Origin: Escherichia coli | Lineage (GTDB): Bacteria > Pseudomonadota > Gammaproteobacteria > Enterobacterales > Enterobacteriaceae | Length of the DNA stretch: 64,000 nucleotides | NCBI RefSeq assembly: GCF_036507355.1 | Contig: NZ_AP027877.1 | Strand: one strand, 5' to 3' | Shown here: positions 1-64,000 of the stretch, in pieces | Position numbering within the stretch: the first letter of the stretch is position 1 | How the letters are laid out: the number at the start of each line of letters is the position of its first letter | The notes under the pieces: generated by a model | Told to the model about the DNA's origin: nothing | The model's database searches: none | What the model saw: only the letters and a program-made list of their open reading frames with translations | Position numbers and translations under genes: made by a program

Positions 1-228
1 GTTCGATTTTTCTGACACGCCCTATACCGAAGAACAGATTGAATCCTTCAGAAACTGGCCCTCCCTGGGCCGAGGCAACCATCGTAAATCCGCGTTCAAT
101 GTTGCGTATTTCTTTGTGGAAAAACGCAGCCCGCTGACACCCAGGAAAATCACCAGAAATATCCGCATCCGTTAACGGTAGCGCGCATAACGGATAATGA
201 AAACGTCAATGAAAGGAGATCACCGAAG

Positions 229-747
229 ATGAGGAAAACCGCTGCCATGTTGCTTCTGGCATTTTCAGGTTGTGCCGGGGCAAAAACACTCCCCGCAGAA
301 AATTTGCAGGGGCTGTATGAGGCTTATGCCACCCTGAATACCTGCCACCAGTATGGTTACACTGGCGATGAGGCCTTAACTGCACTGGACAAACTTATCC
401 GCAGCAATCGCTATCAGGATAATAGCGGCAACATCATGACATTAATGAAGGACAATATTAACTATTACCATTCCCTTCAGGACCGCTTTATTCTTGAGCA
501 GCAATTCAAAAGCGAAGGAATAAACCAGAGCGGTATCCGGCTCCAGATAAAAACCCTCTGCGACCAGATGAACGCCGCTGTTGGTGGGAAGTTGGGTGTG
601 AAAACCCGTGTTATTTCACCGGATGACCTTCCCACCAGCGCAAAACCTGTTTTTGACAAACCGGTCACTAACAGTGCCCCGGCAATTCCGGAAGACCGAC
701 CGATGACATGGGACAACAGTCCGGTCCAGGGTATTCCGGTTCAGTGA
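229..747 (+). CDS. Hypothetical lipoprotein/secreted protein (172 aa)
   Basis: ORF with N-terminal hydrophobic signal and lipobox-like LAFSGC; no recognised catalytic motif. Confidence 0.4.
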   Translation: MRKTAAMLLLAFSGCAGAKTLPAENLQGLYEAYATLNTCHQYGYTGDEALTALDKLIRSNRYQDNSGNIMTLMKDNINYYHSLQDRFILEQQFKSEGINQSGIRLQIKTLCDQMNAAVGGKLGVKTRVISPDDLPTSAKPVFDKPVTNSAPAIPEDRPMTWDNSPVQGIPVQ

Positions 748-758
748 GGGGTAACACC

Positions 759-1073
759 ATGAAGAAGCATATTATTACCGCACTGCTCATCACAACAGTA
801 TCCGCTCCGGCGCTGGCAGCGTACCCGGTAAGCCAGCCTGCTCAGGCCGCAGAAGTGATGGTCAGTATATGCCAGCAGCAGCGTTCGGGTATGGACAAGA
901 ACCAGGCCATCCGTAAAGTCTATGGCACCGTAAGCGACTGGCCCATAGCTTCAACAACTGAAGTTGCTGCTGCGATGGATGAAGGATGGAATTTTGCTGT
1001 ACAAAATCCAGAGATAAGTTGCGACAGAATTTATCTCATGATGATTGACATGCTGGATGGGAAAAAGGATTGA
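759..1073 (+). CDS. Hypothetical small secreted protein (about 104 aa)
   Basis: ATG at 759 preceded by GAGGGG RBS; signal-peptide-like N-terminus (MKKHIITALLITTVSAPALAA). The track ORF from 708 overlaps the upstream gene, so the inner start is preferred. Confidence 0.4.
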   Translation: MKKHIITALLITTVSAPALAAYPVSQPAQAAEVMVSICQQQRSGMDKNQAIRKVYGTVSDWPIASTTEVAAAMDEGWNFAVQNPEISCDRIYLMMIDMLDGKKD

Positions 1074-1379
1074 GAAACCAAGCTTAACTTAAGTTGGCAA
1101 AACTAATCTGCATCAATTAAAATTTTACATAGCAATGTGCCCTCCAGCAGGGCACAATTATTATAAACCGTCTGCTATGAGCTGTGAGTTCAATGGGTCG
1201 ATGCAACGCTATTCTTAAATGAGAAGGACATTGACCGACTACGGTCAATAAAACAGTTTGAAGCAAAATCAGATTGCCTCAGCCCCTATCGTTCAGCATG
1301 ATTTTCCTGGAGAAAAGCGGTTTTGTGGCGGACCTGAACGGGCCGCCAGGTAAAACTCTGCTGCGAGAAAGAGGCCACA

Positions 1380-2146
1380 TCAGGCGGTGTGGTTGCTATC
1401 ATCTTGCATGAGATGGTTGGCTCGAAAGACCATCATCCCTTTTTGTCGAATAGCGTCAATCCACAAATCTGCCATCCACGAGTTGATGCCATAATGCTGG
1501 ATACAACATTCACGTATCAGCCGGTGTTCGTTCGCAATGGTAGTTGGCATCAAGGCGCTGTCATCCGTATTTAAACACACCGCCAGCGGCCCGCTGCGCA
1601 GGCCGTATTGGTTAAATTTTCCGCCGGTCGCCAACCATTCTGGATTAGGTGGATTCCAGCGAAAAAGCGGGTGTTCGTGATATTTCTCAAACCGACCAAT
1701 ATAAATATTTGAGGTTGGGCAGGCTTCAAACACTAAACCAAGACGGCTGTATTTTTCGGTTAGGTAATCCTGAATGGCTTCATACAGCTTAAGCTCCCCC
1801 TGAGAAATGAAATCCTCATCTTCAGACAGGGGCGACAAATAGCTATCAGTATCGTTAGGACAACAGTTAATGCAAATAATCCGGTTGGCGGGCTCCTTTT
1901 CATGCAAACCGCTGTTGAGATAGCGTTGCCATAAACGATAAGCAGTGACATTTTTCACTGACGGCGTATGATCTTCTTGCAACGCATCCCAGTCAGGGGC
2001 CCATTCCAGCCTATTCGCGCTGACGGACTCCAAGTTAGCATAATCAGGCCAATTGCGGCGCAGCAGCCACGCCTGATAAAGTAAGTTAGGCGTATAGATA
2101 TCTTTAAATATCCGCTGCGACCAGTGATGAATTTTATCGCGCAATT
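1380..2146 (-). pseudogene. C-terminal fragment of an adenosine-deaminase-family (amidohydrolase) protein, truncated by IS1
   Basis: 254-aa ORF carries the C-terminal ADA-type motifs (ACPTSN and CLNTDD) but lacks the N-terminal metal-binding half. Its reading frame runs straight into the IS1 left end at 2147. Confidence 0.5.
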
Positions 2147-2201
2147 GGTGATGCTGCCAACTTACTGATTTAGTGTATGATGGTGTTTTTGAGGTGCTCC
2201 A

Positions 2202-2477
2202 GTGGCTTCTGTTTCTATCAGCTGTCCCTCCTGTTCAGCTACTGACGGGGTGGTGCGTAACGGCAAAAGCACCGCCGGACATCAGCGCTATCTCTGCTCT
2301 CACTGCCGTAAAACATGGCAACTGCAGTTCACTTACACCGCTTCTCAACCCGGTACGCACCAGAAAATCATTGATATGGCCATGAATGGCGTTGGATGCC
2401 GGGCAACTGCCCGCATTATGGGCGTTGGCCTCAACACGGTTTTACGTCACTTAAAAAACTCAGGCCGCAGTCGGTAA
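2202..2477 (+). CDS. insA: IS1 InsA (transposition repressor)
   Basis: 91-aa [46 protein letters not shown]... recognised as IS1 InsA with zinc-finger CxxC pairs. Confidence 0.9.
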
Positions 2478-2899
2478 CCTCGCGCATACAACCGGGCAGT
2501 GATGTGATTGTCTGCGCTGAAATGGACGAACAGTGGGGCTACGTCGGTGCTAAATCACGTCAGCGCTGGCTGTTTTACGCGTATGACAGGATACGGAGGA
2601 CAGTTGTGGCGCACGTTTTCGGTGAACGCACTCTGGCCACACTGGAGCGTCTTCTGAGCCTGCTGTCGGCCTTTGAGGTCGTGGTATGGATGACGGATGG
2701 CTGGCCGCTGTATGAATCACGCCTGAAGGGAAAGCTGCACGTTATCAGCAAGCGTTACACTCAGCGCATTGAGCGACATAATCTGAATCTGAGACAACAT
2801 CTGGCAAGGCTGGGACGGAAGTCACTGTCGTTCTCAAAATCGGTGGAGCTGCATGACAAGGTCATCGGGCATTATCTGAACATAAAACACTATCAGTAA
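2396..2899 (+). CDS. insB: IS1 InsB (transposase catalytic part, normally made as an InsAB' frameshift fusion)
   Basis: 167-aa ORF inside IS1 overlapping insA in another frame; sequence recognised as IS1 InsB. Confidence 0.85.
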
Positions 2900-3069
2900 G
2901 TTGGAGTCACTACCGTAGAAGTTAAATCAGGAAAATCGAAAAAAATGAAACGTTCGGCATTGTCGTCGAGTTCCGCTTAATGACGTATCCATCCCGTTTT
3001 CCCCTTCACGTTTTCATGTTTGATAGAGGGCAAAATTGAGCCCTCTCAATCAAGATAATGAGTGAAAAC

Positions 3070-6000
3070 CTATACCGTCCAGCTGTTCGACACCACTTCA
3101 GCCTGCTTCAGTATCAGTTCAACTGCATAAGGTGTTTTATCTGGCGGATACTTGTACTTACGCAGCGTCTGACGCACCAGAATACGTAACCGCGCACGCA
3201 CGCTTTCTCGCACCTGCCAGTCTACGGTTGTGGACTGGCGCAATTTTAACGTGACTTCGATAGCCAGTTTCTTAAGGACGTCATCACCCAGCTCCCGTAC
3301 CGCACTTTCGTTTTCTGCCAGCGCATCGTAGAACGCGATTTCGTCCGGGTTTAGCCCCAGCGCTTCATCACGCGCCATCGCTTCCTGAAACTCTTTTGCC
3401 ATCTGGATCAGTTCTTCAATCACCTGCGCAGTTTCAATGGCGCGGTTATTGTATTTGAGAAGCACGGCTTTCAGGCGATCTGAGTATTTCTTCTCCTGCA
3501 CCACGTTGTTTTTGGTGCGGGCATGAATGCCGTCGTTCAGCAGTTTCTCCAGCAACTCGACTGCCAGATTACGCTGCGGCAATTCGCGCACTTCTTCCAG
3601 AAACTCGTCTGACAACAATCCAATATTCGGCTTATCCAGACCCGCCAGCGCAAACACATCATCCACGCCCGTCGCAATAATGGCGTTATCGAGGATTTTA
3701 CCGAGTAGCGTATTTTTCTCTGACTGACTGAATTTTTTGTCGGTTGTCGTCAGCTTGATAATCGCCACTTTCACCGCCGACAAAAACGCGATCTCTTTTT
3801 GCAAGGGTTTAGCTTCATCTAACGTACTGCACAGCGACCAGGCTTTGTTCATCGCCAGCACGACATCGAAAAAGCGCTTCTTACCGTCATCAAGGCCCAG
3901 CACATAATCTGCGGCTTTGAGTAAAAACCGTTGGGGCACCTCTGCAAAACCGGTGTAATCAAACCCGGCGGCGGTTGGTGTTTTGGCAAACATTCCATGA
4001 ATCACATCCAGCTTTTCAAGCAGGATGGAGAACGCTTCATGAGCATCGACTGTCGTCTGTCCTTTACCTTTTGAATCGGTATAAGTTTTCAGCGCCTGTT
4101 TCAGTTCATTGGCGATACCGATGTAATCCACCACTAAACCGCCCGGTTTATCTTTGAAGACGCGGTTGACGCGCGCAATGGCCTGCATCAGATTATGCCC
4201 GCGCATCGGTTTGTCGATATACATGGTATGACAACATGGCGCATCAAACCCGGTAAGCCACATATCGCGCACAATCACCAGTTTCAACGGGTCGTTGAGA
4301 TCTTTAAAGCGCGCTTCAAGGCGTTTTTTGGTTTGCTTATTGTAGATGTGCGGCTGAAGGAATTTATTATCGGAGGCTGAGCCGGTCATGATGATTTTGA
4401 TTTCACCTTTCTCGACGTCATCACTGTGCCATTCCGGGCGTAGAGCCACCAGCGCATCATACAGCTTCACGCAGATCTCACGGCTCATGGCAACAATCAT
4501 TGCTTTGCCATTCATTGTGGCGTTACGTGCCTCAAAATGCTGAACCAGATCGGCGGCCACCTCATTGATACGAGGTTCAGAACCAACCAGTTTTTCCAGA
4601 CGGCTCCAGTCACTTTTGGTTTTCTCTTTCTGATCGGTCTCTTCATCTTCGACCAGCTCATCCACCTGATTAGACAGCGTTTCCAGCTCTTCGTGGTTGA
4701 GGTCGAGTTTTGCCAGGCGCGATTCATAGTAGATAGGCACGGTTGCGCCATCTTCCACCGCATCCTGTATATCGTAGATAGAGACGTAATCACCAAACAC
4801 CGCGCGGGTGTCTTTATCTTCGGAAGAAACCGGTGTTCCGGTAAAGCCCATAAACGACGCATTGGGTAACGCATCGCGCATATGTTTGGCGTAACCGTAT
4901 TTATAAGCGCCAGTCTCCCGGTTCAGCGTGGCGCTAAGACCATACTGGCTGCGGTGCGCTTCATCGGAAATGACGACGATATTGCTGCGCAGGTTTAGCG
5001 CCGGGTGAGTCTGTTCGCCATCAAGCGGGGCAAATTTTTGTACGGTGGTAAAAATAATCCCGCCTGATTCACGGACATTGAGCATCTCGCGGAGCTGGTC
5101 GCGATCGTTTGCCTGTAACGGTTCCTGCTTAAGCAAATCCTGTGCCTGGCAGAAGGTGGCATACAGTTGGCCGTCGAGATCGTTACGGTCGGTCACCACC
5201 ACGATGGTCGGGTTGTTCATTTCCGCTTGTTGTAGCAGTTTTCCGGCGTAACAACACATCGAGATACTCTTACCGGAACCCTGCGTATGCCACACCACAC
5301 CGGCTTTTTTACTGCCTGGCGTGATGTTGCTGCGCAGCGGCAAGTGTTTACCGGTAGAGGCCACAATCGTCGCCGTCACCGCTTCACGTACTGCGTGGAA
5401 TTGGTGGTAAGCGGCAATCTTTTTAATCAGTCGTTTGCCGTCGCTTTCAAACAGGATGAAGTAACGAATGTAGTCGAGCAGCAGTTCGCGGTTAAAGAAC
5501 CCTTTTACTACCGTTTCAAGCTGCCATTCAAACAGCGGTTTGTCGTCTTCATTAGACAGCGTTTTCCACGGCAAGAAGCGCTCTTCGTTCGCGGTGAGAG
5601 AGCCAATACGGGCGTTGTAGCCATCGCTGACCACCAGCGCTTCGTTGCAGATGAACAGATCGCTGAGTTCGTTTTTATAGGTCTGCAACTGATTAAATGC
5701 CGCCCAGATATCGGCATTAGCATCAATCGGGCTTTTCAGCTCAATCACTACTACTGGCAATCCGTTGATATAGCAGATAACGTCCGGGCGACGTACCTGC
5801 TTCGTTCCCTGGATGGCCACCTGATTCACCACCGTAAAGTGGTTATTATTTGGGTGGTTAAAATCCATCAGTAGCGCTTTGTCGTGGATAACTTTGTCAT
5901 CCTGCTTGTACTGCACCGGCACGCCGTCGAGCAGCAGGTGATGGAAGGCTTTGTTACTGACGACCAGATCCGGGCTTTGCGCATGGGCGATACGCAGTAT

Positions 6001-6204
6001 CACCTCATCCAGCACGGCAACCGGGAGATGTGGGTTAATCTTTTGCAACTGCTCCAGTAGCACCGGGCGCAAAAACACATCGTGGAACGACGCACGCAGC
6101 GGATTGTTGCCATCTGGCGCAATATCCGGCCCGTGCAATACTTCCCAGCCCAGTTCAGCAAACCATTGCAGGCTTTGCTGTTCTAAATCGTCTTCGCTCA
6201 GCAT
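3070..6204 (-). CDS. hsdR: Type I restriction enzyme R subunit HsdR (1044 aa)
   Basis: Walker A ([11 protein letters not shown]), DEAH box ([11 protein letters not shown]) and overall helicase/translocase architecture. Last gene of the hsdM-hsdS-X-hsdR operon; its start overlaps the stop of the upstream gene. Confidence 0.85.
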
Positions 6205-7391
6205 CAGGTTTCCTCTGTCTCGGTTTCTTCCATTTCTTCGGGCACGTTTGAAATCTCTTTGAGCGCCATATTCAGTGGGGCAATAAAGGGATCTAACGCT
6301 TTTTCAAATGCCGTCAGGTTTACCAGTAGCCAGTCGATCATTTCAGGCCAGTTGGCTTCATCAAGGCTGATGGCCGGGCTGGCATAGGAAATTCGACACG
6401 ATTTTTTACCCGGCAGAGGTTCCCACTTAAGCGCATGGCCAAACGCGTTTTCAATTGCCTCTTTGCGTTCATGTAGCCAGTTAAAAGCAAAGGTATTGCT
6501 CTCTGCGGAAGCTTTGGCAATCCACAGCTCAACCCGAATCTCTTTTTTACTGAAAATCAGGTTATACGACACCGCGCTAATACCAGAGCCCGCACTGATC
6601 CAGTGATCGGTAGAGGGGCTGATATTGTTATATAAGTGGCAGGAGCTGGCTTTGAGGCGCTCCAGCATCTTTGTCCAGAAAGCTTTACGCATTAATTGGA
6701 CTGGCTTTACTCCGCCGCTGACGGATTGTTCTTCCGCCTCTTTTTGCGCCATACCGATCATGTAAGATTCTGCTTCCGGTGTGGGGATAACCTGACGGAT
6801 ATCAACGAATACATCGTCGTTGAACTTATAGGGTTTAACCTTAAAGCACTGTACCCGCAGACCAAATTGCATGAGCCACAGGGCAGTGTTGGTCACCTCT
6901 TTGCGAAAGTTGGCTGCGACCATGATGATTCGCTGTGTACGGCTCTGGTTGATTAAGGCTTCATCCAGCGTTTCATATTCGAGGAATTCAGCAAGCACCT
7001 CTGCCGCCGGGCGATTTTCCTCTGGGTCGTATTTATCCAGATAAAGCTGGAAGATCTGCAGAATTTGCTCTTTACGCAGGTTGGCGCAATACCCGGCATA
7101 TTTGAGCGCTTGCCAGACGACGTCGCGACCTGAATCATCGAGCTTATTCTCGATGATCACCAGATTGCCTTTTTTATCGATAGCCAGCAGGTCAAGGCGC
7201 TCTTTGGTGTCGTCAAAACCGGCGAACTCTTTCTGTATAATCAGTAGTTCATCGTCATTATCGCGAGTTAACGCTTGGGGATTCTGCGCCAGCCATTCCT
7301 GCAGATTGCCACGTTCGGTAAAACCAAGACTACTGAAAGAGACTTCCTGTAGGGAGTGTAAGCTGTTAGTCGGCGTATCAACTTTATACAT
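6204..7391 (-). CDS. PD-(D/E)xK (NucS/DUF91-like) nuclease-domain protein embedded between hsdS and hsdR (about 395 aa)
   Basis: Motif [21 protein letters not shown] resembles a restriction-endonuclease-fold D...ExK core. No Walker A, so not PrrC. Start and stop overlap hsdS and hsdR (translational coupling). Confidence 0.5.
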
Positions 7392-8769
7392 TTTCCACCT
7401 CACTGACTGCCTGTTCTGCTTCCTGCAGGGTAATTTCACCCGAGAGAAGTTTGGGGAGAAGGGTGTCGCGGAGTTGGGTTAGTGATTCAGTTTGTACACT
7501 GAGCGATTTAATCTCATTAAATAAATGTGTACATTTGGCATGAAATAACTCCAATACTTTAGCATCAGGCTGAGCGATTTTAATTCCTGAGAAAGTAGAC
7601 GTATTGACATTTAAAGTTGCACTACCTGCGCTACCTAAAATGTGAAGATGATCTTTCAATCCCAACATACAAAAATAAAGATAATAGAGTAAGGAACTCT
7701 TATGAGGTGTAACAGAATTTATTTGCTGATTGGTATGAGATGGTTCATTGGTGATAGAAACAACACCAATAGTAGCTATACAACTAACACAGATAGAATT
7801 TGCGGGTACAAGTTTTTTTAGTTGCGACTTTGAACCGGCTTCGCTTAAATATTCATTAGTTTTAAGCACAAAAAGTTGCCCATGCATATCTGGTATCTTT
7901 ATGAATGGAACATCACTACCGTAATACTCTGGTTCTTTTTTTGACGGAGTTTTGCCACAAGTAACCTTCCCCATCTCACTAATTGACGCCACCCCCCATC
8001 CTTTAGGAATCGCCCCTAACTCACTGTCCTGCATCGCTGCCGGAAACAGTTCTGCCGTGGCTTTTAACTCGGCATATTGCTCAGGGTGTTCACGCTCAAA
8101 AACCGCCAGCGCATCCGCATCTTTCCCAGAAATGGCGGTCATGGCGGCAAGTGTTGCGTCTGCCTGCGAACCGCCCGCATCCAGTACTGCCATTTTGGCT
8201 TTTACGGGGTCAAAATCAACAAACCAACTTTTGAACAGGGCTTGTGCCATTTGTTCGAGGGTTTGGTTGATGCGATTATTACTATCAATTTTTTTACTTA
8301 ACGTAAAAATTAGCTTTGTACATCTTTTTTGATATTTTAAAGAAGGAATCTTTATTTTGTAGCTCAGCATGGCCCCTTTATCACCTCGAGGCATTTTTGC
8401 GCCCTTGGATGTAAGATGGCTATAATTAATAAAATCATCACTGCTTAAAATCAAATGTAAATATTCACTTGTGAGTTTTTCATGTGTAGTCCTAAATACT
8501 AGCACATCAGGAGAAACACCTCCGTAAAATGTGGCAAACCATACTTTTTTAAAGTACGTTCGAATATTAGAAAATAAAGTATCACCTATTTCAAAAGAAT
8601 TAAATTTGTTGACATCAGGGATGCCTGATGAAATAGTTACACCCTGACGGTCAGGCAACATATTTTCCGTGGAAATATAATTAGTAACATCTATAATAGA
8701 TGCATCACATTTTTTTGTGACTATCTCTACAAAGTTACCTAACTCAGTTTCGATGAACTCAAAACTCAT
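7384..8769 (-). CDS. hsdS: Type I R-M specificity subunit HsdS (about 461 aa)
   Basis: Sits between hsdM and hsdR with size and position typical of HsdS; start overlaps the hsdM stop. The track ORF start at 8826 is rejected in favour of the ATG at 8769. Confidence 0.7.
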   Translation of the reverse strand: MSFEFIETELGNFVEIVTKKCDASIIDVTNYISTENMLPDRQGVTISSGIPDVNKFNSFEIGDTLFSNIRTYFKKVWFATFYGGVSPDVLVFRTTHEKLTSEYLHLILSSDDFINYSHLTSKGAKMPRGDKGAMLSYKIKIPSLKYQKRCTKLIFTLSKKIDSNNRINQTLEQMAQALFKSWFVDFDPVKAKMAVLDAGGSQADATLAAMTAISGKDADALAVFEREHPEQYAELKATAELFPAAMQDSELGAIPKGWGVASISEMGKVTCGKTPSKKEPEYYGSDVPFIKIPDMHGQLFVLKTNEYLSEAGSKSQLKKLVPANSICVSCIATIGVVSITNEPSHTNQQINSVTPHKSSLLYYLYFCMLGLKDHLHILGSAGSATLNVNTSTFSGIKIAQPDAKVLELFHAKCTHLFNEIKSLSVQTESLTQLRDTLLPKLLSGEITLQEAEQAVSEVENV

Positions 8770-10468
8770 AACCCAGCCCCCCCAGATTCGCCTTAATCTG
8801 CGCTTCCAACTTCGCGCTCTCTTCAAGCTGATCTTTAAGCTGCGCCGTCAGGCGCGCCATCTTCTCGGCAAACGGTTCATCATCTTCAGCTTGCTCGGCG
8901 GCACCAACGTAGCGCCCAGGGGTCAGCACAAAGTCGTTTTTCTGGATATCCTCCAGCGTTGCTGAGAAGCAGAATCCGGCTTCGTCTTCGTAGTCTTTAT
9001 CCGTCTGCCAGGCGTGGAAGGTATCGGCAATTCTGGCGATATCTTCGCGGGTAAAGTCGCGCAACACGCGATCTTTCATATAACCAATCTGGCGCGCGTC
9101 GATAAACAGCACTTCACCTTTACGGTGCGCTTTGCCGTTGCCACCGGATTTATCTTTGGTCAGGAACCAGATACAGGCTGGGATTTGGGTGTTGGTAAAC
9201 AGTTGCCCTGGCAGCGCCACCATACATTCCACCAGATCCGCTTCAATCAGGTTGCGGCGGATCTCGCCTTCATTGTTAGTGTTGGAACTCATCGAACCGT
9301 TCGCCAGCAGCAGCGCCATCGAACCTTTTGGCGCGAGGTGGTGGATCATGTGCTGCATCCACGCAAAGTTGGCGTTGCCCTGCGGCGGTGTGCCGTATTT
9401 CCAGCGCACGTCGTTTTCCAGCTTCGCGTTCCACCACTCCTTCATGTTGAACGGCGGGTTTGCCATCACGAAGTCAGCGCGCAGATCCGGGTGCTGGTCG
9501 TCTAGCAGGGTGTCGGCGTTTTTGGCACCAAAGTTAAAGTCGATACCGCGGATCGCCATGTTCATCGCCGCCAGCTTCCAGGTGGTCGGATTCGACTCCT
9601 GGCCGTAAACGGAAATATTGCGCTTCTGCTCAGCGGCGTTGTAATTCTTTTCGCCCGCGTGCTCTTCAATGAAACGGTCGCTGGAAACGAAGAACCCGCC
9701 GGAACCCATTGCCGGGTCATACACCCGCCCGTTGTACGGTTGCAGCATTTCGACAATCAGGGTCACGATGCTTTTTGGCGTGTAGTACTGACCTCCCTGT
9801 TTACCTTCCGCCAGCGCGAATTGCCCCAGGAAATATTCGTAAACGTGGCCGAGAATATCTTTGCTCTTTAAGCTGAGTTTCTCGCCGTTATATTCCGGGT
9901 TGCTGAAGTTTGCGTCAGAGAAGGTATTAATCAGCCCGGTCAGCACCTCGTTACTCAGTTGATACTGGCTGATGCGATTCAGAATACCTTTCAGTTTCGG
10001 GTTGGTTTTTTCGATTTCATCCAGCGCGTTATCCACCAGCCAGGAGACAGAGCGCAGCGTCACATCCTTGCCGGTGGTTTCATCCACCCACAGCACGGTG
10101 CCGGTCGGCAACATGGCTTTGTTTTTCAGCGTGTCCCAGCGCGCGGCTTTTGGCACCCAGAAGATGTTCTTTTCGGTGTAGTAATCTTCAACTTCCAGCT
10201 CTTCCTGGATAGCCTGAGCGTATTCTTCGTCGGAACCGTAATCATCGCGCGACATGGCGTAGATGTTGTCGGGATTACCGACATCGCGGAACAGGGTCGT
10301 CAGCTCCTGCTGACGCGCCTCGAAGGCATCAGAAACATACTTCAGGAAGATTAGCCCCAGCACCACATGCTTGTAGTTGGCGGCATCCATATTGGCGCGC
10401 AGTTTGTCGGCGGCCTTCCAGAATTTGTTATCCAGCTCGTTCAGAAATAGCTGTTCAGCGTTGTTCAT
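8759..10468 (-). CDS. hsdM: Type I R-M DNA methyltransferase subunit HsdM (about 569 aa)
   Basis: N6-adenine methyltransferase catalytic motif NPPF (FVMANPPFNMKEW) and an AdoMet-binding region (VYDPAMGSGGFF); first gene of the operon. Confidence 0.85.
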   Translation of the reverse strand: MNNAEQLFLNELDNKFWKAADKLRANMDAANYKHVVLGLIFLKYVSDAFEARQQELTTLFRDVGNPDNIYAMSRDDYGSDEEYAQAIQEELEVEDYYTEKNIFWVPKAARWDTLKNKAMLPTGTVLWVDETTGKDVTLRSVSWLVDNALDEIEKTNPKLKGILNRISQYQLSNEVLTGLINTFSDANFSNPEYNGEKLSLKSKDILGHVYEYFLGQFALAEGKQGGQYYTPKSIVTLIVEMLQPYNGRVYDPAMGSGGFFVSSDRFIEEHAGEKNYNAAEQKRNISVYGQESNPTTWKLAAMNMAIRGIDFNFGAKNADTLLDDQHPDLRADFVMANPPFNMKEWWNAKLENDVRWKYGTPPQGNANFAWMQHMIHHLAPKGSMALLLANGSMSSNTNNEGEIRRNLIEADLVECMVALPGQLFTNTQIPACIWFLTKDKSGGNGKAHRKGEVLFIDARQIGYMKDRVLRDFTREDIARIADTFHAWQTDKDYEDEAGFCFSATLEDIQKNDFVLTPGRYVGAAEQAEDDEPFAEKMARLTAQLKDQLEESAKLEAQIKANLGGLGYEF

Positions 10469-10800
10469 GTAAATCCTCGGGGTAGATCGCAGCGAAAGAG
10501 CAACCATGCCTTATCGCAAATTCAGTTTTGGAATGCAGTTCGCAAAATGATACCCGGTACACTTACGATTACAAATGCGCGGTATAAAGAAGTTTGCATT
10601 TGATCGGTGAATAATAGGAAACTCAGTCACTGTTTCGTCTGCAAAATCAGCCATTTCGCCTTCATACGTAGTTCTTCGGTTGAATAGTAAGGTCTATCAT
10701 GCTGCATCGAACGGTGATTTTGATGGATGTTGGAAGTGAGTAGCTGTACGTAATTTTTGATTAAAAGTAATCAAAATGTTGCCAATGGTTATGCTATCGT

Positions 10801-11724
10801 GTGTTTTTTGAATATATAACAGGTAAAACTATGTCCTGGCTTAATTCTGTCTTATTGGCGCTTACCTCGGTGCAACCTTATATGGTACCGGCAACCGTTA
10901 TCGGCCTCGTCAGTTTTGCATTCCTCTGTTTTATTTTCTTTTATTTTTTTAGAGCAGTTAAAATTATTAACGGCCTGAAAAAATATACTCAGTCAATTAA
11001 TGGCATCGAAAATAATGAGCCTGGTAATCAGCTTCAGCATCTGCAAAGTTTGTTTGTACAGCCTGAGTTAAAGCACGCCTGGAATGAATTCGAAGAATCG
11101 TTGCACTCACAATATGAACTGGAGGACGGGGAAGAGAAAATCGTCCGTATTAGGGCTACTGCACCGAGCGCCAGTTTCTTCTCGGAGCAACAACTGGTCG
11201 ATATTCCGCTGAACACCGAATTTTTCAAACACCTGCCCGGTATTCTGACCGGTGTGGGGATTATCGGTACCTTCTACGGTCTGATGATTGGTCTCAACCA
11301 CTTCGACCCCAGCACACCAGAGCAGGTCTCCAGCAGCGTCAATAATCTGCTTCGCGATGTGCTGTACGCCTTCCTCGGTTCAGCATTTGCGATTACGTTC
11401 TCTATCCTTATCACCTGGCTGGAGAAATTCTGTCTGGCGAAATGCTACAAATATCTGGAAAAATTCACCGCAGCTCTCGACGCCCTCTATGACAGCGGTG
11501 TTGGCGAGGAGTACCTTGCCTCACTGGTAAAATCCAGTAATGAAAGCGCGACCCAGGCACGCCATCTGAAAGAGAGCCTGGTTACCGATTTACGCGATAT
11601 GCTGCTGCATCTGGCCAACAGCCAGAAAGTGGAAAACGAGCGGCTAGCGACCACCCTCAGCACCACCTATCGCGAAACAGGACAACAGTTTGCCGAGCAA
11701 GTCAGCGGTGCGATTGAAAACTGA
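10801..11724 (+). CDS. MotA/TolQ/ExbB-family proton-channel (stator-like) membrane protein (about 297-307 aa)
   Basis: Three predicted TM helices with TolQ/ExbB-like spacing. TM2 carries the family signature (LPGILTGVGIIGTFYG, compare TolQ GLFGTVWG). The stop codon TGA is formed by the first three bases of IS629, so the 3' end is disrupted or altered by the IS. Confidence 0.55.
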   Translation: MFFEYITGKTMSWLNSVLLALTSVQPYMVPATVIGLVSFAFLCFIFFYFFRAVKIINGLKKYTQSINGIENNEPGNQLQHLQSLFVQPELKHAWNEFEESLHSQYELEDGEEKIVRIRATAPSASFFSEQQLVDIPLNTEFFKHLPGILTGVGIIGTFYGLMIGLNHFDPSTPEQVSSSVNNLLRDVLYAFLGSAFAITFSILITWLEKFCLAKCYKYLEKFTAALDALYDSGVGEEYLASLVKSSNESATQARHLKESLVTDLRDMLLHLANSQKVENERLATTLSTTYRETGQQFAEQVSGAIEN

Positions 11725-11775
11725 ACCGCCCCGGGAATCCTGGAGACTAAACTTCCTGAGAAAGAGGTAAACAGG

Positions 11776-12102
11776 ATGACTAAAAATACTCGTTTTTCCC
11801 CCGAAGTCCGTCAACGGGCAGTCCGTATGGTTCTGGAAAGTCAGAGCGAATATGACTCACAATGGGCGACAATTTGTTCCATTGCTCCAAAGATTGGCTG
11901 TACGCCGGAGACTCTGCGTGTCTGGGTTCGCCAGCATGAGCGGGATACCGGGGGCGGTGATGGAGGGCTCACCACCGCTGAACGTCAGCGTCTGAAAGAG
12001 CTGGAACGTGAAAATCGTGAACTGCGCCGCAGTAACGATATCCTTCGCCAGGCTTCCGCTTATTTTGCGAAGGCGGAGTTCGACCGCCTCTGGAAAAAAT
12101 GA
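11776..12102 (+). CDS. IS629 OrfA (helix-turn-helix transposase N-terminal protein)
   Basis: [23 protein letters not shown]...; IS3-family OrfA with a leucine zipper near the C-terminus. Confidence 0.85.
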
Positions 12103-12989
12103 TGCCACTGCTGGATAAGCTGCGTGAGCAGTACGGGGTCGGACCGCTATGCAGCGAACTGCATATTGCCCCGTCAACGTATTACCACTGTCAGCAACAG
12201 CGACATCATCCGGATAAACGCAGTGCCCGTGCGCAGCGCGATGACTGGCTGAAGAAAGAGATACAGCGCGTATACGATGAAAATCACAAGGTATACGGTG
12301 TGCGTAAAGTCTGGCGTCAGTTGTTACGGGAAGGTATCAGAGTGGCCAGATGCACTGTGGCACGTCTCATGGCGGTTATGGGACTTGCCGGTGTTCTCCG
12401 GGGTAAAAAGGTCCGTACGACCATCAGCCGGAAAGCCGTTGCCGCAGGCGACCGCGTAAACCGTCAGTTCGTGGCAGAACGACCTGACCAGCTGTGGGTG
12501 GCTGATTTTACTTACGCCAGCACATGGCGGGGCTTCGTCTATGTGGCGTTCATCATTGATGTGTTTGCCGGATACATCGTGGGGTGGCGGGTCTCATCGT
12601 CCATGGAAACGACATTCGTGCTGGATGCACTGGAGCAGGCGTTATGGGCCCGTCGACCGTCCGGCACGGTCCATCACAGTGATAAAGGTTCTCAGTATGT
12701 ATCGCTGGCCTACACACAGCGGCTTAAGGAAGCCGGATTACTGGCATCAACAGGAAGTACAGGCGACTCGTATGACAACGCGATGGCGGAGAGCATCAAT
12801 GGTCTTTACAAAGCGGAGGTAATACACCGTAAGAGCTGGAAAAACCGTGCAGAAGTGGAACTGGCCACACTCACGTGGGTGGACTGGTATAACAATCGAC
12901 GATTGCTGGAAAGGCTGGGCCATACTCCTCCGGCAGAAGCAGAAAAAGCTTATTATGCTTCCATCGGAAACGATGATCTGGCAGCCTGA
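12099..12989 (+). CDS. IS629 OrfB (DDE transposase; expressed by -1 frameshift with OrfA)
   Basis: IS3-family integrase/DDE core (WVADFTY... HSDKGSQY... DNAMAES); overlaps orfA in the -1 frame. Confidence 0.85.
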
Positions 12990-13153
12990 GTTCACAGATA
13001 AAACACTCTCCAGGAAACCCGGGGCGGTTCACACTATTATTTCTCCGGTTAGCCTACAACAACGTTTTTATCAGAAGCTCAACCAGCAGATAATAGAAAT
13101 GAAAAACCCATTGCAGTGAAATTATTTTTGACAACATACAGCAGGAGTAAAAA

Positions 13154-13999
13154 ATGTTACGTGGTTCAGAAAGAAAAGAAGCATTAGCCAGTCTCAAAAG
13201 TGCAACTAACCGTTATGAAGTACAGGCTAAAGACACCCAGGATGAGATCACTGCCCTCTTTCTGTTACGCCAGAAATGCAGTAAGGACCTGATTGCCCGT
13301 GGTGAAAATTTTGTTAATCGACTGGCGAATACACCGAAAGAGTTTGATAAATCCTGGAGCGAATTGAAAGCGGAAATCGCTGAATTTGATAACGTGGTGG
13401 AAAAACTGGAAGAAGAATACCGCGCATCACATATTGGTAAAGGAACGGCTGCTGCGGGGGTTGCCGTTGGGGCGGGGGTCGCCGCATTTGCCCCTACGGC
13501 TGCGCTGGCGGTCGCAACAACTTTTGGTACAGCATCCACGGGTACCGCTATTGCTACGTTAAGCGGAGCTGCCGCAACAAATGCAGCCCTGGCATGGCTC
13601 GGCGGCGGCGCACTGGCTGCGGGTGGCGGTGGCATGTCAGCAGGAAGCGCACTACTGGCTCTGGCGGGTCCAATAGGCTGGGGGATTGGTGCTGTAGGCA
13701 TCGCTGGCGGAACCTTACTAGCCCGTCGCAAAAACGGTAAAATCATTGATGAAGCACAACAGGAAGAGCGCCAGGTTCGCGCAAAAACCAGCGAACTTCG
13801 CGTGATGGAACGTGGTGCGCAAGAACTCAAGATGCTCACATCCGAGCACTATCATGGTACTGAAAGCATTATTGATGTGCTGGAAAAGGCTGCGCCTCAA
13901 GACTATTGCCAGTTTAATACCCATCAGAAAGATCAATTAGGGGCATTGATTAACCATATCAATGCATTATCAAAACTGATCAACAAGAAAATCCAGTAA
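13154..13999 (+). CDS. Hypothetical protein with central Gly/Ala-rich glycine-zipper membrane segment (281 aa)
   Basis: Helical N- and C-terminal regions flank a Gly/Ala-rich hydrophobic stretch of about 100 aa (GTAAAGVAVGAGVAAF ... GWGIGAVGIAGG). Its stop overlaps the next start (TAATG). Confidence 0.5.
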   Translation: MLRGSERKEALASLKSATNRYEVQAKDTQDEITALFLLRQKCSKDLIARGENFVNRLANTPKEFDKSWSELKAEIAEFDNVVEKLEEEYRASHIGKGTAAAGVAVGAGVAAFAPTAALAVATTFGTASTGTAIATLSGAAATNAALAWLGGGALAAGGGGMSAGSALLALAGPIGWGIGAVGIAGGTLLARRKNGKIIDEAQQEERQVRAKTSELRVMERGAQELKMLTSEHYHGTESIIDVLEKAAPQDYCQFNTHQKDQLGALINHINALSKLINKKIQ

Positions 14000-15444
14000 T
14001 GAGCATTAACCATAATACAGTTGGCGACCAGCTTATCGGCAGCGCGGTTAACGCCATTAATCAGACCCGCATTGATAATGAACTGTTAAAACTATCGCAG
14101 CAGGATCGTGCATTTGAGTTGGCTGGCGAACAAATGCAAAAGGTGCGTGATTTCATCGCGTCACCGGGTAACATCCTGGGCTCAATGAGCACCAAACACG
14201 GTGAAATTGCTGAGCAGGTAGAAGTTGGCGTGCGCAATGCTCGCCAGGCAATAGAAGAAAGGGTTCAGGATGCCTCTGATCTTAGCGCCACGTTTGACGG
14301 AGTGGGTCGAACCGCTCCGGCGGATTATATGATAGATGGCGTTGACGTGCAGTCAAAGTTTATCAACGGAGTTAATAATAACCTGAACCATGTCCTTCAG
14401 CACATGGAAACCTATCCCAATTTCACCCGGGGAGAATCCTTTTACCATATCCCCAAAGACTCCTGGCAAACGATTCAGGATGTTATTGATGGGAAGCCGG
14501 TGGAGGGCTTGAGCGAAAAAACAATACAGGCTATCAGGGATAAAGTTGCAGAAATTGAAAGTACAACGGGAAGATCCTTTAATGATGTCGTGCGTCCTGG
14601 AGTTTCTGATTACAAAGATGTTCAGTGGGGAAAAATTGACGAAACTCTTGATAAACATGATCAGGAATTAGCGGAACAGAACGAGGCAAAAAAAGCAGAA
14701 ATTATTGACGATCACCAACCCTCCCTAAGTGAAGGCATGCGTGCAACCGCAATGGGAGCCGCTTTCGGTGGAACCTTTGCTCTTGTAACAGGTATATATA
14801 GCAAATACCGTGACGGTAAAAATATATTTCGTGGAGATTTCAACAGACAGGACTGGCAGGATGTCGGCTTAGATACATTGAAAGGTGCCGCTATTGGCGG
14901 TGTATCCGCCGGAGCAATTTATACCCTGACCAATTATGCCTCTCTGGGAGCACCGTTCGCCAGCGCGCTGGTCACTGCCGCTAAAGGTGTAAGCAATCTT
15001 GCTCTCTCCTATCAGCGCGGTGAGATTAATGCTGATGAATTTACCGATCTTGGCCTTATCATCTGCGCGGAATCGGCCATCGTTGGCGCAATGTCTGTCG
15101 CAGGTCAGGCAATCATCCCTGTGCCTGTTTTGGGGGCATTGGTTGGTTCTATCTCAGGGAAGTTTATGGTTACCGTAGCTAAAAATCTGGACAGTAAAGC
15201 ACGCCAATTGCTGGCGAAAAAAATGGAGCAATTTACATGTCGCTTAAGTGAGATTGAGCAGAAAGCACTCAACCGAATTTTGAACGAGTTCGCGGCGCTG
15301 GGTGAGCTTACCGCAGCTGCATTTAGCGTGGAAAACAATCGCCGGTTGCTGGAAGCAAGCATCACGCTTGCCCAAGCCCACGGTGTTGAAGAGGCGAAGA
15401 TAATCAAAAATGCGGATGATCTTGACACATTTATGATGGCGTAG
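13999..15444 (+). CDS. Hypothetical protein with C-terminal glycine-zipper membrane segments (481 aa)
   Basis: Soluble N-terminal region of about 240 aa, then several Gly/Ala-rich hydrophobic segments (GAAFGGTFALVTG, GAAIGGVSAGAIYT, AIVGAMSVAGQAII). Translationally coupled to the upstream gene. Confidence 0.5.
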   Translation: MSINHNTVGDQLIGSAVNAINQTRIDNELLKLSQQDRAFELAGEQMQKVRDFIASPGNILGSMSTKHGEIAEQVEVGVRNARQAIEERVQDASDLSATFDGVGRTAPADYMIDGVDVQSKFINGVNNNLNHVLQHMETYPNFTRGESFYHIPKDSWQTIQDVIDGKPVEGLSEKTIQAIRDKVAEIESTTGRSFNDVVRPGVSDYKDVQWGKIDETLDKHDQELAEQNEAKKAEIIDDHQPSLSEGMRATAMGAAFGGTFALVTGIYSKYRDGKNIFRGDFNRQDWQDVGLDTLKGAAIGGVSAGAIYTLTNYASLGAPFASALVTAAKGVSNLALSYQRGEINADEFTDLGLIICAESAIVGAMSVAGQAIIPVPVLGALVGSISGKFMVTVAKNLDSKARQLLAKKMEQFTCRLSEIEQKALNRILNEFAALGELTAAAFSVENNRRLLEASITLAQAHGVEEAKIIKNADDLDTFMMA

Positions 15445-15480
15445 CACTCGAATAAAAATTACAGCAAGGATAAAACCACA

Positions 15481-18003
15481 ATGCTACAGATAATTGGTGC
15501 GTTAATTTTACTGGTAATCGGTTTTGTTATTATAAAAGCGTTGTTTAAGGCATCTCTCAATATTCTAGGTGTGATATTAGGATTGGGTGCATTGATTGTT
15601 GCAGGCCCACCTTTATTGGCGGGCTATATTGTAGAGCGCGTAACCTATGCGCTTCACTCACGTTGGCTGCTGGGTGTACCTCTTGCCATAGCAGGAATGG
15701 TGATTAGCTTTATGTGGGGACTTGATGGTAAACATATTGCCTACGAAGCCTATTCATTTGATTCAATGAAGTTTATTTTAACCGCTGCATTTGCCAGTGG
15801 CCTGCTTGCAGTACCTGTACAAACCAAGGCTATTCTACAAAACGGGCTTATACCAGCCGATATCAATGCCAAACTTAAAGAGTATTATTGCTGTTTTTAT
15901 ACGTCTTACTTTTTGATGGCCTGCTCTGCGGCTACACCGTTTATAGCCTGGCAATATAATATCTCATCTTCACTGATGTGGTGGACAGGATTGCTATACT
16001 GGATAGCAGCCTTACTGACACAGTTCTATGCGGCAAACCAAATTCAGGAACTCAAGAAGTTAACTAATGCCATCAATACAGGGTTAAATGAGCAAAAAGC
16101 GATCAATAACCAACTTTGGCTGACGGAACTAAAAGAAGGAAGTAACCTCTCAGCAGAATTCGTAGAGACTATCTATCTTAAGTTGGTCTCACAGCATATT
16201 TTTCAGGGCGATACTCGAGAGCAGGATCTGGCTGGTGAAAACTGGCTTTTAAATGATGCCTGGTATGAAAGAAAGATGGCTGAATTTAATGAGCAGTTAA
16301 ACAGTAAAATTGTACACTCATCAGATGAGCTAAGAAGCCTTTTTGGTAATAGGCTGAATTTACCCTCTGCTGCGAATGATGATCTCCTGAACCGTTATCT
16401 TGATGGTGGGAACTATTATTCTTTTTCGGATGGTCGAAAATTTGTCTCGTTTCACTATGTCGACGAGCTTTGTACCTGCACTTCATGCGGTTTGAGCGAG
16501 ATTAAAAACGCAAAACACCAGGACGGTTGTGGGAGCCAGGAATGGTATTGCTCTGATATTTGCCGGGAAACGGAAAAACTCTGCATTGAAATTCACAAGC
16601 GACCACAGGCTGAATTTATTTCCAGTGCAGCAACAAACGGTCTGATTCTCATGACGCTCCCGGAGGCCTGGAATACTAACGAAAAAATGTTTGCAGTGGG
16701 AGGACAAGGACATGGTTTTGCAGCCGAACGGGGAAATCATCTTACTGACAAAATCCAACTAAAAGATGCACATATTCTCGGTGATGATAATGCGAAAAAT
16801 GGTGCAGACAGGCTGGTTAACGGTTCAGAGATTCAGACCAAATACTGTGCAACCGCTGCACGTAGCGTCGGTGCTGGTTTTGACGGACAAAACGGTAATT
16901 ATCGCTATTATGACAGTAACGGAACCCCAATGCAGTTAGAGGTTCCGAAAGACCAGTATTCGAAAGCGCTTGAAACGATGGAGAACAAAATTCGCGATGG
17001 CAAAGTCCCCGGCGTTACCGATCCTGCAGAAGCCACAAAACTTGTACGTCAGGGACACCTGACTTATAGCCAGGCACAAAACATTACTAAGTTTGGCACG
17101 TTCGAATCTATCACTTACGACATTGCGGAAGGATCTATCATCAGCCTCGCAGCTGGAGGTATCAGCTTCGGTCTGACAGCTTCTATTTTCTACCTCAATA
17201 CCGGCGATCGTAAGGCTGCGTTGCAAACGGCAGCAATACAGGCAGGTAAAACATTTACCCGCACACTGACAGTTTATGTGACGGTACAGCAATTACACCG
17301 TATCAGTGCCGTTCAGGGGTTACTTAAAAATATTGATTTTGCCGCTGCCAGCCCGACAGTTCGTAATGCGCTTCAACAGGGAGTCGGAGCTAACAATCTC
17401 AACTCCCTTAACAAGATGATGCGTGGCACACTGGTTACCTCTTTCGCACTGGTCGCCGTGACCACTGGTCCGGATATGATCAAAATGGTGCGAGGTCGTA
17501 TTTCTGGGGCACAGTTTATAAAAAATCTGGCAGTTACTTCATCTGGTGTGGCTGGGGGGGCAATTGGTTCTATTGCTGGCGGAATGATGCTTAGTCCATT
17601 AGGTCCTTTCGGTGCTTTAGCAGGACGCGCAGCTGGTGGCTTGTTAGGCGGTATGATTGCCACAGCGATTTCCAAAAAAATAGCGGGTGCACTGGTTGAA
17701 GACGACCGAGTAAAAGTGCTGGCTCTCATCCAGGAACAGGTTACATGGCTTGCAACAAGTTTCATGCTTACAGCACACGAACTTGAAAACCTGAACGCGA
17801 ATCTGGCAACAGTAATTGACCAAAAAACCCTGGAGGTTATCTTCGCCGCAAAAGAGCAAGACCGAGCAACGGCCAATATGCTGATTAAACCACTTGTAGT
17901 AAGTGTGGTTAAGCAACGACCGGTCCTGAGCTATGAACAATCGCAAATCTGCGAAATGGTCGATCAGCTTGATACATCGGTTTCATTATCTGCTGTTGCA
18001 TAA
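15481..18003 (+). CDS. Hypothetical large membrane protein (840 aa): N-terminal multi-TM domain, Cys-rich zinc-ribbon-like segment, C-terminal glycine-zipper region
   Basis: About six N-terminal hydrophobic helices; Cys cluster CTCTSCGLSEIKNAKHQDGCGSQEWYCSDICRETEKLC; C-terminal Gly-rich segment SSGVAGGAIGSIAGGMMLSPLGPFGALAGRAAGGLLGG. Confidence 0.5.
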   Translation: MLQIIGALILLVIGFVIIKALFKASLNILGVILGLGALIVAGPPLLAGYIVERVTYALHSRWLLGVPLAIAGMVISFMWGLDGKHIAYEAYSFDSMKFILTAAFASGLLAVPVQTKAILQNGLIPADINAKLKEYYCCFYTSYFLMACSAATPFIAWQYNISSSLMWWTGLLYWIAALLTQFYAANQIQELKKLTNAINTGLNEQKAINNQLWLTELKEGSNLSAEFVETIYLKLVSQHIFQGDTREQDLAGENWLLNDAWYERKMAEFNEQLNSKIVHSSDELRSLFGNRLNLPSAANDDLLNRYLDGGNYYSFSDGRKFVSFHYVDELCTCTSCGLSEIKNAKHQDGCGSQEWYCSDICRETEKLCIEIHKRPQAEFISSAATNGLILMTLPEAWNTNEKMFAVGGQGHGFAAERGNHLTDKIQLKDAHILGDDNAKNGADRLVNGSEIQTKYCATAARSVGAGFDGQNGNYRYYDSNGTPMQLEVPKDQYSKALETMENKIRDGKVPGVTDPAEATKLVRQGHLTYSQAQNITKFGTFESITYDIAEGSIISLAAGGISFGLTASIFYLNTGDRKAALQTAAIQAGKTFTRTLTVYVTVQQLHRISAVQGLLKNIDFAAASPTVRNALQQGVGANNLNSLNKMMRGTLVTSFALVAVTTGPDMIKMVRGRISGAQFIKNLAVTSSGVAGGAIGSIAGGMMLSPLGPFGALAGRAAGGLLGGMIATAISKKIAGALVEDDRVKVLALIQEQVTWLATSFMLTAHELENLNANLATVIDQKTLEVIFAAKEQDRATANMLIKPLVVSVVKQRPVLSYEQSQICEMVDQLDTSVSLSAVA

Positions 18004-18166
18004 TGAAAGGTATAAATTCATTACCATCGTGATATGGTGCTTCAGACGAAGCAAACTTAAATACCATTAACCCCATGATACTATTGTAAAATCCAAAAAA
18101 AATAATAGTAATCATCATAATGAACTGGTTCGAACAGACTGCGGAAGAGTATGGAGAATTAACAAA

Positions 18167-18186
18167 TAAGGGGGCATTTGCCCCCT
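18167..18186. terminator. Candidate bidirectional rho-independent terminator between the 840-aa gene and arsC
   Basis: Perfect 8-bp GC-rich stem AAGGGGGC/GCCCCCTT with a 4-nt loop, flanked by T-rich sequence on both strands. Confidence 0.5.
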
Positions 18187-18192
18187 TCATCA

Positions 18193-18618
18193 TTATTTCA
18201 GTCGTTTACCTGCATCATCAACGACTTTCTCGCCGTCTTCCTTAGCAAATGCGCCTTTTTGCGCATCCGGAAGAATATCCAGTACCACTTCGGAAGGACG
18301 GCACAGACGCGTTCCCAATGGTGTCGCCACAATCGGGCGATTAATCAGGATCGGATACTGAAGCATAAAATCGACTAACTGATCGTCAGTAAACTTATCT
18401 TCCGCAAGCCCCAGTTCTTCATAAGGTTCAACATTTTTACGCAATAGTGCCCGTACCGTTATCCCCATATCTGCGATGAGTTTGAGCACCTCATCGCGTG
18501 AAGGTGGATTTTCAAGGTAAAGAATAACGTTCGGTTCAGTACCGCTGTTGCGGATCATCTCCAGCGTATTACGCGACGTGCCGCAGGCTGGGTTGTGATA
18601 AATAGTGATGTTGCTCAT
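18193..18618 (-). CDS. arsC: Arsenate reductase ArsC (141 aa)
   Basis: MSNITIYHNPACGTSRNTLEMIR... with the catalytic Cys in the HNPACGTSR motif; recognised as enterobacterial ArsC. Confidence 0.85.
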   Translation of the reverse strand: MSNITIYHNPACGTSRNTLEMIRNSGTEPNVILYLENPPSRDEVLKLIADMGITVRALLRKNVEPYEELGLAEDKFTDDQLVDFMLQYPILINRPIVATPLGTRLCRPSEVVLDILPDAQKGAFAKEDGEKVVDDAGKRLK

Positions 18619-18630
18619 ATCAATATCTCA

Positions 18631-18840
18631 TTACAAAGTGAAAGAGAGACGTAGCGCCAGCGCGGCCAGCGTTACAAACAGCACAGGCAGAGTCATGATG
18701 ATCCCGGTGCGGAAATAGTATCCCCAGGTGATGGTCATGCTCTTCTGTGAAAAGACATGCAGCCAGAGTAGCGTTGCCAGGCTACCAATAGGTGTAATTT
18801 TCGGCCCCAGATCGCAGCCAATCACGTTGGCATAAATCAT
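18631..18840 (-). pseudogene. arsB: arsB 3' fragment (C-terminal about 69 codons of the arsenite efflux pump)
   Basis: Encodes only the hydrophobic C-terminal end of ArsB immediately upstream of arsC. No arsB 5' region or arsR is present, so the ars operon is truncated here. Confidence 0.7.
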
Positions 18841-19072
18841 CGCCTCTTTGATAACGCATCATACTGCCAGCGGAATAACTCTCTTCGTCAATACGGCTCT
18901 CGCTGTACGCTTACCCATCTAGAGAGGTTTCAGGTGATTATCGATGTCAGAAGACTGAATGATTCAGTCGTTTACTTTGAGATAGATCAGAGGTTTTTCA
19001 CTACCTGTGTTCATCACATGGCTACGAATAGTAGAATCCAAGCATAAATTAACGCTTAGAAAAGTTGAGCTC

Positions 19073-22000
19073 ATGAGATTCCACCCTGAAGGGCCTTCCA
19101 TACCCGATATCCTCTTAGAACGCTGTGATACAGGTCGAGTTGTATTTCTCTGTGGCGCTGGGGTTTCATTACCTTCAGGGATGCCAAGCTTTGTAGAGCT
19201 TACCCAGCATGTAATTGAATACTTTGACCCACCACACGATTCAGAAATCATGGCAGCATTTCGCCCATGGCTTCACGACCAATCTTCAGCTAATGTCCCT
19301 CTCGACCAAATTTTCAACCTCCTACATCTGGAATATGGCAAGGATGAGGTGAATGCTTTGGTATCAAAGCGTCTGGGGACTGCAAGAACTGATATAGAGA
19401 TTGGACGTGAGCATGCCCTGATTAAAAGAATTTCCTCAAATCAGAGTGGTGTCCCACAGATTGTCACAACGAACTTTGACCGACTGTTCGAGGATAACCA
19501 AGCGCAAGATAATCTAACTCGATATGTGCCGCCAGCTTTCCCAAATCTGAATTTCGGTTCGACAATTGAGGGAATAACATATCTTCACGGCCGCCTGGTC
19601 GACGAAAATGCTGTAAACCATCCTTATGTGCTGAGCAGTGCAGACTTTGGAAGAGCATATCTTTCAGAAGGATGGGCGACCAATTTTATTAAGCTTCTTC
19701 TGGAACGATACATCGTTGTTTTGGTCGGTTATCAGGCAGAAGACCCACCAGTTAAATACCTCCTTCAGGGTCTCAATCATGATGGCCAGTATGATCGTTC
19801 CAGACTTTATGCATTTGATCGCGGCCTTGCCGAGGATATCGAAGCCAAATGGCGTGACAGAGGAGTTACAGCCATAGCCTATTCCGATCATCCAGCTCTT
19901 TGGAAGACTTTGGAAGCATGGGCTGAGCGAGTAGATGATCCACGTCGATGGCGAGCTTCTATTATCGCTAAAAGCCAGCAAGATCCGAAAGTTCTAGCAC
20001 CGTATGAACGTGGTCAACTTGCCCATATACTTCGCACTACACAAGGTGCGAAATTGTTCTCTGAAGCTGTTCCTCTTCCCCATCCAGAGTGGCTTTGTGT
20101 GATGGATGCAAATATTCGGTCAGCCAAACAGAAGAAAAGATACTACGAACTTGATGACAATGATGCAGAGACCTTCGATCCACAAGAAGCTTATGGGCTT
20201 GATGACGATCTGCAAGATATCGCTGATGATGAACGTAAACGTGGAGTGAGTAACGATAATCTCCTTGAATAGCGCGACGAAGATGATAACCCGTCAGATT
20301 ACCATCGCTTGGCTGGATGTTTGGAGACAATGCCGAAACGATTGAGCCATCTCATGGTCTGGTTCTGCAAATCTCTTGATAGCCCCGTGATGGCTTGGTG
20401 GGCTATCCGAAAAATCAGTATTCATCCTCTACTACTACAAAATATTGAACGCAATATTGAGCATTCAACATCAATCCACAAACGCGCTCGTCAACTGTGG
20501 GGCTTAATTCTTGAACATCATAAAGATCCCCGCAATCGTCGTTATGACGTCGATTGGTACGACTTAAAAGCTCGAATTACAAAACAAGGCTGGACAGCTG
20601 GTGTCTTACGAGAATTTCGTAGGGTAATGACACCCCGATTGGAAAAGAAGTTGCCGTATGGATTGGGTGAAGTCAGACCGCCAAGCGGCTCCTGGGAGGA
20701 AATTCAGTTCAGCGAATTTGGCCAATTTGAAGTTGTGTTCACCGAAAGACATGATGACGATTTAGACGTACCTGACAATGTATTACTACAAGTATTTAAT
20801 GCCTTAGAAGCGCAAATAATAATTGCCTCCGGAATGTTAGAGGATATTGATACGCACTACTTTCCAAGCCCAAGTTGTTATCCAGAACGTGCGGTTGAAG
20901 GAGAAGAACATTTCGCGAAAGGTGCGGAGGTATTAACTTGGTTTGTCCAACTTTTAGACCGAGTTGTTATGAAGTGGCCAGAATTGGCTAAGGCATAAGT
21001 AACAACTTGGCCAGTTAAGGAGCCATTTTTCTTCCGAAAGCTTAGACTTTATGCATTCAGTAAAAAAGGCGTCTTTGAGGCTGACCGTGTTGCCGAAGAG
21101 CTTTTGTCTTTGGATCAAAGTGGATTTTGGGACACAAATATTACCCGCGAACTTCTTTTTCTGCTCACTGATCGTTGGGAAGAATTCTCGCAAGAAAATC
21201 AGAATCGAATTATAGAGCATATATTAACCGGCCCGAACCATTTACTTTATTTGTCTGAGGAAGACATTCCAAAAGAAAGAGAGATATTAGCAGCTAGATA
21301 CGCTCGTTATCTCGAACTAAACGGCTGTAAAGTAACCACTATTCATCGTGACCAACTAACTGCGATGATTAAAAGAATTCCTGACTGGAATGATGGCTGG
21401 GCTACATCTGTTGTCATCAATTGGGGTTCACGGACAGGTTGGGTTCGTACAGACGAAAAGCCAGATATAATCTTAGATCTTCCAGCAAACGAAATAATCC
21501 CAAAAGTAAAAGAGATACTTAAACGAGAGGATGATAGCTTTACTAGTAGGCAACCCTTTGTCGGATTGATAAAAGAAAATCCGCGTAAAGCTTTGTCTGC
21601 ACTCGCTATTGCAGGGAGAGGCGGTGATTACCCTAAGGAATTTTGGTCGCCAATGATAAGTGAGTTACCTATAGATCTTAAACCAAGGGTGAGACGAGTA
21701 TTCCTGAACCGAATTGTGCGATTGCCAGTTACAGCTTTGGTCGAGTTACGACATACATTAAGTAACTGGCTTGAACAAAATTTAGCTGCGACTCTTGAAT
21801 TTGATGAGGATCTCGGGTGGGCAGTTTACGATCATGTCATAGCAGGCATACTGAGTGGTGGCGCCAGTGCAATACGGAGTAGTTTCGGAGAAGTTATCCG
21901 GAATGGAGAAGTTGTAATACAGTCTCGCCGCACGTTCAGTCATGCAATCAATGGTCCTGTCGGTAAATGTACTCAAGCGCTTTTTCAAGCAATGCCAAGT

Positions 22001-22882
22001 GAAGAGAAAAAAGCTGGTTCGCTTATTCCTTACTCTATTAAGTCTCGTATTGAACATCTTTTTACTGCACCAGGAGAAGGAGCGGACCACGCTATAGCTA
22101 TAACGTCTCGCAATCTAAATTGGCTAATGTTTGTTGATCCTGCATGGGTAAAGGAATGGCTTATACCCCTTTTGGATTTAAAACATCCTGCAGCAGAACC
22201 AGCATGGAATGGTTATCTTCAGTGCAATGCTATGCCTTCAATTGCAGTAGCTGAACTTATTAAACCAGCTTTTCTTAACCTTATCCCTTGGATCGAATCT
22301 CTTTCTTGGGAAAAAGATTATTCAGTTCGAGCTTCGCAATGGCTTGGCTTAATGAGAATGTTTCACCCTGATGAGCCCTCCAGTCCTTCCAGGAATGAAA
22401 TGCGCTCCATATTACGAGCATTATCTGACGAGGCTCGAAATCGTTTTATTTCCTGGTTAGGATTGGTCGGGCAGAAAAACGAGAGTGGCTGGGTTAAGTA
22501 TGTGATCCCATTAATCAGAGAGGACTGGCCCAAAGAACGCCAATATAGAACCACGAGCTCTGTAAAAGCATGGATTGGTTTACTTGACGATACTGGCGAT
22601 AAGTTTCCGGAGGTTTACGATTCAGTAAAAACATACTTAGTACCAATCGAGACAATTGATCATTTGTTCTACAGATTCACTCGGGAGCTCGGTGGTAAAG
22701 GAGCAATTGCGGCTATTTTTCCAGAAACCACGCTTGATTTAATGGACAAAATAACACCACTGATATTCACGCGTACATCAGGAGAGCTGCAGAAGATTCT
22801 TGAGCTAATTGAAGATACAGATACAAGTCTGATCAAGGATTCTCGGTACTTACGGCTTATTGCACTGGTTGAGAAAAATTAG
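19073..22882 (+). pseudogene. Large SIR2-domain protein gene (about 1,270 codons) interrupted by two in-frame stop codons
   Basis: N-terminal SIR2-like motifs (VVFLCGAGVSLPSGMPSF; IVTTNFDRLFE). Track ORFs 19007-20272, 20309-20998 and 21104-22882 all lie in the same frame, separated only by TAG at 20270-20272 and TAA at 20996-20998. Confidence 0.65.
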
Positions 22883-23040
22883 CATTTATGGTTTTTTACC
22901 GTTGTTGATTACTCAGCAACACTTTTCGACATGCCGTAGCGCTTATCGCCTGTTCTTGACTAAGATGAGAAGCAGGCGTTAAAGTTTGGTTAAAGGAGAA
23001 CCTCTAACCATTCCTTCTGGAAGAAATAATCTTTGGAGTA

Positions 23041-23769
23041 TTATTGAAATTGCTCAAATATACCATGCAACCCAATAAATTTTATTTTTAGTGCAGGATC
23101 ATGCCTTAGAACAGTCTCAAGTGAGTTCCGCTCATAAATTATTGATTGTGCTTGTATTGAGCCGTTCCATGAAGGCAAAAGCAGTAAAGCAGATGTTTCC
23201 AAATCAATACCCCACCAATCGTTAACATAGCAATTTAAAAAATCAACAAGAGCCTTAATCGCAATAAAAGCATCTTTTTCGGTATATGTTTCAGGATCGA
23301 GGGATATACCTGATATATTACTTTTAGCTTGCTCGGAATTAATATTAGACTGGTGTTGATAAGCAATTTTTCCTTCACCCGGTTTAGTTTCTATTGTATC
23401 AGTGAAAATTTTAATCTTAGGATGCACCAATGCATTTCGTTGTGCTATTAATTCTTTTATTATTTGTGTTTGAGTGGTTCCACGAGGTAAAGACATGTCT
23501 TTATGCCATTGAAGAGTATAGTCAAATTTATCAAGTGAAGAGAACCTGTCAATTTGATCTTTTAACTTTTGCGTTATTTCTATAGAAGATAAAAATGAGT
23601 TAGCTGCAGCCTCAATAGCGTAGTTAATTGAAAGTACACTTGATTTGGCAAGTGTTTTTTTGATGTGTGATTTTTTTGTTGCAGCTGATAATTCATAAAG
23701 AGTTATTGCATCAGAAAAAAGCTCAAAAAAGCTGTTCTTGGTTATTTCAACTTTTCTTTTCACACGCAA
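23041..23769 (-). CDS. Hypothetical protein (242 aa), third gene of the uncharacterised operon
   Basis: ORF in a low-GC region 84 bp downstream of the 504-aa gene on the same strand; no recognisable motifs. Confidence 0.45.
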   Translation of the reverse strand: MRVKRKVEITKNSFFELFSDAITLYELSAATKKSHIKKTLAKSSVLSINYAIEAAANSFLSSIEITQKLKDQIDRFSSLDKFDYTLQWHKDMSLPRGTTQTQIIKELIAQRNALVHPKIKIFTDTIETKPGEGKIAYQHQSNINSEQAKSNISGISLDPETYTEKDAFIAIKALVDFLNCYVNDWWGIDLETSALLLLPSWNGSIQAQSIIYERNSLETVLRHDPALKIKFIGLHGIFEQFQ

Positions 23770-23852
23770 CCCTCTGCATAAAAAATAAAATCATATAGAC
23801 AGAATACAATTTCCTATAATCTTTACATTCTACTAATTGTGGATATAAATGG

Positions 23853-25367
23853 CTATCGAGAATAAGAACTGGGTTTAGGAAAACCACCTCTGACGACGAC
23901 AACAACAATTGCAACTTGAGATTGACCTGTTGGATGAGTGAATACTTCAATATCATCCTCTATTACTCCCACCGGCGCTGATTTTGACGTTGATTCCAGA
24001 ACAACCAAAATACCGATACGCTTACCTAATCCAATGGCATAAGCTGCTGTTTGATCGAAATATTTTTGAAAATCCTTGGGAAAAAGAACCTTATTATTTT
24101 CAACTTTTAGTTCTATCGGAATGTCTTCAAATGTGAGATCCGTTATCCCGCCAGCAGCCTCTGGATGGCCTTGTAATTTCTCGCCAATCTCATTCCTACT
24201 TCTAAGCATTTCGGCTATTTTACGCTGAAATTTTTGCTCTGATGTGCCAGCAATAAATAAACTAGCTTTAAGAGCTTGTGCTGCAACATTTCCTAAGCCG
24301 CCAAGTATAACCATTGTATTAGCAATGTCATCTGAGTGTAATCCAGGGAAAGCTCGTAATATGTTACGAATTTTTATAAGATGCCTATCGACGTTTGAAA
24401 ATCCAGTTAATGGAGCTTGAGCGGAATCACTCCCTTCAAGTAGTAAGCGCCTATGTCCTACGATAGCAATATTTTGGCAATTACTTAAATTGTCAAACTC
24501 GGCAGCATATAGGAATTCGTAAGGTCTCGAGCCAAATGAATTTGCCACTTCCAAGACGACACGACCGATCCCCTTCAGTGTGAAGGGGCCTTCCCCCTCT
24601 GGTTTCTCAAATCTAAAATCAGGCAACCAGTCTCGCTCACGAGCATCAATTGTCACTGGCTTTAATGAGAGGAAATTTGCACTTTTTGGCCAATTTGAAA
24701 CCCTGACCTCTATGTTAAGGTCATAAGCCGTACCCGGCTTAAGATAATTCCATTGCTGAGCTGGTTCCCCATCAATATCAAACTTTAGAAATGCAACTGT
24801 CGATTCTTGTGTTTTATTCTCTTTTGTCTCTTTACTAGATATTCCTTGCCTAATCTCCTCAATATTTTTATCGCGAAGATTTGCGAATAAGAGTAGTGGC
24901 AATGACCAGCTTGTTAACTGGTCTTGTATTTGTTTTAATGAATCTAATTTACTGATTGAACGGACTTGCTCTATAAATTCATTAAATTGTTTGTTCTCCG
25001 AGAGACTCGTCGTCATGTCGATCTCTGATGCTTTTAATTGTGCTGAATTTAAAAACCTTTGAGCATCAGTCTCAGCATTACGTATAGCATGTTTCCACTC
25101 AGCTAGAGTTACAAATATAGTCATTGCTATATAATATGCACGATATTGATCTTCAACATATCCCTGACCGAGCTCATCGAGCGTTTCATTGAGCTTTTGA
25201 CACGCTTCTTTAAGTTTCACCAAGTCATTCGGAATGGACTTGAGTGCACCATCCAACGCTGCTGCAATCTCAACCCTCGGAGAAAAAGCTTGGCGGAAAA
25301 TCTCGAAATTTGGCTCGTTCTTCATATTCTTTCTCCAACTCAGCCGTAAGACCATTCCATTTTTCAA
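23853..25367 (-). CDS. Hypothetical protein (about 490-504 aa) with possible C-terminal PD-(D/E)xK nuclease-like motif
   Basis: C-terminal segment GGITDLTFEDIPIELKVENNK fits a D-x8-E-x-K pattern. The start is uncertain: the first ATG overlaps the upstream gene by about 98 bp. Confidence 0.45.
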   Translation of the reverse strand: MKNGMVLRLSWRKNMKNEPNFEIFRQAFSPRVEIAAALDGALKSIPNDLVKLKEACQKLNETLDELGQGYVEDQYRAYYIAMTIFVTLAEWKHAIRNAETDAQRFLNSAQLKASEIDMTTSLSENKQFNEFIEQVRSISKLDSLKQIQDQLTSWSLPLLLFANLRDKNIEEIRQGISSKETKENKTQESTVAFLKFDIDGEPAQQWNYLKPGTAYDLNIEVRVSNWPKSANFLSLKPVTIDARERDWLPDFRFEKPEGEGPFTLKGIGRVVLEVANSFGSRPYEFLYAAEFDNLSNCQNIAIVGHRRLLLEGSDSAQAPLTGFSNVDRHLIKIRNILRAFPGLHSDDIANTMVILGGLGNVAAQALKASLFIAGTSEQKFQRKIAEMLRSRNEIGEKLQGHPEAAGGITDLTFEDIPIELKVENNKVLFPKDFQKYFDQTAAYAIGLGKRIGILVVLESTSKSAPVGVIEDDIEVFTHPTGQSQVAIVVVVVRGGFPKPSSYSR

Positions 25368-27843
25368 TTAAGTCATTATAGGGTTCGCAAACACTTATGG
25401 CATGTTCAATGCTAGCTGCTTCTGTAACTAAAGCAGCCTTAAGTTTCCATTGTGTATTTCTTTCATCATTTGGAATTTCTTCCAGTAGTTCCTTTAAACA
25501 AACATTTGCAGTTACGTTATCACCACACTTGCTTAACGCAGCCACGTACACTAATGCTTCAATAAATTGTTGAGGTTTAAATGGTTTCAGAGCATTGAAT
25601 GCTTTTTGGAGATCGTCTTTACAATTTCGAAGCTCATTATGTGGCGCTCTTAATATCACTGAGATGCAGTCATCAATAGAAATACTGCGAGTATACTCAT
25701 CCTGAATTGCTTTGAGTGCGACTTTGACAAAACCGGGAATATCATCAAAATGAAAACGCAATCGATTGATAGCATCATAAAGTGCACTTCCTTCTAAAAT
25801 TAATAATATATTAGAAAGAAGCAATCCAATTTTCCCCTTTCTCTCTTCATCTGATAAGCAAAGAGAAGAAAAAACGTCAATGCATTCTACAATGAAATTA
25901 TCTTTTTTATCTTGTTGAATATAATAGCAAATTAGATTCCATAGCCGGGATCTCACAAGTCCCCGTTTCTCCTCAGGAAAAGATCTACGGCTCAAAGCGC
26001 GAACAGCATACTGATGCACCATAACATATTGATCTAATAGCAAGACTGAATATGCTTCGAAGAATAAATCTGGGAAATTCTTCACTAAATCATAGGGAAC
26101 ATTTTCCCACGCTTGTACGGCACGTGCTCGAATCAATGTACTCTCATCCATAAGAGCACGATACCAATCGGAGAGCACTAGTGTTAGGCTGTCAATACCA
26201 GTTAATAACTTAGAAACATGGGCAATCATGTTCCCACGCATTTGAGTTTGTTCTTCTGGTAAGCTTCTATAGAGATGAAGAAAATCATCGATTCCTTCAC
26301 TCCCTCTAGATTTAGCTCCAATCGCAGCCCATTCAATCAATGCACCCTGTAAGCCATCAATAGCATTACGCTTATTACTTTTATCTAAATGATCTAGAAA
26401 ACTCTCATTTATTTCTATGATTTTTTCTTTATTCAACGCCTCAAATTTCTCGCTTAGCGTTGCAGCCGCTCCGATCAAATCGTCAAAATTATCAACTGCA
26501 AGCTCAGCAAATTCGTCCCAAGAGTGTCTAAAGAATTGTCCTGCATCATCCATGCTATCCTCTGGATTTTCCACAGCAGCCCAGAGCAAACGCCTAAAAG
26601 CTATTTTTTGTGTCTTTCCTGTTTTACTTTTTTTTCTATAGTTATTTCGCAGTACAGATCTGTAAGCTCTATTGGCCTCATGTCTCCCAATATCATCTTT
26701 GTCAGCAAGATAGGATTGAATAACTTTATCGCTTTCATCGGGAAATCTATCTAAGTATTTCGTAGCAGCCTCCCGAAGAAAGAAAAGAATGCTGCTATCT
26801 CTCCGCTCCTCCGGGAGTAGAGTCCGTCGACGCATCAGCTTAGCAAATATACTTCTAATATGTCTTAGAAGCAGCTCATCATCATCCGATGCAATAATTA
26901 TCTCAATAGCAAATTGAAATTTTCCCCGGTGAGTATCTTTTATGTATTCATCAACAACATCACAGATATCAGCTTGTCTTTTTTTAAAAAGTGACTGAAT
27001 GGGGCCTTTATTAAGTACTTTTCGCTCAAATGTGCCAATCATCATTCCAGGAGGAGATTCAACAGCCATTCTAACAAAGTGGTAAAGGACTTTTAAGAAA
27101 TCATCTTCAGATAGATTCTCTGCTTCCAAGAGGATTGCTTCTATAGCTGGTGGACAATATTCGAAGTTGTTTATTAAATATACTGAAATTGCCAGTTTTT
27201 CCGCTTGTGATAATTCAGTTCTTATTAAAGCTTTTGCTGCTGGCATTGAATATGGTAATTTCTCATGTAACACTGCAGGCAACAAGTGTTCAATTATTTT
27301 ACTTGTAAATGTCTCAGGTGCCAGATTAGCAAGTTGTTCCAAACGGGGATCGTTGTTCTCTATATCCTCTTGATCGAGTTCATCAAGCAAATCAAGCACA
27401 AACGTTTCTTCTAGAGTAAGTGAAAGACGTAATACTGCTCGTTCTTGTTGTCTATTGAGCTGCTTCTGCTTTCTCTGCCTTTCTTCTTCTTTGCGAGCCA
27501 AATTTCGTTCTTCGGCAGATTTTTCTCTTGGGCCTACAAACTCTAAAATATTGGGAAATCCCACCGGAACCCGTTGATTACAATGTTTACAGTTCTGTTT
27601 ATAGAAGCTGTAAACCGAGTCTTCCAGCAGCCAGCTAAGCATTGAACTTTGCTTAACAAATTTGCATTGAACTCCCATGTGACCAATGGGTAACCCTGTT
27701 TCAGCCTCAATCATGCCTCTCCCCTCTGATCGAATGAATTCAGAGTGAGAACACCAGTTACTAAGTAGGTGTACAGCACGGAGATTTCGTTGACCAGCTT
27801 CGATTGCCTCTTCAAATCTTTTTTTATCTTCAAAATCATCCAT
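25270..27843 (-). CDS. Hypothetical large protein (857 aa) with N-terminal Cys/His cluster; first gene of the operon
   Basis: N-terminal WCSHSEF...GHMGVQCKF...CKHCNQ could be a zinc-binding module; the rest is predicted helical with charged linkers. Preceded by an AT-rich 400-bp region. Confidence 0.5.
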   Translation of the reverse strand: MDDFEDKKRFEEAIEAGQRNLRAVHLLSNWCSHSEFIRSEGRGMIEAETGLPIGHMGVQCKFVKQSSMLSWLLEDSVYSFYKQNCKHCNQRVPVGFPNILEFVGPREKSAEERNLARKEEERQRKQKQLNRQQERAVLRLSLTLEETFVLDLLDELDQEDIENNDPRLEQLANLAPETFTSKIIEHLLPAVLHEKLPYSMPAAKALIRTELSQAEKLAISVYLINNFEYCPPAIEAILLEAENLSEDDFLKVLYHFVRMAVESPPGMMIGTFERKVLNKGPIQSLFKKRQADICDVVDEYIKDTHRGKFQFAIEIIIASDDDELLLRHIRSIFAKLMRRRTLLPEERRDSSILFFLREAATKYLDRFPDESDKVIQSYLADKDDIGRHEANRAYRSVLRNNYRKKSKTGKTQKIAFRRLLWAAVENPEDSMDDAGQFFRHSWDEFAELAVDNFDDLIGAAATLSEKFEALNKEKIIEINESFLDHLDKSNKRNAIDGLQGALIEWAAIGAKSRGSEGIDDFLHLYRSLPEEQTQMRGNMIAHVSKLLTGIDSLTLVLSDWYRALMDESTLIRARAVQAWENVPYDLVKNFPDLFFEAYSVLLLDQYVMVHQYAVRALSRRSFPEEKRGLVRSRLWNLICYYIQQDKKDNFIVECIDVFSSLCLSDEERKGKIGLLLSNILLILEGSALYDAINRLRFHFDDIPGFVKVALKAIQDEYTRSISIDDCISVILRAPHNELRNCKDDLQKAFNALKPFKPQQFIEALVYVAALSKCGDNVTANVCLKELLEEIPNDERNTQWKLKAALVTEAASIEHAISVCEPYNDLIEKWNGLTAELEKEYEERAKFRDFPPSFFSEG

Positions 27844-28246
27844 TTAGATAACACCCTTATAAGGAACATGTACTCATCTAAAATGCTGTTACCGGATTAT
27901 TATACCTAAAACAATGAATGCTGTGTATTATGAAATGTGATATAAGTCAATTAGTTACATATAAAAACCAACTCACATCCAAAAGGATAGTATTTCGAGG
28001 TTTGTAGCATCATTAAATGTGAACTTATTTATCGCCCCCTCAAGTTAACTAATAAATAAGTTATAATTTACATATACTTCTGGAATTTAGAAACCTTATA
28101 TCTAATAGTTGAGTAAGTTAATAATCAACTTGAGTGTGATTCATAAAAAAAATAATTATTATTTTCAGCCCCTCCATTATGGAGGAGCAATAATAGTATA
28201 GTTTTCCTGTATTCCTAACGATCCAGTTAGGCTTAGAGAAATCTAA

Positions 28247-29443
28247 TTATGAAGCACTCCTGAGAGCAACCCTTCCAACTTTATCAATATAATCCGCATA
28301 CCACTGCATCATCTCTCTCCTGCCTTCCAAATACAGCGCATGGTTGTACGTCCCGCGAATCGCATTCTTATCGACATGCGCAAGCTGGGTTTCAATCCAT
28401 GCGGTATTGAACCCTTCCTCATGCAAAATCGTACTCATCGTGTGGCGGAAACCATGCCCCGTTACCTTCCCCGTGTACCCAATCCGCTTAAACACCTGAT
28501 TAATACTCGCTTCGCTCATTGTTTTGCGGGGATCATTCCTCCCAGGAAACACCAGAGGATATTGCCCAGACATCACTTTGAGCTGCTGTACGATCTCCAG
28601 CGCTTGGGTAGAGAGGGGCACCAGGTGAGGCCGTTTCATCTTCATGCGCTCTGCAGGTATTTCCCACACCGCTTTTTCAAGATCAAACTCACTCCAGAAA
28701 GCACCTCGAAGCTCACCGGTGCGAACCCCCGTAAGGATCAGCAAACGTGCGGCAAGAACAACCAGCGGGCTGCCTGTATAGCCAGAAAGAGCTTTAAAGA
28801 AATCTGGTAACTCCTCAACGGTAAGGAAGGGATAATGCTTCGATTCATGCCCTGACATCGCGCTGGTTAGATCCGCAGCCGGATTGTATTCCGCACGACC
28901 GGTAACTATGGCGTAGCGAAAGACTTCGCTGCAGCGCTGGCGAACTTTCTTGGCCTTCTCTGTCGCACCACGGCTTTCCATTCGACGCAGTACATTCAAC
29001 AGAACAAGAGGCTTAATTTCATTGACTGGCTGCTGACCGATATAGGGAAAAATATCTTTATTTAAAGCTTCGATAATGTCCGATGCATACCCTTCTGACC
29101 ATCTGCTCACCTTCGTACCGTGCCACTCAAGCGCCACAGACTGGAACGTATTATTGAGCTGCACATCACGAACCAGCTTTTCTTCTTTCTTGGCAAACGA
29201 TGGATCGATACCCTCGGCCAGCTTTTTCTTGGCTTCATCGCGTAGTGCCCTCGCTTGAGCAAGGGACACTGCCGGATAAACGCCAAAAGCCATACGCTTC
29301 TCTTTTCCATTGAAGCGATATTTCATTCGCCAGTATCGAGAACCAGAGGGAACGACTTCAAGATACAAACCAGCACCATCTGCCAGCTTATAGGCTTTCT
29401 CTCTGGGTTTAGCTGCATCTACCTGTCGCGCATTTAGCTTCAT
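28247..29443 (-). CDS. int: P4-type tyrosine integrase (about 398 aa)
   Basis: N-terminal MKLNARQVDAAKP...LYLEVVPSGSRYWRMKYRF typical of P4-family integrases; C-terminal catalytic region with HGFRHT and a downstream Tyr; lies beside a tRNA fragment. Confidence 0.8.
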   Translation of the reverse strand: MKLNARQVDAAKPREKAYKLADGAGLYLEVVPSGSRYWRMKYRFNGKEKRMAFGVYPAVSLAQARALRDEAKKKLAEGIDPSFAKKEEKLVRDVQLNNTFQSVALEWHGTKVSRWSEGYASDIIEALNKDIFPYIGQQPVNEIKPLVLLNVLRRMESRGATEKAKKVRQRCSEVFRYAIVTGRAEYNPAADLTSAMSGHESKHYPFLTVEELPDFFKALSGYTGSPLVVLAARLLILTGVRTGELRGAFWSEFDLEKAVWEIPAERMKMKRPHLVPLSTQALEIVQQLKVMSGQYPLVFPGRNDPRKTMSEASINQVFKRIGYTGKVTGHGFRHTMSTILHEEGFNTAWIETQLAHVDKNAIRGTYNHALYLEGRREMMQWYADYIDKVGRVALRSAS

Positions 29444-29606
29444 TGGGGGCATCTCCCTGGACCGAACACAGAATGCCCCCACTTATGCCCCCAACTGTAA
29501 CTTGATTCCGGTTGAGTCCAGTTGATAACAGGAGATAAAATACGGGCTAGAAACCGCAGTATACGGGCTTTTAGTTGATTTCGGTAGACTTGGGAAGAGT
29601 TTGAAA

Positions 29607-29655
29607 TGGTGCCGATAATAGGAGTCGAACCTACGACCTTCGCATTACGAATGCG
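29607..29655 (-). other. 3' fragment (49 bp) of a tRNA-Thr(CGU) gene; attachment-site remnant
   Basis: Reverse complement reads ...CGCATTCGTAATGCGAAGGTCGTAGGTTCGACTCCTATTATCGGCACCA: anticodon stem-loop with CGT, T-arm, acceptor 3' strand and CCA. The 5' half of the tRNA is absent, so this is not a functional gene. Confidence 0.7.
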
Positions 29656-39707: not shown

Positions 39708-41132
39708 TTGGTGATGGTAAACCTGGTCATAGTTTCACATAGCAGCCGACTGGGAGAAGGTGTCGGTGAATTAGCCCGTCAGATGTTAATGAGTGATAGT
39801 TGTAAAATCGCCATTGCCGCGGGAATTGACGATCCACAAAATCCCATTGGTACCGATGCCGTCAAAGTGATGGAGGCCATCGAATCTGTTGCTGATGCCG
39901 ACCATGTGCTGGTCATGATGGATATGGGTAGCGCATTATTGAGTGCTGAAACTGCGCTGGAATTGCTGGCTCCCGAGATCGCCGCAAAAGTACGTTTGTG
40001 TGCTGCGCCGTTGGTCGAAGGTACACTGGCAGCAACGGTCAGCGCGGCCTCGGGGGCGGATATCGACAAAGTTATCTTTGACGCCATGCATGCGCTGGAA
40101 GCCAAACGTGAACAACTGGGTTTACCGTCCTCCGACACTGAAATCTCTGACACATGTCCTCCGTACGATGAAGAAGCCCGTTCTCTGGCGGTGGTCATAA
40201 AGAACCGTAACGGCCTGCATGTACGTCCAGCCTCCCGGCTGGTTTATACCTTATCGACATTTAATGCCGATATGTTGCTGGAGAAAAACGGCAAATGCGT
40301 CACACCGGAGAGTATTAACCAGATTGCGTTACTACAAGTTCGCTATAACGATACGCTGCGCCTGATTGCGAAAGGGCCAGAAGCTGAAGAGGCACTGATC
40401 GCTTTCCGTCAGCTGGCTGAAGATAACTTTGGTGAAACGGAGGAAGTTGCTCCACCTACTCTGCGTCCCGTTCCGCCTGTTTCGGGTAAAGCCTTTTATT
40501 ATCAACCGGTTTTATGTACGGTACAGGCCAAATCAACCCTGACCGTGGAAGAAGAACAAGAACGATTACGCCAGGCCATTGACTTCACGTTATTAGATCT
40601 GATGACGTTAACAGCGAAAGCAGAAGCCAGCGGGCTTGACGATATTGCCGCAATCTTTTCTGGTCACCATACACTGTTAGATGATCCGGAACTGCTGGCG
40701 GCGGCAAGCGAACTCCTTCAGCACGAACATTGCACGGCAGAATATGCCTGGCAGCAAGTTCTTAAAGAACTTAGCCAGCAATACCAGCAACTGGATGATG
40801 AATATCTACAAGCTCGCTATATTGATGTGGACGATCTTCTGCATCGCGCCCTGGTCCACCTGACCCAAACGAAAGAAGAACTCCCGCAGTTTAACTCGCC
40901 AACTATTCTACTGGCGGAGAACATTTATCCTTCCACAGTACTGCAACTGGATCCGGCGGTTGTAAAAGGTATCTGCCTTAGCGCCGGAAGTCCGGTATCC
41001 CACAGCGCCCTGATCGCCCGTGAACTGGAGATTGGCTGGATTTGCCAGCAGGGTGAGAAACTGTATGCGATACAACCAGAAGAAAAGCTAACGCTGGACG
41101 TTAAAACGCAACGTTTCAACCGTCAGGGTTAA
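39708..41132 (+). CDS. dhaM: PTS-dependent dihydroxyacetone kinase phosphotransferase subunit DhaM
   Basis: Multidomain EIIA(Man)-HPr-EI-like protein; sequence recognised as DhaM. Confidence 0.9.
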   Translation: MVMVNLVIVSHSSRLGEGVGELARQMLMSDSCKIAIAAGIDDPQNPIGTDAVKVMEAIESVADADHVLVMMDMGSALLSAETALELLAPEIAAKVRLCAAPLVEGTLAATVSAASGADIDKVIFDAMHALEAKREQLGLPSSDTEISDTCPPYDEEARSLAVVIKNRNGLHVRPASRLVYTLSTFNADMLLEKNGKCVTPESINQIALLQVRYNDTLRLIAKGPEAEEALIAFRQLAEDNFGETEEVAPPTLRPVPPVSGKAFYYQPVLCTVQAKSTLTVEEEQERLRQAIDFTLLDLMTLTAKAEASGLDDIAAIFSGHHTLLDDPELLAAASELLQHEHCTAEYAWQQVLKELSQQYQQLDDEYLQARYIDVDDLLHRALVHLTQTKEELPQFNSPTILLAENIYPSTVLQLDPAVVKGICLSAGSPVSHSALIARELEIGWICQQGEKLYAIQPEEKLTLDVKTQRFNRQG

Positions 41133-41451
41133 GCCACCGTTCGGATGGCATCGTTCTGATGTCATCCGGCAATTTACTCAGCACTAATGTTTTTTAACTA
41201 CCTGTTATATTTTTCACCAATTTATGATGATTTTTCTTCGCTAATCGCGAACCAAACGCCGCTGGCTGGCTAATAAACAGACGTTATTTGATCACTCTAT
41301 TTCGCCGTTATTTATCCCTTTAATTCCCTTTTCTAAAATGCCTGACAGTTCGCAGAATGAGATTTCGATCATGCAGCTAGTGCGATCCTGAACTAAGGTT
41401 TTCTGATACTTGAATACCGTTTTATTCGGTTTCGCCTAAGGAGAATGATTG

Positions 41452-43149
41452 ATGAAATCCCCCGCACCTTCTCGCCCGCAAAAAATGGCGTTAATTCCAG
41501 CCTGCATCTTTTTGTGTTTCGCTGCGCTATCGGTGCAGGCAGAAGAAACACCGGTAACGCCACAGCCGCCTGATATTTTATTAGGGCCGCTGTTTAATGA
41601 TGTGCAAAACGCCAAGCTTTTTCCGGACCAAAAAACCTTTGCCGATGCCGTGCCAAACAGCGATCCGCTGATGATCCTTGCTGATTATCGGATGCAGCAA
41701 AACCAGAGCGGATTTGATCTGCGCCATTTCGTTAACGTCAATTTCACCCTGCCGAAAGAGGGAGAGAAATATGTTCCGCCAGAGGGACAGTCACTGCGCG
41801 AACATATTGACGGACTTTGGCCGGTATTAACGCGTTCTACCGAAAACACCGAAAAATGGGATTCTCTGTTACCGCTGCCGGAACCTTATGTCGTGCCAGG
41901 CGGACGTTTTCGCGAGGTATATTACTGGGACAGTTACTTCACCATGTTAGGACTTACCGAAAGCGGTCACTGGGATAAAGTCGCGGATATGGTGGCCAAT
42001 TTTGCTCATGAAATAGACACTTACGGTCATATTCCCAACGGCAACCGCAGTTACTATTTAAGCCGCTCGCAGCCGCCCTTCTTTGCCCTGATGGTAGAGT
42101 TACTGGCGCAGCATGAAGGCGATGCCGCATTGAAGCAATACCTGCCGCAAATGCAAAAAGAATATGCTTACTGGATGGACGGTGTTGAAAACCTGCAAGC
42201 CGGACAACAGGAAAAACGCGTTGTAAAACTTCAGGATGGTACCCTTCTCAACCGCTACTGGGACGATCGCGATACGCCACGACCAGAGTCATGGGTGGAA
42301 GATATTGCCACCGCTAAAAGCAATCCGAATCGACCTGCCACTGAAATTTACCGCGACCTGCGCTCTGCTGCTGCGTCTGGCTGGGATTTCAGCTCGCGCT
42401 GGATGGACAATCCGCAGCAACTAAATACCTTACGCACCACCAGCATCGTACCGGTCGATCTGAACAGCCTGATGTTTAAAATGGAAAAAATCCTCGCCCG
42501 CGCCAGCAAAGCTGCCGGAGATAACGCGATGGCAAACCAGTACGAAACGCTGGCAAATGCCCGTCAAAAAGGGATCGAAAAATACCTGTGGAACGATCAA
42601 CAAGGCTGGTATGCCGATTACGACCTGAAAAGTCATAAAGTGCGCAATCAGTTAACCGCGGCCGCCCTGTTCCCGCTGTACGTCAATGCGGCAGCGAAAG
42701 ATCGCGCCAACAAAATGGCGACGGCGACGAAAACACATCTGCTGCAACCCGGCGGCCTGAACACCACGTCGGTGAAAAGTGGGCAACAATGGGATGCGCC
42801 AAATGGCTGGGCACCGTTACAGTGGGTCGCGACAGCAGGATTACAAAACTACGGGCAAAAAGAGGTGGCGATGGACATTAGCTGGCACTTCCTGACCAAT
42901 GTTCAGCACACCTATGACCGGGAGAAAAAGCTGGTGGAAAAATATGATGTCAGCACCACCGGAACGGGGGGCGGCGGTGGCGAATATCCATTACAGGATG
43001 GCTTTGGCTGGACCAATGGCGTGACGCTGAAAATGCTGGATTTGATCTGCCCGAAAGAGCAACCGTGTGACAATGTTCCGGCGACGCGTCCACTCAGTGA
43101 ATCAACAACACAGCCGGTAAAACAAAAAGAGGCGGAACCTACGCCTTAA
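41452..43149 (+). CDS. treA: Periplasmic trehalase TreA
   Basis: Signal peptide plus glycoside hydrolase family 37 sequence (…[15 protein letters not shown]…); AAGGAGAA RBS upstream. Confidence 0.9.
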
Positions 43150-43178
43150 CTTTGCTGTATATCGAGGCTGTATATCGA

Positions 43179-43219
43179 GCAATGCCATTATGTGCATAAA
43201 ATTGGCATTGCTCTTTTTT
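43179..43219 (+). terminator. Candidate rho-independent terminator downstream of treA
   Basis: Inverted repeat GCAATGCCA ... TGGCATTGC followed by CTCTTTTTT. Confidence 0.5.
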
Positions 43220-43491
43220 CGCCACGAAATGCCCCCCATTCTACGGTCTATGCCTTTATTTTCTTTTATCAGAGAAGATTTTAATTTTATTTTATCAATT
43301 TGTTAATCATTACACCTCTATTTATATTTTTCGCCACTCCGCCATTCTCCCTGACAATTTTCTTGTGGAACAAAGTGTTATTTAAGCAACAAGCAAATCA
43401 TTCTGTCTCTTTAGACAAATTTTGACATCAAACATGATTTTTTCGATATATATGTAAATATATAGCGGTTTTAATTATCAGGATATAACTT

Positions 43492-44514
43492 ATGTCACTA
43501 ACCAGACGGAGGTTTACACAGATTCTTGCGTCAACATTGTTCCTGCATCATCTGCCGTCCTTTGCACAATCAGTCAATTTCTGGGCCTCACTGACGCTTC
43601 CCGAAGCCCAAAACATTACACGCATCGTCAGCGCAGGCGCGCCCGCCGATTTGCTATTGCTGGCTGTCGCGCCAGAAAAAATGGTCGGTTTTTCCTCTTT
43701 TGATTTTGCCCGTCAGGCATTAATTCCATTGCCAGAGCACATTCGCCAGTTACCCAGGCTGGGACGACTCGCCGGGCGCGCCAGCACACTCTCGCTGGAA
43801 GGGCTTATGGCGTTACATCCCGATTTGGTCGTTGATTGCGGCAATACGGATGAAACCTGGATCTCCCAGGAACGGCAGGTTAGCGAACAGACACAAATAC
43901 CCTGGTTATTGCTTAACGGGAAACTGGAGCAATCAGCAGAACAGTTAACAACGCTTGGCAAAACGTTAGGCGAAGAGCATCGCGCCGCAGAACAAGCCAA
44001 TCTCGCCAGCCGCTTCGTTGGTGAAGCTCAGGCATTCGCCACCTCACCCGCCGCTAACCTCCGCTTTTATGCTGCGCGCGGTCCTCGAGGGCTGGAAACG
44101 GGCTTACAGGGTTCGTTGCATACCGAGGCGGCGGAATTATTAGGTTTGCACAACGTCGCGCAAATCGCCGATCGCCACGGCCTGACACAGGTTTCCATGG
44201 AAAATCTCCTGCGCTGGCAGCCGGATATTATTCTGGTTCAGGAGGCCGTTACTGCAGATTTTATTCGTCGTGATCCTCTCTGGCAGGGCGTGAAAGCCGT
44301 TGCGGAACAACGCATCTTATTTTTAAGTGGCTTGCCCTTTGGCTGGCTGGATGCCCCGCCGGGAATCAACCGTCTTCTGGGATTACGCAGACTTCACGCC
44401 TGGCTGGATCCCGCCATCAATCGCCAGTTTAAAAGTGACATGCAGCATTACGCCCAACTGTTCTGGCATTGTTCACTCAGTGACGCCGACTATCAAAAAT
44501 TGGTGGCGAGCTAA
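43492..44514 (+). CDS. Periplasmic substrate-binding protein of an iron-siderophore/cobalamin-type ABC importer (340 aa)
   Basis: Twin-arginine-like signal (MSLTRRRFTQIL...); first gene of a coupled binding-protein/permease/ATPase set. Confidence 0.6.
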   Translation: MSLTRRRFTQILASTLFLHHLPSFAQSVNFWASLTLPEAQNITRIVSAGAPADLLLLAVAPEKMVGFSSFDFARQALIPLPEHIRQLPRLGRLAGRASTLSLEGLMALHPDLVVDCGNTDETWISQERQVSEQTQIPWLLLNGKLEQSAEQLTTLGKTLGEEHRAAEQANLASRFVGEAQAFATSPAANLRFYAARGPRGLETGLQGSLHTEAAELLGLHNVAQIADRHGLTQVSMENLLRWQPDIILVQEAVTADFIRRDPLWQGVKAVAEQRILFLSGLPFGWLDAPPGINRLLGLRRLHAWLDPAINRQFKSDMQHYAQLFWHCSLSDADYQKLVAS

Positions 44515-45494
44515 TGAGAATCGTAAACGGATGTATTTTGCTGCTGGCAGCTATCAGTATCACTTTTGCCGCCGTAAGTGGGGCTTATCATCTCGATATG
44601 CAGCAACTGCTGGCGCTAATTCTTCGTCAAGAAAATGTTCCTGTGCAGGAACAAATTGTCTTCTGGCAAATCCGCGTGCCGCGTATTCTTGCTGCGCTGT
44701 TACTGGGCGCGGCGCTGGCAGAAGCCGGAACCACCTATCAGGGAATGTTGCGTAATCCCTTAGTTTCACCGGATATTTTAGGCGTCTCCGCCGGTGCCGG
44801 ACTTGGTGCCTGCACGGCAATTCTGTGGGGATTATCCATTGTTTACATCCAGCTGTACGCATTTTGCGGCGGGCTGATGGTGGTCGCGGGCGTCTGGTTG
44901 ATTACGCGTCGGGTGACCCGCCACGATCCGATCTTAACCCTGGTGCTGGTAGGCATTACGTTAGGAACGTTGTGCGGTGCGGGGATATCGCTAATTAAAA
45001 CGCTGGCCGATCCTTACACCCAGTTACCGTCAATTACCTTCTGGTTGCTGGGGGGACTGTCCACCGTGACCTTACGCGATCTCTGCTATGCTGCACCGAT
45101 CATTCTCATAGGCTCCTTGCCCCTGTTTTTTCTCCGCTGGCGCATGAATTTACTCACGCTTTCCGACGACGAAGCCCGTTCGCTGGGACTGAACGTGACG
45201 CGTCTGCGCTTTGGATTGATTGTCTGCGCCACACTAATCACCGCCAGTACGGTAGCAATAGCGGGCATAATTGGTTGGGTCGTCCTGGTCGTTCCGCACA
45301 TTGCCCGCTTGTTGACCGGTCATAACCATCAGCAGCTGTTGCCCATGGCAATGTGTACTGGCGCGATTCTGCTCCTGCTTACCGATACGCTGGCACGCAG
45401 CATTGGAACAACAGAAATCCCACTTGGCATTCTGACCGCTTTTGTTGGCGCACCGTTTTTCCTGTTTTTGTTGTTACGCGGAGGTCGCCAGTGA
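44514..45494 (+). CDS. ABC importer permease, FecCD/BtuC family (326 aa)
   Basis: Polytopic membrane protein with about nine hydrophobic helices; start overlaps the upstream stop. Confidence 0.65.
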   Translation: MRIVNGCILLLAAISITFAAVSGAYHLDMQQLLALILRQENVPVQEQIVFWQIRVPRILAALLLGAALAEAGTTYQGMLRNPLVSPDILGVSAGAGLGACTAILWGLSIVYIQLYAFCGGLMVVAGVWLITRRVTRHDPILTLVLVGITLGTLCGAGISLIKTLADPYTQLPSITFWLLGGLSTVTLRDLCYAAPIILIGSLPLFFLRWRMNLLTLSDDEARSLGLNVTRLRFGLIVCATLITASTVAIAGIIGWVVLVVPHIARLLTGHNHQQLLPMAMCTGAILLLLTDTLARSIGTTEIPLGILTAFVGAPFFLFLLLRGGRQ

Positions 45495-46249
45495 CTTTGC
45501 TTGCCGTCCGTCATGCGTCTCTGGGTTACTCCCGCCATCCAGTGCTACGCGACGTGTCCTTCACCCTGTCGCAAGGAACAATTTGTTGTCTGCTTGGCGC
45601 GAATGGTTGCGGCAAAACCACACTCATGCGCTCCATTCTTGGCGTTATACCGTTATTAAAAGACGAGATCTTACTGGATAGCCTCCCTGTGCAGACACTC
45701 AGCCATCGCCAGCGTGCGCAGGCTATTGCCTGGGTGCCGCAGGCGCACGACGGTATTTTTGCTTTTAGTGTGCTGGATATGGCGTTGATGGGCCTGGCCC
45801 CCACCATAGGCGCTTTTTCCGTTCCCGGTAAGCAAGAACGCCTGAAAGCCACGGAGCAACTGGAAAAGCTGGGCATTTTGCATCTGGCGACACGACGCTG
45901 GAATACGCTTAGCGGCGGTGAACGTCAGCTGGCTTTAATCGCCCGTGCACTCGTCCAGCAACCGCGCTTGTTGTTACTGGATGAGCCTGCCTCCAGCCTC
46001 GATTTCGGTCATCAGATCCAACTACTGGACACGCTGGCACAGCTCAAAAATAACGGCATGACAATGTTAATGTCGACTCATCATCCGCTCCATGCCAACG
46101 CCATTGCCGACAGCATTATCCAGGTAGAGCCAGATGGACGAGTAACACAAGGCTTACCGACCGAACAGTTAACAACAAACAAACTGGCTGCCCTGTATCG
46201 GGTTTCTGCCGACCAGATTCATCATCACCTCTCTGCAATTAGCCACTAA
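45491..46249 (+). CDS. ABC transporter ATP-binding protein
   Basis: Walker A GANGCGKTT, signature LSGGERQL, Walker B LLLLDEP; GTG start overlapping the permease stop (the track ORF extends upstream in frame). Confidence 0.75.
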   Translation: MTLLAVRHASLGYSRHPVLRDVSFTLSQGTICCLLGANGCGKTTLMRSILGVIPLLKDEILLDSLPVQTLSHRQRAQAIAWVPQAHDGIFAFSVLDMALMGLAPTIGAFSVPGKQERLKATEQLEKLGILHLATRRWNTLSGGERQLALIARALVQQPRLLLLDEPASSLDFGHQIQLLDTLAQLKNNGMTMLMSTHHPLHANAIADSIIQVEPDGRVTQGLPTEQLTTNKLAALYRVSADQIHHHLSAISH

Positions 46250-46258
46250 GGAAAAATC

Positions 46259-47071
46259 ATGCTCATTGATGATATTGATTTTGCAGACCTTTATCTGCAG
46301 CAACTCAAGCTGGCCCACCGCACAGAAAAAACGCCGGATCACTGGGATCAACGGGCGGAAAAAATGGCGGGAAATTGCGCCTCGCCTACGGACAGCTACC
46401 TGCAACAACTGATCGCTAAAATTGACCTACAAGGCGCTCAGACCTTATTCGATATGGGCTGCGGACCGGGTACCGTATCGCTGGCGCTGGCTGACAAACT
46501 CACGACGATTTATGGCGTTGATTACAGTCAGGGGATGCTGAACGTTGCCGCCCGTCGCGCCGCCGCGCTGAAGGCAGACAATGTCCACTGGATCCAGCGC
46601 GCCTGGGAAGAGGACTGGAGTGACCTGCCACGCTGCGATATTGCCGTGGCTTCCCGCTCCACTCTGGTGGCTGATATGCGCCAGGCAATGAGCAAACTGA
46701 ATAATCAGGCACGGCTTCGCGTCTATACGACTCATCTGGTCAGCACCTCGTTCGTCTCTCCAGCCATTCAGCGGGCGGCTGGTCGGGAAGTGATCGAATT
46801 ACCCAACTATATCTTTGCGCTCAACGTCCTGTATCAGATGGGAATTTATGCCCACGTTGATTTTATCCGTGGACAAAATTGCCAACAGGATAACAGCACC
46901 TGGGAACGTTTTGAGCAGAACGTCAGCTGGAGTCTTGGCGCGCTTAACGACGATGAGCGTGAGCGGTTATATCGCTGGTATCAACAACAAGATGCTCGTG
47001 CCCTCGCCCCTGCCAGCCGTGACTGGGCGCTCATCTGGTGGGATAGCGTACCGCAGGAGGCACTGCGATGA
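46259..47071 (+). CDS. Class I SAM-dependent methyltransferase-like protein (270 aa)
   Basis: Motif I LFDMGCGPGTVSLALA; sits inside the transporter cluster. Confidence 0.5.
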   Translation: MLIDDIDFADLYLQQLKLAHRTEKTPDHWDQRAEKMAGNCASPTDSYLQQLIAKIDLQGAQTLFDMGCGPGTVSLALADKLTTIYGVDYSQGMLNVAARRAAALKADNVHWIQRAWEEDWSDLPRCDIAVASRSTLVADMRQAMSKLNNQARLRVYTTHLVSTSFVSPAIQRAAGREVIELPNYIFALNVLYQMGIYAHVDFIRGQNCQQDNSTWERFEQNVSWSLGALNDDERERLYRWYQQQDARALAPASRDWALIWWDSVPQEALR

Positions 47072-47922
47072 TTTTCCTTTCTCAGGCACAAATCGATGCG
47101 TTACTTCTGGAAGATATCCAGGGCGGTGACCTGACCACGAGAGCATTAAATATTGGACACCAGCATGGCTATATAGAGTTTTTTCTCCGTCAGGGCGGCT
47201 GCGTCAGCGGCGTTTCTGTCGCGTGTAAGATGTTAACTACGCTGGGATTAACTATTGATGACGCGGTCAGCGACGGTTCACAAGCGAACGCGGGTCAACG
47301 GCTAATCCGTGCGCAGGGTAATGCCGCAGCACTTCATCAGGGATGGAAGGCAGTCCAGAATGTGCTGGAGTGGAGTTGCGGTGTTTCTGATTATCTCGCT
47401 CAAATGCTGGCGTTGCTTCGTGTACGTTATCCTGACGGCAATATCGCCTGCACCCGAAAAGCAATTCCGGGCACCCGCTTACTGGCCTCGCAGGCAATTC
47501 TGGCTGCCGGAGGACTGATTCATCGTGCCGGATGTGCGGAAACCATATTATTGTTTGCCAACCACCGCCATTTTCTTCATGACAATCAGGACTGGTCAGG
47601 CGCAATCAATCAGTTACGTCGCCACGCACCCGAGAAGAAAATTGTTGTTGAAGCCGACACGTCGAAAGAGGCAATCGCCGCGTTACGCGCGCAACCAGAC
47701 GTACTTCAGCTCGACAAATTTAGTCCGCAACAGGCAACTGAAATTGCGCAAATAGCGCCGTCGCTGGCTCCCCACTGCACGCTGGCTCTGACCGGCGGAA
47801 TTAATCTGACGACACTCAAAAATTACCTCGACTGCGGCATTCGCCTCTTTATTACCTCCGCGCCTTATTACGCGGCACCGGCTGACATTAAAGTCAGTCT
47901 GCAACCCGCAGCCTCTATTTAA
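47068..47922 (+). CDS. ModD-like protein (nicotinate-nucleotide pyrophosphorylase / QPRTase fold)
   Basis: N-terminal LLEDIQGGDLTTRAL matches the NadC/ModD family motif; start overlaps the upstream stop. Confidence 0.55.
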   Translation: MIFLSQAQIDALLLEDIQGGDLTTRALNIGHQHGYIEFFLRQGGCVSGVSVACKMLTTLGLTIDDAVSDGSQANAGQRLIRAQGNAAALHQGWKAVQNVLEWSCGVSDYLAQMLALLRVRYPDGNIACTRKAIPGTRLLASQAILAAGGLIHRAGCAETILLFANHRHFLHDNQDWSGAINQLRRHAPEKKIVVEADTSKEAIAALRAQPDVLQLDKFSPQQATEIAQIAPSLAPHCTLALTGGINLTTLKNYLDCGIRLFITSAPYYAAPADIKVSLQPAASI

Positions 47923-47926
47923 TTCT

Positions 47927-49918
47927 TTGTTAAACGGAATTTATTCTATGAGACTCAAAAAACATTATCTCTGCACAGCATTATCACTTGCCTTTACCCA
48001 GCAGGCCGTAGCGGCTCAGGAGAGCGACTCGCTGACCATATGGTCCAGTCCGGTATCATCGACGACGACCACCGTTCTCGATCAACCCACCATGAAGGCC
48101 CTGGATAAACAGAATGTCGCTCAGGCATTAAGTGTCGTCCCCGGCGTGGTGCTGCAAAAGTCAGGCAGCCGCAACGAAGAACAGGTAAAAGTTCGTGGCT
48201 TTGATAGTCGGCAGGTGCCGGTCTATTTCGACGGTGTGCCCATTTATGTTCCCTATGACGGCAACCTCGATCTGGCGCGGATTCTGACCAACAATCTGGG
48301 GGCAGTCGAAGTTTCCAAAGGGTATTCGTCGCTGCTTCAGGGGCCTAATCAGATGGGCGGAGCCATTAATATCACCACCCAGAAGCCAACAAAACCTCTG
48401 GAAGCAAGTCTGGGATATCGCCAGGGATGGAGCCGTAGCCAGGACAATGCCTACGATATGCATGCTTCATTTGCCGCCAGCAGCGATCTGGGGTATTTGC
48501 AAGTCAGCGGTAGCCAGCTAAAGCAGGATTTTCTCGGCCTGCCGCATGGTGTAAATAATGATATTGCAGGCAACCACGGCAAGATGATTAATTCATCGGC
48601 TGATGATAAACGCGGCATTGTGAAGCTCGGATTTACACCACGTGAAAACGATGAATACTCACTGACTTACATTAAGCAGGATGGTGAAAAAGATAACCCG
48701 CCATACAGCGGAAAAAGTGGTCAAAAATCACGCTACTGGCAGTGGCCAGAGTATGACAAAGAAAGTTTTTATTATCAGGGAACGACCCAACTAAACGATC
48801 GTTTTACCCTGAAAAGTCGGCTGTATCGCGACACCTTTGAAAATACGCTGATGATGTACAACTCGCTGGCTGATTTGAAAAATAAAAAAGGTAGCTACAG
48901 CCATTATTCCGATTACAGCGACGGTGCCGGATTACAACTGGCAGCCGATGTGCGTGAAAACGATCTGCTGTCGTTTGCCGTTAACTGGAAAGATGACGTA
49001 CACCGGGAAAAAGGTGCGCCGCACGCCGCTTACGATCGCTATGAAGATCGTACCTGGTCGCTCGCCAGTGAATATCAATGGGCTGCTGCTGATAATGTCG
49101 ATGTCGTGGCTGGAATCAGCTATGACTGGCGCGATAGCGTAGAAGCGAAAAAACACGAGAAAGATGGCAGCATCACCCATTATGACGACAACAATCAGTC
49201 AGCTTTTAACTGGCAAGTGATGGGGAAATACCACTTTGCCAATGAAGACACGCTGGCGCTTTCGTACTATGACCGCACACGCTTTCCGACGCTGAAAGAA
49301 CGCTATACCACATCCAAACCTGCGTATAACCAGATAGCGATTGTTAACCCGCAGCTCAAGCCGGAACGCGCTCGCGGGGTGGATTTAACCTGGAATGGTG
49401 CCTTCACGCGCGACTGGGGATTTGAGGTCAGCGTTTACTATAACCGGGTGAGTGATGCCATCCTCTCGCACAATATCGATGCCGATACCATTCAAAATCA
49501 GAACAGCGGCACGGTGGATTACAGCGGTCTGGATGCCGGTATTAAGGGGAAAATCAGCAATATACTGGATGTAGGATTGAGCTACGCCCTGATCCACGCT
49601 GACGCCAAACGCAAAGACATCGGCAAGATAACCGATCTGCCAACGCAGACAATGACCGCATGGATGACTCTCAAACCGTGGGAGCCGTTAAGCGTAACGC
49701 TGTCGGAAGAGGCGCGTTCCTCCAGCTACAGCAACAGTGACGGTTCACAAAAAGCCGCCGGTTTTGCGGTGACCCACATTCGAACCGATTACACCTTAGG
49801 TCATGGCTTCAGCGTCAATGCGTCGGTCAATAACCTGTTTGATACCCAATATGCCTACAGTGAAGGGTTTATTGAAGAAGGCCGCAATTTCTGGGCAGGT
49901 GTCGAGTATACGTTCTGA
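47927..49918 (+). CDS. TonB-dependent outer-membrane receptor (about 655-663 aa)
   Basis: Signal peptide, plug-domain-like N-terminus, long beta-rich body and terminal aromatic residue (...WAGVEYTF). Confidence 0.7.
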   Translation: MLNGIYSMRLKKHYLCTALSLAFTQQAVAAQESDSLTIWSSPVSSTTTTVLDQPTMKALDKQNVAQALSVVPGVVLQKSGSRNEEQVKVRGFDSRQVPVYFDGVPIYVPYDGNLDLARILTNNLGAVEVSKGYSSLLQGPNQMGGAINITTQKPTKPLEASLGYRQGWSRSQDNAYDMHASFAASSDLGYLQVSGSQLKQDFLGLPHGVNNDIAGNHGKMINSSADDKRGIVKLGFTPRENDEYSLTYIKQDGEKDNPPYSGKSGQKSRYWQWPEYDKESFYYQGTTQLNDRFTLKSRLYRDTFENTLMMYNSLADLKNKKGSYSHYSDYSDGAGLQLAADVRENDLLSFAVNWKDDVHREKGAPHAAYDRYEDRTWSLASEYQWAAADNVDVVAGISYDWRDSVEAKKHEKDGSITHYDDNNQSAFNWQVMGKYHFANEDTLALSYYDRTRFPTLKERYTTSKPAYNQIAIVNPQLKPERARGVDLTWNGAFTRDWGFEVSVYYNRVSDAILSHNIDADTIQNQNSGTVDYSGLDAGIKGKISNILDVGLSYALIHADAKRKDIGKITDLPTQTMTAWMTLKPWEPLSVTLSEEARSSSYSNSDGSQKAAGFAVTHIRTDYTLGHGFSVNASVNNLFDTQYAYSEGFIEEGRNFWAGVEYTF

Positions 49919-49967
49919 TGTGAAAGCGGATAGCGGCATCTGTATCGCTATCCGCCTTATGAAAATC

Positions 49968-50222
49968 TTATTCTCTTCGCAGGAGGCGGAATACGCCCAG
50001 AACGAGAATAGCTCCCACCACCGCCACCAGGAAGCTGTGCAAATTAAAACCGCTGATGGAGCCGCCAATGCCAAACATGGTCGCCAGCCAGCCGCCGACC
50101 ACCGCACCGACTATCCCGAGAATACAGGTCAGGAAAAATCCACCACCATCACGCCCCGGCATGATTAGCTTGGCGATAATGCCGGCTATCAGGCCAAAAA
50201 TAATCCAGGCAATAATTCCCAT
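49968..50222 (-). CDS. ymgE: Transglycosylase-associated (GlsB/YeaQ/YmgE family) small membrane protein
   Basis: MGIIAWIIFGLIAGIIAKLIMPGRDGGGFF... recognised as YmgE. Confidence 0.85.
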   Translation of the reverse strand: MGIIAWIIFGLIAGIIAKLIMPGRDGGGFFLTCILGIVGAVVGGWLATMFGIGGSISGFNLHSFLVAVVGAILVLGVFRLLRRE

Positions 50223-50422
50223 GTTCAGGCCCTCGTTTCGATGAATCGGACGCAAGAAATGCTTACGTCAACGCTCTAAGTATAGGCAAGGGCAGGATCG
50301 ATGCTGGGCGTTTGTCGGCTGATTTAAGAACAACATGTAAAAAATATTCACGCATTTGTATTAAGTTTTGTTAACTGTGACCGATAAACCAAAGACAGTT
50401 TGTCAGTCAGGAGTTTTTCCGC

Positions 50423-64000: not shown

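Follow-up and report, generated by a model that had tools for sequence, protein, structure and literature searches.

In RADAR, a heptameric AAA+ ATPase (RdrA) docks on a dodecameric shell of RdrB, which deaminates ATP and dATP to ITP and dITP in infection. This RdrA/RdrB pair is said to have been described as an anti-phage system by Gao et al. in 2020. According to the structural and functional study of Duncan-Lowey et al. (2023; PMC9994260), the solved Escherichia coli RdrB has the zinc ligands H152, H154, H498, and H530 and the catalytic residue E501, and defence requires both proteins and both active sites, point mutations in either site abolishing it. The window analysed here is a stretch of 64,000 nt of E. 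coli DNA (contig NZ_AP027877.1), and very probably holds a non-functional remnant of RADAR that has been joined through IS1 to the hsd/Zorya module of a different island (Table 1).

Table 1. Positions of the rdrB remnant, the IS elements and their junctions, and the neighbouring defence genes in the window.
Feature	Position	Strand	Evidence or remarks
3' remnant of rdrB (RADAR adenosine deaminase)	1380-2146	-	Profile searches, tblastn, collinearity
Left 9-bp flank of IS1, cgcgcaatt	2138-2146		catgcatta follows in intact rdrB
IS1 (IS1X2-like), 768 bp, apparently intact	2147-2914	+	Sequence, ORFs, alignment of the inverted repeats
IS1 left inverted repeat (IRL)	2147-2169		23 bp; 18 of 23 positions match IRR
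IS1 insA	2202-2477		91 aa
IS1 insB' frame	2396-2899		Open
IS1 A6C frameshift motif	2453-2459		-1 frameshift
IS1 right inverted repeat (IRR)	2892-2914		23 bp
Right 9-bp flank of IS1, gtagaagtt	2915-2923		In SK1144 preceded by ...aatcacaaat; the UvrD-like helicase gene starts 22 bp downstream
Segment joined to IS1	2915-11721		hsdR, DUF4268 gene, hsdS, hsdM (all -); first 297 codons of zorA (+)
hsdR	3070-6204	-	
Truncated Type I Zorya, zorA codons 1-297	10831-11721	+	PADLOC ZorA1, profile positions 1-295 of 727
IS3-family element	11722-~13028		Left end fused to zorA
PDC-M09A	13154-13999	+	PADLOC
PDC-M09B	13999-15444	+	PADLOC
840-aa gene	15481-18003	+	No PADLOC match
Dsr1-like SIR2 gene	19250-22882	+	PADLOC; single intact 1,210-aa gene in Z226-5
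Olokun-like module	23041-27843	-	Includes a 242-aa gene
OloB-like gene	23853-25367	-	PADLOC
OloA-like gene	25270-27843	-	PADLOC

The remnant consists of 2 nt of codon 600, codons 601-854, and the stop codon (1380-1382) of rdrB; that is, 767 of the 2,565 nt of the AR_0128 gene are kept, the break lies inside codon 600, and the front ~70% of the gene is gone. It forms an ORF of 254 aa (1380-2144, minus strand) that contains the motifs ACPTSN and CLNTDD and whose frame remains open for 21 further codons past the junction, into IS1. The first-pass annotation had described an adenosine-deaminase-family gene that was truncated by IS1 and whose frame ran into the element, and had cautiously suggested RADAR RdrB; these points hold. 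Its statement that the C-terminal half of an ADA-like domain remained is correct as to the C-terminal end, but what is left is the C-terminal 30% of the 854-aa RdrB rather than a half.

The remnant protein matches the PADLOC RdrB model (PDLC02218) with 474.9 bits (E=1.2e-142) over profile positions 606-853 of 855, and NCBIfam NF041744 (RADAR RdrB) with ~324 bits (E=2.1e-96) over positions 599-850 of 850; at 324 bits it stays under the equivalog cut-off of the latter model (800) and is not full length. When the intact, PGAP-annotated RdrB WP_001442952.1 was used as the tblastn query, its residues 599-854 were found in the remnant at 98.8% amino acid identity. The remnant is collinear with positions 15300-16066 of the reference locus L001 and carries three substitutions relative to AR_0128 (two of them non-synonymous), which are too few for any statement on selection. 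A direct comparison with solved structures matched the fragment to the E. coli RdrB chains 8fnw/8hr7 at no better than E=0.04, a result that is uninformative alone and becomes useful only when the intact allele is added. PGAP labels the 254-codon ORF as a 'hypothetical protein' (WP_306460771.1) and not as a pseudogene. It is next to inconceivable that the fragment is instead a piece of a housekeeping adenosine or cytosine deaminase. A weak match to Pfam A_deaminase (PF00962) extends across 34 residues, but it reaches 21.7 bits against a cut-off of 27; the NCBIfam models of the housekeeping enzyme give no more than ~27 bits (24.6 to 27.2) against cut-offs of 216-530, with TIGR01430 (24.6 bits against 216.55) placing the remnant outside this family, whereas the RdrB models give ~324 to 475 bits, and annotated rdrB genes that adjoin rdrA share 99.6% DNA identity with the fragment. 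Because the RdrB models score high and the housekeeping deaminase models lie far under their cut-offs, the fragment is firmly assigned to RADAR as the tail of its deaminase RdrB. The comparison between housekeeping and defence deaminases that had been proposed as a check was thus decided clearly in favour of RdrB.

The equivalents of the active-site residues in the 854-aa allele are H168, H170, H516, and H548 (zinc) and E519 (catalytic), all upstream of the break at codon 600. H516, E519, and H548 were mapped by alignment to H498, E501, and H530 of the solved E. coli RdrB, whereas no alignment covered the region of H168 and H170, which were taken as the expected counterparts of H152 and H154 from the NHVHF motif only. 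The remnant thus has neither the zinc-histidine tetrad nor the catalytic glutamate, and the N-terminal part with insertions 1 and 2 of the 2-fold interface is missing as well; the only surviving motifs are CPTSN (residues 742-746) and NTDD (792-795). The open stretch offers one start codon only, a TTG (2144-2142) that lies two bases from the junction. A tblastn search with RdrA across the whole 64-kb window gave no match, in agreement with the earlier view that the partner genes are gone, and no co-oriented rdrA adjoins the fragment. The possibility that small convergent ORFs on the left side of rdrB (229-747 and 759-1073) are RADAR accessory genes was rejected, because they have no PADLOC match and the wrong orientation. 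Full length, the catalytic residues, and the rdrA partner, i.e. all the features by which a functional RADAR was tested, are lacking. With neither rdrA nor a credible start codon, and without the zinc-histidine tetrad and the catalytic glutamate, the remnant is, judged from its sequence, non-functional and cannot act as RADAR, and the missing parts predict that conversion of ATP and dATP to ITP and dITP and protection against T-even phages by this locus are absent.

The element that cuts rdrB has the length, inverted repeats, insA/insB' arrangement, and A6C motif of the IS1 family and is present as a single copy in the window. Positions 1-2914 of the window are 99.97% identical (one mismatch) to the locus of strain ET881, where PGAP annotates the counterpart as an IS1X2-family transposase with programmed frameshift. 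No target-site duplication was found at IS1, the two flanks matching at no nearby length; the IS1 right end followed by the intact rdrB continuation would read GGAGTCACTACC+CGCGCAATTCATGCATTACGG, and the 9-bp duplication of a simple insertion in rdrB would be CGCGCAATT. A missing target-site duplication is expected after deletion or recombination and is no argument against the IS1 identity; it is known as a mark of adjacent deletion or of recombination of one IS copy with another (PMC11708052). To the left of the element, window positions 1-2146 are collinear with the rdrA-rdrB island of AR_0128 at 99.6% identity, and the collinearity ends exactly at the first base of IS1. To the right, positions 2915-11721 are collinear with the hsd/Zorya island of SK1144 at 99.99% identity, from the first base past IS1. 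Because IS1 joins two segments that belong to different intact islands, it is identified from these alignments as the joint of a rearrangement, and a simple insertion is ruled out. The difference between the two 9-bp flanks had already been recognised in the first-pass annotation and read there as the mark of a deletion or rearrangement, as had the restriction-modification operon next to the fragment, which proves to be of type I (hsdR, a DUF4268 gene, hsdS, and hsdM, all on the minus strand). A composite IS1 transposon carrying the hsd/Zorya genes was also considered and rejected, the window having one IS1 and the other boundary being IS3.

Intact relatives of both flanks were found among 5,426 complete E. 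coli genomes. Megablast with window positions 1081-2146 detected the allele in 23 genomes; 21 of these have an intact gene annotated as rdrB, and the remaining two (ET826 and ET881) have a 765-nt gene for a 'hypothetical protein'. The rdrB gene of AR_0128 (854 aa) lies directly downstream of rdrA (836 aa), with PADLOC scores of 1485 bits for RdrB and 1354 bits for RdrA, and the proposed inspection of related genomes for the intact gene and its neighbours therefore yielded relatives with rdrA immediately upstream. The hsd/Zorya module was found in 47 genomes and, in SK1144 and JKHS016, the two non-ET loci that were inspected, lies in the yagU-thrW region and not at ycgV. The DUF4268-domain gene of this module (6204-7439, minus strand) is situated between hsdR and hsdS and overlaps both, and the same order is kept in SK1144 and JKHS016. 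Where IS1 now sits, SK1144 (locus L004, 8132-11979) contains DNA absent from the window that encodes a 1,010-aa UvrD-like helicase, preceded by an integrase, and a 272-aa protein without a match. The helicase matches the PADLOC models of GajB and of a DRT-associated helicase. The helicase and the 272-aa protein of complete hsd/Zorya islands may represent a further defence module that is lacking in the lineage of the window.

Three complete genomes of the same lineage (ET826, ET881, and ET729), from one frog-farm sampling site in Shantou, allow the locus to be compared among siblings. ET826 has both IS1 junctions as in the window and a complete zorABCD. ET881 has the identical junction between rdrB and IS1, but the right end of its IS1 is fused to the base corresponding to window position 20573, inside the Dsr1-like gene; it is without the restriction-modification, Zorya, and PDC-M09 genes, having lost ~24.8 kb relative to ET826 (an estimate from coordinates). 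ET729 lacks the remnant, IS1, and hsd; in this genome the left end of IS3 directly adjoins the base equivalent to window position 1276. The window itself has the same IS3 left end (11722) as ET729, fused to codon 297 of zorA, and misses ~7.17 kb of ET826 including zorB, zorC, and zorD. These deletions are nested and have a fixed IS end in common, which is the classical signature of IS-mediated adjacent deletion. The deletion in ET881 is not explained by recombination of two IS1 copies in an ET826-like genome, because ET826 has no IS1 at the endpoint of this deletion.

From these direct observations we infer the order of events and the mechanism of the deletion, of which IS1-mediated adjacent deletion is the most likely cause. 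A single tRNA-Thr-like attachment site upstream of ycgV would first have collected several integrase islands in tandem, after which IS1 would have inserted into rdrB. Intramolecular transposition of IS1 from its right end (adjacent deletion) would then have taken out the DNA as far as a point 22 bp before the UvrD-like helicase gene, so that a single IS1 with no target-site duplication remained. Codons 1-599 of rdrB, with the zinc ligands and the catalytic glutamate, and all of rdrA are gone. Intermediates were sought with three junction queries against the 5,426 complete E. coli genomes. The junction between rdrB and IS1 was present in ET826 and ET881 only and that between IS1 and the hsd flank in ET826 only, and the junction between zorA and IS3 occurred in none of the 5,426. 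In none of these genomes does a 9-bp duplication flank an IS1 in rdrB next to an intact rdrA, and none combines an IS1 at the hsd flank with a retained helicase gene. The tandem-island ancestor is hypothetical, because the RADAR and hsd/Zorya islands are adjacent in no sequenced genome.

A possible but somewhat doubtful alternative is that the joint goes back to homologous recombination of an IS1 in rdrB with a second, separate IS1 upstream of the helicase gene of an hsd/Zorya island. It would be consistent with the hsd/Zorya module being bounded by IS elements on both sides (IS1 on the left and, in ET826, IS3 ~200 bp after zorD), with its occurrence elsewhere only in yagU-thrW islands and not at ycgV (in the loci inspected), and with the missing target-site duplication, for which recombination of IS copies is a common cause (PMC11708052). 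The second IS1 could have arrived on incoming DNA, and RADAR would then have been swapped out as a module and not simply deleted. However, no genome among the 5,426 has IS1 at either site alone, and the further deletion in ET881 starts from the same IS1 end without a second IS1 partner in ET826. Since no intermediate was found, the two mechanisms are formally indistinguishable for the first event, adjacent deletion being preferred.

Whatever formed the joint, it created a promoter-like hybrid site (2131-2160, minus strand) that points into the remnant, with a -35 box TTGGCA in the IRL of IS1, a -10 box TAAAAT in rdrB, and an 18-nt spacer; 10 of 12 positions agree with the consensus, as a pattern match in a consensus scan only. 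The remnant may be transcribed from this site. That the 254-codon ORF is expressed from this IS1/flank promoter and has a role of its own, e.g. as a dominant-negative or decoy RdrB fragment, is nevertheless highly improbable. The open frame, the promoter-like site across the junction, and the identity of the ORF in ET826 and ET881 over the 1,066 compared bases would fit such a role, but the predicted -10 box lies downstream of the TTG, the only candidate start, and no in-frame ATG follows until the Met of 'SALMPTT', late in the ORF as read from the translation. In addition, the catalytic residues and the N-terminal part with insertions 1 and 2 are absent, no RADAR partner is encoded in the window, the fragment has been wholly lost in ET729, and the identity among siblings reflects recent common ancestry and not selection. 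The fragment is an ordinary pseudogene in a decaying defence island.

Beyond the IS3 element, window positions 13029-29655 are 99.96% identical to the thrW (tRNA-Thr) island of Z226-5 and PSJ-29. This segment contains a gene for a P4-like integrase (28247-29482, minus strand) and ends in a 49-nt 3' fragment of tRNA-Thr (~29607-29655), which was seen only by comparison with PSJ-29; ARAGORN detected no tRNA in the window. AR_0128 shares the sequence upstream of ycgV from position 29614 onward. These alignments suggest that ycgV has a secondary attachment site resembling tRNA-Thr, at which islands accumulate. The window is a mosaic in which IS1 and IS3 link three island segments, and a history of tandem island accretion at one attachment site followed by IS-mediated pruning is plausible but unproven. 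A region of ~2.5 kb (31124-33617) is absent from ET826, ET881, and AR_0128 at the corresponding site upstream of ycgV; it contains two ORFs of ~270 aa (31146-31958 and 32397-33215, both on the minus strand) and is possibly another mobile element.

RADAR is not the only inactivated system. Zorya I, cut by IS3, and the Dsr1-like gene are also dead in the window, so that three of ~6 systems (RADAR, Zorya I, and the Dsr1-like gene) have been inactivated. The Dsr1-like gene carries two premature stops, a G>A change at 20271 found in the window only and a C>A change at 20998 in common with ET826, where PGAP annotates the pieces as 'SIR2 family protein' and 'hypothetical protein'. Two further candidate defence modules seem to be intact, namely the plus-strand genes from PDC-M09A to the 840-aa gene (13154-18003) and the Olokun-like module on the minus strand.

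RADAR, IS1-associated deletions, and mosaic defence islands are all already established, and the locus leaves the knowledge of RADAR and IS1 unchanged. For genome surveys, the remnant alone strongly matches the PADLOC RdrB model, and calls of presence or absence should require rdrA together with a full-length rdrB; the source strain is to be scored as negative for RADAR, Zorya, and Dsr1, although its DNA matches each of them. On a small scale, the sibling series illustrates cleanly how IS elements drive the turnover of a defence island, with stepwise loss of systems. Tentatively, and with the odds rather against it, the window and the three siblings might be taken to record how IS1 and IS3 rebuilt and eroded a defence island within a very short time; the two elements would have stitched the ycgV-site island and two islands of the yagU-thrW region into one array before deleting outwards in nested steps. 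If the losses were selected, the systems being costly or autoimmune, and not neutral, the lineage would be a natural system for the rates and fitness effects of defence-system turnover.

As to the known systems that the locus resembles, a single IS with non-matching flanks, each collinear with a different intact locus, and sibling genomes with nested deletions from one fixed IS end are features it shares with IS-mediated adjacent deletions; it differs from them in that the flanks come from islands at different reference sites (ycgV vs yagU-thrW), and a prior accretion or transfer step is therefore also needed. With the thrW islands of E. coli that carry P4-like integrases it has in common a near-identical segment dense in defence genes, whereas in the window this segment adjoins the RADAR island upstream of ycgV, instead of being at thrW, and IS1 and IS3 connect it to other modules. 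Compared with RADAR, the fragment fits the C-terminal end of RdrB throughout, and the intact alleles, at 99.6% DNA identity, form a two-gene rdrA-rdrB operon with the same order of active-site motifs (HxH, HAGE, GHG, and then NTDD). The 854-aa allele belongs to PADLOC subtype PDLC02218 and is distant from the solved 799-aa E. coli RdrB, to which phmmer aligned it with E=1.7e-15 over conserved blocks only. Unlike RADAR, however, the locus retains 30% of rdrB only and no rdrA, and is a relic and not a system.

Follow-up and report, generated by a model that had tools for sequence, protein, structure and literature searches.

A probable MdgA-family restriction nuclease nested between hsdS and hsdR of a type I restriction-modification operon in Escherichia coli

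PrrC is an ABC-ATPase-like protein that combines a Walker A motif with a tRNA-Lys anticodon nuclease domain; it is encoded in the locus hsdM-hsdS-prrC-hsdR and is regulated by the type I enzyme. NucS/EndoMS is a mismatch endonuclease of archaea and actinobacteria. TgvAB, a type IV (GmrSD-like) system, lies inside the type I restriction-modification (R-M) cluster of V. cholerae VPI-2 and has been proposed to complement type I against hypermodified T-even phages (PMC11411939). DUF4268 is repeatedly fused to modification-dependent restriction nucleases, for example in GmrSD-DUF4268 (PMC4619093). The PDC (phage defence candidate) families derive from genes found nested within type I R-M, BREX, or DISARM loci (Payne et al. 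2024, bioRxiv 10.1101/2024.01.29.577857).

The closest characterized protein, MdgA (modification defence gene A), was recovered from a human gut metagenome and is described as “NucS + DUF4268” in a single polypeptide (Cell Host Microbe 2025, PMC12366544 / bioRxiv 10.1101/2025.02.28.640651). MdgA protects E. coli against T4 and Mu, not against unmodified T4-GT7, and it degrades glucosyl-hmC T4 DNA in vitro; an E77A substitution inactivates it (PMC12366544). The purified protein spares unmodified T4-GT7 DNA and requires no infection signal. Furthermore, its defence is strong under non-inducing conditions, and the single gene suffices in a heterologous host (PMC12366544).

Here, we analyse a gene, designated X, in a 64-kb stretch of E. 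coli DNA (the window, meaning the whole stretch). Positions 3070-10468 hold four co-directional, minus-strand open reading frames (ORFs), in the order hsdM, hsdS, X, hsdR, preceded by a promoter candidate:

10547..10574, minus strand: sigma-70-like promoter candidate 5' of hsdM, TTGTAA-16-TATCAT, 9/12 matches, from a consensus scan only
8759..10468, minus strand: hsdM, type I methyltransferase subunit, 569 aa (RefSeq WP_057081041.1)
7384..8769, minus strand: hsdS, specificity subunit, 461 aa, two target-recognition domains, in a low-GC segment
6204..7391, minus strand: X, 395 aa, assigned to the PDC-S11 / MdgA family (RefSeq WP_021579902.1, “DUF4268 domain-containing protein”)
3070..6204, minus strand: hsdR, restriction/translocase subunit, 1044 aa, apparently intact

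The RefSeq annotation of identical E. coli DNA has these four genes as well. The initial annotation had described this order with all junctions overlapping, and the overlaps indeed measure 11 nt for hsdM/hsdS, 8 nt for hsdS/X (ATGTATAA), and 1 nt for X/hsdR (TGATG). The ORF coordinates also confirm its placement of X, an extra gene, in the hsdS-hsdR slot that PrrC holds in the prr locus. X starts at an ATG with GAGG upstream, and an N-terminal M-Y/F is kept across the family. The promoter candidate is weak evidence because promoter-like sites in the region are no commoner than in shuffled sequence. Consensus scans for internal promoters or terminators that might uncouple X from the operon likewise gave no excess over shuffled sequence.

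Profile matches to all three of HsdM, HsdS, and HsdR indicate that the type I operon is otherwise complete and apparently intact. HsdM matches PADLOC MTase_I (E 3.6e-177, 589 bits) and, under the 242.75 cutoff, TIGR00497 (E 2e-48, 165 bits). The hsdS segment has a GC content of 0.39-0.43 across positions 7000-9000, and its product matches PADLOC Specificity_I (E 2.9e-113, 377 bits). HsdR, whose nearest solved relative is EcoR124I HsdR, matches PADLOC REase_I (1202 bits) and TIGR00348 (645.6 bits, E 1e-193, cutoff 284.55). It carries the nuclease motif D141/E156-x-K158, a Walker A motif (GSGKS at 309), and DEAH at 414. These motifs, including a nuclease motif of HsdR's own, rule out X as a stand-in for a nuclease-dead HsdR.

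The X protein combines a nuclease domain with DUF4268:

6783..7391, minus strand: NucS/RecB-like PD-(D/E)xK nuclease domain, N-terminal, X residues 1-203
7143..7193, minus strand: catalytic core D67...E81-N-K83, X residues 67-83
7098..7112, minus strand: Q94-xxx-Y98, RecB/NucS-type motif IV, invariant in 75 sequences
6285..6692, minus strand: DUF4268 domain, X residues 234-369, proposed substrate-recognition module

We show that the predicted active site of X is of the NucS/RecB PD-(D/E)xK type (E55, D67, E81-x-K83, Q94-xxx-Y98) and is conserved family-wide. The NucS-like motif reported in the initial annotation is the catalytic core at residues 67-83. All 75 family sequences have D67, K83, Q94, and Y98; E81 is found in 74 and E55 in 97%. 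D67, E81, K83, Q94, and Y98 of X align to D160, E174, K176, Q187, and Y191 of NucS (2vld residues 159-193). The Pfam match to PDDEXK_4 is weak. In an AF2 model of X, residues ~100-203 and the nuclease core form one compact unit, followed by an interdomain helix.

The C-terminal region is not unassigned, as first thought: residues 234-369 match Pfam DUF4268 (PF14088) with E 2.6e-36. DUF4268 evolves at about twice the rate of the nuclease domain, and identity in the C-domain is ~23% across the family. Such fast evolution would be as expected for a specificity module. The DUF4268 of X has a T3SS-chaperone-like fold and matched no known modified-base reader fold. T3SS-chaperone-like folds typically serve protein binding.

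By profile, X is assigned to PDC-S11. It matches the PADLOC PDC-S11 model PDLC04913 (E 3e-173, 574 bits; residues 1-379 against profile positions 1-373 of 375), and all eight PDC-S11 models match it. A PADLOC scan at E<=0.01 returned only PDC-S11, S18, S26, and S02 models. Homologues of X fall into at least 6927 clusters at 90% identity and at least 5064 at 50%, the latter counted at E<=1e-3. Thus, the novelty implied by describing X as a module “of a different type” falls away, as the family is already in PADLOC as PDC-S11 and defined by such embedding, and DUF4268 is known.

X also appears homologous to MdgA, judging from the published domain description, a nine-residue catalytic motif, and the position of that motif. 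MdgA reads V-I-V-E77-N-K-L-D-D where X reads V-I-I-E81-N-K-L-D-D; the MdgA E77A primer encodes V-I-V-A-N-K-L-D-D. In 51 of the 75 family members, the equivalent of X E81 is residue 77, the modal position, within [VIL]3-E-N-K-L-D-D. The E77 primer with its codon restored had no exact match in the metagenome contigs. The MdgA start-region primer gave eight matches, all outside X-family genes. When the family member with the most MdgA-like N-terminus (P0157, MYKVNI...) was used to seed a protein search, it returned no protein with both YKVNIP and VIVENKLDD.

Taken together, we consider it likely that X, a PDC-S11/MdgA-family protein, is a restriction nuclease that acts autonomously as one protein, and that it rides as cargo between hsdS and hsdR in an otherwise complete type I operon. 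X would work like MdgA, as a type IV-like modification-dependent endonuclease. Its nuclease domain would cut DNA, while DUF4268 would help select hypermodified DNA, and X would require no physical partnership with the Hsd proteins. Translational coupling would allow X, HsdM, HsdS, and HsdR to be made from one transcript. The type I enzyme would then attack unmodified foreign DNA, and X would attack DNA that escapes through base hypermodification. If X is type IV-like and made together with HsdM, HsdS, and HsdR, the cell would be covered against both unmodified and hypermodified DNA. MdgA-type specificity for modified DNA may not carry across so divergent a family, given the low identity of the C-domain.

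To place X in its genomic context, we surveyed 49 species-level loci with adequate flanks. Flanks were annotated on crude ORF calls with our own two-round HMMs, seeded from the Hsd proteins of the window. The X-family gene lies at the same position, between hsdM/S and hsdR, in 20 of the 49 loci, often beside other defence cargo, and type I genes occur within 9 kb in 28. Type I genes went undetected in 21/49 loci, which is an upper bound because divergent type I families may escape HMMs seeded from the window. The M-S-X-R order recurs in Cronobacter, Klebsiella, Pseudomonas lundensis, and many other genera; it is not a chance juxtaposition. We show that embedding of X-family genes in type I and other defence loci is recurrent and non-obligatory. 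The strong linkage of X relatives to R-M and defence loci upholds the connection with restriction that was first proposed.

It is unlikely, in our view, that X is instead an accessory or backup coupled to the type I enzyme, recruited by or sensing HsdM/S/R. The location of X in the PrrC slot and its overlapping junctions are consistent with coupling, as the overlaps imply co-translation and stoichiometric co-expression. Moreover, Cronobacter, Klebsiella, Pseudomonas, and E. coli share the whole four-gene unit, with protein identities of 73-95%. Context is also phylogenetically clustered: nearest neighbours share it in 79% of cases, against 52% expected (0/2000 permutations). In Providencia, X adjoins a different type I family (EcoEI type), which again fits a functional link. 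However, context switches are seen between proteins that are 96% identical. An E. coli homologue with 61% identity stands alone on IncFII plasmids, and some family copies adjoin the housekeeping genes gyrA, parC, or rpoC. Others lie in DISARM, Gabija-like, or type II methyltransferase contexts, one of them directly upstream of DISARM drmA. The hsdS-hsdR gap is also a site that takes up unrelated defence systems in general as cargo; elsewhere it carries DarTG, Septu PtuAB, DUF262 GmrSD-like pairs, and PDC-S23. Finally, the nuclease of HsdR itself is intact, and MdgA alone is sufficient in a heterologous host, both of which argue against dependence on a type I partner.

Coupling could take different forms. 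X might fire once Ocr or another anti-restriction protein blocks type I, by analogy with the restraint of PrrC by EcoprrI. Alternatively, X might process DNA reeled in by HsdR. The proposed backup role holds as complementary cover, with type I acting on unmodified DNA and X probably on hypermodified DNA; there is no sign that X is triggered by type I failure.

A further reading, to which we give little credence, is that X is an abortive-infection nuclease: a non-specific DNase, silent until infection, that degrades host and phage DNA and defends through cell death. The chaperone-like fold of DUF4268 could be autoinhibitory or act as a protein sensor. However, purified MdgA distinguishes T4 DNA, which it cuts, from T4-GT7 DNA, which it spares, without an infection signal, and it protects strongly under non-inducing conditions. 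PADLOC, Pfam, and a motif scan found no recognisable sensor or nucleotide-binding domain in X. The suicide module suggested by the initial annotation is likewise at odds with its relative MdgA, a single-gene system that degrades modified phage DNA directly (PMC12366544).

The argument for autonomy draws on more distant relatives of X and leaves room for cross-talk with type I in its own clade. The clade nearest X is predominantly type I-embedded and translationally coupled. There is thus a small chance that in this coupled, conserved four-gene unit of Enterobacterales and Pseudomonas, X forms part of a hybrid type I/type IV complex in which DUF4268 is a docking module, not a modification reader. 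X might, for example, depend on HsdM2S or the HsdR translocase for loading onto DNA, or be licensed when type I stalls or is inhibited.

Very improbable is a housekeeping, NucS-like repair endonuclease for non-canonical mismatch repair, present in the operon by chance: the catalytic motifs and nuclease core fold best match NucS, but X reaches 15.2 bits with the NucS equivalog (NCBIfam NF003270, cutoff 216), aligning only to profile positions 159-202, lacks the NucS N-terminal domain and has DUF4268 instead, and is an accessory gene (59-151/5426 E. coli genomes) located in defence islands of a species already equipped with MutSLH.

As a probable autonomous nuclease of the PDC-S11/MdgA family, X is a fresh example of a known arrangement. 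Current concepts are unchanged, since neither the arrangement nor the family is new to the literature or PADLOC. It adds another well-documented case of a defence gene nested inside a defence operon. It also provides, in WP_021579902.1, a concrete E. coli representative of a family of >5000 clusters (50% identity) in which MdgA is the sole tested member. If our reading is true, a type I enzyme and a type IV-like nuclease in one transcript could close the escape route of base hypermodification. The role of DUF4268 is a second point of interest, given its rapid evolution and the absence of a match to modified-base reader folds.

Among known systems, NucS (2vld) shares with X the RecB-type motifs D, E-x-K, and Q-xxx-Y. 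Only ~110 residues correspond, the N-terminal DNA-binding/dimerisation domain of NucS is missing from X, and the biological context differs. X as a true NucS repair enzyme is ruled out by a score far under the cutoff and by the missing N-terminal domain. The PrrC gene likewise has hsdS and hsdR of a type I operon as its neighbours. In contrast to PrrC, X has solitary homologues, a nuclease of the DNA-cutting PD-(D/E)xK type, and, as noted initially, no Walker A: a motif scan ([AG]xxxxGK[ST]) of the whole protein found none. With no ATPase family match and no PrrC or RloC model match either, X as a PrrC-like anticodon nuclease is ruled out.

Other systems share the DUF4268 module or the genomic position. 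MdgB, like X, combines DUF4268 with PD-(D/E)xK, in another domain order, whereas the GmrSD fusions have DUF262/DUF1524 partners. TgvAB occupies the same genomic position and, assuming the specificity inferred for X, is likewise a modification-dependent restriction system nested in a type I operon. However, TgvAB is a two-protein DUF262/DUF1524 system (ParB-like NTPase + HNH), X is one PD-(D/E)xK + DUF4268 protein, and there is no sequence relationship between them. In Marinomonas (L038) and Celerinatantimonas (L051), an X homologue adjoins a gene pair in the same slot; the L038 pair, the one scanned of the two, matches DUF262 GmrSD-like models.

The closest likenesses are to PDC-S11 and MdgA. 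X matches the PDC-S11 profile end to end, and embedding in type I R-M is a defining basis of the PDC families; PDC-S11 itself is a computational candidate only, without an assigned function in Payne et al. (bioRxiv 10.1101/2024.01.29.577857). MdgA was tested as an isolated gene from a metagenome insert, whereas X lies within a type I R-M operon. Both join a NucS-like nuclease and DUF4268 in one polypeptide of about 370-395 aa, with homologues across many phyla.

Four co-directional open reading frames (ORFs) on the minus strand of the window form the operon hsdM-hsdS-X-hsdR, in which X encodes a 395-aa nuclease-like protein.

8759-10468, minus strand: hsdM (RefSeq start; a longer ORF extends to 10507)
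7384-8769, minus strand: hsdS, a strong match to PADLOC Specificity_I
6204-7391, minus strand: X (RefSeq WP_021579902.1, "DUF4268 domain-containing protein")
3070-6204, minus strand: hsdR, matching TIGR00348 and PADLOC REase_I

The gene order is as read in the initial annotation, and all junctions overlap (by 11, 8, and 1 nt). Several complete E. coli genomes are 100% identical to X and its flanks. These annotate hsdM as "class I SAM-dependent DNA methyltransferase," hsdS as "restriction endonuclease subunit S," and hsdR as "type I restriction endonuclease subunit R." Profile searches confirm these identities: HsdR scores 645.6 bits against TIGR00348 (cutoff, 284.55), and each Hsd protein strongly matches its own PADLOC model (REase_I, MTase_I, or Specificity_I). 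A Shine-Dalgarno sequence, GAGG, precedes the X ATG at 7391, and the N-terminal M-Y/F is kept across homologues. There is a weak promoter-like site upstream of hsdM, and a scan of the operon found no convincing internal terminators. X would be expressed from one transcript with the type I genes. X does not substitute for HsdR, since the nuclease, Walker A, and DEAH motifs are all present in HsdR itself.

X aligns over its whole length with the PADLOC phage defence candidate family PDC-S11 (E = 3e-173) and is hit by all eight models of that family. The family is very large, with at least 6927 clusters (90% identity) at E ≤ 1e-5; among 50%-identity representatives, there are 5064 at E ≤ 1e-3 and 418 at E ≤ 1e-30. 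We aligned X with 74 homologues (28 to 94% identity). E26, D67, K83, Q94, and Y98 are invariant in these 75 sequences, while E55 and E81 are each kept in at least 97%. The family profile aligns to residues 159-193 of Pyrococcus abyssi NucS, placing X D67/E81/K83/Q94/Y98 on NucS D160/E174/K176/Q187/Y191 with identical spacing. The nuclease motif originally recognized, at residues 67-83, was read correctly, and a motif search of X likewise found no Walker A motif. The C-terminal region had been left unassigned; residues 234-369 of it are Pfam DUF4268 (E = 2.6e-36). An AlphaFold2 model (pLDDT 91.5) has two domains and a joining helix, although their orientation is uncertain (pTM 0.59). All-pairs identity is 44% in the nuclease domain and 23% in DUF4268, a roughly twofold difference in conservation. 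DNA-level matches to X in E. coli likewise end near nucleotide 917 of 1188.

The closest characterized protein is MdgA, a single-protein nuclease reported by a functional metagenomic study (PMC12366544; preprint 10.1101/2025.02.28.640651). MdgA protects against T4 and Mu but not against unmodified T4-GT7, and the purified protein is a far better nuclease on T4 DNA than on T4-GT7 DNA (PMC12366544). It is inactivated by E77A, the primer for which encodes V-I-V-A-N-K-L-D-D (PMC12366544). This motif corresponds to V78-I-I-E81-N-K-L-D-D in X. Position 77 holds the equivalent Glu in 51 of the 75 aligned sequences, inside [VIL]3-E-N-K-L-D-D, and precomputed Pfam assignments place NucS (PF01939) together with DUF4268 in some members. 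We infer homology between X and MdgA from architecture, catalytic motif, and motif position rather than from a full alignment. Fusions of DUF4268 are also known with GmrSD-type type IV enzymes (PMC4619093) and, in MdgB, with a PD-(D/E)xK domain (PMC12366544). The MdgA authors suggest that it recognizes substrate (PMC12366544), an idea that its faster divergence fits. Its chaperone-like fold would equally suit dimerization or protein docking.

Close homologues of X occur both inside and outside type I operons.

Cronobacter sakazakii, 95% identity to X: hsdM-hsdS-X-hsdR, adjoined by type I Zorya as in E. coli
Pseudomonas lundensis, 84%: hsdM-hsdS-X-hsdR
Klebsiella oxytoca, 73%: hsdM-hsdS-X-hsdR
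Providencia, 61%: 3' of an EcoEI-family hsdR-hsdM-hsdS cluster
E. coli homologue, 61%: solitary on IncFII plasmids, with no restriction-modification (R-M) genes nearby

To survey context, we took one genome per species, kept 80 loci (46 to 57% identity), and annotated their flanks with hidden Markov models (HMMs) built from the window's own Hsd proteins. Counts were restricted to the 49 loci flanked by at least 4 kb on each side. Of these, 20 lie between hsdM/S and hsdR, 6 of them tightly as in the window and 14 with further genes in the gap. Three others directly follow hsdM-S-R, and five have type I genes close by, arranged differently. At the remaining 21, these HMMs detected no type I genes. 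Type I loci make up well under 1% of a typical genome; the association is thus very strongly enriched.

Genes sharing the gap with X homologues are themselves defence systems. Between the homologue and hsdR, we find PDC-S23/S05 (loci L010 and L011), DarT-DarG (L013), Septu PtuA-PtuB (L017), and a pair of DUF262 GmrSD-like proteins (L038). In type I operons, the hsdS-hsdR gap serves as a general site for cargo. The interval between homologue and hsdR holds a gene pair of similar size (458 and 657 aa) in L051; in L016, it encodes a 194-aa protein without a match and a 519-aa protein that matches BnzA only in part. Three Providencia loci (L097-L099) have a 363-aa gene without a Pfam match (4764-5855) between hsdS and the X homologue, perhaps one more defence candidate of the embedded kind, and a SIR2_2 protein follows the homologue. 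Where type I genes were not detected, some homologues adjoin gyrA, parC, or rpoC; others lie upstream of DISARM drmA, a type II-like methyltransferase, or a Gabija-like ATPase paired with a UvrD helicase.

Context is phylogenetically clustered: nearest neighbours share it in 79% of cases, whereas permutations gave 52%, with 0 of 2000 as high as the real data. Even proteins that are 96% identical can nevertheless differ in context. A backup functionally tied to the type I enzyme, in the style of PrrC, is conceivable for the tightly coupled clade to which X belongs. We disfavour such coupling, because homologues exist solitary or differently embedded and MdgA is sufficient by itself. The "suicide" role first suggested for X is not supported. 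An abortive-infection nuclease is disfavoured, as MdgA discriminates modified DNA directly in vitro, independently of any signal. A NucS-type repair enzyme is rejected: the score of X is 15.2 bits where the cutoff is 216, the N-terminal domain of NucS is missing, and the gene is accessory and located in defence islands. Taken together, these results portray X as a mobile, probably self-sufficient defence gene that very commonly lodges between hsdS and hsdR. By analogy with the published embedded systems and from the MdgA data, it would most likely cut hypermodified phage DNA that escapes type I restriction.

The operon lies in a multi-system defence island, which covers roughly 1-29.5 kb of the window and adjoins ycgV/dhaR. 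Other features of the island are as follows.

1380-2144, minus strand: 254-aa RdrB-like ORF, downstream of hsdR
2202-2899, plus strand: IS1 copy, also downstream of hsdR
10830-11721, plus strand: zorA, a type I Zorya remnant
11776-12989, plus strand: abutting IS3-family element
13154-18003, plus strand: two genes matching the PADLOC candidate system PDC-M09 (A, E = 2.4e-120; B, E = 2.9e-214), followed by an 840-aa protein
19007-22882, plus strand: Dsr1-like SIR2 defence gene, split
23853-27843, minus strand: Olokun-like genes (OloB, E = 4.8e-58; OloA, E = 7.5e-77)
About 28247-29482, minus strand: integrase-length ORF

The RdrB-like ORF lies next to the IS1 copy and matches RADAR RdrB at the C-terminal end alone (profile positions 606-853 of 855); it is probably what is left of a RADAR system. 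Of zorA, no more than roughly the first 297 codons survive, directly against the IS3-family element. The near-identical E. coli strain ET826 (NZ_CP100901.1) has intact zorA-zorB-zorC-zorD between hsdM and the same IS3, indicating that about 7.2 kb was deleted in the window's strain. The 840-aa protein, annotated as hypothetical, has no PADLOC match. The SIR2 ORF, intact in ET826 (663 aa), is split by a stop codon into 19007-20272 and 20309-20998, and the ORF after these (21104-22882) is similar to C-terminal Dsr1. The integrase-length ORF aligns with one annotated as an arm-type integrase in ET826, which also carries an ISKpn26 copy absent from the window at 27326. Outside the island, window segments 31124-33617, 43091-49895, and 54672-56599 have no counterpart in the compared ET826 stretch.

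The embedding arrangement and the family are already known, from PDC-S11, MdgA, and an embedded type IV precedent. By its sequence, X is a new member of this family, with a predicted function. The PDC set that PADLOC now includes goes back to Payne et al., who defined 145 "phage defence candidates" among genes nested in BREX, DISARM, and type I R-M loci and cite PrrC as an extreme case found almost only in type I R-M (bioRxiv 10.1101/2024.01.29.577857). The type I cluster of Vibrio cholerae VPI-2 is interrupted by two genes, which Vizzarro et al. showed to form a type IV restriction system that acts on hypermodified T-even phages; they argue that these two systems complement each other (PMC11411939). 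The E. coli operon would be useful for testing the complementarity of type I and type IV restriction and the function of DUF4268.

Follow-up and report, generated by a model that had tools for sequence, protein, structure and literature searches.

The locus analyzed here raises the question of how an insertion sequence comes to lie between two sets of genes with unmatched nucleotides at its two ends, and of whether those genes belong together. In a 64-kb stretch of Escherichia coli DNA (the window), an IS629-type element separates a TolQ-like reading frame from a downstream gene cluster and is flanked by AAC on one side and CAC on the other. A preliminary description had proposed either that the element mediated a rearrangement between two IS copies or that its target duplication has mutated, and had doubted that the TolQ-like gene is truly linked to the cluster. 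Comparison with related genomes makes it very probable that IS629 here marks a deletion joint rather than a simple insertion.

The IS629 element and its flanks

The element, of the IS3 family and apparently intact, occupies positions 11722–13031 on the forward strand (1,310 bp), both ends agreeing exactly with the preliminary description. The sequence begins with TGAACCGCCCCGGG at 11722 and closes with CCCGGGGCGGTTCA at 13031, and its termini (TGAACC...GGTTCA) are imperfect inverted repeats of the 5'-TG...CA-3' type, with the left repeat (IRL, 11722–11747) matching the reverse complement of the right repeat (IRR, 13006–13031) at 23 of 26 positions, both read on the forward strand. Two overlapping reading frames on this strand are orfA (11776–12102, 108 amino acids), with a Pfam match to HTH_Tnp_1, and orfB (12099–12989), with the rve/DDE integrase core and Pfam matches to rve, HTH_21, and rve_3. 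The ALIL pseudoknot, which stimulates the programmed −1 frameshift of IS3-family transposases, was identified on the same strand at 12057–12173 (Rfam RF01497; score 120.2 bits, gathering threshold 50) and is annotated at the same position in genome ET826; an OrfAB fusion is predicted to arise by this frameshifting, which is also noted in the RefSeq annotation of an identical element. The size, the inverted repeats, and the two overlapping, frameshift-joined reading frames are all those of IS629. The DNA matches IS629-type copies of CE10 and AR_0013 at 100% identity and thousands of further E. coli copies at 99.9%, the records in question reading just "IS3 family transposase." We take the element to be IS629 from its length and end sequences and from agreement with a target duplication of 3–4 bp. 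The length of that duplication is published (PMC3271280).

A single SNP separates this element from the copy in ET826 and ET729, with C rather than T at 12517 (IS position 796). T is found at this position in 45 of the 46 copies that are exactly 1,310 bp long, and C occurs rarely, on what is otherwise the commonest haplotype of IS629. The SNP was consequently dropped as a sign that the IS might be a hybrid; it fits a private mutation and is uninformative on the route of the deletion.

A sequence check upheld the earlier reading of the flanks as AAC (11719–11721) and CAC (13032–13034), which do not form the perfect 3-bp direct duplication expected of a simple IS629 insertion, and no target duplication of 3, 4, or 5 bp fits the window copy. 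This is meaningful because seven of eight unrelated control copies of IS629 carry a perfect 3-bp duplication. In a sample of 54 distinct copies, 27 had a 3-bp duplication, four had one of 4–5 bp, and 23 (43%) had none, and the published count for sites in O157 is 21 of 47 with a duplication, i.e. 55% without (PMC3271280). IS629 copies that lack a duplication are thus common, not rare. Its absence is no bar to membership of IS629 and shows a copy outside its primary insertion context. Among the target duplications of IS629, AAC is the commonest (5 of 27, P about 6e-5); of five further AAC sites of the element, one reads AAAAC. Moreover, an independent sample has TTCGGAAAATAGAAC to the left of the IS and, on the other side, either AAC (a duplication) or CAG, so that one flank occurs with two partners.

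The genes on either side of the element

The upstream reading frame (10831–11721, forward strand) consists of codons 1–297 of the 729 codons of zorA1, a gene of type I Zorya (PADLOC ZorA1, PDLC00603; E=5e-162, profile positions 1–295 of 727). The preliminary description had placed the IS at the 3' end of a TolQ-like gene. The family label holds loosely, with ZorA belonging to the MotA/ExbB/TolQ family, but the position does not, the gene being cut midway, after codon 297. The same description's claim that the IS supplies the stop codon of this reading frame is confirmed, the IS opening with that codon, TGA, at 11722–11724. The DNA of the stub is 100% identical to zorA1 of ET826, E24377A, and others, its 297 amino acids are the first 297 of ET826 ZorA1 with no difference, and window positions 10500–11721 are 100% identical to the region of the zorA1 5' part in 47 complete genomes (ET826 and 46 others).

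A complete type I Zorya comprises zorA, zorB, zorC, and zorD, of which the window holds the first 297 codons of zorA only; neither zorB, zorC, zorD, nor any complete zor gene was found within the 64 kb. Compared with the type I Zorya (zorA1B1CD) of E. coli, the window therefore retains, at full identity, 41% of zorA and nothing of the other three genes, and so has a Zorya remnant rather than a system. Loss of any Zorya gene, or truncation of the ZorA tail (residues 223–729), abolishes defence (PMC11946911). The Zorya encoded in the window should be non-functional unless another copy sits elsewhere in the genome. A zorA profile match alone could falsely suggest a functional type I Zorya in the window, and for annotation the TolQ-like reading frame is a dead zorA 5' stub that does not form one operon with the downstream genes.

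To the right of the element, also on the forward strand, lies an 88-nt 3' remnant (28 codons and the stop) of an HTH-WYL-WCX regulator gene at 13032–13119, the other 791 nt of which are missing. It is followed by the three-gene candidate defence cluster that adjoins the IS: PDC-M09A (13154–13999, 281 amino acids; PADLOC PDLC04407, E=2e-120), PDC-M09B (13999–15444, 481 amino acids; PDLC04409, E=3e-214), and a gene for an 840-amino acid protein with a weak likeness to PDC-M09B (15481–18003; PDLC04408, E=6e-5), all on the forward strand. The A and B genes are adjacent and match over the full lengths of their profiles, as the PDC-M09 candidate demands, and the 840-amino acid gene is always adjacent to the PDC-M09 pair in IS-free loci. 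A literature search found no publications on the PDC-M09 candidate, and its defence role is that of a PADLOC candidate.

WYL-type regulators of the BrxR/CapW type stand upstream of defence systems. In Z226-5, PSJ-29, and EC2641, an intact 292-amino acid regulator with the Pfam domains WYL, WCX, and HTH_DeoR stands directly upstream of the cluster on the same strand, and this HTH, WYL, and WCX protein ahead of PDC-M09 in IS-free strains resembles the BrxR/CapW-type arrangement. The window differs in having the last 88 nt alone, and the link to the PDC-M09 candidate is positional. The downstream cluster is thus the PADLOC candidate PDC-M09, whose native partner was a WYL regulator destroyed by the IS, and in the window this regulator is lost. 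Promoter prediction for the DNA from the IS to PDC-M09A yielded a single site, which overlaps the start codon. PDC-M09 probably now relies on read-through or on outward transcription from the IS.

The doubt about linkage was justified, in that zorA is native to zorB, zorC, and zorD, and PDC-M09 to the WYL-regulator module. Linkage of the zorA stub to the downstream genes is only secondary, the two coming from different modules of the island.

Comparison with sibling and IS-free genomes

The genome of ET826 has the order hsdR-DUF4268-hsdS-hsdM, zorA1-zorB1-zorC-zorD, 201 bp, IS629, the WYL 3' stub, and PDC-M09. Window positions 1–11721 align to 1931–13650 of the ET826 locus (L003) with one mismatch and one gap, and positions 11717–27329 align to 20821–36433 with two mismatches. 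The sole structural difference in the aligned span is the absence from the window of L003 positions 13651–20825 (7,175 bp), which cover codons 298–729 of zorA and all of zorB, zorC, and zorD; this segment is absent from the entire 64-kb window. ET729 shares the IS and its right flank with ET826 and lacks 17,621 bp. The window, ET826, and ET729 have one and the same right junction, in which the IS is followed by CACTATTATT, whereas their left junctions fall at L003 positions 20825 (ET826), 13650 (window), and 3204 (ET729), collinear and in one orientation. The amounts removed from one IS end in the three siblings are accordingly 0 (ET826), 7.2 (window), and 17.6 kb (ET729). The pattern is that of an adjacent deletion, with the IS kept, one junction constant, and the other reaching further on the same side, and as judged from these alignments the three form a nested, one-sided series of apparent deletions.

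The complete-genome comparison set comprised 5,426 E. coli genomes, six of which hold the right flank. In IS-free genomes, the left flank reads GATTGAAAAC followed directly by AGCCTGAAA, with zorA running on through the point at which the window's copy ends, and ahead of the right flank stands the WYL-regulator gene, with CCAAATCT followed by CACTATT, the unoccupied site seen in Z226-5 and PSJ-29. The sequence downstream of zorD continues elsewhere in IS-free loci (EA7 and 46 others). EA7 is outside the six genomes with the right flank and lacks PDC-M09; conversely, no Zorya was found beside WYL/PDC-M09 in PSJ-29, Z226-5, and EC2641 in the ∼9–46 kb upstream examined per genome. No IS-free locus that joins GCGATTGAAAAC directly to CACTATTATTTCTCC was found among the 5,426 complete genomes, and scanning metagenomes for the right junction gave no match.

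These comparisons bear directly on the proposal of a simple IS629 insertion whose 3-bp duplication later mutated. AAC and CAC do differ by one base only. This proposal is nevertheless rejected: among these genomes the two flanks are never contiguous in IS-free loci, and each has its own context, the left running on as zorA and the right following the WYL gene of another island module. Moreover, the near-identical ET826 keeps 7,175 bp between both points that are gone in the window. The probability left to a mutated duplication is practically negligible.

An assembly artefact, in which IS copies in zorA and at the WYL site were collapsed and the DNA between them dropped, has in its favor that 1.3-kb repeats are a classic cause of collapse. 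It is nonetheless extremely improbable, with the 64-kb window contiguous across both this IS and an IS1, suggesting a long-read or finished assembly, and with ET729, a complete genome assembled independently, showing an analogous, larger deletion.

The part of the preliminary description that invoked a rearrangement stands, as a 7,175-bp deletion joint relative to ET826, and the part that invoked two copies finds no hybrid IS signature. Reciprocal recombination of distant IS629 copies, by inversion or translocation, is the classical cause of unmatched IS flanks, and that description had raised a rearrangement between two copies; the zorA 3' part and zorBCD would then persist beside an IS629 with complementary flanks. 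Within the 64 kb of source DNA inspected, however, neither a second IS629 end nor any DNA of the missing segment is present. Of the reciprocal sequences missing at the ET826 and ET729 junctions (EA7-type downstream DNA and the 5' part of the WYL gene), no copy exists in these complete genomes, so the sibling events were losses. The three left junctions are also collinear and in the same orientation, as deletions predict. Reciprocal exchange is accordingly a highly improbable source of the unmatched flanks.

Possible routes to the probable deletion joint

Under the favored reading of a deletion joint, the ancestor would have been arranged like ET826, with a restriction-modification (RM) system, a complete Zorya, 201 bp, IS629, the WYL stub, and PDC-M09. 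The window lineage would then have lost 7,175 bp from the left terminus of the IS leftward into zorA, leaving the IS and the right junction untouched. No duplication would be expected, because CAC is the junction with the WYL gene and AAC is whatever zorA sequence the deletion reached. ET826 itself carries an IS5 insertion of its own at the equivalent of window position 27329; it is for this reason a sibling rather than the direct parent, and the ancestor is reconstructed. The ET826 junction is likewise without a duplication (AAC to the left, CAC to the right), so that direct descent from an earlier, unobserved state is also thinkable, and the window could instead stem from such a state by a larger deletion. 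A primary insertion into the WYL gene with CAC on both sides of IS629 was not found in the comparison set, where the IS is at this site in ET826 and ET729 only.

The left flanks of the window and of ET826 both end in AAAAC, which raises a transposase-independent deletion, by slippage or end joining, between AAAAC pentamers in zorA and abutting the IS of an ET826-like parent. IEE, found alongside IS629 in many E. coli, is efficient at microhomology-mediated end joining with overlaps of 4–6 nt (PMC9943667; bioRxiv 10.1101/2023.06.07.543989). The right-hand pentamer, however, is flush with the IS terminus; a break at this terminus would not use AAAAC because the pentamer lies off the IS side. The left junctions of ET826 and ET729 are also exactly at the terminus, with a possible homology of just 0–2 bp, and generic slippage has no cause to halt at an IS end three times. 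With AAC a preferred target and AAAAC occurring at one of its five other sites, the pentamer can be preference and chance. Microhomology was consequently rejected as the main cause, on the IS-flush joint in three strains and the AAC target preference, and we consider it very unlikely.

IS629 itself appears to have made the deletion, since the joint coincides to the base with the end of the IS and falls at AAC, the favorite target of the element. Two routes would yield the same product. In the first, toward which we tentatively lean, a second IS629 in direct orientation would insert at the AAC in zorA, followed by homologous recombination between the copies. In the second, possible but held with less confidence, the left end of the IS, or a tandem or circle junction, would attack zorA in a single intramolecular step. 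The window IS shows no hybrid signature, and a two-copy intermediate was not found.

Both the element and the pattern have known parallels. As summarized in PMC9943667, citing Kusumoto 2011, many genomic deletions are due to IS629, and those adjacent to the IS span sizes of a few nt up to over 40 kb. The deletions in O157 (Ooka 2009 and Kusumoto 2011, in the accounts cited in PMC9943667 and bioRxiv 10.1101/2023.06.07.543989) share with the window the element, the start at the IS end, a size range that includes that of the window deletion, and the lost duplication; they differ in that the IS is retained in the window and not excised, and the likeness is drawn from O157 hosts. For IS150, also of the IS3 family, nested deletions from one IS end into the rbs operon arose in the long-term evolution experiment, in the description of Cooper 2001 given in PMC4301190. 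There, too, the IS stays, one flank is constant, and losses of varied length extend from one end in sibling lineages; the differences are the element, IS150 rather than IS629, and the setting, a laboratory experiment in which a fitness benefit was measured as opposed to natural isolates. A 6,927-bp IS150-associated deletion in population Ara-1 is classed as recombination between repeated IS150 elements (PMC4173774); we take this to be the rbs deletion from its coordinates, the table row being silent on rbs. The phenomenon is thus already known, as ordinary IS-driven genome erosion long established for IS629, IS150, and others.

The window is a clean natural example of the erosion of a defence island by an IS. 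A bolder reading, speculative and unlikely in our estimation, is that the left end of this IS629 is a recurrent generator of deletions and that the IS rewires, or switches, the defence island rather than merely eroding it. If true, one clone would carry polymorphic repertoires, ET826 having both RM and Zorya, the window RM alone, and ET729 neither system; removal of the WYL regulator by the same IS would leave PDC-M09 de-repressed or IS-driven; and phages, or the cost of Zorya, may select for the switching.

IS629-type element and its duplication-free flanks

The insertion sequence at 11722-13031 is a complete IS629-type element of the IS3 family, 1,310 bp long, with its left end (TGAACCGCCCCGGG...) starting at 11722 and its right end (...CCCGGGGCGGTTCA) finishing at 13031, coordinates that agree with the preliminary description. 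The termini form inverted repeats with 23 of 26 positions matching, orfA encodes HTH_Tnp_1 and orfB encodes rve (a DDE-type integrase core domain), and an ALIL frameshift pseudoknot (Rfam RF01497, 120 bits) is located at 12057-12173. No second copy of either end was found in the 64-kb window. The copies in CE10 and AR_0013 are 100% identical to the element, with thousands of other E. coli copies at 99.9%. Relative to the copies in ET826 and ET729, two relatives carrying the same IS, the sole difference is C for T at 12517 (IS position 796), so that the OrfB motif DFTY[V/A]STW has Ala (GCC) in place of Val (GTC), near the first Asp of the DDE catalytic motif. T is found at this position in 45 of 46 other 1,310-bp IS629 copies, making C a rare allele that fits a private mutation at background divergence and, as such, lends no support to a hybrid IS.

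The left flank reads ...GCGATTGAAAAC and the right flank CACTATTATTTC..., with flanking triplets AAC and CAC, respectively. As first noted, there is no perfect duplication, and none of 3, 4 or 5 bp fits around the element; the upstream ORF does take its stop codon, TGA, from the opening three bases of the IS (11722-11724). A perfect 3-bp duplication was observed in 7 of 8 unrelated control copies from complete E. coli genomes. In a larger sample of 54 distinct flank pairs, made up of these controls plus copies detected in viral and prophage contigs, 27 had a 3-bp duplication, three 4 bp, one 5 bp and 23 (43%) none. A survey of four O157 genomes, which also discusses highly diverged IS629 flanking sites, recorded duplications of 3-4 bp at just 21 of its 47 sites (PMC3271280). 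On these counts, a 3-bp duplication is a valid expectation for IS629, yet duplication-free copies are common. One left flank in the sample, TTCGGAAAATAGAAC, is paired with two right flanks, one giving an AAC duplication and the other none, which mirrors the situation in the window. IS629 also shows target bias, with AAC the commonest 3-bp duplication (5/27; P about 6e-5 versus uniform expectation) and 16 of 31 duplications ending in C.

Interrupted genes on either side

The upstream "TolQ-like" ORF (10831-11721) is the 5' part of type I Zorya zorA1. It matches positions 1-295 of 727 in the PADLOC ZorA1 profile (E=5e-162), it shares 100% DNA identity with zorA1 of 47 complete genomes, and its 297 residues are the first 297 of the 729-residue ZorA1. 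The IS, previously placed at the 3' end of this gene, is in fact mid-gene, at 41% of zorA1, where the intact sequence reads ...GATTGAAAAC|AGCCTGAAA. The window contains no complete zor gene, with zorB, zorC and zorD absent from these 64 kb, and the stub could yield only the ZorA membrane part plus about 75 tail residues. Because Zorya defence needs every gene and the full ZorA tail, residues 223-729 (PMC11946911), the system should be non-functional here unless a second copy is present elsewhere in the genome.

To the right, genes of 281, 481 and 840 aa (13154-18003) match the PADLOC candidate system PDC-M09, the first as M09A (E=2e-120) and the second as M09B (E=3e-214), with the third bearing a weak likeness to M09B. 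The right flank occurs in only six complete genomes, and the four IS-free carriers (Z226-5, Z226-6, PSJ-29 and EC2641) have a gene for a 292-aa HTH-WYL-WCX regulator directly upstream of the cluster. The right junction is inside this WYL gene (unoccupied site ...CCAAATCT|CACTATTATT), of which the last 88 nt, stop included, are left, and PDC-M09 in the window has lost its regulator. Promoter prediction in the stretch from the IS to PDC-M09A gave a single site, overlapping the start codon, and PDC-M09 may now be silent, de-repressed or IS-driven. The zorA stub and the downstream genes are not operon partners, and the earlier doubt over their linkage was well placed.

The PDC-M09 cluster has been struck repeatedly by IS elements (window 13032-18003; loci L002 11760-13718 and L136 33098-36293). 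The WYL regulator is destroyed by IS629 in the window, ET826 and ET729; the 840-aa gene is cut by IS1B in ET729, and M09A is interrupted by IS903B and IS110 in EC2641.

Relatives sharing the right junction

In ET826 (NZ_CP100901.1) the order is hsdR, a DUF4268 gene, hsdS, hsdM, zorA1, zorB1, zorC, zorD, 201 bp, IS629 and the right flank, the last two being the same as in the window. Window 1-11721 differs from ET826 by one mismatch and one gap and 11717-27329 by two mismatches, and the only structural difference over the aligned span is that the window lacks 7,175 bp, positions 13651-20825 of the ET826 locus (L003). ET729 carries this IS and right junction too; its left junction corresponds to L003 position 3204, and it lacks 17,621 bp, including the entire type I restriction-modification system and Zorya. 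With one right junction common to the three strains and three collinear left junctions, the sequences form a nested one-sided deletion series. ET826 is a sibling of the window strain and not its parent or ancestor, because it carries an IS5 of its own (ISKpn26-like; L003 36433, equivalent to window 27329), inserted in its counterpart of an 857-aa ORF (25270-27843, minus strand).

The ET826 junction likewise has no duplication (AAC|CAC), and in 47 Zorya genomes free of the IS, e.g. EA7, a different sequence follows its left flank. Neither the missing 5' part of the WYL gene (all 20 matching records listed) nor EA7-type downstream DNA (all 49 listed) is present in the complete ET826 and ET729 genomes; with no reciprocal junctions, the events in these two strains were losses. 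Nor does the 64-kb window contain the 7,175 bp or the missing parts of the island, and the main residual uncertainty is that the missing segment may lie elsewhere in the source genome. The two flanks are contiguous in none of the 5,426 complete E. coli genomes, IS-free loci included. The refuting case named in the preliminary description thus did not arise for the rearrangement, and a point-mutated target duplication is excluded. Of the two explanations in the preliminary description, rearrangement or mutated duplication, the former therefore holds in substance: the joint in the window is very probably a deletion, of the textbook IS-anchored kind already known for IS629 itself.

Several other features of the island were observed. 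The type I restriction-modification operon (3070-10507), with the DUF4268 gene between hsdR and hsdS, has hsdR, hsdS and hsdM intact in the window and is deleted in ET729. The IS1 at 2143-2918 has a frameshift A-run at 2453 of A6 versus A5 in ET826, a difference for which a homopolymer error in either assembly may be responsible. The SIR2-domain gene (19007-22882; intact, 1,291 aa, in PSJ-29) carries two nonsense mutations, one private to the window (G>A at 20271) and one shared with ET826 (C>A at 20998), and is another decaying defence-type gene of the same island. Between this gene and an integrase lie three minus-strand ORFs of 242, 504 and 857 aa (23041-27843), which have no Pfam match but conserved counterparts in ET826, Z226-5 and PSJ-29. 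The integrase (28247-29482), of the tyrosine type and bearing an Arm DNA-binding domain, marks the right end of the island; ARAGORN found no tRNA gene in the 64-kb window. In PSJ-29 the same island module sits beside paoABCD.

Proposed routes of the probable deletion

In each of the three strains the joint meets the IS terminus exactly, to the base, and AAC, the commonest duplication triplet, is at the left junctions of the window and ET826 alike. Both observations point to the chemistry of the IS end and a target chosen by the transposase. The AAAAC pentamer common to the left flanks of the window and ET826 might hint at microhomology. Generic slippage, however, offers no reason for a deletion to stop precisely at the IS terminus on three occasions, and a break there would make no use of the homology; target preference plus chance explain the pentamer. 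IS-end chemistry could have acted by two routes. In the first, a second IS629 copy, directly oriented, would insert at AAC in zorA, and the interval would then be lost when the two copies recombine homologously. In the second, zorA would be attacked intramolecularly, in a single step, by the left end of the IS or by an IS junction. Both give the same product, and the sequence is compatible with either. The first route is slightly favoured, because each step is standard and copy-out-paste-in transposition alone deletes no donor DNA.

The closest documented analogue comes from the long-term evolution experiment, where nested deletions extend from one IS150, another IS3-family member, into the rbs operon (PMC4301190). 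A 6,927-bp IS150-associated deletion in Ara-1 was classed as recombination between repeated IS150 elements (PMC4173774); we take this, from its coordinates, to be the rbs deletion, as the table row names no operon. For IS629, adjacent deletions ranging from a few nt to over 40 kb are reported, and they are enhanced by the IEE protein (PMC9943667; bioRxiv 10.1101/2023.06.07.543989). What is mildly notable here is only the set of three sibling genomes, in which a defence island is seen to be eroded step by step from one IS end.

Follow-up and report, generated by a model that had tools for sequence, protein, structure and literature searches.

Gene layout and genomic neighbourhood

We analysed a 64,000-nucleotide stretch of Escherichia coli DNA (the window), in which three consecutive plus-strand genes, here called A, B and C, were found with coordinates identical to those of a preliminary description of this DNA. 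The genes and the features that flank them are:

13154-13999, plus strand: gene A, 281 aa, PDC-M09A
13999-15444, plus strand: gene B, 481 aa, PDC-M09B
15481-18003, plus strand: gene C, 840 aa, assigned by homology as a full-length YeeR-family protein
13029-13119, plus strand: 3' remnant of a gene for a WYL-domain regulator; homology to strains with an intact WYL gene begins at 13029
18168-18187, no strand assigned: bidirectional GC-rich hairpin terminator, which ends both the A-B-C transcription unit and arsC, the latter being convergent

A ribosome binding site (AGGAG) lies 6 nt 5' of the ATG of A, the ATG of B shares 1 nt with the stop codon of A (TAATG), and C, with AAGGA as its ribosome binding site, follows B after a 36-nt spacer. 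No plus-strand terminator-like hairpin of a strength comparable to that at 18168-18187 was found between A, B and C; the sole other plus-strand match (14461-14480, inside B) is weak, with three G-C pairs and a T-poor tail. Upstream, an IS3-family element (~11717-13028) occupies the place of the rest of the WYL gene.

The preliminary description treated the three genes as one operon, but the trio is not conserved as such. The locus consists of two separable modules, A+B and C, which occur separately elsewhere: A and B are present without C in Vibrio, Aeromonas, Klebsiella, Enterobacter, Lactococcus and Bacillus, and C occurs alone in Pseudomonas, Aliarcobacter, Serratia and metagenomes. The A-B pair, its genes mostly overlapping or abutting, is kept from Proteobacteria to Firmicutes and is carried on islands, ICEs and plasmids, while the full locus was found in 5 of 5426 complete E. 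coli genomes. We also asked whether a 283-aa gene 5' of the C homologue in Aliarcobacter is related to A; it is not.

A and B match, end to end, the HMMs of the candidate defence system PDC-M09: PADLOC PDLC04407 (PDC-M09A) covers residues 1-280 of the 281 in A (E 2.4e-120), and PDLC04409 (PDC-M09B) matches B at E 2.9e-214. The two genes are adjacent, on the same strand and inside a defence island, a context that the preliminary description had missed. PDC-M09, which has 380 instances in RefSeq, was put forward as a candidate by guilt-by-embedding (bioRxiv 10.1101/2024.01.29.577857) and is listed as cassette CAS_00055 in the preprint of Payne et al. 2024. It is a prediction without assigned domains or mechanism, and our literature searches on PDC-M09 found no functional study. 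The window differs from the catalogued system in the addition of C, a distant PDC-M09B paralogue, and in the absence of the usual WYL regulator; WYL/WCX regulators stand directly 5' of A in three lineages (loci L001, L017 and L022). The island of the window holds a type I RM system, a truncated Zorya, a decayed Dsr1 and Olokun, and defence neighbours in other loci include Gabija, Abi_2, an SNF2/PLD cluster and MutH/Dcm. With the regulator lost and the neighbouring Zorya and Dsr1 inactivated, the locus in the window may be decaying.

Glycine-rich segments of A, B and C

13442-13723, plus strand: A residues 97-190, hydrophobic Gly/Ala/Thr/Ser-rich segment of 94 aa, uncharged, 56% Gly+Ala
14725-15180, plus strand: B residues 243-394, five Gly/Ala-rich helices (243-271, 283-313, 318-339, 345-370, 375-394) with the invariant zipper G379-x3-G383-x3-G387
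17116-17700, plus strand: C residues 546-740, Gly/Ala-rich membrane region with zippers G692/696/700 and G711/715/719/723 and hairpin G700-x7-G708-P709-x-G711-x3-G715

The long Gly/Ala-rich stretches reported for all three proteins were borne out. The strings quoted for them, GWGIGAVGIAGG, GAAIGGVSAGAIY and AGGAIGSIAGGMM, are located at A 175-186, B 296-308 and C 691-703, and uncharged Gly/Ala-rich runs extend, beside the segment in A, over B 249-268, 296-328 and 359-387 and over C 551-575 and 682-715; C also has conventional TM helices within residues 1-180. True zippers, with GxxxGxxxG in a hydrophobic helix as the criterion, are those listed above for B and C, and almost every glycine in them is invariant, or close to it, across family members. 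The real signal in these regions is clustering and conservation rather than GxxxG counts, as strict GxxxG is in clear excess in C only (12 vs 5.7±2.2 in composition-preserving shuffles; A, 4 vs 2.9±1.5; B, 6 vs 3.2±1.6), while glycine conservation inside the regions reaches 0.93 in A, 0.83 in B and 0.85 in C.

Conservation is most pronounced in A, where residues 97-190 average an identity of 0.85 to the window protein and the flanks 0.53-0.54. Within the segment, residues 114-176 form an ultra-conserved core, and a hairpin motif reads G164-x7-G172-P173-x-G175-x3-G179. Between the window protein and its homologues in Lactococcus and Bacillus, identity amounts to 84-86% in the core and 23-34% in the flanks, and only 27-34% of the identical core residues have identical codons. 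Codon choice at synonymous sites is randomised, and the Gly-rich segments are under the strongest constraint. That this 63-residue Gly/Ala/Thr segment is nearly invariant in species as distant as E. coli, Lactococcus and Bacillus suggests tight packing in an oligomeric membrane assembly. AlphaFold2 (AF2) places four long helices (4-56, 62-93, 187-246 and 256-275; pLDDT 75-93 in helices) around the insert, and A is best explained as a cytoplasmic four-helix coiled-coil bundle that would carry the hydrophobic 94-residue insert at its tip.

That the Gly/Ala stretches are low-complexity linkers without specific structure, the counter-reading that the preliminary description itself had named, has a practically negligible probability. 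Such a reading could draw on AF2 pLDDT values below 50 in the Gly core of A (92-188) and in B 364-398, obtained from shallow alignments of 23-24 sequences. However, these segments are the most conserved ones, with the A core ~85% identical across phyla despite randomised codons; the glycines are invariant, and the A segment is hydrophobic and uncharged over 94 aa, so that conservation analysis effectively refutes a linker role. The opposite claim, of constrained, helix-forming membrane segments, gains support from this conservation, from the AF2 helices in B and from the Tim17/OEP16-type fold matches described below.

How far the three segments are related to each other is a separate question. 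In profile-profile alignment, the Gly regions of A and C reached z 3.5 relative to column-permuted controls (1 of 100 controls attained the observed score), but neither B vs C (z 1.3) nor A vs B (z 0.6) rose above composition. The proposed recurring module therefore holds at the motif level only, through the G-x7-G-P-x-G-x3-G hairpin with one copy in A (164-179) and one in C (700-715), a pattern picked post hoc that appears in ~0.3-0.4% of composition-matched shuffles of either region. Pfam-A (the set without PF27347) gave no significant domain in A, B, C or any of the 72 family members, with scattered weak matches to Gly-rich TM families (Romo1, Gly-zipper_Omp, DUF1269, SLATT, DUF3482, C19orf12). 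For C 689-738, Gly-zipper_Omp (E 0.11) and DUF1269 (E 0.39) were both weak, and SlyB stood at E 1.1. Nothing significant was returned from PDB either when A, B, C and the domain shared by B and C were searched as single sequences and as profiles.

At the level of architecture, the GxxxGxxxG helices of B and C and the helix-GP-helix hairpin resemble zippers of Pfam clan CL0500 (SlyB/YcfJ-type), phage tape measure proteins and the T6SS effector Tde1, in which a Gly zipper is linked to a nuclease and which permeabilises membranes. Unlike CL0500 members, the window proteins have no lipoprotein signals, and their zippers belong to multi-helix domains of the inner membrane that are joined to a novel α/β domain; relative to Tde1, the order of zipper and catalytic-like domain is reversed in B and C. 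B is best explained by the predicted order of a cytoplasmic α/β domain, a Gly-zipper helical membrane domain and C-terminal helices. Its Gly-rich helices were modelled, with moderate model confidence, as a four-helix bundle whose best domain-level fold matches are Tim17/Tim22/OEP16. This weak evidence touches the question of prokaryotic Tim17 relatives, and true kinship would imply that the core of the protein-import channels of mitochondria and plastids had a prokaryotic source borne by mobile elements. We nevertheless consider it very improbable that the putative four-helix zipper domain of PDC-M09B and YeeR proteins is a genuine bacterial relative of Tim17/Tim22/Tim23/OEP16 (PRAT) proteins: the PRAT motif [GA]x2[FY]x10Rx3Dx6[GAS]Gx3G occurs in 0 of 24 B-family, 0 of 25 C-family and 0 of 23 A-family sequences, and the Pfam Tim17 model matches none of the 24 B-family or 25 C-family members, leaving only Romo1 at E 0.86 in B. 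The Tim17/PRAT family is regarded as eukaryote-specific, and bacterial look-alikes share the glycine zipper only (PMC5072337).

The α/β domain of B and C and the link to YeeR

14164-14643, plus strand: B residues 56-215, predicted cytoplasmic α/β domain common to C (joint B/C alignment, hhalign)
16477-16584, plus strand: C residues 333-368, Cys ribbon with invariant C333, C336, C357, C361 and C368 (CxSCG…WYCSxxCxxTExxC)
16672-17115, plus strand: C residues 398-545, α/β domain homologous to B 56-215 (GHGFAAE, GADRLV, IQTKY, EVPKDQY)

Pairwise BLASTP among A, B and C gave nothing significant. HMM-versus-sequence comparison between families gave at most 15.6 bits, barely above shuffled decoys, and we therefore used profile-profile alignment with column-permutation controls. 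Here the domains of B and C scored 31.7 (hhalign, E 1.7e-4; maximum 21.7 in 100 permuted controls), and the PDC-M09B HMMs match C at E 5.8e-5 and 6e-4. Invariant positions common to the two families include G68, A71, E72, D109, Q118, K120, P152, D154 and Y205, with H67 nearly invariant (B numbering). Paralogy of all three proteins through their Gly-rich parts, as originally suggested, was thus upheld in part: judged from their sequences, B and C are distant paralogues, related by the α/β domain with its E…D…QxK signature and not by the Gly-rich part, and A has no demonstrable kinship to either. C is best explained as a distant B paralogue that has additional TM helices at its N-terminus and a Cys ribbon. 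Along the protein, N-terminal TM helices are followed by a helical region, the Cys-rich ribbon, the B-like α/β domain, the Gly-zipper membrane domain and C-terminal helices. The Cys motif is probably a zinc ribbon, with zinc binding suggested by its pattern, and this would imply a cytoplasmic location.

The α/β domain has no relative that we could detect in PDB, Pfam or NCBIfam. A search of its profile against 1.84 billion representatives returned 1112 proteins, the best 150 of which are essentially B-type (~480 aa) or C-type (~830 aa) only and include no informative fusion partner. The domain appears to be a previously undescribed one that links YeeR to a defence-candidate family; because it has no detectable relative, a "sensor/nuclease" role is a guess.

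C has 959 homologues, several of which carry the source name "Inner membrane protein YeeR". Precomputed annotation assigns PF27347 (YeeR_C) to a 99%-identical cluster representative and to >100 C homologues, and E. coli YeeR-type proteins are 63-74% identical to C over its C-terminal 45-62%. On sequence grounds, C is a full-length member of the YeeR family, whose namesake, an "inner membrane protein" of the CP4-44 element, is truncated in E. coli K-12. In the loci examined, classic yeeR/C-type genes adjoin irmA or flu without A or B, whereas C in the window follows PDC-M09.

Proposed function and competing readings

Our best explanation is that the interval combines two adjoining modules, carried as cargo by a mobile defence island, and that glycine-zipper membrane helices are central to both. 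The trio could plausibly act as a membrane channel or toxin, and its most likely function, at a probability of about 0.4, is that of a membrane-acting abortive-infection or exclusion system. In favour of this reading are the PDC-M09A/B matches, the conserved A-B pairing, the defence neighbours, the WYL regulators upstream, the strong constraint on the Gly-rich segments, the borderline matches of A to α-pore-formers and glycine-zipper precedents, which include channels, tape measure proteins and Tde1, a DNase effector that permeabilises membranes (PMC10240207). The analysis establishes the pairing of the genes, their conservation, the domain homology, the helical and membrane character and the island context, and from these we infer defence activity, sensing and pore formation. 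A and B would be made in a fixed ratio by translational coupling and could stay in the inner membrane as an inactive complex controlled by a WYL-type repressor. The conserved α/β domain of B might then sense a phage-derived cue, as might, independently, its counterpart in C, upon which the Gly-zipper helices of A and B would repack into an ion-conducting oligomer. This oligomer could collapse the membrane potential and abort infection, or block genome entry at the membrane.

In its predicted build A may resemble the ClyA family (MakA, XaxA, AhlB/SmhB, ClyA), in which a hydrophobic, Gly/Ala-rich hairpin "head" is set between the helices of an elongated bundle, but it is smaller, its insert measures 94 vs ~45 aa, and it has no secretion signal. 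No ClyA-family α-pore-forming toxin gave a significant sequence or profile match to A. XaxA (NF033928), the sole NCBIfam match, is sub-threshold (E 1e-4; 21.6 bits vs a cut-off of 125), the MakA profile gave E 0.05-0.17, the E 0.05 alignment spanning helix and Gly/Ala head, and Foldseek listed AhlB, SmhB, ClyA and AhlC at probabilities of 0.15-0.30 and a TM-score of ~0.27, none at E<0.2. Unlike ClyA-family toxins, A probably acts from inside the producing cell, and it may be a ClyA-like pore-former that works from within as an immune executioner. Against the best explanation we counted that these similarities are below significance, as well as the low AF2 pLDDT, the failure to detect any relative of the α/β domain, the flu-irmA context of YeeR and the possible decay of the locus. 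Other PDC candidates tried elsewhere worked about half of the time or never, which was likewise counted against it.

Among the competing readings, it is unlikely, if still credible, that the α/β domain is an active nuclease of PD-(D/E)xK type (Mrr-like D…QxK) tethered to the inner membrane, which would cut phage or plasmid DNA on entry, with the Gly-zipper helices as anchor and for oligomerisation only and A as scaffold or regulator. The AF2 secondary structure of the domain in B (α-β-β-β-α-β; H66-86, E97-99, E110-112, E115-119, H125-138, E148-151) has an order of elements compatible with this, and the invariant E72 on α1, D109 at the start of β2 and Q118-x-K120 on β3 would occupy the canonical PD-(D/E)xK positions; the Cys ribbon of C implies a cytoplasmic domain, and Tde1 provides a precedent for a Gly zipper fused to a DNase. 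The D-to-QxK spacing is, however, just 8 residues, and no known nuclease family emerged from the profile and fold searches. The mobile setting could also indicate that the genes serve their plasmid, ICE or island and not phage defence, as an addiction-type toxin/regulator pair or in entry or surface exclusion. B homologues are found on 65 plasmids (30 conjugative, 46 from Klebsiella), among the tra genes of an SXT-like ICE, and near CbtA/YeeU, RadC and antirestriction genes in CP4-type integrative islands. We regard such a maintenance or exclusion module as rather improbable, since these ICE and island sites are known cargo hotspots, here occupied by Gabija, Abi_2, RM and systems of that kind, the locus has no small partner resembling an antitoxin, and a WYL-type regulator is typical of defence cassettes.

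The YeeR family leads to a different suggestion, namely that YeeR-type proteins and the B paralogues are accessory inner-membrane proteins for surface or virulence factors (the Ag43/IrmA operon) or act in membrane stress. The gene yeeR is cotranscribed with flu and irmA under H-NS/Hha regulation, and this virulence-associated flu-yeeR-irmA operon, which holds YeeR homologues, is not a defence context (PMC6480617). In addition, an 85%-identical C homologue adjoins IrmA without A or B, and one C homologue stands amid housekeeping genes. A non-defence envelope role is nonetheless quite improbable for the locus, as the A-B pair is never found with flu or irmA in the loci examined, the distribution is patchy and borne by mobile elements, and the neighbours are defence genes. 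Least probable of these functional readings, and purely speculative, is tape-measure mimicry, by which the shared hairpin (…AG-x7-GP-x-G-x3-G…) would copy the zipper with which phage tape measure proteins insert into membranes, co-assemble with the incoming protein and poison the DNA-injection channel. Tape-measure glycine zippers have been implicated in channel formation, the best PHROG matches of A are tape measure proteins (weak, E 6.8e-6), and the best PDB sequence match of the C profile is a solved phage tape measure protein (9ki1_g, E 0.006 over the hairpin). Yet the similarity is short and compositionally biased, and tblastn of A against 50,697 phage genomes gave no match at E<=1e-3.

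If the membrane-acting mechanism proposed above is true, PDC-M09 would represent a new type of effector that combines a ClyA-like helical protein with a glycine-zipper membrane protein, neither of which would resemble the effector of any characterised defence system. For YeeR, a long-unexplained y-gene family of E. coli K-12, the link to a defence candidate provides a first testable hypothesis.

Gene layout and island setting

We found three consecutive genes whose ORF coordinates, as read from the sequence in the preliminary description, are exact:

13154-13999, + strand: gene A, ORF of 281 aa
13999-15444, + strand: gene B, ORF of 481 aa
15481-18003, + strand: gene C, ORF of 840 aa
18168-18187: strong bidirectional terminator downstream of C

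All three products are labelled "hypothetical protein" in RefSeq. A and B, which PADLOC assigns to PDC-M09A (E 2e-120) and PDC-M09B (E 3e-214), form a conserved, translationally coupled pair, in which the stop codon of A and the start codon of B overlap by one base (TAATG). The 36-nt spacer between B and C holds a ribosome-binding site (AAGGA), and a + strand terminator scan between the genes yielded a single weak hairpin, located within B (14461-14480). Directly 5' of A, a near-consensus -35 element (TTGACA), a 16-nt spacer and AAAAAT form a putative promoter (13128-13155), which overlaps the start codon of A and falls within the former regulator-A junction, where a WYL gene was lost. The island also contains, on the - strand (18193-18840), an arsC gene that is intact and a 3' remnant of arsB; they run convergent to C and share its terminator.

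The genes had been described as one operon; instead, A+B and C are two modules, each found without the other elsewhere. The pair occurs without C in a Vibrio parahaemolyticus ICE (adjoining Gabija and Abi_2), in Aeromonas islands, in Klebsiella islands (adjoining an SNF2/PLD cluster), in Enterobacter soli with a WYL regulator, and on one Lactococcus and one Bacillus plasmid. C is a member of the YeeR family: its homologues are annotated with PF27347 YeeR_C in precomputed Pfam data, and several are named "Inner membrane protein YeeR" at source. Without A-B, C is found in Pseudomonas, in Aliarcobacter adjoining a type I RM system, on an enterobacterial metagenome contig, in a small island alongside a PDDEXK_4 gene, and in Serratia (85% identity) with irmA adjacent. 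The order WYL-A-B-C nevertheless recurs elsewhere with a C that is 83% identical, and linkage of the two modules is therefore facultative. The complete locus has just 5 carriers among 5426 complete E. coli genomes; window positions 13000-18100 are 100% identical to the comparison strain ET826.

The locus sits in a tRNA-associated integrative island, a defence island that comprises an upstream type I RM system, type I Zorya, PDC-M09 with the YeeR-type gene, a Dsr1-type SIR2 gene, Olokun (OloA/OloB) and an integrase. An IS3-family element (~11717-13028) interrupts zorA1 (10801-11724) at about codon 307. This element stands in place of the WYL regulator that usually precedes A, of which only 13029-13119 remains. 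Relative to ET826, 7.2 kb comprising the remainder of zorA and zorB, zorC and zorD are absent, which indicates that Zorya is inactivated in the window. Olokun lies on the - strand within 23041-29482, flanked on one side by a Dsr1 pseudogene and on the other by the integrase of the island (28247-29482):

23041-23769, - strand: gene for a 242-aa protein, unnamed product
23853-25367, - strand: OloB (PADLOC E 5.5e-58)
25270-27843, - strand: OloA (PADLOC E 7.5e-77)

Constraint on the Gly/Ala-rich stretches and relatedness of the proteins

The Gly/Ala-rich peptides quoted in the preliminary description are found in A, B and C, each of which has long uncharged hydrophobic stretches of this kind:

A, residues 97-190: 94 aa, 56% Gly+Ala
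B, residues 249-268, 296-328 and 359-387
C, residues 551-575 and 682-715, reaching ~739

C has ordinary TM helices in residues 1-180 besides its Gly-rich part. Strict GxxxG motifs are in clear excess only in C (12 versus 5.7±2.2 in composition-matched shuffles). Unlike these counts, conservation is a signal far above chance. In alignments of 23-25 diverse homologues, referenced to the window proteins, 83-93% of the glycines inside the Gly-rich parts are conserved, and identity to A is 0.85 in its Gly-rich stretch versus 0.53 in the flanks. The core of A (residues 114-176) is 84-86% identical to the Lactococcus and Bacillus plasmid homologues, the flanks 23-34%. Since the same codon is used at just 27-34% of the identical core residues, this identity across phyla reflects old purifying selection rather than recent transfer. 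Such strong conservation also effectively refutes disordered low-complexity linkers, the outcome that the preliminary description had itself named as its refutation, despite a pLDDT below 50 across A 92-188 in an AlphaFold2 (AF2) model from a shallow alignment.

The proposed paralogy of all three proteins is correct for B and C, each taken as an entire protein, and is not demonstrable for A. Pairwise BLASTP among the three gave no match; PADLOC's PDC-M09B HMMs match C (E 5.8e-5 and 6e-4). B 56-240 and C 398-548 are ~20% identical in a joint alignment, with G68, A71, E72, D109, Q118, K120, P152, D154 and Y205 (B numbering) invariant over both families and H67 nearly so. Profile-profile comparison of the predicted cytoplasmic α/β domains (B 56-215, C 398-545) scored 31.7 (E 1.7e-4, z 6.3), against a maximum of 21.7 among 100 column-permuted control profiles. 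B and C are thus distant paralogues, and the evidence sits in this soluble domain with its invariant polar residues, not in the Gly-rich parts.

The recurring glycine-zipper module stands as a motif and not as a homologous region for B-C (z 1.3, no better than composition) or A-B (z 0.6). The Gly-rich regions of A and C reach z 3.5, their score being attained by 1 of 100 controls, because both contain a hairpin of identical spacing, G-x7-G-P-x-G-x3-G (A 164-179, window 13643-13690; C 700-715). This pattern, picked post hoc, arises in 0.3-0.4% of composition-matched shuffles. B holds a looser version (AGQAIIPVPVLGALVGSISG versus AGGMMLSPLGPFGALAGRAAG in C). The hairpin is present also in the phage tape measure protein (TMP) 9ki1_g.

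Predicted builds of A, B and C

In the AF2 model of A, four long helices (4-56, 62-93, 187-246 and 256-275; pLDDT 75-93) pack together and the Gly/Ala insert leaves the bundle at one end, followed by RRKNGK. A is thus predicted to combine a cytoplasmic bundle with one or more membrane-embedded hairpins, the general build of ClyA-family α-pore-formers. Weak matches are consistent with this: NCBIfam XaxA (E 1e-4, far under the model cut-off) and, as top PDB match, MakA (E 0.17 by sequence, 0.05 by profile), the alignment pairing a helix and the Gly/Ala-rich head of MakA (VAVGVGIFMLVAGVALTVATAG). Foldseek returned AhlB, SmhB, ClyA and AhlC at probabilities of 0.15-0.30, none significant.

The model of B (mean pLDDT 72) predicts an N-terminal helix, the α/β domain (H66-86, E97-99, E110-112, E115-119, H125-138, E148-151), five Gly/Ala-rich helices (243-394) and C-terminal helices. 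Its membrane domain has a predicted fold-level resemblance to Tim17/OEP16 rather than family membership, because the PRAT motif is found in 0 of 72 A-, B- and C-family members, Pfam Tim17 matches no family member, and bacterial Tim17 look-alikes have just the glycine zipper in common with Tim17 (Žárský & Doležal, PMC5072337). True homology of the B/YeeR-type domain to the Tim17 family, the boldest reading, is very unlikely.

The N-terminal TM helices that C has in addition are poorly conserved; its further additions are a helical region and five invariant cysteines. The latter (CxSCG…WYCSxxCxxTExxC; C 333-368, window 16477-16584), between the variable N-terminal half and the conserved α/β domain, suggest a zinc ribbon.

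A candidate defence mechanism and its alternatives

Payne et al. predicted PDC-M09 (cassette CAS_00055, 380 RefSeq instances) by "guilt-by-embedding" screening and list it as one of 145 untested candidates; our literature search found no functional test of it, and other PDC candidates were validated in about half of trials or in none. With A/B already catalogued and C in a named family without known function, the locus is not categorically new. New here are the B-YeeR paralogy via a previously undescribed α/β domain, the near-invariant Gly/Ala core of A across phyla, its predicted ClyA-like build and the Tim17/OEP16-like fold prediction.

We rate the locus among predicted membrane-acting defence candidates. 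A and B could assemble as an inner-membrane complex that detects a phage cue, probably through the α/β domain, whereupon the glycine-zipper helices would repack into an ion-conducting oligomer and depolarise the cell, or block entry at the membrane. We give this reading a probability of roughly 40%. The zipper segments are under strong constraint and are helices in the model of B, and the genes are carried by mobile elements with many defence genes; glycine zippers are recognised in channels and occur in TMPs and in the T6SS DNase Tde1, which permeabilises membranes (PMC10240207). Alternatively, a membrane-tethered nuclease might cut incoming DNA: E72, D109 and Q118-x-K120 of B occupy catalytic-residue positions of PD-(D/E)xK nucleases in an Mrr-like D…QxK variant, from which we infer a PD-(D/E)xK-like assignment. 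Pfam, NCBIfam, PADLOC and PDB-sequence searches lend it no support, and we consider such a nuclease unlikely.

A maintenance or exclusion function serving the mobile element is improbable. Less probable again is an envelope role outside defence, to which the flu-yeeR-irmA context points: flu, yeeR and irmA share a transcript in pathogenic strains, and K-12 yeeR is a truncated copy (PMC6480617). Tape-measure mimicry seems highly unlikely. TMPs are A's top PHROG matches (E 6.8e-6), and the hairpin profile of C (690-705, window 17548-17595) matches the solved TMP PDB 9ki1_g (E 0.006); this likeness may be merely compositional, and tblastn of A against phage genomes gave no match. That the Gly/Ala stretches are meaningless linkers is close to negligible, given their high conservation.

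A C-type protein of 651 aa is encoded by the temperate Oscillospirales phage PV036458 (4401-6353). It has the α/β domain and Gly-zipper membrane region of C with a different, soluble N-terminus, and its gene lies directly 3' of the one for endolysin, where morons typically sit.

Follow-up and report, generated by a model that had tools for sequence, protein, structure and literature searches.

The closest described relatives of the locus analysed here are the plasmid-type arsRDABC operons of the R773-like kind, as present in E. coli Combat11I9 and on plasmids of Enterobacter and Klebsiella, and the native chromosomal arsRBC operon of E. coli. In the window, by which is meant the whole 64,000-nucleotide stretch of E. 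coli DNA that was analysed, arsC and the 3′ part of arsB were 92-93% identical in DNA sequence to the plasmid-type operons and were found with equal gene spacing and the same terminator hairpin, whereas arsR, arsD, arsA, and the part of arsB for residues 1-355 were lacking, and with them the operon promoter. The ArsC of the native arsRBC operon, which unlike the island remnant is complete, belongs to the same family as the island ArsC: the native protein in strain ET826 shares 89% identity with the island one, and in DNA sequence the native and island copies are in the 80-90% identity band. The segment is very likely a redundant, decaying remainder of an arsR(D)(A)BC operon of the plasmid type, probably silent or weakly expressed. 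It is situated among the cargo genes of a CP4-like integrative island. NCBI PGAP annotates arsC and a partial ArsB/NhaD transporter with a missing N-terminus in the five complete genomes of E. coli that have the locus; both genes are already in the RefSeq annotation, and the IS66 stub listed below is absent from it. The following features were assigned (arsB′, the arsB fragment; positions are those of the window).

13154-18003, plus strand: cassette of three genes (281, 481, and 840 aa) to the left of the remnant, with its 3′ end meeting the arsC terminator.
18139-18162, plus strand: possible 3′ vestige of a convergent arsA-like gene, ~24 nt; in blastn, 18139 is the first position with homology to J3 and Photorhabdus.
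18168-18187, directly past the arsC stop codon: native ars terminator hairpin, GC-rich, AAGGGGGCATTTGCCCCCTT, also present in full ars operons.
18193-18618, minus strand: arsC, predicted glutaredoxin-dependent arsenate reductase of the R773 type; uninterrupted open reading frame of 141 codons.
18197-18209, plus strand: 13-nt direct repeat TTCAGTCGTTTAC, copy 1, inside the last arsC codons.
18631-18857, minus strand: arsB′, ArsB residues 356-429 of 429; 74 sense codons, the stop codon, and 2 nt of codon 355.
18858-18914, plus strand: IS66-family stub (right end), ~57 nt; the final ~16 nt of tnpC, then the right terminal inverted repeat.
18915-19006, plus strand: Dsr1-like leader outside the IS end, 92 nt, with a small hairpin at 18953-18969.
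18963-18975, plus strand: 13-nt direct repeat TTCAGTCGTTTAC, copy 2, 49 nt outside the IS66 end and overlapping the hairpin at 18953-18969.
19007-22882, plus strand: Dsr1-like defence sirtuin gene to the right of the remnant, disrupted by two nonsense mutations.

The ArsC product was full-length and above the curated cutoff against NF007456 of NCBIfam (293.8 bits, cutoff 242), and scored 129.1 bits against TIGR00014 (cutoff 106). It was aligned without gaps to R773 ArsC (PDB 1I9D), and the catalytic Cys12 and arginine triad of R773 ArsC (Arg60, Arg94, and Arg107) were all kept. By family the island arsC is a true arsenate reductase gene of the R773 type, with its activity predicted from sequence. 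The native ribosome-binding region and terminator are still present; the hairpin at 18168-18187 is the native ars operon terminator, and the order of arsB′, arsC directly downstream of it, and then the terminator is collinear with complete operons. Past the hairpin, the segment 18139-18162 gave a local alignment score of 22-23 compared with a mean of 15.9 for shuffled sequences (sd 2.1, maximum 24), that is, ~3 sd over the shuffle mean yet under the shuffle maximum. A convergent arsA-like gene is located downstream of arsC in strain J3 and Photorhabdus, and the segment, which matches it by position, may tentatively be regarded as a vestige of such a gene.

The reading frame of arsB′ contains neither a frameshift nor an internal stop codon, was matched by tblastn to ArsB residues 356-429 at 94.6%, and is separated from arsC by a spacer of about 12 nt, the native operon spacing. 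The first in-frame ATG of arsB′ leaves 69 codons, in agreement with the original prediction that about 69 terminal arsB codons remain beside an intact arsC. Against NF011980, arsB′ covered profile positions 360-428 of 430 with 125 bits (cutoff 457) and was not scored as full-length ArsB, and homology to full-length arsB ends at 18857 (...TTTGATAACGC). No tblastn match to ArsR, ArsD, ArsA, or ArsH was obtained in the whole 64-kb window, so that the reported lack of arsR was confirmed, and none was obtained in the window for ArsB residues 1-355. Upstream of arsB′, the IS66 stub and the Dsr1 leader are found where an ars operon has arsR with its promoter. The arsB fragment is a pseudogene, and the locus, without arsR and its promoter and without a complete arsB, falls outside the definition of an ars operon. 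The extent first proposed for the remnant, 18193-18960, runs past the two genes and takes in the IS66 stub as well as some 45 nt of leader that belong to the following gene.

The break region was searched by blastn against a 28-Gb database, and the right end of ISEc8 was matched at 82-86% identity over 63-77 nt with E values down to 8e-11; taken together, the right ends of ISEc8, ISEc22, and ISKpn24 were 78-86% identical to the stub over 63-77 nt. The end of tnpC and the inverted repeat were assigned to the stub from annotated IS66-family copies. The terminal repeat of the stub ends with ...GTACGCTTAC at 18914 (18905-18914), is aligned with the ISEc8 right end, and mirrors the ISEc8 left end GTAAGCGTAC, in accordance with the GTAAGCG start of IS66 inverted repeats. 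No significant tblastn match to TnpA, TnpB, or TnpC was obtained in the window, and the IS66 left end is absent; one end alone survives of the two that an 8-bp target-site duplication would flank in a complete copy. The stub is a fossil and not an IS element. The original prediction that no IS lies at the breakpoint has therefore to be corrected, since a 57-nt right end of the IS66 family sits exactly against the arsB break.

The interior of the stub adjoins arsB′, and the trinucleotide CGC at 18855-18857 is common to arsB and the IS66 partner as a 3-nt overlap. Because it is the interior of the IS66 sequence and not its terminus that touches arsB′, and because CGC is shared, the break is best read as an illegitimate deletion that would have fused arsB codon 355/356 to IS sequence ~57 nt short of the element's end, and not as a transposition into arsB. 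An IS66-family element that transposed into arsB and decayed later, with the break as its insertion site, would account for IS66-family sequence exactly at the break; transposition, however, would set the terminal inverted repeat against arsB, whereas the part facing arsB′ is internal, ~57 nt from the terminus and within tnpC, and the true terminus at 18914 points away from arsB′, so that this course of events is very improbable. Even less credence is given to misread coordinates or a faulty assembly with an intact arsRB directly upstream, the arrangement that the original prediction had named as contrary to it: this was checked and refuted, as ArsR and ArsB residues 1-355 are absent from the window by tblastn and the same structure recurs in five independent complete E. 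coli genomes and many draft contigs.

The sole known ars promoter is the one upstream of arsR, and it has been lost here. No minus-strand promoter was found in the promoter scan of 18619-19200, and a relaxed scan returned a single 8-of-12 match (minus strand, 18885-18858), one observed versus 2.0 expected by chance; these null results favour a silent or weakly expressed arsC, although consensus scans are no proof of silence. The second complete ars operon that the original prediction proposed to look for was found in ET826, where the native arsRBC is complete at 239102-241236, between gorA/dinQ and slp at the usual locus and ~2.7 Mb from the island; an ars match was present in 5422 of 5426 complete E. 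coli genomes. With the promoter and the repressor lost, the pump partner gone, and the native arsRBC present, the island arsC most likely has little or no expression and is drifting to loss. It was lost or degraded independently at four related loci, namely in EC2641 by a deletion of 247 nt that shifts the frame and lies between 7-nt repeats, by an IS3-family insertion in CP090277, by truncation of the 3′ end in contig L030, and by complete absence in contig L029. The arsC polymorphisms within the E. coli clade comprise three nonsynonymous changes (V82I, L47F, and Q87H) and one synonymous change, and both of the two in arsB′ are nonsynonymous, which looks about neutral in ratio, the counts being tiny. 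Selection of the island arsC as a functional orphan, transcribed from a fortuitous promoter in arsB′ or the IS66 stub or by read-through and serving the native ArsB pump, is nonetheless conceivable, given the intact reading frame with C12, R60, R94, and R107, the kept ribosome-binding region and terminator, an identical ArsC protein in 15 contigs, and the one weak promoter-like match; but that match is at chance level, the 3:1 polymorphism is about neutral, the native operon is present, and arsC was independently destroyed or lost at the four loci above, which makes such an orphan unlikely. Intact arsC was observed at 9 of the 10 places found via the 840-aa neighbour, and weak selection on arsC would be compatible with the intact state in most copies. 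For a decaying leftover, the best explanation of the kept reading frame and catalytic residues is that the events were recent, not that the gene is needed.

In comparison with related genomes, the window was 99.99-100% identical to strain ET826 across most of the island, and a 16.6-kb block (13029-29655) was 99.9% identical in ET826, Z226-5, and PSJ-29. EC2641 shares this block except for IS insertions and the arsC deletion, and Z226-6 has the same ars junction region. The island in PSJ-29 and Z226-5 carries a P4-type integrase beside tRNA-Thr/proA. The flanks of the remnant (18004-18165 and 18915-19010) were found, among E. coli genomes, in the five carrier genomes only, and none of the plasmids covered more than the ars part.

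A scan with the window-specific 3′ end of arsC, using one genome per species, led to Enterobacter sp. R1(2018), and six Enterobacter-type loci (L013-L018) were examined out of 24 contigs read that carry the R1(2018) ArsC. In Enterobacter sp. R1(2018) and these six loci, 13032-18857 of the window was aligned at 98.97% identity over 5.8 kb, with the PDC-M09 cassette and an identical junction to the arsC terminator in common. Past the 18857 breakpoint of the window, the Enterobacter islands continue with a full 429-aa arsB, an arsA remnant, arsD, arsR, and a Gabija-like pair; in place of arsB-arsR and the Gabija-like pair, the window contains the IS66 stub, Dsr1, an Olokun-like pair, and an integrase. 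The arsB 3′ alleles of the two differ by 7%. The CP4-like islands of Enterobacter sp. R1(2018), L010, and L013-L018 share a backbone of AlpA, YfjJ/Gp2-like, WYL, GTPase, and DUF932 genes. Since full-length arsB, arsD, and arsR are retained in Enterobacter islands with the identical arsC-side junction, the 5′ part of the operon was lost in the window lineage, and the suggestion of a deletion scar made in the original prediction was upheld. In the E. coli J3 island, of the same family and located at tRNA-Leu, this cargo slot holds arsRDABC together with another ars cluster in convergent orientation; ars operons thus belong to the ordinary cargo of such islands. In the Enterobacter islands, arsA is cut to a remnant of ~95 aa between arsD and arsB (8284-8571 of L013), so that these 'intact' relatives are likewise decaying ars operons.

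The two parts of the remnant differ in their nearest allele. Identity to the Enterobacter allele was 99.3-99.65% for the genes of the PDC-M09 cassette, 97.65% for arsC, and 92.95% for arsB′. In arsC (18193-18500), 7 of 308 sites differed from the Enterobacter allele and 58 of 308 from the J3-type allele, whereas in arsB′ (18619-18857) the corresponding numbers were 17 and 8 of 239; with the full arsC (10 versus 65 of 426 sites) and arsB′ (17 versus 8 of 239), Fisher p = 5e-7. These counts show the remnant as a mosaic at the sequence level, with an Enterobacter-like arsC and an arsB′ resembling another, J3-type allele, and the recombination breakpoint must lie, by the same site counts, at about 18500-18630, the most conserved stretch. 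The allele differences are mainly synonymous (pN/pS 0.13-0.14), and this low ratio indicates that they arose in working operons and not through decay. In the simplest reading, a Dsr1-IS66′-arsB′ block and an arsC-PDC-M09 block would have been joined by homologous recombination within the ars sequence. Since ars operons are frequently carried by islands and plasmids of enterobacteria, it is possible, if doubtful, that the conserved arsB-3′/arsC-5′ region serves as a portable homology 'handle' for island-to-island swaps of defence cassettes (Dsr1/Olokun-like and PDC-M09); an equally tentative part of this idea is that the arsB′-IS66 stub may simply be carried along as a piece of the sequence 5′ of Dsr1. 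Both the allele mosaic and the falling identity in L030 described below are compatible with a handle and show recombination in the ars sequence, not a recurrent route.

The junction was also traced in metagenomic sequences. When these were scanned with 25 nt of the Dsr1 leader as the pattern, two contigs were found, L029 and L030, and in both the Dsr1 leader is preceded by exactly the arsB′/IS66′ joint of the window. L029 has an intact Dsr1 gene (1291 aa, 95.8% identical to the gene of the window) and retains 77 nt of arsB′ and no arsC, with unrelated genes past arsB′ (aldehyde dehydrogenase, a LysR-type regulator, and a flagellin-like gene). L030 is 86.8% identical overall, with identity dropping with distance from the junction; its arsB′ has a 9-nt deletion, and its arsC lacks the 3′ end and is followed by an unrelated gene. 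The same joint in these diverged contigs means that the deletion was a single event, much older than the split among the present E. coli copies. The alternative in the original prediction, that the remnant is the edge of a captured fragment, was thereby supported in part: the arsB′/IS66 junction moves with the Dsr1-like gene into other contexts, and the remnant is a recombinant of two ars alleles. The exact look-up of the intact 1291-aa Dsr1 returned two contigs only, both of the same structure. An intermediate with a complete IS66 element between an ars operon and Dsr1 was found neither in this look-up nor in the metagenome pattern scan, in which L029 and L030 already carry the deletion joint.

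The following history is proposed. The starting point, as suggested by the relatives, would be an island with the order PDC-M09 - arsC <- arsB <- ... <- arsR, as still found in the Enterobacter islands, so that the ancestral ars operon would have been past cargo of a CP4-like integrative island. In a lineage with an IS66-family element and a Dsr1-like gene upstream of the ars operon, a single illegitimate deletion at the 3-nt microhomology CGC would then have joined arsB codon 355/356 to the IS66 element ~57 nt from its right end and removed the first 355 arsB codons, arsR with the sole known ars promoter, and nearly the whole IS; the junction itself is read directly from the sequence, and its mechanism is the one that best fits it. 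Finally, homologous recombination in the arsB-3′/arsC-5′ region would have joined Dsr1-IS66′-arsB′ to arsC-PDC-M09 to give the chimeric remnant, where the mosaic is seen in the alleles and the direction of exchange is presumed. Since the searches gave no intermediate that still has a complete IS66, the succession of these steps and the identity of the recombinant lineage are presumed.

For practical purposes, the island arsC should not be taken for a second determinant of arsenic resistance, and the annotation should gain the 57-nt IS66 stub. The locus shows nothing beyond well-known genome decay, and serves as a worked example of how the cargo of E. coli defence islands is rebuilt by illegitimate deletion, IS decay, and homologous recombination in passenger genes. 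Rapid gain and loss of defence systems borne on mobile genetic elements has been reported (PMC10121019), and the locus agrees with that report. In the literature searched, no link was found between arsC/arsB remnants and Dsr1, IS66, or PDC-M09.

On the left side of the remnant, the first two genes of the cassette correspond to A and B of the PADLOC candidate defence system PDC-M09 (E values of 2e-120 and 3e-214), and the cassette and its junction are present at 99% identity also in Enterobacter. The third protein, of 840 aa, has a precomputed Pfam match to YeeR_C and faint similarity to PDC-M09B, and the exact protein is listed in 155 index blocks of a public collection. A WYL-domain regulator is located upstream of the PDC-M09 cassette in other strains.

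On the right side, the Dsr1-like gene is split into open reading frames of 421, 229, and 592 aa by two nonsense mutations, one unique to the window (20271 G>A) and one common to the window and ET826 (20998 C>A), and the gene is intact (1291 aa) in PSJ-29 and L029. The Dsr1 leader of the window was 100% identical to that of L029 and the gene 95.8%, which suggests that the leader is probably a regulatory region under constraint; a scan of 18915-19006 for consensus sigma-70 promoters gave none. A role of arsC as a component of a defence system was considered and rejected, as it has no PADLOC match and is repeatedly lost beside an intact Dsr1. The two copies of the 13-nt direct repeat are exact and bracket arsC-arsB′-IS66′ at a spacing of 766 nt, with 0.03 copies expected in the window; similarity does not extend past the 13 nt, copy 2 has two mismatches in L030, and the repeat could be tied to no event.

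Elsewhere on the island, zorA1 is cut after ~307 codons directly against an IS3-family element (~11720-13030) in the region 10801-13030, and the rest of zorA1 with zorB, zorC, and zorD (7.2 kb) is missing from the window in comparison with ET826; an IS-adjacent deletion has removed a type I Zorya system. At 23041-27843 on the minus strand, a three-gene operon adjoins the integrase; its 857-aa and 504-aa products match OloA and OloB of Olokun, no PADLOC or Pfam match was obtained for its 242-aa product, and the GC content falls to 32-38% at its 3′ end. In 27326-33617, the OloA-like gene is interrupted by ISKpn26 in ET826 (L001) and free of this insertion in the window. The island adjoins ycgV/dhaR in the window and ET826, as compared with tRNA-Thr/proA in PSJ-29 and Z226-5; no tRNA gene was found in the whole window, and the ycgV/dhaR neighbours suggest a relocation or rearrangement of the island.

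What the first reader, a model, noticed from the sequence alone, without database searches (positions are those of the whole stretch)
19073..22882. Giant SIR2-domain gene (about 1,270 codons) inactivated by exactly two in-frame nonsense codons
Three adjacent track ORFs lie in one continuous frame; only TAG (20270-20272) and TAA (20996-20998) interrupt it. The N-terminus carries SIR2-type NAD-binding motifs (FLCGAGVS; TTNFDRLFE), as in defence-associated sirtuins that deplete NAD+ on infection. A single-gene SIR2 protein over 1,200 aa resembles the DSR class in architecture. That it is broken by point nonsense codons rather than deleted suggests recent inactivation, or read errors.
Basis: partly seen in the sequence, partly recalled or inferred. 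Interest (0 to 1): 0.65.

Follow-up and report, generated by a model that had tools for sequence, protein, structure and literature searches.

The report
Broken Dsr1-like anti-phage sirtuin gene
This is a recently inactivated copy of a Dsr1-like anti-phage gene, a large enzyme that destroys NAD+ when a phage infects, cut short by two real single-base stop mutations in an E. coli defence island; it is an ordinary example of defence-gene decay.

Summary
Window 19073-22882 (+) is one reading frame of 1,269 codons, interrupted only by TAG (20270-20272) and TAA (20996-20998).

Intact E. coli alleles are 99.9% identical. Against them, the stops are single-base changes: G>A at 20271 (Trp400, invariant in the family) and C>A at 20998 (Tyr642).

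- **TAA is real:** it occurs in at least 10 other assemblies.
- **TAG is recent:** it was found only in this genome and in a read-derived assembly of SRR26926489, which is identical to the window across the gene. It is one of only two differences in 15.5 kb from strain ET826.
- **One gene, not three:** over 100 homologues are single proteins of about 1,269 aa.

The protein has an N-terminal SIR2 NADase domain (GAGVS 28-32, Asn134, His172) and an all-alpha solenoid of about 850 aa. It aligns end to end with canonical Dsr1 (22% identity, E=2e-61) and hits PADLOC Dsr1 models. It scores 379 bits against NCBIfam's 1,400-bit Dsr1 cut-off, so it is a diverged Dsr1-like subfamily.

The gene stands alone in variable contexts. 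Here it lies in a decaying defence island that also holds RdrB and ZorA1 fragments.

Novelty and interest are low.

The parts
19073..22882 (+). Whole Dsr1-like SIR2 pseudogene: 1,269 codons plus the native TAA stop, with two internal nonsense codons
   Evidence: translation. (3 differences from the intact PSJ-29 allele). (homologues are 1,265-1,272 aa). (Dsr1 homology).
19073..20272 (+). Fragment 1: 399 codons plus TAG, holding the complete SIR2 domain and an acidic, low-confidence linker. This is the only product expected from the native start. It is annotated in RefSeq as WP_338387635.1.
   Evidence: (Pfam SIR2_2).
19154..19168 (+). GAGVS (aa 28-32), the glycine-rich NAD-binding loop of the SIR2 domain
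   Evidence: Invariant in 25- and 37-sequence alignments. Position.
19457..19876 (+). Pfam SIR2_2 (PF13289) match, aa 129-268. It contains Asn134 (19472-19474) and His172 (19586-19588), both in invariant columns.
   Evidence: E=1.6e-13. (invariant N134, H172). (top structural matches are DSR2, ThsA and KomC SIR2 domains, from a low-confidence model).
20270..20272 (+). Nonsense codon 1: TAG at codon 400 (ancestral TGG, Trp400), from G>A at 20271. Found only in this genome.
   Evidence: (the exact 399-aa product is on one genome contig). (also in the Logan assembly of SRR26926489). (one of only 2 differences from ET826 in 15.5 kb). Trp400 is invariant.
20273..20998 (+). Fragment 2: 241 codons plus TAA, the start of the alpha-helical region. 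The first in-frame ATG after the TAG is at 20330.
20996..20998 (+). Nonsense codon 2: TAA at codon 642 (ancestral TAC, Tyr642), from C>A at 20998. This is the older mutation, shared with ET826, ET881 and at least 8 further assemblies.
   Evidence: (663-aa product on 10 contigs, 592-aa downstream product on 12). (five loci checked: TGG at codon 400, TAA at codon 642).
20999..22882 (+). Fragment 3: 627 codons plus the native stop, the C-terminal two thirds of the alpha-solenoid sensor. The only in-frame starts found in the 200 bases checked after the TAA are TTG codons at 21104 and 21110.
   Evidence: (all-alpha repeat model, best confidence here). (HEAT/ARM-type solenoid matches).
20330..22879 (+). 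Predicted alpha-solenoid sensor region of the ancestral protein (about aa 420-1269). It is homologous over its length to the C-terminal region of canonical Dsr1.
   Evidence: fold. (BLASTP alignment runs to aa 1263). (NCBIfam Dsr1 profile positions 449-1261 matched). No Pfam family matches.

Best explanation
The locus is a pseudogene of a stand-alone, Dsr1-like defence-associated sirtuin.

**How the intact protein probably works.** The intact 1,269-aa protein has an N-terminal SIR2 NAD+ glycohydrolase domain, an acidic linker and an alpha-solenoid of about 850 aa. By homology with Dsr1 and by analogy with DSR2 (inferred, not shown here), the solenoid is a sensor that binds a phage structural protein. 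Binding activates the SIR2 domain, which lowers cellular NAD+ and blocks phage replication.

**What happened in this genome.** The gene was inactivated in two steps. A C>A change first made TAA at codon 642, and this allele now circulates in several E. coli strains. A very recent G>A change then made TAG at the invariant Trp400. Translation from the native start now yields only a 399-aa SIR2-plus-linker fragment with no sensor. The system can therefore no longer detect phage.

**Which steps are shown and which are inferred.** Shown: the mutations, their order, their reality, one-gene colinearity, the domain content and the Dsr1 homology. Inferred: NADase activity, the trigger, and the loss of function.
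For: - **Frame and stops:**
- **Single-base origin of both stops:** comparison with the intact PSJ-29 allele, 3 differences in 3,876 bases.
- **Order of events:** TAA is shared by the window, ET826 and ET881, while TAG is in the window only. The window and ET826 differ at 2 positions in 15.5 kb, one of which is the TAG.
- **Reality of the stops:** the TAA-allele product is on 10 contigs. The Logan assembly of SRR26926489 is identical to window 18802-23272, including both stops.
- **One gene:** 2,781 homologues were found, and nearly all of the top 120 are 1,265-1,272 aa.
- **SIR2 domain:** Pfam E=1.6e-13. GAGVS, N134 and H172 are invariant. The top fold matches are defence SIR2 domains.
- **Dsr1 homology:** PADLOC Dsr1 E=8.9e-86 and 2.8e-79. 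NCBIfam Dsr1 E=5.7e-113. BLASTP to a PGAP-named Dsr1 covers 1-1263 against 1-1259 at E=2e-61.
- **Sensor fold:** all-alpha solenoid.
- **Stand-alone gene:** it lies alone between two IS copies in Pseudomonas oryzae and alone after guaA in Microbulbifer.
- **Mechanism from the literature:** DSR1 lowers NAD+ during phi29 infection (bioRxiv 10.1101/2021.12.14.472415). The trigger of E. coli Dsr1 is a phage major capsid protein, sensed by an Avs7-like TPR sensor (PMC12803255). ECOR17 dsr1 blocks T4 lacking nrdC.5 (PMC9391042).
Against: - Identity to characterised Dsr1 is only 22%, and the NCBIfam score (379 bits) is far below the 1,400-bit equivalog cut-off. Activity and trigger of this subfamily are therefore extrapolated.
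- No member of this subfamily is known to me to have been tested.
- The SIR2 structural model is poor (pLDDT 60), and the solenoid matches are generic (TM about 0.2).
- SRR26926489 may be the read set of the same isolate. If so, it is a technical replicate of the TAG, not a biological one.
- Loss of function is inferred from truncation, not measured. A residual role for the 399-aa SIR2 fragment is not excluded.
Confidence: 0.9

Rival explanations
1. One or both stops are sequencing or assembly errors, and the gene is intact in the living strain.
For: The TAG allele was found only in the window's own genome and in one read-derived assembly, which may come from the same isolate. It is a single substitution.
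Against: TAA is present in ET826, ET881 and at least 8 further assemblies. Both stops are present in an independent assembly of public reads that is 100% identical over 4.47 kb. The change is a substitution in a non-repetitive context (GAATGGCGC), with no homopolymer and no Dam or Dcm site, as read directly from the sequence.
Confidence: 0.04
2. The inactivation was selected rather than neutral. Intact or partly truncated Dsr1-like protein is costly, for example through leaky NAD+ loss or autoimmunity. The TAA truncation (aa 1-641) was therefore followed by a second, selected truncation at codon 400.
For: Only 4.7% of possible single-base changes in this gene create stops. Two of the three differences from the intact allele are stops, with P about 0.006 under neutrality. 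The TAG is one of only two changes in 15.5 kb relative to ET826. Among 7 E. coli copies there are two independent primary knock-outs, TAA and an IS903B insertion. There are also two secondary lesions, the TAG and an IS1-adjacent 5' deletion.
Against: The locus was flagged because of its stops, so the small P value suffers from ascertainment. Intact alleles are the commoner form in the public collection, on 24 and 31 contigs for two intact sequences. Neighbouring defence genes are also decayed through IS activity (RdrB and ZorA1 fragments). This fits general neutral erosion of the island. No toxicity data exist for this protein.
Confidence: 0.15
3. The three ORFs form a functional split system, with a SIR2 subunit and separate sensor subunits, or function is retained through read-through or re-initiation.
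For: An in-frame ATG at 20330 is preceded by GGAG. RefSeq annotates the pieces as separate CDSs.
Against: No homologue in the top 120 is split. The split state differs from the intact gene by two point mutations at 99.9% identity. In the 200 bases checked after the TAA, only TTG starts occur, about 105 bases downstream and with no clear ribosome-binding site. Trp400, which is destroyed, is invariant.
Confidence: 0.02

Closest known systems
Dsr1 (defence-associated sirtuin 1; NCBIfam NF041818; for example E. coli WP_029488749.1 or WP_053264524.1)
   Same: Both are single-gene systems of nearly the same length (1,269 against 1,263 aa). Both have an N-terminal SIR2 domain with the same GAG.S, TTNFD and YLHG motifs, followed by a long alpha-helical C-terminal region. 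The two proteins are colinear from end to end. Both occur in integrase-associated defence islands next to restriction-modification genes.
   Different: Identity is only 22%, and the score of 379 bits is far below the 1,400-bit equivalog cut-off, so this is a separate subfamily. Its trigger is unknown. The window's copy is broken by two nonsense codons.
DSR2 (Bacillus subtilis; PDB 8xff, 8wkt and others)
   Same: It has an N-terminal SIR2 NADase and a C-terminal alpha-solenoid sensor in one polypeptide. The top structural matches of the SIR2 model are DSR2 chains. It is the mechanistic template: binding of a phage structural protein activates NAD+ hydrolysis (PMC10973363).
   Different: No PADLOC Dsr2 model matched, and there was no sequence hit to any PDB chain. 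DSR2 is about 1,000 aa, and published work describes its C-terminal region as having limited homology to that of DSR1.
Avs5 / AVAST type 5 (SIR2-STAND)
   Same: It has an N-terminal SIR2 effector fused to a large C-terminal sensor, and is similar in size.
   Different: There is no STAND NTPase. No Walker A motif is present, no NTPase Pfam domain matches, and no Avs model matches in PADLOC.
Avs7 sensor family (PMC12803255)
   Same: The preprint reports that Dsr1 sensors are homologous to the bilobed TPR sensor of Avs7, which recognises phage major capsid protein. The region here is homologous to the canonical Dsr1 sensor and is an alpha-repeat solenoid.
   Different: Homology to Avs7 itself was not tested, because no Avs7 sequence was available. 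The protein has no NTPase module.

Membership tests
Dsr1 (defence-associated sirtuin 1) | N-terminal SIR2 domain with an NAD-binding glycine loop and catalytic Asn/His | tested here: met
   Pfam SIR2_2 E=1.6e-13. GAGVS 28-32, N134 and H172 are invariant, including in the alignment with canonical Dsr1. All of these lie upstream of the first stop.
Dsr1 (defence-associated sirtuin 1) | Full-length colinear sequence homology to characterised or curated Dsr1 | tested here: met
   BLASTP to WP_053264524.1 covers 1-1263 against 1-1259 at 22% identity, E=2e-61. PADLOC Dsr1 models PDLC04167 and PDLC02183 match at E=8.9e-86 and 2.8e-79.
Dsr1 (defence-associated sirtuin 1) | Score at or above the curated NCBIfam equivalog cut-off (NF041818.1, 1,400 bits) | tested here: not met
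   The score is 378.8 bits at E=5.7e-113. The protein is therefore a diverged Dsr1-like subfamily rather than an orthologue, and RefSeq names it only 'SIR2 family protein'.
Dsr1 (defence-associated sirtuin 1) | One stand-alone gene encoding a single polypeptide of about 1,200-1,300 aa | tested here: met
   This holds for the intact alleles and the family: 1,265-1,272 aa, alone between IS copies or housekeeping genes. The window's copy fails it, being split into 399, 241 and 627 codons.
Dsr1 (defence-associated sirtuin 1) | Large alpha-helical repeat (TPR-like) C-terminal sensor | tested here: met
   The AlphaFold2 model of aa 361-1269 is almost all alpha-helical repeats, with mean pLDDT 72.6. 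Foldseek matches are HEAT/ARM solenoids at E about 1e-5, but TM is only about 0.2. The bilobed shape and the relation to Avs7 were not tested.
Dsr1 (defence-associated sirtuin 1) | Infection-dependent NAD+ depletion and phage defence, with activation by a phage protein | not testable with these tools
   Known only from the literature on other Dsr1 proteins.
DSR2 | Sequence membership in DSR2 models or structures | tested here: not met
   There is no PADLOC Dsr2 hit and no phmmer hit to PDB chains, which include DSR2. Only the SIR2 fold resembles it.
Avs5 (SIR2-STAND) | Central STAND NTPase with a Walker A motif | tested here: not met
   No G....GK[ST] or GK[ST] motif is present. No NTPase domain is found in Pfam, and no Avs model matches in PADLOC.
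SIR2-HerA / Thoeris ThsA / SIR2-pAgo | Partner gene (HerA, ThsB-TIR or pAgo) adjacent, or a SLOG domain | tested here: not met
   The neighbours are an arsC remnant upstream and a 242-aa unknown gene plus OloB and OloA downstream. The generic PADLOC SIR2 models PDLC04087, 04082, 04081 and 04092 match only weakly, with the best E=1.6e-5.

The most novel reading that the evidence does not exclude
This 1,269-aa clade is widespread in Gammaproteobacteria and only 22% identical to characterised Dsr1. It may be a functionally distinct Dsr1-like system with its own phage trigger. Its repeated knock-outs in E. coli (TAA, then TAG, plus an IS903B insertion and an IS1-adjacent deletion) may reflect a real fitness cost. 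In that reading the second stop was selected to remove a harmful, sensor-crippled 641-aa NADase.
Probability: 0.12. Interest if true: 0.35.

Novelty: new member of a known kind. Interest (0 to 1): 0.2.

Why it matters
The practical value is mainly for annotation and strain phenotype. RefSeq lists the fragments as separate proteins ('SIR2 family protein' and 'hypothetical protein'). Automated defence-system finders could therefore either count a dead Dsr1-like gene as active or miss it.

The locus also gives a dated, stepwise example of defence-gene decay. One nonsense allele has spread through several E. coli strains, and a second very recent hit has occurred in one genome. This sits in an island where RADAR and Zorya are also truncated.

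The intact alleles (PSJ-29, Z226-5/-6, Citrobacter) would be convenient material for testing an uncharacterised Dsr1-like clade. The naturally truncated alleles are ready-made controls.

None of this would surprise a specialist.

Tried and rejected
- **Conserved partner gene:** I tested whether the 242-aa convergent ORF downstream (23041-23769) is a conserved Dsr1 partner, because a 228-aa ORF sits in the same place next to canonical dsr1 on pMTY18781-2. BLASTP shows no similarity (E=1.0), and Pfam, PADLOC and NCBIfam find nothing. Rejected.
- **Possible 5' lesion in Z226-5 and EC2641:** their CDS calls start 177 bases downstream, which suggested another lesion. The alignment shows no 5' difference, so this is only an inconsistent start call.
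- **Other dsr1 genes in E. coli:** a 'distant' blastn search for divergent copies found only the same 6 genomes.
- **Solved structures:** a sequence search against PDB chains found no hits.
- **Preprint supplements:** I looked for this protein's accession in the Avs7/Dsr1 preprint supplements, but none are held.
- **Phage carriage:** only one distant relative turned up, in a Stx2c prophage record.
- **SIR2 structure:** the model had low confidence (pLDDT 60), so it is used only as weak support.
- **Promoter and terminator scan:** nothing above the shuffled expectation.
- **General literature on defence pseudogenes:** the search added nothing specific.
Full report
**Observation.** Translating window 19073-22882 on the + strand gives a single frame of 1,269 codons plus a terminal stop. 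It has exactly two internal stops, TAG at 20270-20272 and TAA at 20996-20998. The mechanical ORF list shows three ORFs in that frame, and the pieces are 399, 241 and 627 codons.

**Origin of the two stops.** The window is E. coli DNA. Megablast against 5,426 complete E. coli genomes finds this gene in only six, all at 99.9% identity or more. A more sensitive blastn search adds none.

- In strain PSJ-29 the region is one intact CDS annotated 'SIR2 family protein'.
- Over 3,876 bases the window differs from PSJ-29 at three positions. These are 20271 G>A (TGG Trp to TAG), 20998 C>A (TAC Tyr to TAA) and one synonymous change at 22711.
- Strain ET826 has only the TAA.
- ET881 has the TAA plus loss of the first 1,500 bases next to an IS1.
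- EC2641 has an intact frame interrupted by a 1,066-bp IS903B insertion.
- Z226-5 and Z226-6 are intact. Their shorter CDS call is only a different start choice, with no sequence difference.

TAA is therefore the older, shared lesion. TAG is a later event found only in the window's genome. The window and ET826 are colinear for 15.5 kb with just two mismatches, one of which is the TAG.

**Are the stops real?**

- The exact product of the TAA allele (663 aa from the GTG start) is on 10 contigs in the public protein collection, and the downstream 592-aa product is on 12.
- Five such loci that I read all carry TGG at codon 400 and TAA at codon 642.
- The exact 399-aa product of the TAG allele is on one 4.64-Mb chromosome, which is presumably the window's source.
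- It is also on a contig assembled independently from the public read set SRR26926489. That contig is 100% identical to window 18802-23272, including both stops.
- The read set may belong to the same isolate, so it is technical rather than biological replication. Even so, it makes an assembly or polishing artefact unlikely.

**One gene, not three.** A search of the large protein collection returns 2,781 homologues at E<=1e-10. Nearly all of the best 120 are single proteins of 1,265-1,272 aa. They come from Salmonella (96% identity), Serratia (91%), Yersinia (84%), Pseudomonas and other Gammaproteobacteria (about 65%). It also fixes the start at the ATG at 19073, where position 1 of the PADLOC profile aligns as well. 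Trp400, destroyed by the TAG, is invariant in the family and in the alignment with canonical Dsr1. Tyr642 is not conserved.

**What the protein is.**

- *SIR2 domain.* Pfam finds only SIR2_2 (aa 129-268, E=1.6e-13) and nothing in the remaining 900 or so residues.
- *PADLOC.* The intact protein matches Dsr1 models at E=8.9e-86 and 2.8e-79, and generic SIR2 models only weakly.
- *NCBIfam.* The Dsr1 equivalog model matches colinearly (E=5.7e-113) but at 379 bits against a curated cut-off of 1,400.
- *Direct comparison.* A PGAP-named Dsr1 from an E. coli plasmid (WP_053264524.1, 1,263 aa) aligns from residue 1 to 1263 at 22% identity, E=2e-61.
- *C-terminal fold.* An AlphaFold2 model of aa 361-1269 is almost entirely alpha-helical repeats (mean pLDDT 72.6). 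It matches HEAT/ARM-type solenoids only generically.
- *N-terminal fold.* A low-confidence model of aa 1-400 (pLDDT 60) still retrieves only defence-type SIR2 NADases at the top: DSR2, ThsA and KomC.
- *No NTPase.* There is no Walker A motif, which excludes an Avs5-type STAND architecture.
- *No partner gene.* None of the partner genes of other SIR2 systems is adjacent.

The protein is therefore a diverged, full-length homologue of Dsr1. It is Dsr1-like in architecture and ancestry, but not an orthologue by NCBI's criterion.

**Stand-alone status and context.** In Pseudomonas oryzae the gene lies alone between two IS transposase genes inside a catabolic operon. In Microbulbifer it lies alone after guaA. 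In Serratia it travels with the same three downstream genes as here. It is not typical phage cargo.

In the window it sits in an integrase-bounded defence island, in this order:

- a type I restriction-modification system with an embedded PDC-S11 gene
- a ZorA1 fragment and an IS3
- PDC-M09A and PDC-M09B, plus an 840-aa gene
- an arsC/arsB remnant
- the Dsr1-like pseudogene
- a 242-aa unknown gene
- Olokun (OloB, OloA)
- a tyrosine integrase

The island is visibly decaying. Only the last 250 aa of RADAR RdrB remain next to an IS1. Only the first 297 aa of ZorA1 remain next to the IS3, whereas ET826 keeps the whole Zorya operon.

**Mechanism.** The following steps are shown here:

- the domain content
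- conservation of the SIR2 catalytic residues
- homology to Dsr1
- the two mutations and their order

The functional steps rest on the literature. DSR1 lowers NAD+ during phi29 infection, transiently and without culture collapse (bioRxiv 10.1101/2021.12.14.472415). E. coli Dsr1 is triggered by a phage major capsid protein through an Avs7-like TPR sensor, and effector mutations abolish defence (PMC12803255). ECOR17 dsr1 blocks T4 lacking nrdC.5 (PMC9391042). In DSR2, binding of a phage tail tube protein to the C-terminal domain allosterically activates the SIR2 domain (PMC10973363).

My inference is that the intact protein here works the same way with an unknown trigger. The window's allele makes only a sensorless 399-aa fragment and is non-functional.

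**Neutral decay or selection?** Only 4.7% of possible single-base changes in this gene create stops. Two stops among three differences has P of about 0.006 under neutrality. Among seven E. coli copies there are two independent primary knock-outs and two secondary lesions.

This hints at a cost, but three points argue for caution:

- The locus was selected for study because of its stops.
- Intact alleles are commoner overall.
- The neighbouring systems are eroding too.

I give selected, stepwise inactivation about 0.15.

**Verdict.** This is a recently pseudogenised member of a diverged Dsr1-like clade, a new member of a known kind. It has modest value for annotation and as natural material for testing that clade, and low surprise value.

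Noticed in passing
window 1380-2144 (-) and 2396-2899 (+): Only the C-terminal 250 or so aa of the RADAR adenosine deaminase RdrB remain (profile positions 599-850 of 850), next to an IS1 transposase fragment. This is another truncated defence system.
   Followed up: partly
window 10801-11724 (+), with IS3 at about 11776-12989: Only the N-terminal 297 aa of ZorA1 remain, abutting an IS3. The near-identical island in ET826 keeps complete zorA-D before the same IS3, so the window has an IS3-associated deletion of type I Zorya.
   Followed up: partly
window 3070-10507 (-): This is a type I restriction-modification operon (hsdR, hsdS, hsdM). A 411-aa gene matching the PADLOC candidate PDC-S11 (E=3.5e-173) is inserted between hsdR and hsdS.
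   Followed up: no
window 13154-18003 (+): PDC-M09A (281 aa) and PDC-M09B (481 aa) are followed by an 840-aa gene. That gene has weak similarity to PDC-M09B (E=6e-5) and a precomputed YeeR_C Pfam hit, so it may be a third component of this candidate system.
   Followed up: no
window 23041-23769 (-): This 242-aa ORF has no family match in Pfam, PADLOC or NCBIfam. It sits between the Dsr1-like gene and OloB/OloA, and a similarly sized ORF (240 aa) lies at the same position in the Serratia locus. It could be an Olokun accessory gene. It is unrelated to the ORF downstream of canonical dsr1.
   Followed up: partly
L001 (ET826) 18198-21306; window 25270-27843 (-): OloA is intact in the window (857 aa). 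In ET826 its CDS is shortened (18198-20327) and abuts an ISKpn26 transposase gene, so different defence genes are knocked out in sister copies of the same island.
   Followed up: no
window 19007 / 19073 / 19250 (start codons): RefSeq uses three different starts for identical 5' sequence: GTG at -66 (1,291 aa), and ATG at +177 (1,210 aa) in Z226-5 and EC2641. The family consensus and profile alignments support the ATG at 19073 (1,269 aa).
   Followed up: yes
L010 (Pseudomonas oryzae LT629751.1) 3352-10482: An intact homologue (66% identity) lies alone between two DDE_Tnp_1 transposase genes inside a duplicated meta-cleavage pathway cluster. This looks like a composite transposon carrying only the sirtuin gene.
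   Followed up: no
window 28247-33215: The island's integrase (28247-29482, -) is followed by no tRNA gene in the window. Instead, two IS3 transposase ORFs and a ycgV-like autotransporter follow. In PSJ-29 the same integrase abuts tRNA-Thr next to proA. The island has therefore been rearranged or moved in the window/ET826 lineage.
   Followed up: partly
window 18193-18840 (-): An arsC gene and a 5'-truncated arsB remnant lie directly upstream of the Dsr1-like gene. They are conserved in all E. coli copies, and appear to be a relic of an arsenic-resistance operon in which the defence gene now sits.
   Followed up: no

Follow-up and report, generated by a model that had tools for sequence, protein, structure and literature searches.

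The window, a stretch of 64,000 nucleotides of Escherichia coli DNA, carries three open reading frames that all lie on the minus strand and at their longest encode 857, 504 and 242 aa, as the original prediction had described. The first gene, oloA (25270-27843), encodes an 857-aa protein that matches the OloA model of PADLOC. The second, oloB (23853-25325), encodes a 490-aa match to the PADLOC OloB model. The third, called gene 3 here (23041-23763), encodes a 240-aa HEPN protein with an R109-x4-H114 motif. The longest reading frames of oloB (23853-25367, 504 aa) and gene 3 (23041-23769, 242 aa) both begin with TTG; on the basis of homologues and the PGAP annotation, the start of oloB was moved to the ATG at 25325 and that of gene 3 to the GTG at 23763. 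The GC content is 34-39% over the three genes and about 50% for the window, in agreement with the low-GC setting proposed earlier.

The first 56 nt of oloB are shared with the 3' end of oloA, and this overlap is kept in all 15 loci compared. Gene 3 is separated from oloB by an AT-rich spacer of 89 nt (23764-23852, minus strand), which contains an AGAGGG Shine-Dalgarno sequence. The proposed three-gene operon thus holds for oloA and oloB, and gene 3 stands apart from it. A weak -35/-10-like site (23855-23827, minus strand) with a promoter score of 9/12 is found at the spacer, and a terminator scan of the 89-nt gap found no terminator. oloA is preceded by a non-coding, AT-rich leader of 403 nt, in which neither a credible small ORF nor an Rfam match was found; small ORFs and RNA families were likewise not found around the locus as a whole. 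The best promoter match upstream of oloA is a sigma-70-like site (27899-27927, minus strand; TACACA-17-TATAAT, 10/12). These promoter matches are to the consensus only, and the number of such sites in the region equals that expected from shuffled sequence, so that the promoter and terminator scans carry little weight.

The three genes are located, as predicted, downstream of a P4-type tyrosine integrase (28247-29443, minus strand; 398 aa), which matches the NCBIfam PRK09692 integrase domain at 3.4e-90 and is named 'integrase arm-type DNA-binding domain-containing protein' by PGAP. This integrase had been called tRNA-associated. No intact tRNA is found within the window by ARAGORN. A 49-nt 3' fragment of tRNA-Thr (29607-29655, minus strand) is present as a remnant of the att site, and four further E. 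coli genomes carry this island at an intact tRNA-Thr beside proA. The tRNA association of the integrase in the window is true only historically. On the other side, gene 3 faces a convergent SIR2 defence gene on the plus strand (19250-22882), which is the SIR2-domain neighbour noted earlier and is identified as dsr1. It is a pseudogene, the reading frame of which is broken by two nonsense substitutions, W341* and Y583*. The type I restriction-modification system (3070-10507) does belong to the same island, but it is about 12.5 kb from the three genes and not adjacent to them.

The original prediction had found no known family for any of the three proteins. For two of them this is incorrect. Judged by their sequences, the first two genes encode the two proteins of the validated anti-phage system Olokun, OloA and OloB, and this family membership is directly supported by matches to both PADLOC models over nearly the full length of the proteins. 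Residues 43-854 of OloA align with positions 17-576 of the 596-position profile PDLC03925 (7.5e-77, 258 bits), and residues 22-504 of OloB align with positions 2-551 of the 556-position profile PDLC03926 (5.5e-58, 195 bits). A PADLOC scan had been among the checks proposed with the original prediction; it identifies Olokun at once, and the suggested novelty is lost, while the placement of the genes in a defence island was right. The arrangement is also that of Olokun, a same-strand operon of two genes in a defence island with oloA first. The name Olokun reportedly comes from Millman et al. 2022, although it does not occur in the preprint text of that paper.

None of the three proteins has a significant match in Pfam, NCBIfam or PHROGs. 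The same is true of the individual members of the OloA and OloB alignments when scanned against Pfam, where one OloA member matches PDS5 at 1.3e-2, a value that is not significant, and PDB sequence-profile searches with OloA, OloB and the gene 3 product found no meaningful relatives. The absence of Pfam and NCBIfam names is the only observation in favour of the idea that the family matches are misleading and that the genes are non-defence cargo, either metabolic or phage-structural. This idea is effectively refuted by the strength and length of the OloA and OloB matches, by the lack of any match to a PHROG or a phage genome, and by the neighbours, which everywhere are defence systems, including Gabija, Dsr1, retron Ec48, a KAP NTPase and type I restriction-modification.

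The Olokun of the window differs from the PADLOC profiles in the size of its proteins. OloB is about 70 residues shorter, and OloA is about 250 residues longer and therefore represents a divergent subtype of the system. This long-OloA subtype is unusually well conserved across distant phyla, with 55-70% identity among Gamma-, Alpha-, Delta- and Epsilonproteobacteria, Chlorobi and Calditrichia. A Cys/His cluster had been noticed at the N-terminus of OloA, and its residues C31, H55, C60, C85 and C88 do not vary among 15 orthologues. Possibly the cluster binds zinc and has a part in sensing or in the binding of DNA, and it offers a concrete target for mutagenesis in Olokun. It is a further difference from the Pseudomonas system PfOlokun, for which the accessible part of the preprint makes no mention of such a cluster (bioRxiv 10.1101/2025.07.10.664194).

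Like its counterparts, OloB has a helical domain at the N-terminus and a D…ExK motif in the C-terminal domain. The predicted PD-(D/E)xK motif TDLTFEDIPIELK is borne out by conservation: 20 orthologues with identities of 65-88% all have D396, E405 and K407 (GGITDLTFxDIPIELK), and in the structural model the ExK lies on a predicted beta-strand that is followed by a helix and another strand. The C-terminal part of OloB, residues 376-503 with the D/ExK motif included, also matches the C-terminal ~130 positions of a PADLOC model for the Lamassu protein LmuA (PDLC03853, 5.9e-14). The remainder of OloB, however, is unrelated to LmuA, and neither LmuB (SMC) nor LmuC is present as a partner.

The nuclease assignment agrees with the preprint on the purified Pseudomonas system, where OloB is a PD-(D/E)xK nuclease, OloA is adaptin-like, and the two proteins of PfOlokun form a 2:2 complex (bioRxiv 10.1101/2025.07.10.664194). 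According to the same preprint, Olokun cleaves the DNA of T7, SECphi17 and SPO1 in vitro and spares E. coli DNA. By analogy, we infer that the large, helical OloA with its Cys/His cluster would form a 2:2 complex with OloB, in which a helical N-terminal domain would precede the PD-(D/E)xK nuclease, and that upon infection this complex would cleave phage DNA and leave host DNA intact.

The small protein encoded by gene 3 had been described as having no recognisable features, and here the original prediction was mistaken. The predicted structure (pLDDT 88.8) has the four-helix up-and-down HEPN fold, supplemented by a beta-hairpin and extra C-terminal helices, and its structural neighbours include the HepT toxins of HEPN-MNT (MntA-HepT) systems, which are ~100 residues shorter. 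In the motif R109-N-A-L-V-H114, both the arginine and the histidine are invariant among 43 homologues, down to 39% identity. The fold and the motif make the gene 3 product a putative RNase, most likely a dimeric and metal-independent one that would stay silent until triggered and would then, like an Abi system, arrest or kill the infected cell. Against Pfam, including HEPN_AbiU2, HEPN_RiboL-PSP and DUF86, the protein has no match at E <= 0.001. The best result over the 43 family members is HEPN_RiboL-PSP at 5.8e-3, and seven of the 43 match this family at E<0.1; because these matches are insignificant, the names given to some of the homologues in UniRef are weak labels. Distant members carry no PADLOC or NCBIfam name, and no phage-encoded homologues were found. 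At 50% identity the family falls into 425 clusters, most of them of single-domain proteins 220-260 aa long. With this assignment, the names OloA, OloB and HEPN-domain protein can be given to three 'hypothetical proteins' in the RefSeq genomes of E. coli, Serratia and Yersinia.

Single-gene HEPN proteins are known from abortive infection, namely AbiU2, AbiV, AbiD/F and AbiJ (PMC3710099). Gene 3 is similar to them in that it encodes a stand-alone protein of ~240 aa, the sole recognisable feature of which is the HEPN fold with Rx4H, and in that copies of it occur in defence and toxin-antitoxin islands. It differs in that no match to the Pfam families HEPN_AbiU2, HEPN_RiboL-PSP or Abi_C reaches significance. 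Two single-gene systems of Vibrio, Esos, a HEPN protein of the V. cholerae superintegron (10.1101/2024.07.02.601686), and HNPBCG_15845, a HEPN-AbiU2 cassette of V. mimicus (10.64898/2026.03.17.712381), are comparable by description: gene 3 of V. parahaemolyticus is also a single-gene integron cassette, placed between ~120-nt attC-like repeats. A tentative proposal, which we regard as rather doubtful, is that gene 3 is the first member of a family, as yet without a name, of stand-alone HEPN proteins of the anti-phage, abortive-infection type, spread as a one-gene module in integron cassettes, in toxin-antitoxin and defence islands and in integrase islands. The gene is only 720 bp long, and alone it is a cheap candidate for defence-system discovery.

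The HepT toxins among the structural neighbours of the model, together with a solo copy of gene 3 that sits between HicAB and RelB/ParE modules, could also suggest that the HEPN protein is the toxin of an addiction module that stabilises the island and has no role in phage defence. This reading is very improbable. Neither in the window nor in 13 other contexts is there an adjacent MNT nucleotidyltransferase gene or any other conserved neighbour. The gene is found alone in integron cassettes and in an Enterobacter hormaechei island from which oloAB has been deleted, and therefore it is tolerated without a dedicated antitoxin. The deletion in E. hormaechei is clean, with codon ~22 of oloA running directly into the final ~8 codons of oloB, and gene 3, which is 95% identical, is intact. 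A separate proposal, that gene 3 is a toxin neutralised by OloAB, was rejected on account of the intact gene in this island.

The relationship of gene 3 to oloAB was assessed by the distribution of the genes. Gene 3 is found beside oloAB in five loci only, in all of which OloB identity is at least 80%: the window, the locus L008, and those of Serratia bockelmannii, Yersinia proxima and S. proteamaculans. Twelve loci with the same Olokun subtype (55-79% identity) have no gene 3. Conversely, homologues of gene 3 (41-77% identity) occur without oloAB in nine loci from eight taxa or metagenome contigs, which are Budviciaceae, Alkalimonas, Shewanella (two different sites), Pseudoalteromonas, P. viridiflava, V. 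parahaemolyticus and two metagenome contigs; no conserved neighbour common to these solo loci was found. In total, the trio is incomplete in 12 loci with Olokun and in at least 10 with gene 3. The conserved co-occurrence to be anticipated of a three-gene system is thus largely absent, and the trio is confined to a close clade of Enterobacterales. The genomic independence of gene 3 is directly observed. The copies linked to oloAB form one clade nested within the solo copies, and on this sequence evidence the solo state is ancestral and widespread and gene 3 is no obligate partner of Olokun.

Within the Enterobacterales clade the three genes nevertheless have a common history. Gene 3 diverges in parallel with its neighbours (97/87/80% for gene 3, 97/88/83% for oloA and oloB), its strand is kept, and the spacer to oloB is 89-91 nt long and partly conserved in sequence in the five trio loci. 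Together with the lack of a detectable terminator between oloB and gene 3, these features make co-transcription and a functional link possible in this clade. They would also be expected if the HEPN protein were a third component of an Olokun variant, either a subunit or a second effector serving as an RNase back-up, that is bound or activated by OloAB. HEPN genes are indeed often embedded as a second layer in DNA-targeting defence operons (PMC3710099), and the trio of L008 is kept together even without Dsr1. We nonetheless consider such a three-component Olokun variant unlikely. It is at odds with the ancestral and widespread solo state of gene 3, with the 12 loci in which the same subtype is a two-gene unit, and with the E. 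hormaechei deletion, by which gene 3 was left untouched. Dsr1 is co-conserved with the block to the same degree, at 81-90% identity; it is a known autonomous system, and therefore co-conservation alone implies no functional link. In addition, the Olokun systems that have been validated and purified consist of two genes (bioRxiv 10.1101/2025.07.10.664194).

The distribution is better accommodated by two separate units, oloAB of Olokun and an autonomous HEPN gene, carried side by side by an island with a P4-type integrase, and this we take to be probably correct. The HEPN gene would be a single-gene module that was captured once beside oloAB in an Enterobacterales lineage. Since that event the two units, mostly together with Dsr1, would have been passed on as one block. 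The locus is a genuine defence locus and mostly an ordinary one, a known two-gene Olokun next to a separate HEPN gene, and current concepts are unchanged by these findings. In Enterobacterales, where the two units are adjacent, the HEPN protein could possibly provide a second layer, directed at RNA, in cases where the DNA nuclease has been evaded. Natural controls for the two units exist in the loci with all three genes, in those with oloAB and no gene 3, and in the island where gene 3 outlived the deletion of oloAB.

The three minus-strand reading frames of the original prediction are present where it had placed them, in DNA that is low in GC as it had also held (34-39% against a background of about 50%). 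The RefSeq annotation of genes identical to these, together with the length of every homologue, corrects two starts. The middle gene begins at the ATG at 25325 and encodes 490 residues; the small gene, gene 3, has its GTG start at 23763, preceded by an AGAGGG ribosome-binding site, and its product has 240. The large gene (25270-27843) overlaps the middle one (23853-25325) by 56 nt, and an AT-rich gap of 89 nt separates the latter from gene 3 (23041-23763). The statement that none of the products belongs to a known family does not hold for the first two. In PADLOC-DB, the 857-residue protein matches OloA (PDLC03925, 7.5e-77, residues 43-854) and the middle protein matches OloB (PDLC03926, 5.5e-58, residues 22-504 of the 504-residue frame), the last ~130 residues of the latter also matching the C-terminal part of an LmuA model (5.9e-14). 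Searches of Pfam, NCBIfam, PHROGs and PDB sequences returned nothing for either protein, which accounts for their 'hypothetical protein' labels and for the failure to place them from the sequence. Judged by these profile matches, the two genes are Olokun, so that two of the three are already known as a named and validated system.

The proposed nuclease motif of the middle protein, TDLTFEDIPIELK, is confirmed: its D, E and K, which are D396, E405 and K407 of the 490-residue OloB, are invariant in 20 orthologues. The Cys/His cluster noticed in the large protein is equally real. C31, H55, C60, C85 and C88 do not vary among 15 orthologues (58-96% identity), and a zinc site may be built from them. 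With an OloA that exceeds the PADLOC OloA profile by about 250 residues, the system is a divergent subtype; this long-OloA form with its conserved cluster is a modest novelty. The subtype is well conserved far afield, with 55-71% OloB identity, the pair being found in Marinobacter, Geomobilimonas, Smithella, Sulfurospirillum, Sulfuricurvum, Dinoroseobacter, Chlorobiaceae and Calditrichia. OloB proteins of identical length and 61-71% identity in very distant phyla imply that the subtype either spread widely by horizontal transfer in recent times or is under strong constraint.

Olokun is a two-gene anti-phage system validated by experiment. A preprint of 2025 (10.1101/2025.07.10.664194) describes a Pseudomonas homologue that forms a 2:2 OloA-OloB complex of ~278 kDa, in which OloB carries a PD-(D/E)xK nuclease domain. 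In vitro it degrades the DNA of T7, SECphi17 and SPO1, spares E. coli genomic DNA and nicks plasmid DNA; mutation of the nuclease site abolishes complex formation.

Gene 3 belongs to a different family. Its homologues fall into 45 clusters at 90% identity. A profile search widens the family to 425 clusters at 50% identity, most of which are proteins of 220-260 residues with a single domain. No PADLOC or NCBIfam family was found for the homologues or for any distant member tested. The protein contains the HEPN signature Rx4-6H as R109-NALV-H114, with R and H both invariant, and its lower-listed structural neighbours include YutE, AbiA-CTD, Csm6, Cas13b, LsoA and AbiV. Since the signature is present and the Pfam HEPN families give no significant match, gene 3 represents an unnamed, solo HEPN family, the second modest novelty of the locus. 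Precedents, compared by description, are two HEPN cassettes of one gene each that act against phages: Esos (10.1101/2024.07.02.601686) and an HEPN-AbiU2 cassette of V. mimicus (10.64898/2026.03.17.712381).

A search outward from gene 3 recovered the 857+490+240 trio only in one metagenome contig (87% identity). Elsewhere the homologues occur without oloAB: in Budviciaceae (77%) flanked by genes for a helicase-PLD protein and a KAP NTPase, in Alkalimonas after an AAA_21/DUF4435 gene, in Pseudoalteromonas, at two different sites in Shewanella, in P. viridiflava, on one contig between HicAB and RelB/ParE, and on one after a retron Ec48 effector. No conserved neighbour common to these contexts was found. 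In V. parahaemolyticus (L012, 6000-13000) the homologue is one cassette of the chromosomal superintegron array, bracketed by ~120-nt attC-like repeats that recur every 460-1270 nt; a neighbouring cassette codes for a protein resembling HEPN_Swt1. When 100,044 species genomes were scanned outward from oloB, 14 loci emerged, among which only those of Serratia bockelmannii (97%), Yersinia proxima and S. proteamaculans (80%) have gene 3 behind oloB. Gene 3 was not found at ten Olokun loci of 55-71% identity, nor at two of 75% and 79%, one of which has an integrase after oloB and the other Gabija, then oloAB and an unrelated downstream ORF. With so few loci carrying the trio, and oloAB and gene 3 mostly found apart, the claim of a three-gene system fails. 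In a neighbour-joining tree the five trio-linked copies of gene 3 form one clade nested among solo copies, which points to a single capture event.

It is improbable that these linked copies serve a clade-specific, three-component Olokun. The spacing and strand of gene 3 relative to oloAB are conserved, it diverges in parallel with them, the gap behind oloB holds no terminator, and HEPN genes in general tend to be placed in defence operons that target DNA (PMC3710099). Against this, the convergent Dsr1 gene has been kept along with the block in those Serratia and Yersinia loci, at 81-90%. Dsr1 is a known autonomous single-gene system, and its equal co-conservation weakens the argument that gene 3 is an Olokun part. 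The four-gene block of oloA, oloB, the HEPN gene and convergent dsr1, kept at 80-97% across genera, looks like a defence 'cassette' moving as a unit on integrase islands. The co-conservation argument is further weakened by Enterobacter hormaechei RHBSTW-00844 (NZ_CP056156.1, 5009-11288), which has the same island at the proA/tRNA-Thr hotspot with oloAB precisely deleted, codon ~22 of oloA being fused to the final ~8 codons of the oloB frame. Gene 3 (95% identical) is the sole intact gene there, the integrase being frameshifted and dsr1 interrupted by IS3; it is thus tolerated and kept without OloAB. The record is a 361-kb 'plasmid' that carries the chromosomal core genes frsA, crl, phoE and proBA and may therefore be a chromid or a misassembly.

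The best-supported reading, considered quite likely, is that of two separate modules. OloA and OloB would form an OloA2-OloB2 complex that cuts phage DNA through the PD-(D/E)xK site of OloB. Gene 3 would be a one-gene HEPN module, by analogy with the HEPN Abi proteins and HepT probably a dimeric RNase, triggered by infection and leading to growth arrest.

The predicted defence locus is borne out, the Olokun genes lying within one large defence island at 3-29.5 kb of the window. It begins with a type I R-M system, hsdR (3070-6204) and hsdS/hsdM (7384-10507), between which the PADLOC candidate PDC-S11 is wedged (411 residues, 6204-7439, minus strand, 3.5e-173). At 10801-12989 (plus strand) follow a truncated ZorA1 (307 of ~729 residues) and, ~375 nt downstream of it, an IS3-family transposase gene; they mark a decayed type I Zorya system. 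The plus-strand genes PDC-M09A (13154-13999) and PDC-M09B (13999-15444) make up the PADLOC candidate system PDC-M09, of which an 840-residue plus-strand ORF without a family (15481-18003; weak PDC-M09B-like match, 5.8e-5) may be a third component. Then come arsC, the dsr1 pseudogene (19250-22882), the HEPN gene, oloB, oloA and the integrase (28247-29443).

The window is chromosomal E. coli DNA. It contains no intact tRNA, and the att core does not recur within it. At 29607-30600 the island adjoins ycgV, and tRNA-Thr is present only as its 3' 49 nt, as in E. coli ET826 and ET881, which match the window at 22.8-30.7 kb with 99.5-99.6% identity. The integrase island is matched at 99.9-100% in four further E. 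coli strains. An intact tRNA-Thr beside proA is its position in four E. coli genomes besides the window, ET826 and ET881. The difference in location indicates that the island inserted at a secondary site or that the chromosome was rearranged. Complete E. coli genomes rarely have the whole block: 6 do, out of 5,426.

Follow-up and report, generated by a model that had tools for sequence, protein, structure and literature searches.

What is imported by the six-gene transporter cluster that part of the E. coli strains carry between treA and ymgE, and why are genes for a methyltransferase and for the QPRTase-like protein ModD embedded in it? The locus already has a name in the literature, namely the prrA-modD-yc73-fepC cluster (O157 island OI#55 / S-loop#83), and it has there been presumed to be a putative iron-uptake system (PMC1890555, PMC12928451). 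Our analysis of a 64,000-nucleotide stretch of E. coli DNA (the window) and of orthologous loci leads elsewhere: we consider it likely that the operon encodes a TonB-dependent system that responds to molybdate and acquires molybdenum, and possibly also tungsten, because a ModE operator is conserved in front of it, its ABC core is MolBC-like and its ModD is elsewhere associated with modABC.

In the inflamed gut and in the urinary tract, the anaerobic respiration of Enterobacteria is driven by molybdoenzymes, for example the nitrate, DMSO and TMAO reductases and the formate dehydrogenases. To our knowledge, ModABC and non-specific sulfate-type routes are the only recognised ways by which molybdenum enters E. 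coli. If the proposed function is correct, there would be a second, TonB-energised molybdenum route in this species that is switched on under molybdenum starvation, and a locus whose annotation now reads 'iron' and which is taken for a virulence marker of iron uptake would need rereading. It would also suggest that molybdenum can be limited by hosts or competitors, and it would offer a handle on the function of ModD and on the physiological role of MolBC-type importers, both of which are long-standing puzzles.

Gene content and operon structure

Six open reading frames lie tightly packed on the + strand between treA (41449-43149, +) and ymgE (49968-50255, - strand, convergent with the last of the six), and all are real according to the ORF list, Pfam and NCBIfam. 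They encode, in this order, a class III substrate-binding protein of the Peripla_BP_2 family (43492-44514; 340 aa; Pfam), a MolB-like permease of the FecCD type, i.e. type II (44514-45494; FecCD E-value 2e-86), a MolC-like ABC ATPase (45491-46249), a class I SAM-dependent methyltransferase ('yc73'; 46259-47071; generic Pfam and NCBIfam matches), the QPRTase-fold protein ModD (47068-47922) and a TonB-dependent outer-membrane receptor ('prrA'; 47948-49918; 656 aa; Plug and barrel domains). The domain searches confirm the gene content that had been read from the DNA in an earlier note. Two start positions follow annotation: the ATPase gene begins at 45353 in the program-listed ORF and at the equivalent of 45491 in the RefSeq annotation of a 99.3%-identical strain, and the receptor gene has its annotated start at the ATG at 47948, the program-listed ORF beginning with the TTG at 47927.

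Neighbouring genes either overlap, by 1-4 nt, or have gaps of 9-25 nt between them, with the methyltransferase stop overlapping the ModD start, and because the junctions are this short the arrangement fits a single operon. A probable intrinsic terminator of treA (GCAATGCCA ... TGGCATTGC followed by TCTTTTTT; 43179..43219, +) would separate treA from the operon; the consensus scan gave no such entry, so that we infer it from a reading of the letters. Between the receptor gene and ymgE, which converge, a hairpin was read in the same way (GCGGATAGCG-N10-CGCTATCCGC; 49926..49955), which the alignment shows to be kept in K-12-type genomes and which probably functions as a bidirectional terminator.

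Control signals upstream of the operon

The promoter region contains a palindromic ModE-type operator, CGATATATATGTAAATATATAGCG (43444..43467), that is separated by 24 nt from the start codon (ATG) of the first gene and is a perfect 15/15 match to CGnTATAT-N7-TAYATAnCG. Searched as CGNTATAT-N7-TAYATANCG, the pattern has this one match (43444-43467) in the 64 kb, where shuffles lead one to expect 0.01. The K-12 operators of modA (CGTTATATTGTCGCCTACATAACG) and moaA (CGCTATATACATGATTACATAGCG), which were taken from a K-12-like genome, have the same architecture, and at modA the distance to the start codon is nearly matched as well, with 22 nt between the end of the operator and the ATG.

About 50 species have the box in front of the cluster, and its conservation with the cluster extends over the Enterobacterales into more distant Proteobacteria. 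In front of the orthologous first gene it scores at least 14/15 in 42 of the 54 loci, the remainder having mostly 13/15, and in 1.43 Mb of orthologous loci (80 loci) there are 76 boxes of at least 14/15 versus 0-1 in block shuffles. All but two of these (74/76) are in regulatory positions, i.e. upstream of the binding-protein gene (42), in the spacer between ModD and the receptor (25) or upstream of the methyltransferase or ModD gene (7); the 25 in the spacer represent a second copy of the box and occur in Proteus, Providencia, Morganella, Pectobacterium and Serratia.

Apart from the ModE box, an upstream alignment of 12 genera contains a single conserved element, a TTGAC -35, with TTGAC(A/T) kept about 20 nt upstream of the box in most of these genera. 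The candidate -35 hexamer in the window, TTGACA (43422..43427, +), was read from the sequence, and the candidate -10 (GATATA/TATATA; 43445-43452) is located inside the left half of the operator; since this -10 is imperfect, the promoter was not called by the consensus scan. The operator covers part of the likely promoter, and the geometry equals that at modA. Together, these observations indicate that the operon probably belongs to the ModE-regulated genes. ModE sites may also activate, as for instance at moaA; at the cluster, the position of the predicted operator suggests repression, and repression by ModE-molybdate would then be the logic shared with modABC.

Control by Fur, and thereby by iron, had been suggested as something to look for upstream of 43492, and this suggestion did not hold: the best match to a Fur box upstream of the first gene in the window is 13/19 and falls in an AT-rich spacer, the mean best score across 53 orthologous loci is 11.6/19 versus 11.0 for shuffled sequences, and a conserved ModE operator is found instead. 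Both this result and the fact that the ModE operator is, besides the -35, the sole conserved upstream element argue against the uptake of iron (as siderophore, haem or ferric chelate), in which the ModD and methyltransferase genes would be mere passengers. That reading draws on the RefSeq product names ('iron ABC transporter substrate-binding protein/permease'), on the papers cited above, on the fact that Peripla_BP_2/FecCD systems mostly transport iron chelates and on sub-threshold matches of the receptor to siderophore and haem receptor subfamilies. Set against the control signals, and against the relationships of the ABC core and the fixed, translationally coupled arrangement of the two enzyme genes described below, it appears very unlikely.

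A search of 42500-51000 against Rfam gave no riboswitch, cobalamin riboswitches included, and no other match at E<=1. Uptake and remodelling of a corrinoid, as in vitamin B12-type systems, is thereby effectively refuted; the permease does hit BtuC models, though below their thresholds, and a model for a 'corrinoid protein-associated methyltransferase' gives a weak match to the methyltransferase (44 bits, cut-off 180), but BtuC scores below MolB and a ModE box is present instead.

Transporter, receptor and enzymes

Among solved structures the permease is closest to MolB of H. influenzae (HI1471, 2NQ2; 3.3e-63, 217 bits), FhuB being the next match with 168 bits, and it is 40% identical to Aggregatibacter MolB. 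The best solved relative of the ATPase is MolC (HI1470; 36% identity), but the ATPase discriminates weakly because MolC (122.6 bits) and the ATPase domain of the multidrug-resistance protein pgp-1 (122.5 bits) are nearly tied. By similarity, permease and ATPase, the latter with this limited discrimination, appear closer to Haemophilus MolBC than to Fhu, Hmu, Btu and Fec. The binding protein carries a twin-arginine signal (MSLTRRRF...); its best solved relative is the uncharacterised 4PAG (1e-26, TM 0.8), followed by MolA (3PSA; 7.5e-8, TM 0.67) as the nearest characterised one. It shares 27% identity with MolA over ~230 residues and its subfamily has conserved motifs of its own that are rich in Arg, Ser and Thr (GRLxGRASTLS and ARGxxGLETG), so that molybdate binding can not be derived from homology.

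The MolBC-A system of H. influenzae (HI1470/HI1471/HI1472) has the FecCD permease, ATPase and class III binding protein in common with the cluster (identities of 40, 36 and 27%, respectively), and here, too, modD (HI1473) is adjacent (PMC3928620). The system is a molybdate importer, and molybdate represses molB (PMC4031551). A ModE-like box (13/15) stands in front of molA in one Pasteurellaceae locus and in Rhizobium. The mol loci examined in these groups have neither a receptor nor a methyltransferase, both of which the cluster adds, and the receptor-linked branch is for that reason a distinct subfamily, with a binding protein that differs from MolA in its motifs and its Tat signal. Whereas MolBC-A takes up the free oxyanion with low affinity, the presence of a TonB-dependent receptor implies high-affinity scavenging.

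Could the cluster nevertheless be a plain low-affinity importer of free molybdate or tungstate of the MolBC-A type, in which the receptor just speeds the crossing of the oxyanion and no chelate is involved? The similarity to MolB and MolC and the ModE-type control as at mol loci agree with this, and the two motifs of the binding protein could hold an oxyanion. A small oxyanion is, however, expected to cross via porins, the mol loci of Pasteurellaceae and Rhizobium manage without receptor and methyltransferase, and a cargo-modifying enzyme that can be fused to the ATPase (see below) is hard to reconcile with a bare oxyanion; we moreover know of no precedent for the TonB-dependent uptake of a free oxyanion. 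On balance we regard this possibility as somewhat unlikely.

The architecture as such is that of the TonB-dependent metal-chelate systems FhuA/FhuBCD, FecA/FecBCDE and BtuB/BtuFCD, i.e. a plug-and-barrel receptor, a Peripla_BP_2 protein, a FecCD permease and an ATPase, but Fur, a sigma/anti-sigma pair or a B12 riboswitch regulates these systems, signals that are all absent from the cluster, which has a ModE operator in their place, and they are without embedded methyltransferase and ModD genes. The high-affinity transporter ModABC differs in another respect: it is of an unrelated transporter class, namely a type I importer whose binding protein is of the ModA type (SBP_bac_11), and it has no outer-membrane component and no methyltransferase.

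The receptor has the Plug (3e-21) and barrel (4e-32) domains of Pfam and the C-terminal ...EYTF that identify it as a TonB-dependent transporter, and a TonB-box-like DSLTIWS was read by eye after the signal peptide; an N-terminal signalling extension is absent. Its scores stay under the cut-offs of all specific NCBIfam models, and no solved structure is closely related to it. Orthologues with 30-35% identity are found in distant clusters that bear ModE boxes. On a contig of 70% GC, a modE-like gene (HTH_1+TOBE) is divergent from genes for a receptor, a binding protein, a FecCD permease and an ATPase::methyltransferase fusion, and on two further distant contigs a 14/15 box lies before the binding-protein gene or the receptor gene.

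The predicted structure of the methyltransferase (pLDDT 94) has generic small-molecule methyltransferases as its structural neighbours. Clusters of the same type in distant bacteria contain homologues with 36-41% identity, and in one organism the methyltransferase is fused to the ABC ATPase, which points to a conserved partner of this type of transporter. The proposal of the earlier note that the enzymes are coupled to uptake gains support from this. ModD and methyltransferase genes have a fixed order among orthologous clusters and are translationally coupled, and they are therefore no passengers.

The identity of ModD follows from TIGR01334 (501 bits, cut-off 179); NadC was rejected, as the NadC model gives 134 bits, below its cut-off of 198, and the lysine of the 'IKDNH' motif is replaced. 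Aligned with the M. tuberculosis QPRTase, ModD keeps R130/K131, H152/R153, E195 and D216 and has F163, which is invariant in ModD, in the place of that lysine. In Cedecea, Actinobacillus, an Alcaligenaceae MAG and a Desulfurobacteriaceae MAG, ModD is found in or beside modABC-type operons, two of these four with ModE boxes.

That most of the substrate- and PRPP-binding residues of QPRTase are kept suggests a phosphoribosyltransferase that acts on an aromatic acid, and the methyltransferase, judged by its model, resembles a small-molecule enzyme. One could accordingly imagine ModE control of an importer for an organic compound (a pterin, a precursor related to the molybdenum cofactor or another N-heterocyclic acid) that is processed by phosphoribosyl transfer and methylation, the more so as bulky organic cargo is typical of TonB receptors and type II importers and the binding protein is unlike MolA. 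We know of no such salvage pathway, however, and the fact that ModD accompanies ModABC, a carrier of oxyanions only, in many taxa implies that its role requires no imported organic ligand. The nearest characterised transporter, furthermore, carries molybdate/tungstate (PMC4031551). An organic cargo is thus improbable, be it less so than iron.

In the molybdenum-acquisition system that we favour, ModE-molybdate would occupy the operator and block transcription as long as cytoplasmic molybdate suffices, and molybdenum starvation would derepress the operon. With energy from TonB, the receptor would then move some form of molybdenum through the outer membrane, the binding protein, itself exported by the Tat route, would pass it to the MolB/MolC-like type II importer, and methyltransferase and ModD would act in the cytoplasm on the cargo or its ligand. 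We lean, speculatively, towards complexed molybdenum as the cargo (e.g. with a catecholate or other organic ligand) and not bare molybdate; methylation of the ligand might then help to release the metal. Azotobacter vinelandii takes up scarce molybdenum in complex with organic chelators, the catecholate 'molybdophores', and the concept of chelate uptake could by analogy be common to both, but the cluster has no chelator biosynthesis genes in it or adjoining it. The searchable literature yielded neither a precedent for a TonB-dependent receptor dedicated to molybdenum nor a transporter for molybdophore complexes linked to this gene family. As a tentative and rather doubtful extension, the cluster may be the first recognisable TonB pathway for molybdenum or tungsten in enterics, in which ligand-bound molybdenum is imported, the methyltransferase modifies the ligand at entry and so frees the metal, and ModD hands the metal to cofactor synthesis; what counts as an 'iron virulence' locus in ExPEC and EHEC would in that case be a locus of molybdenum starvation.

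Distribution and history of the locus

With a query coverage of at least 80%, 2139 of the 5426 complete E. coli genomes (39%) contain the cluster. The same site, between treA and ymgE-emtA, is occupied likewise in E. albertii, Citrobacter, Raoultella, Enterobacter and Intestinirhabdus, the position being shared by six other genera, and the cluster is also found in Proteus, Providencia, Morganella, Serratia and Pectobacterium. The earlier note had named a well-characterised, widely conserved transporter locus of known substrate as what would speak against its reading; the cluster turns out to be widely conserved in the Enterobacterales and already named, but not to be well characterised with a demonstrated substrate.

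In a K-12-like genome the interval between treA and ymgE holds ycgY alone, in agreement with the earlier note. The window is identical to that genome up to ...GACGCGTCC, diverges through the treA stop and is unrelated past it, so that the variable segment begins within the last ~57 nt of treA (43092..43149, +), which differ from the K-12 allele in the alignment. On the right it is bounded by the 24 nt at the 3' end of the receptor gene, GCAGGTGTCGAGTATACGTTCTGA (49895..49918, +): K-12-type genomes match by megablast from query position 6796, i.e. window position 49895, and in them this 24-nt remnant adjoins ycgY. The shared site in other genera and the remnant in K-12 together imply that K-12 has the derived state, the cluster having probably been lost there by deletion or replacement; it is probably not an insertion. 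A horizontally acquired islet ('islet' being the word of the earlier note) was rejected on these two grounds and because the GC content of the cluster (0.50-0.56) is like that of its flanks and no integrase or IS genes are present in it (ORF list, Pfam). With 61% of the complete E. coli genomes being without the cluster, and the methyltransferase gene being a pseudogene in one O157:H7 strain, the system is dispensable.

The six-gene cluster at the treA/ymgE site

Between treA (41449-43149) and ymgE (49968-50255, - strand) lie six + strand genes (43492-49918), as the earlier note had claimed and as the open reading frames and their Pfam and NCBIfam domains confirm: a Peripla_BP_2 binding protein (43492-44514), a FecCD permease (44514-45494), an ABC ATPase (45491-46249), a class I SAM methyltransferase (46259-47071), ModD (47068-47922; TIGR01334) and a TonB-dependent receptor comprising plug and barrel (47948-49918). 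For the ATPase and the receptor (an ATG), the starts given here are those that RefSeq assigns in a strain of 99.3% identity; a mechanical ORF list places both differently. Neighbouring genes either overlap by 1-4 nt or are separated by 9-25 nt, and the six therefore probably form one transcription unit. The cluster is already known as 'prrA-modD-yc73-fepC', a name first given on a CFT073 pathogenicity island; its equivalent in O157:H7 is OI#55/S-loop#83 (ECs1693-1699), and a role in iron uptake is only 'proposed' or 'possibly' assigned (PMC1890555; PMC12928451). A full-text search of the accessible literature found no function beyond 'putative iron uptake'.

The cluster is present, at a query coverage of at least 80%, in 2139 of the 5426 complete E. 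coli genomes, and in the others the match starts only at position 49895. A K-12-like genome indeed holds ycgY alone between treA and ymgE, again as had been stated earlier; in genomes of this type the 3'-terminal 24 nt of the receptor gene, stop codon included, adjoin ycgY, and alignment shows the 3' end of treA in the window to be a divergent allele. An alignment of ModD proteins, used as the seed for a search of one genome per species, yielded 80 loci, about 55 of which carry the identical six genes in identical order (among others in E. albertii, Citrobacter, Raoultella, Klebsiella indica, Enterobacter, Serratia, Pantoea, Erwinia, Pectobacterium, Affinibrenneria, Proteus, Providencia and Morganella), while protein identity drops to 44-60% across these genera. 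The treA ... ymgE/emtA site itself also holds the cluster in E. albertii, Citrobacter, Raoultella, Enterobacter and Intestinirhabdus. Because the same site is occupied in other genera, the GC content of the cluster resembles that of its flanks and K-12 retains the 24-nt remnant, the cluster is, judging from these comparisons, ancestral at this position and K-12 the product of a deletion or replacement; the 'islet' of the earlier note is not one in the sense of an insertion.

Plasmid records that match the cluster are large non-mobilizable or chromosome-sized ones and provide no evidence of mobility. A search of a plasmid collection with 43300-49960 gave 14 records, all from E. coli and non-mobilizable; the nine with the full cluster range from 150 kb to 4.9 Mb, sizes that suggest mislabelled chromosome pieces. 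In E. coli O157:H7 F6321 (L001, 1366-12364) an internal stop interrupts the methyltransferase gene, treA carries a frameshift and an IS3 element divides ycgR, so that the neighbourhood is, to all appearances, decaying in this lineage. A 3.2-kb contig assigned to an actinobacterial 'Collinsella sp.' MAG (L005) encodes proteins 98-99% identical to the E. coli ATPase, methyltransferase and ModD, and is most likely bin contamination. The receptor and ymgE genes converge on a hairpin with a 10-bp stem (49926-49955), which is kept, with the receptor remnant, in K-12-type genomes.

A ModE-type operator upstream of the binding-protein gene

The palindrome CGATATATATGTAAATATATAGCG at 43444-43467, which ends 24 nt before the ATG of the binding-protein gene, is a ModE-type operator, i.e. 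of the type associated with the molybdate sensor ModE. The classical pair of high-affinity ModE operators, read from a K-12-like genome, consists of CGTTATATTGTCGCCTACATAACG at modA, ending 22 nt before the ATG, and CGCTATATACATGATTACATAGCG at moaA. The pattern CGnTATAT-N7-TAYATAnCG fits all three sites alike and occurs nowhere else in the 64-kb window, even at one mismatch, the expectation from dinucleotide-preserving shuffles being 0.01 matches. Across the 80 loci (1.43 Mb) 76 boxes score at least 14/15, against 0-1 in block shuffles, and 74 of these fall within the regulatory spacers of the cluster: 42 precede the binding-protein gene, as a rule 18-35 nt ahead of its start, 25 lie in a longer spacer between ModD and the receptor (Proteus, Providencia, Morganella, Pectobacterium and one Serratia) and 7 precede the methyltransferase or ModD gene at loci without transport genes. 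In one Enterobacterales MAG (L069) two more boxes (15/15 and 14/15) occur away from the six-gene cluster, at 2272-2295 and 10336-10359.

An alignment of upstream regions from 12 genera shows the box and a TTGAC hexamer some 20 nt upstream of it to be conserved, and nothing else. The left half of the box overlaps the only plausible -10 element, and no space is left for a promoter downstream. ModE represses at modA and activates at moaA; given a box that lies over the -10 and 24 nt before the start codon, we infer from its position that ModE would repress here, following the modA and not the moaA example. A scan with consensus promoter and terminator models did not call the proposed promoter, its counts being within shuffle expectation and hence uninformative; a terminator-like hairpin (43179-43219) was read by eye in the 342-nt spacer after treA.

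Signals for other metals or cofactors were sought in the same regions. A Fur box upstream of 43492, which the earlier note had suggested looking for, did not emerge: the best match in the 342-nt spacer is an unconvincing 13/19, and neither this spacer nor 53 orthologous ones contain Fur or Zur boxes above shuffled controls (the mean best upstream Fur score over the 53 loci, 11.6/19 against 11.0 when shuffled, is equal to the control). Neither a riboswitch nor any other RNA came up in an Rfam scan of the cluster region, permissive as its threshold was, and uptake of B12 (cobalamin) is rejected on the lack of a riboswitch.

Relatives of the encoded proteins

Among all PDB sequences, HI1471 MolB is the nearest to the permease (3.3e-63, 217 bits; FhuB follows at 168 bits) and HI1470 MolC the nearest to the ATPase, both from the H. 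influenzae importer MolBC-A, whereas for the binding protein HI1472 MolA comes second, by sequence as well as by fold, to an uncharacterised Sulfurospirillum protein (4PAG). The model of the binding protein (pLDDT 87) reaches TM 0.8 to 4PAG and 0.67 to MolA, the latter being only narrowly ahead of iron-chelate binders, so that the fold ranking singles out no ligand class. Identities are modest (permease 40%, ATPase 36%, binding protein 27%). The ABC core is of a known kind, that of the Mol-type importers. Both the regulatory evidence and the nearest relatives of the transporter contradict the reading as an iron uptake system. Three motifs common to the receptor-linked binding proteins are missing from MolA (GRLxGRASTLSLE, ARGxxGLETG and LPFGWLDxPPGINRLLG); also absent from MolA is the twin-arginine signal MSLTRRRFTQ at the N-terminus (43492-43570), the RR of which is present in 10 of 12 aligned enteric orthologues and suggests export of the folded protein via Tat.

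ModD scores 501 bits with TIGR01334 (cut-off 179). Alignment with the M. tuberculosis QPRTase shows R130/K131, H152/R153, E195 and D216 to be kept, but the lysine of 'IKDNH' is replaced by Phe163, a residue invariant in ModD; together with a score of 134 bits for the NadC model, below its cut-off of 198, this led us to reject an identity as NadC. Outside the six-gene cluster, ModD is found beside or inside modABC-type operons (SBP_bac_11, BPD_transp_1, ABC_tran) in Cedecea, Actinobacillus, an Alcaligenaceae MAG and a Desulfurobacteriaceae MAG, with ModE boxes in adjoining spacers in two of these four, and in Edwardsiella a methyltransferase-ModD pair stands alone with a box ahead of it. A possible alternative is that, under ModE control, an organic compound is imported which is not a molybdenum complex; the association with ModABC argues that ModD can do its work without any imported ligand.

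The methyltransferase gives generic matches only, by sequence and by fold: the neighbours of its model (pLDDT 94) are generic small-molecule class I enzymes at TM of about 0.5-0.58, from which no substrate class emerges. Homologues with 36-41% identity occur in clusters in which binding protein, permease, ATPase and receptor resemble the E. coli proteins more than MolABC does. In one such cluster a 14/15 box precedes genes for binding protein, FecCD permease, ABC ATPase, methyltransferase and receptor; in another, the receptor gene has a 14/15 box 17 nt ahead of it and is followed by DUF2478, binding-protein and methyltransferase genes; and on a contig of 70% GC a modE-like gene (HTH_1+TOBE) diverges from receptor, binding protein, FecCD permease and an ABC-ATPase::methyltransferase fusion, with ModE-like palindromes in the spacer between the two sides. 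The recurrence of these homologues in distant receptor/binding-protein/FecCD clusters therefore marks the methyltransferase as a conserved partner of the receptor-linked branch of Mol-type importers, to which ModD is added in Enterobacterales. At L088 (4105-4944) and L089 (2000-2839) a DUF4213+DUF364 gene (PF13938/PF04016) diverges from a cluster of binding-protein, FecCD, ABC ATPase, methyltransferase and receptor genes and, since it shares the ModE-box spacer, may likewise belong to the regulon. At another distant cluster (L092, 6156-6812) a second, TPMT-like methyltransferase gene and a metallophosphatase gene follow that of the methyltransferase, and the contig shows neither a gene for a binding protein nor one for a receptor.

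Predicted molybdenum uptake and the Mol loci

From the computed operator and its conservation, the absence of Fur and riboswitch signals and the protein relationships, we infer ModE binding, a direction of regulation, a cargo and enzyme reactions. ModE-molybdate on the operator would keep the operon silent, and scarcity of molybdenum would derepress it; the receptor, energised by TonB, would then carry a molybdenum (or tungsten) species through the outer membrane, the binding protein would pass it to the MolB/MolC-like importer, and the methyltransferase and ModD would work in the cytoplasm. Plain import of free molybdate is a serious alternative as regards the cargo; complexed molybdenum seems to us more plausible than the bare oxyanion because of the receptor and the cargo-proximal methyltransferase. 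Unlike iron, Mo(VI) can not be freed by reduction, and methylation of the ligand might, speculatively, provide a release route. Relative to the searchable literature, the control of the cluster by ModE, a tie between molybdenum uptake and both a TonB-dependent receptor and a methyltransferase, and the re-reading of an 'iron' locus as a molybdenum locus appear to be new.

MolBC-A imports molybdate in H. influenzae, where molybdate represses molB by way of a factor that the authors did not identify (PMC4031551), and modD adjoins molABC in strain Rd (PMC3928620). A Pasteurellaceae mol locus (L085) encodes a MolB with 96% identity to HI1471; a ModE-like palindrome in it, CTTTATATACTTTGGTATATAATG (13/15), lies at 7900-7923, 35 nt upstream of molA, and could be the missing link behind that repression (PMC4031551). 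This gene order recurs in a Rhizobium mol locus, again with a 13/15 box.
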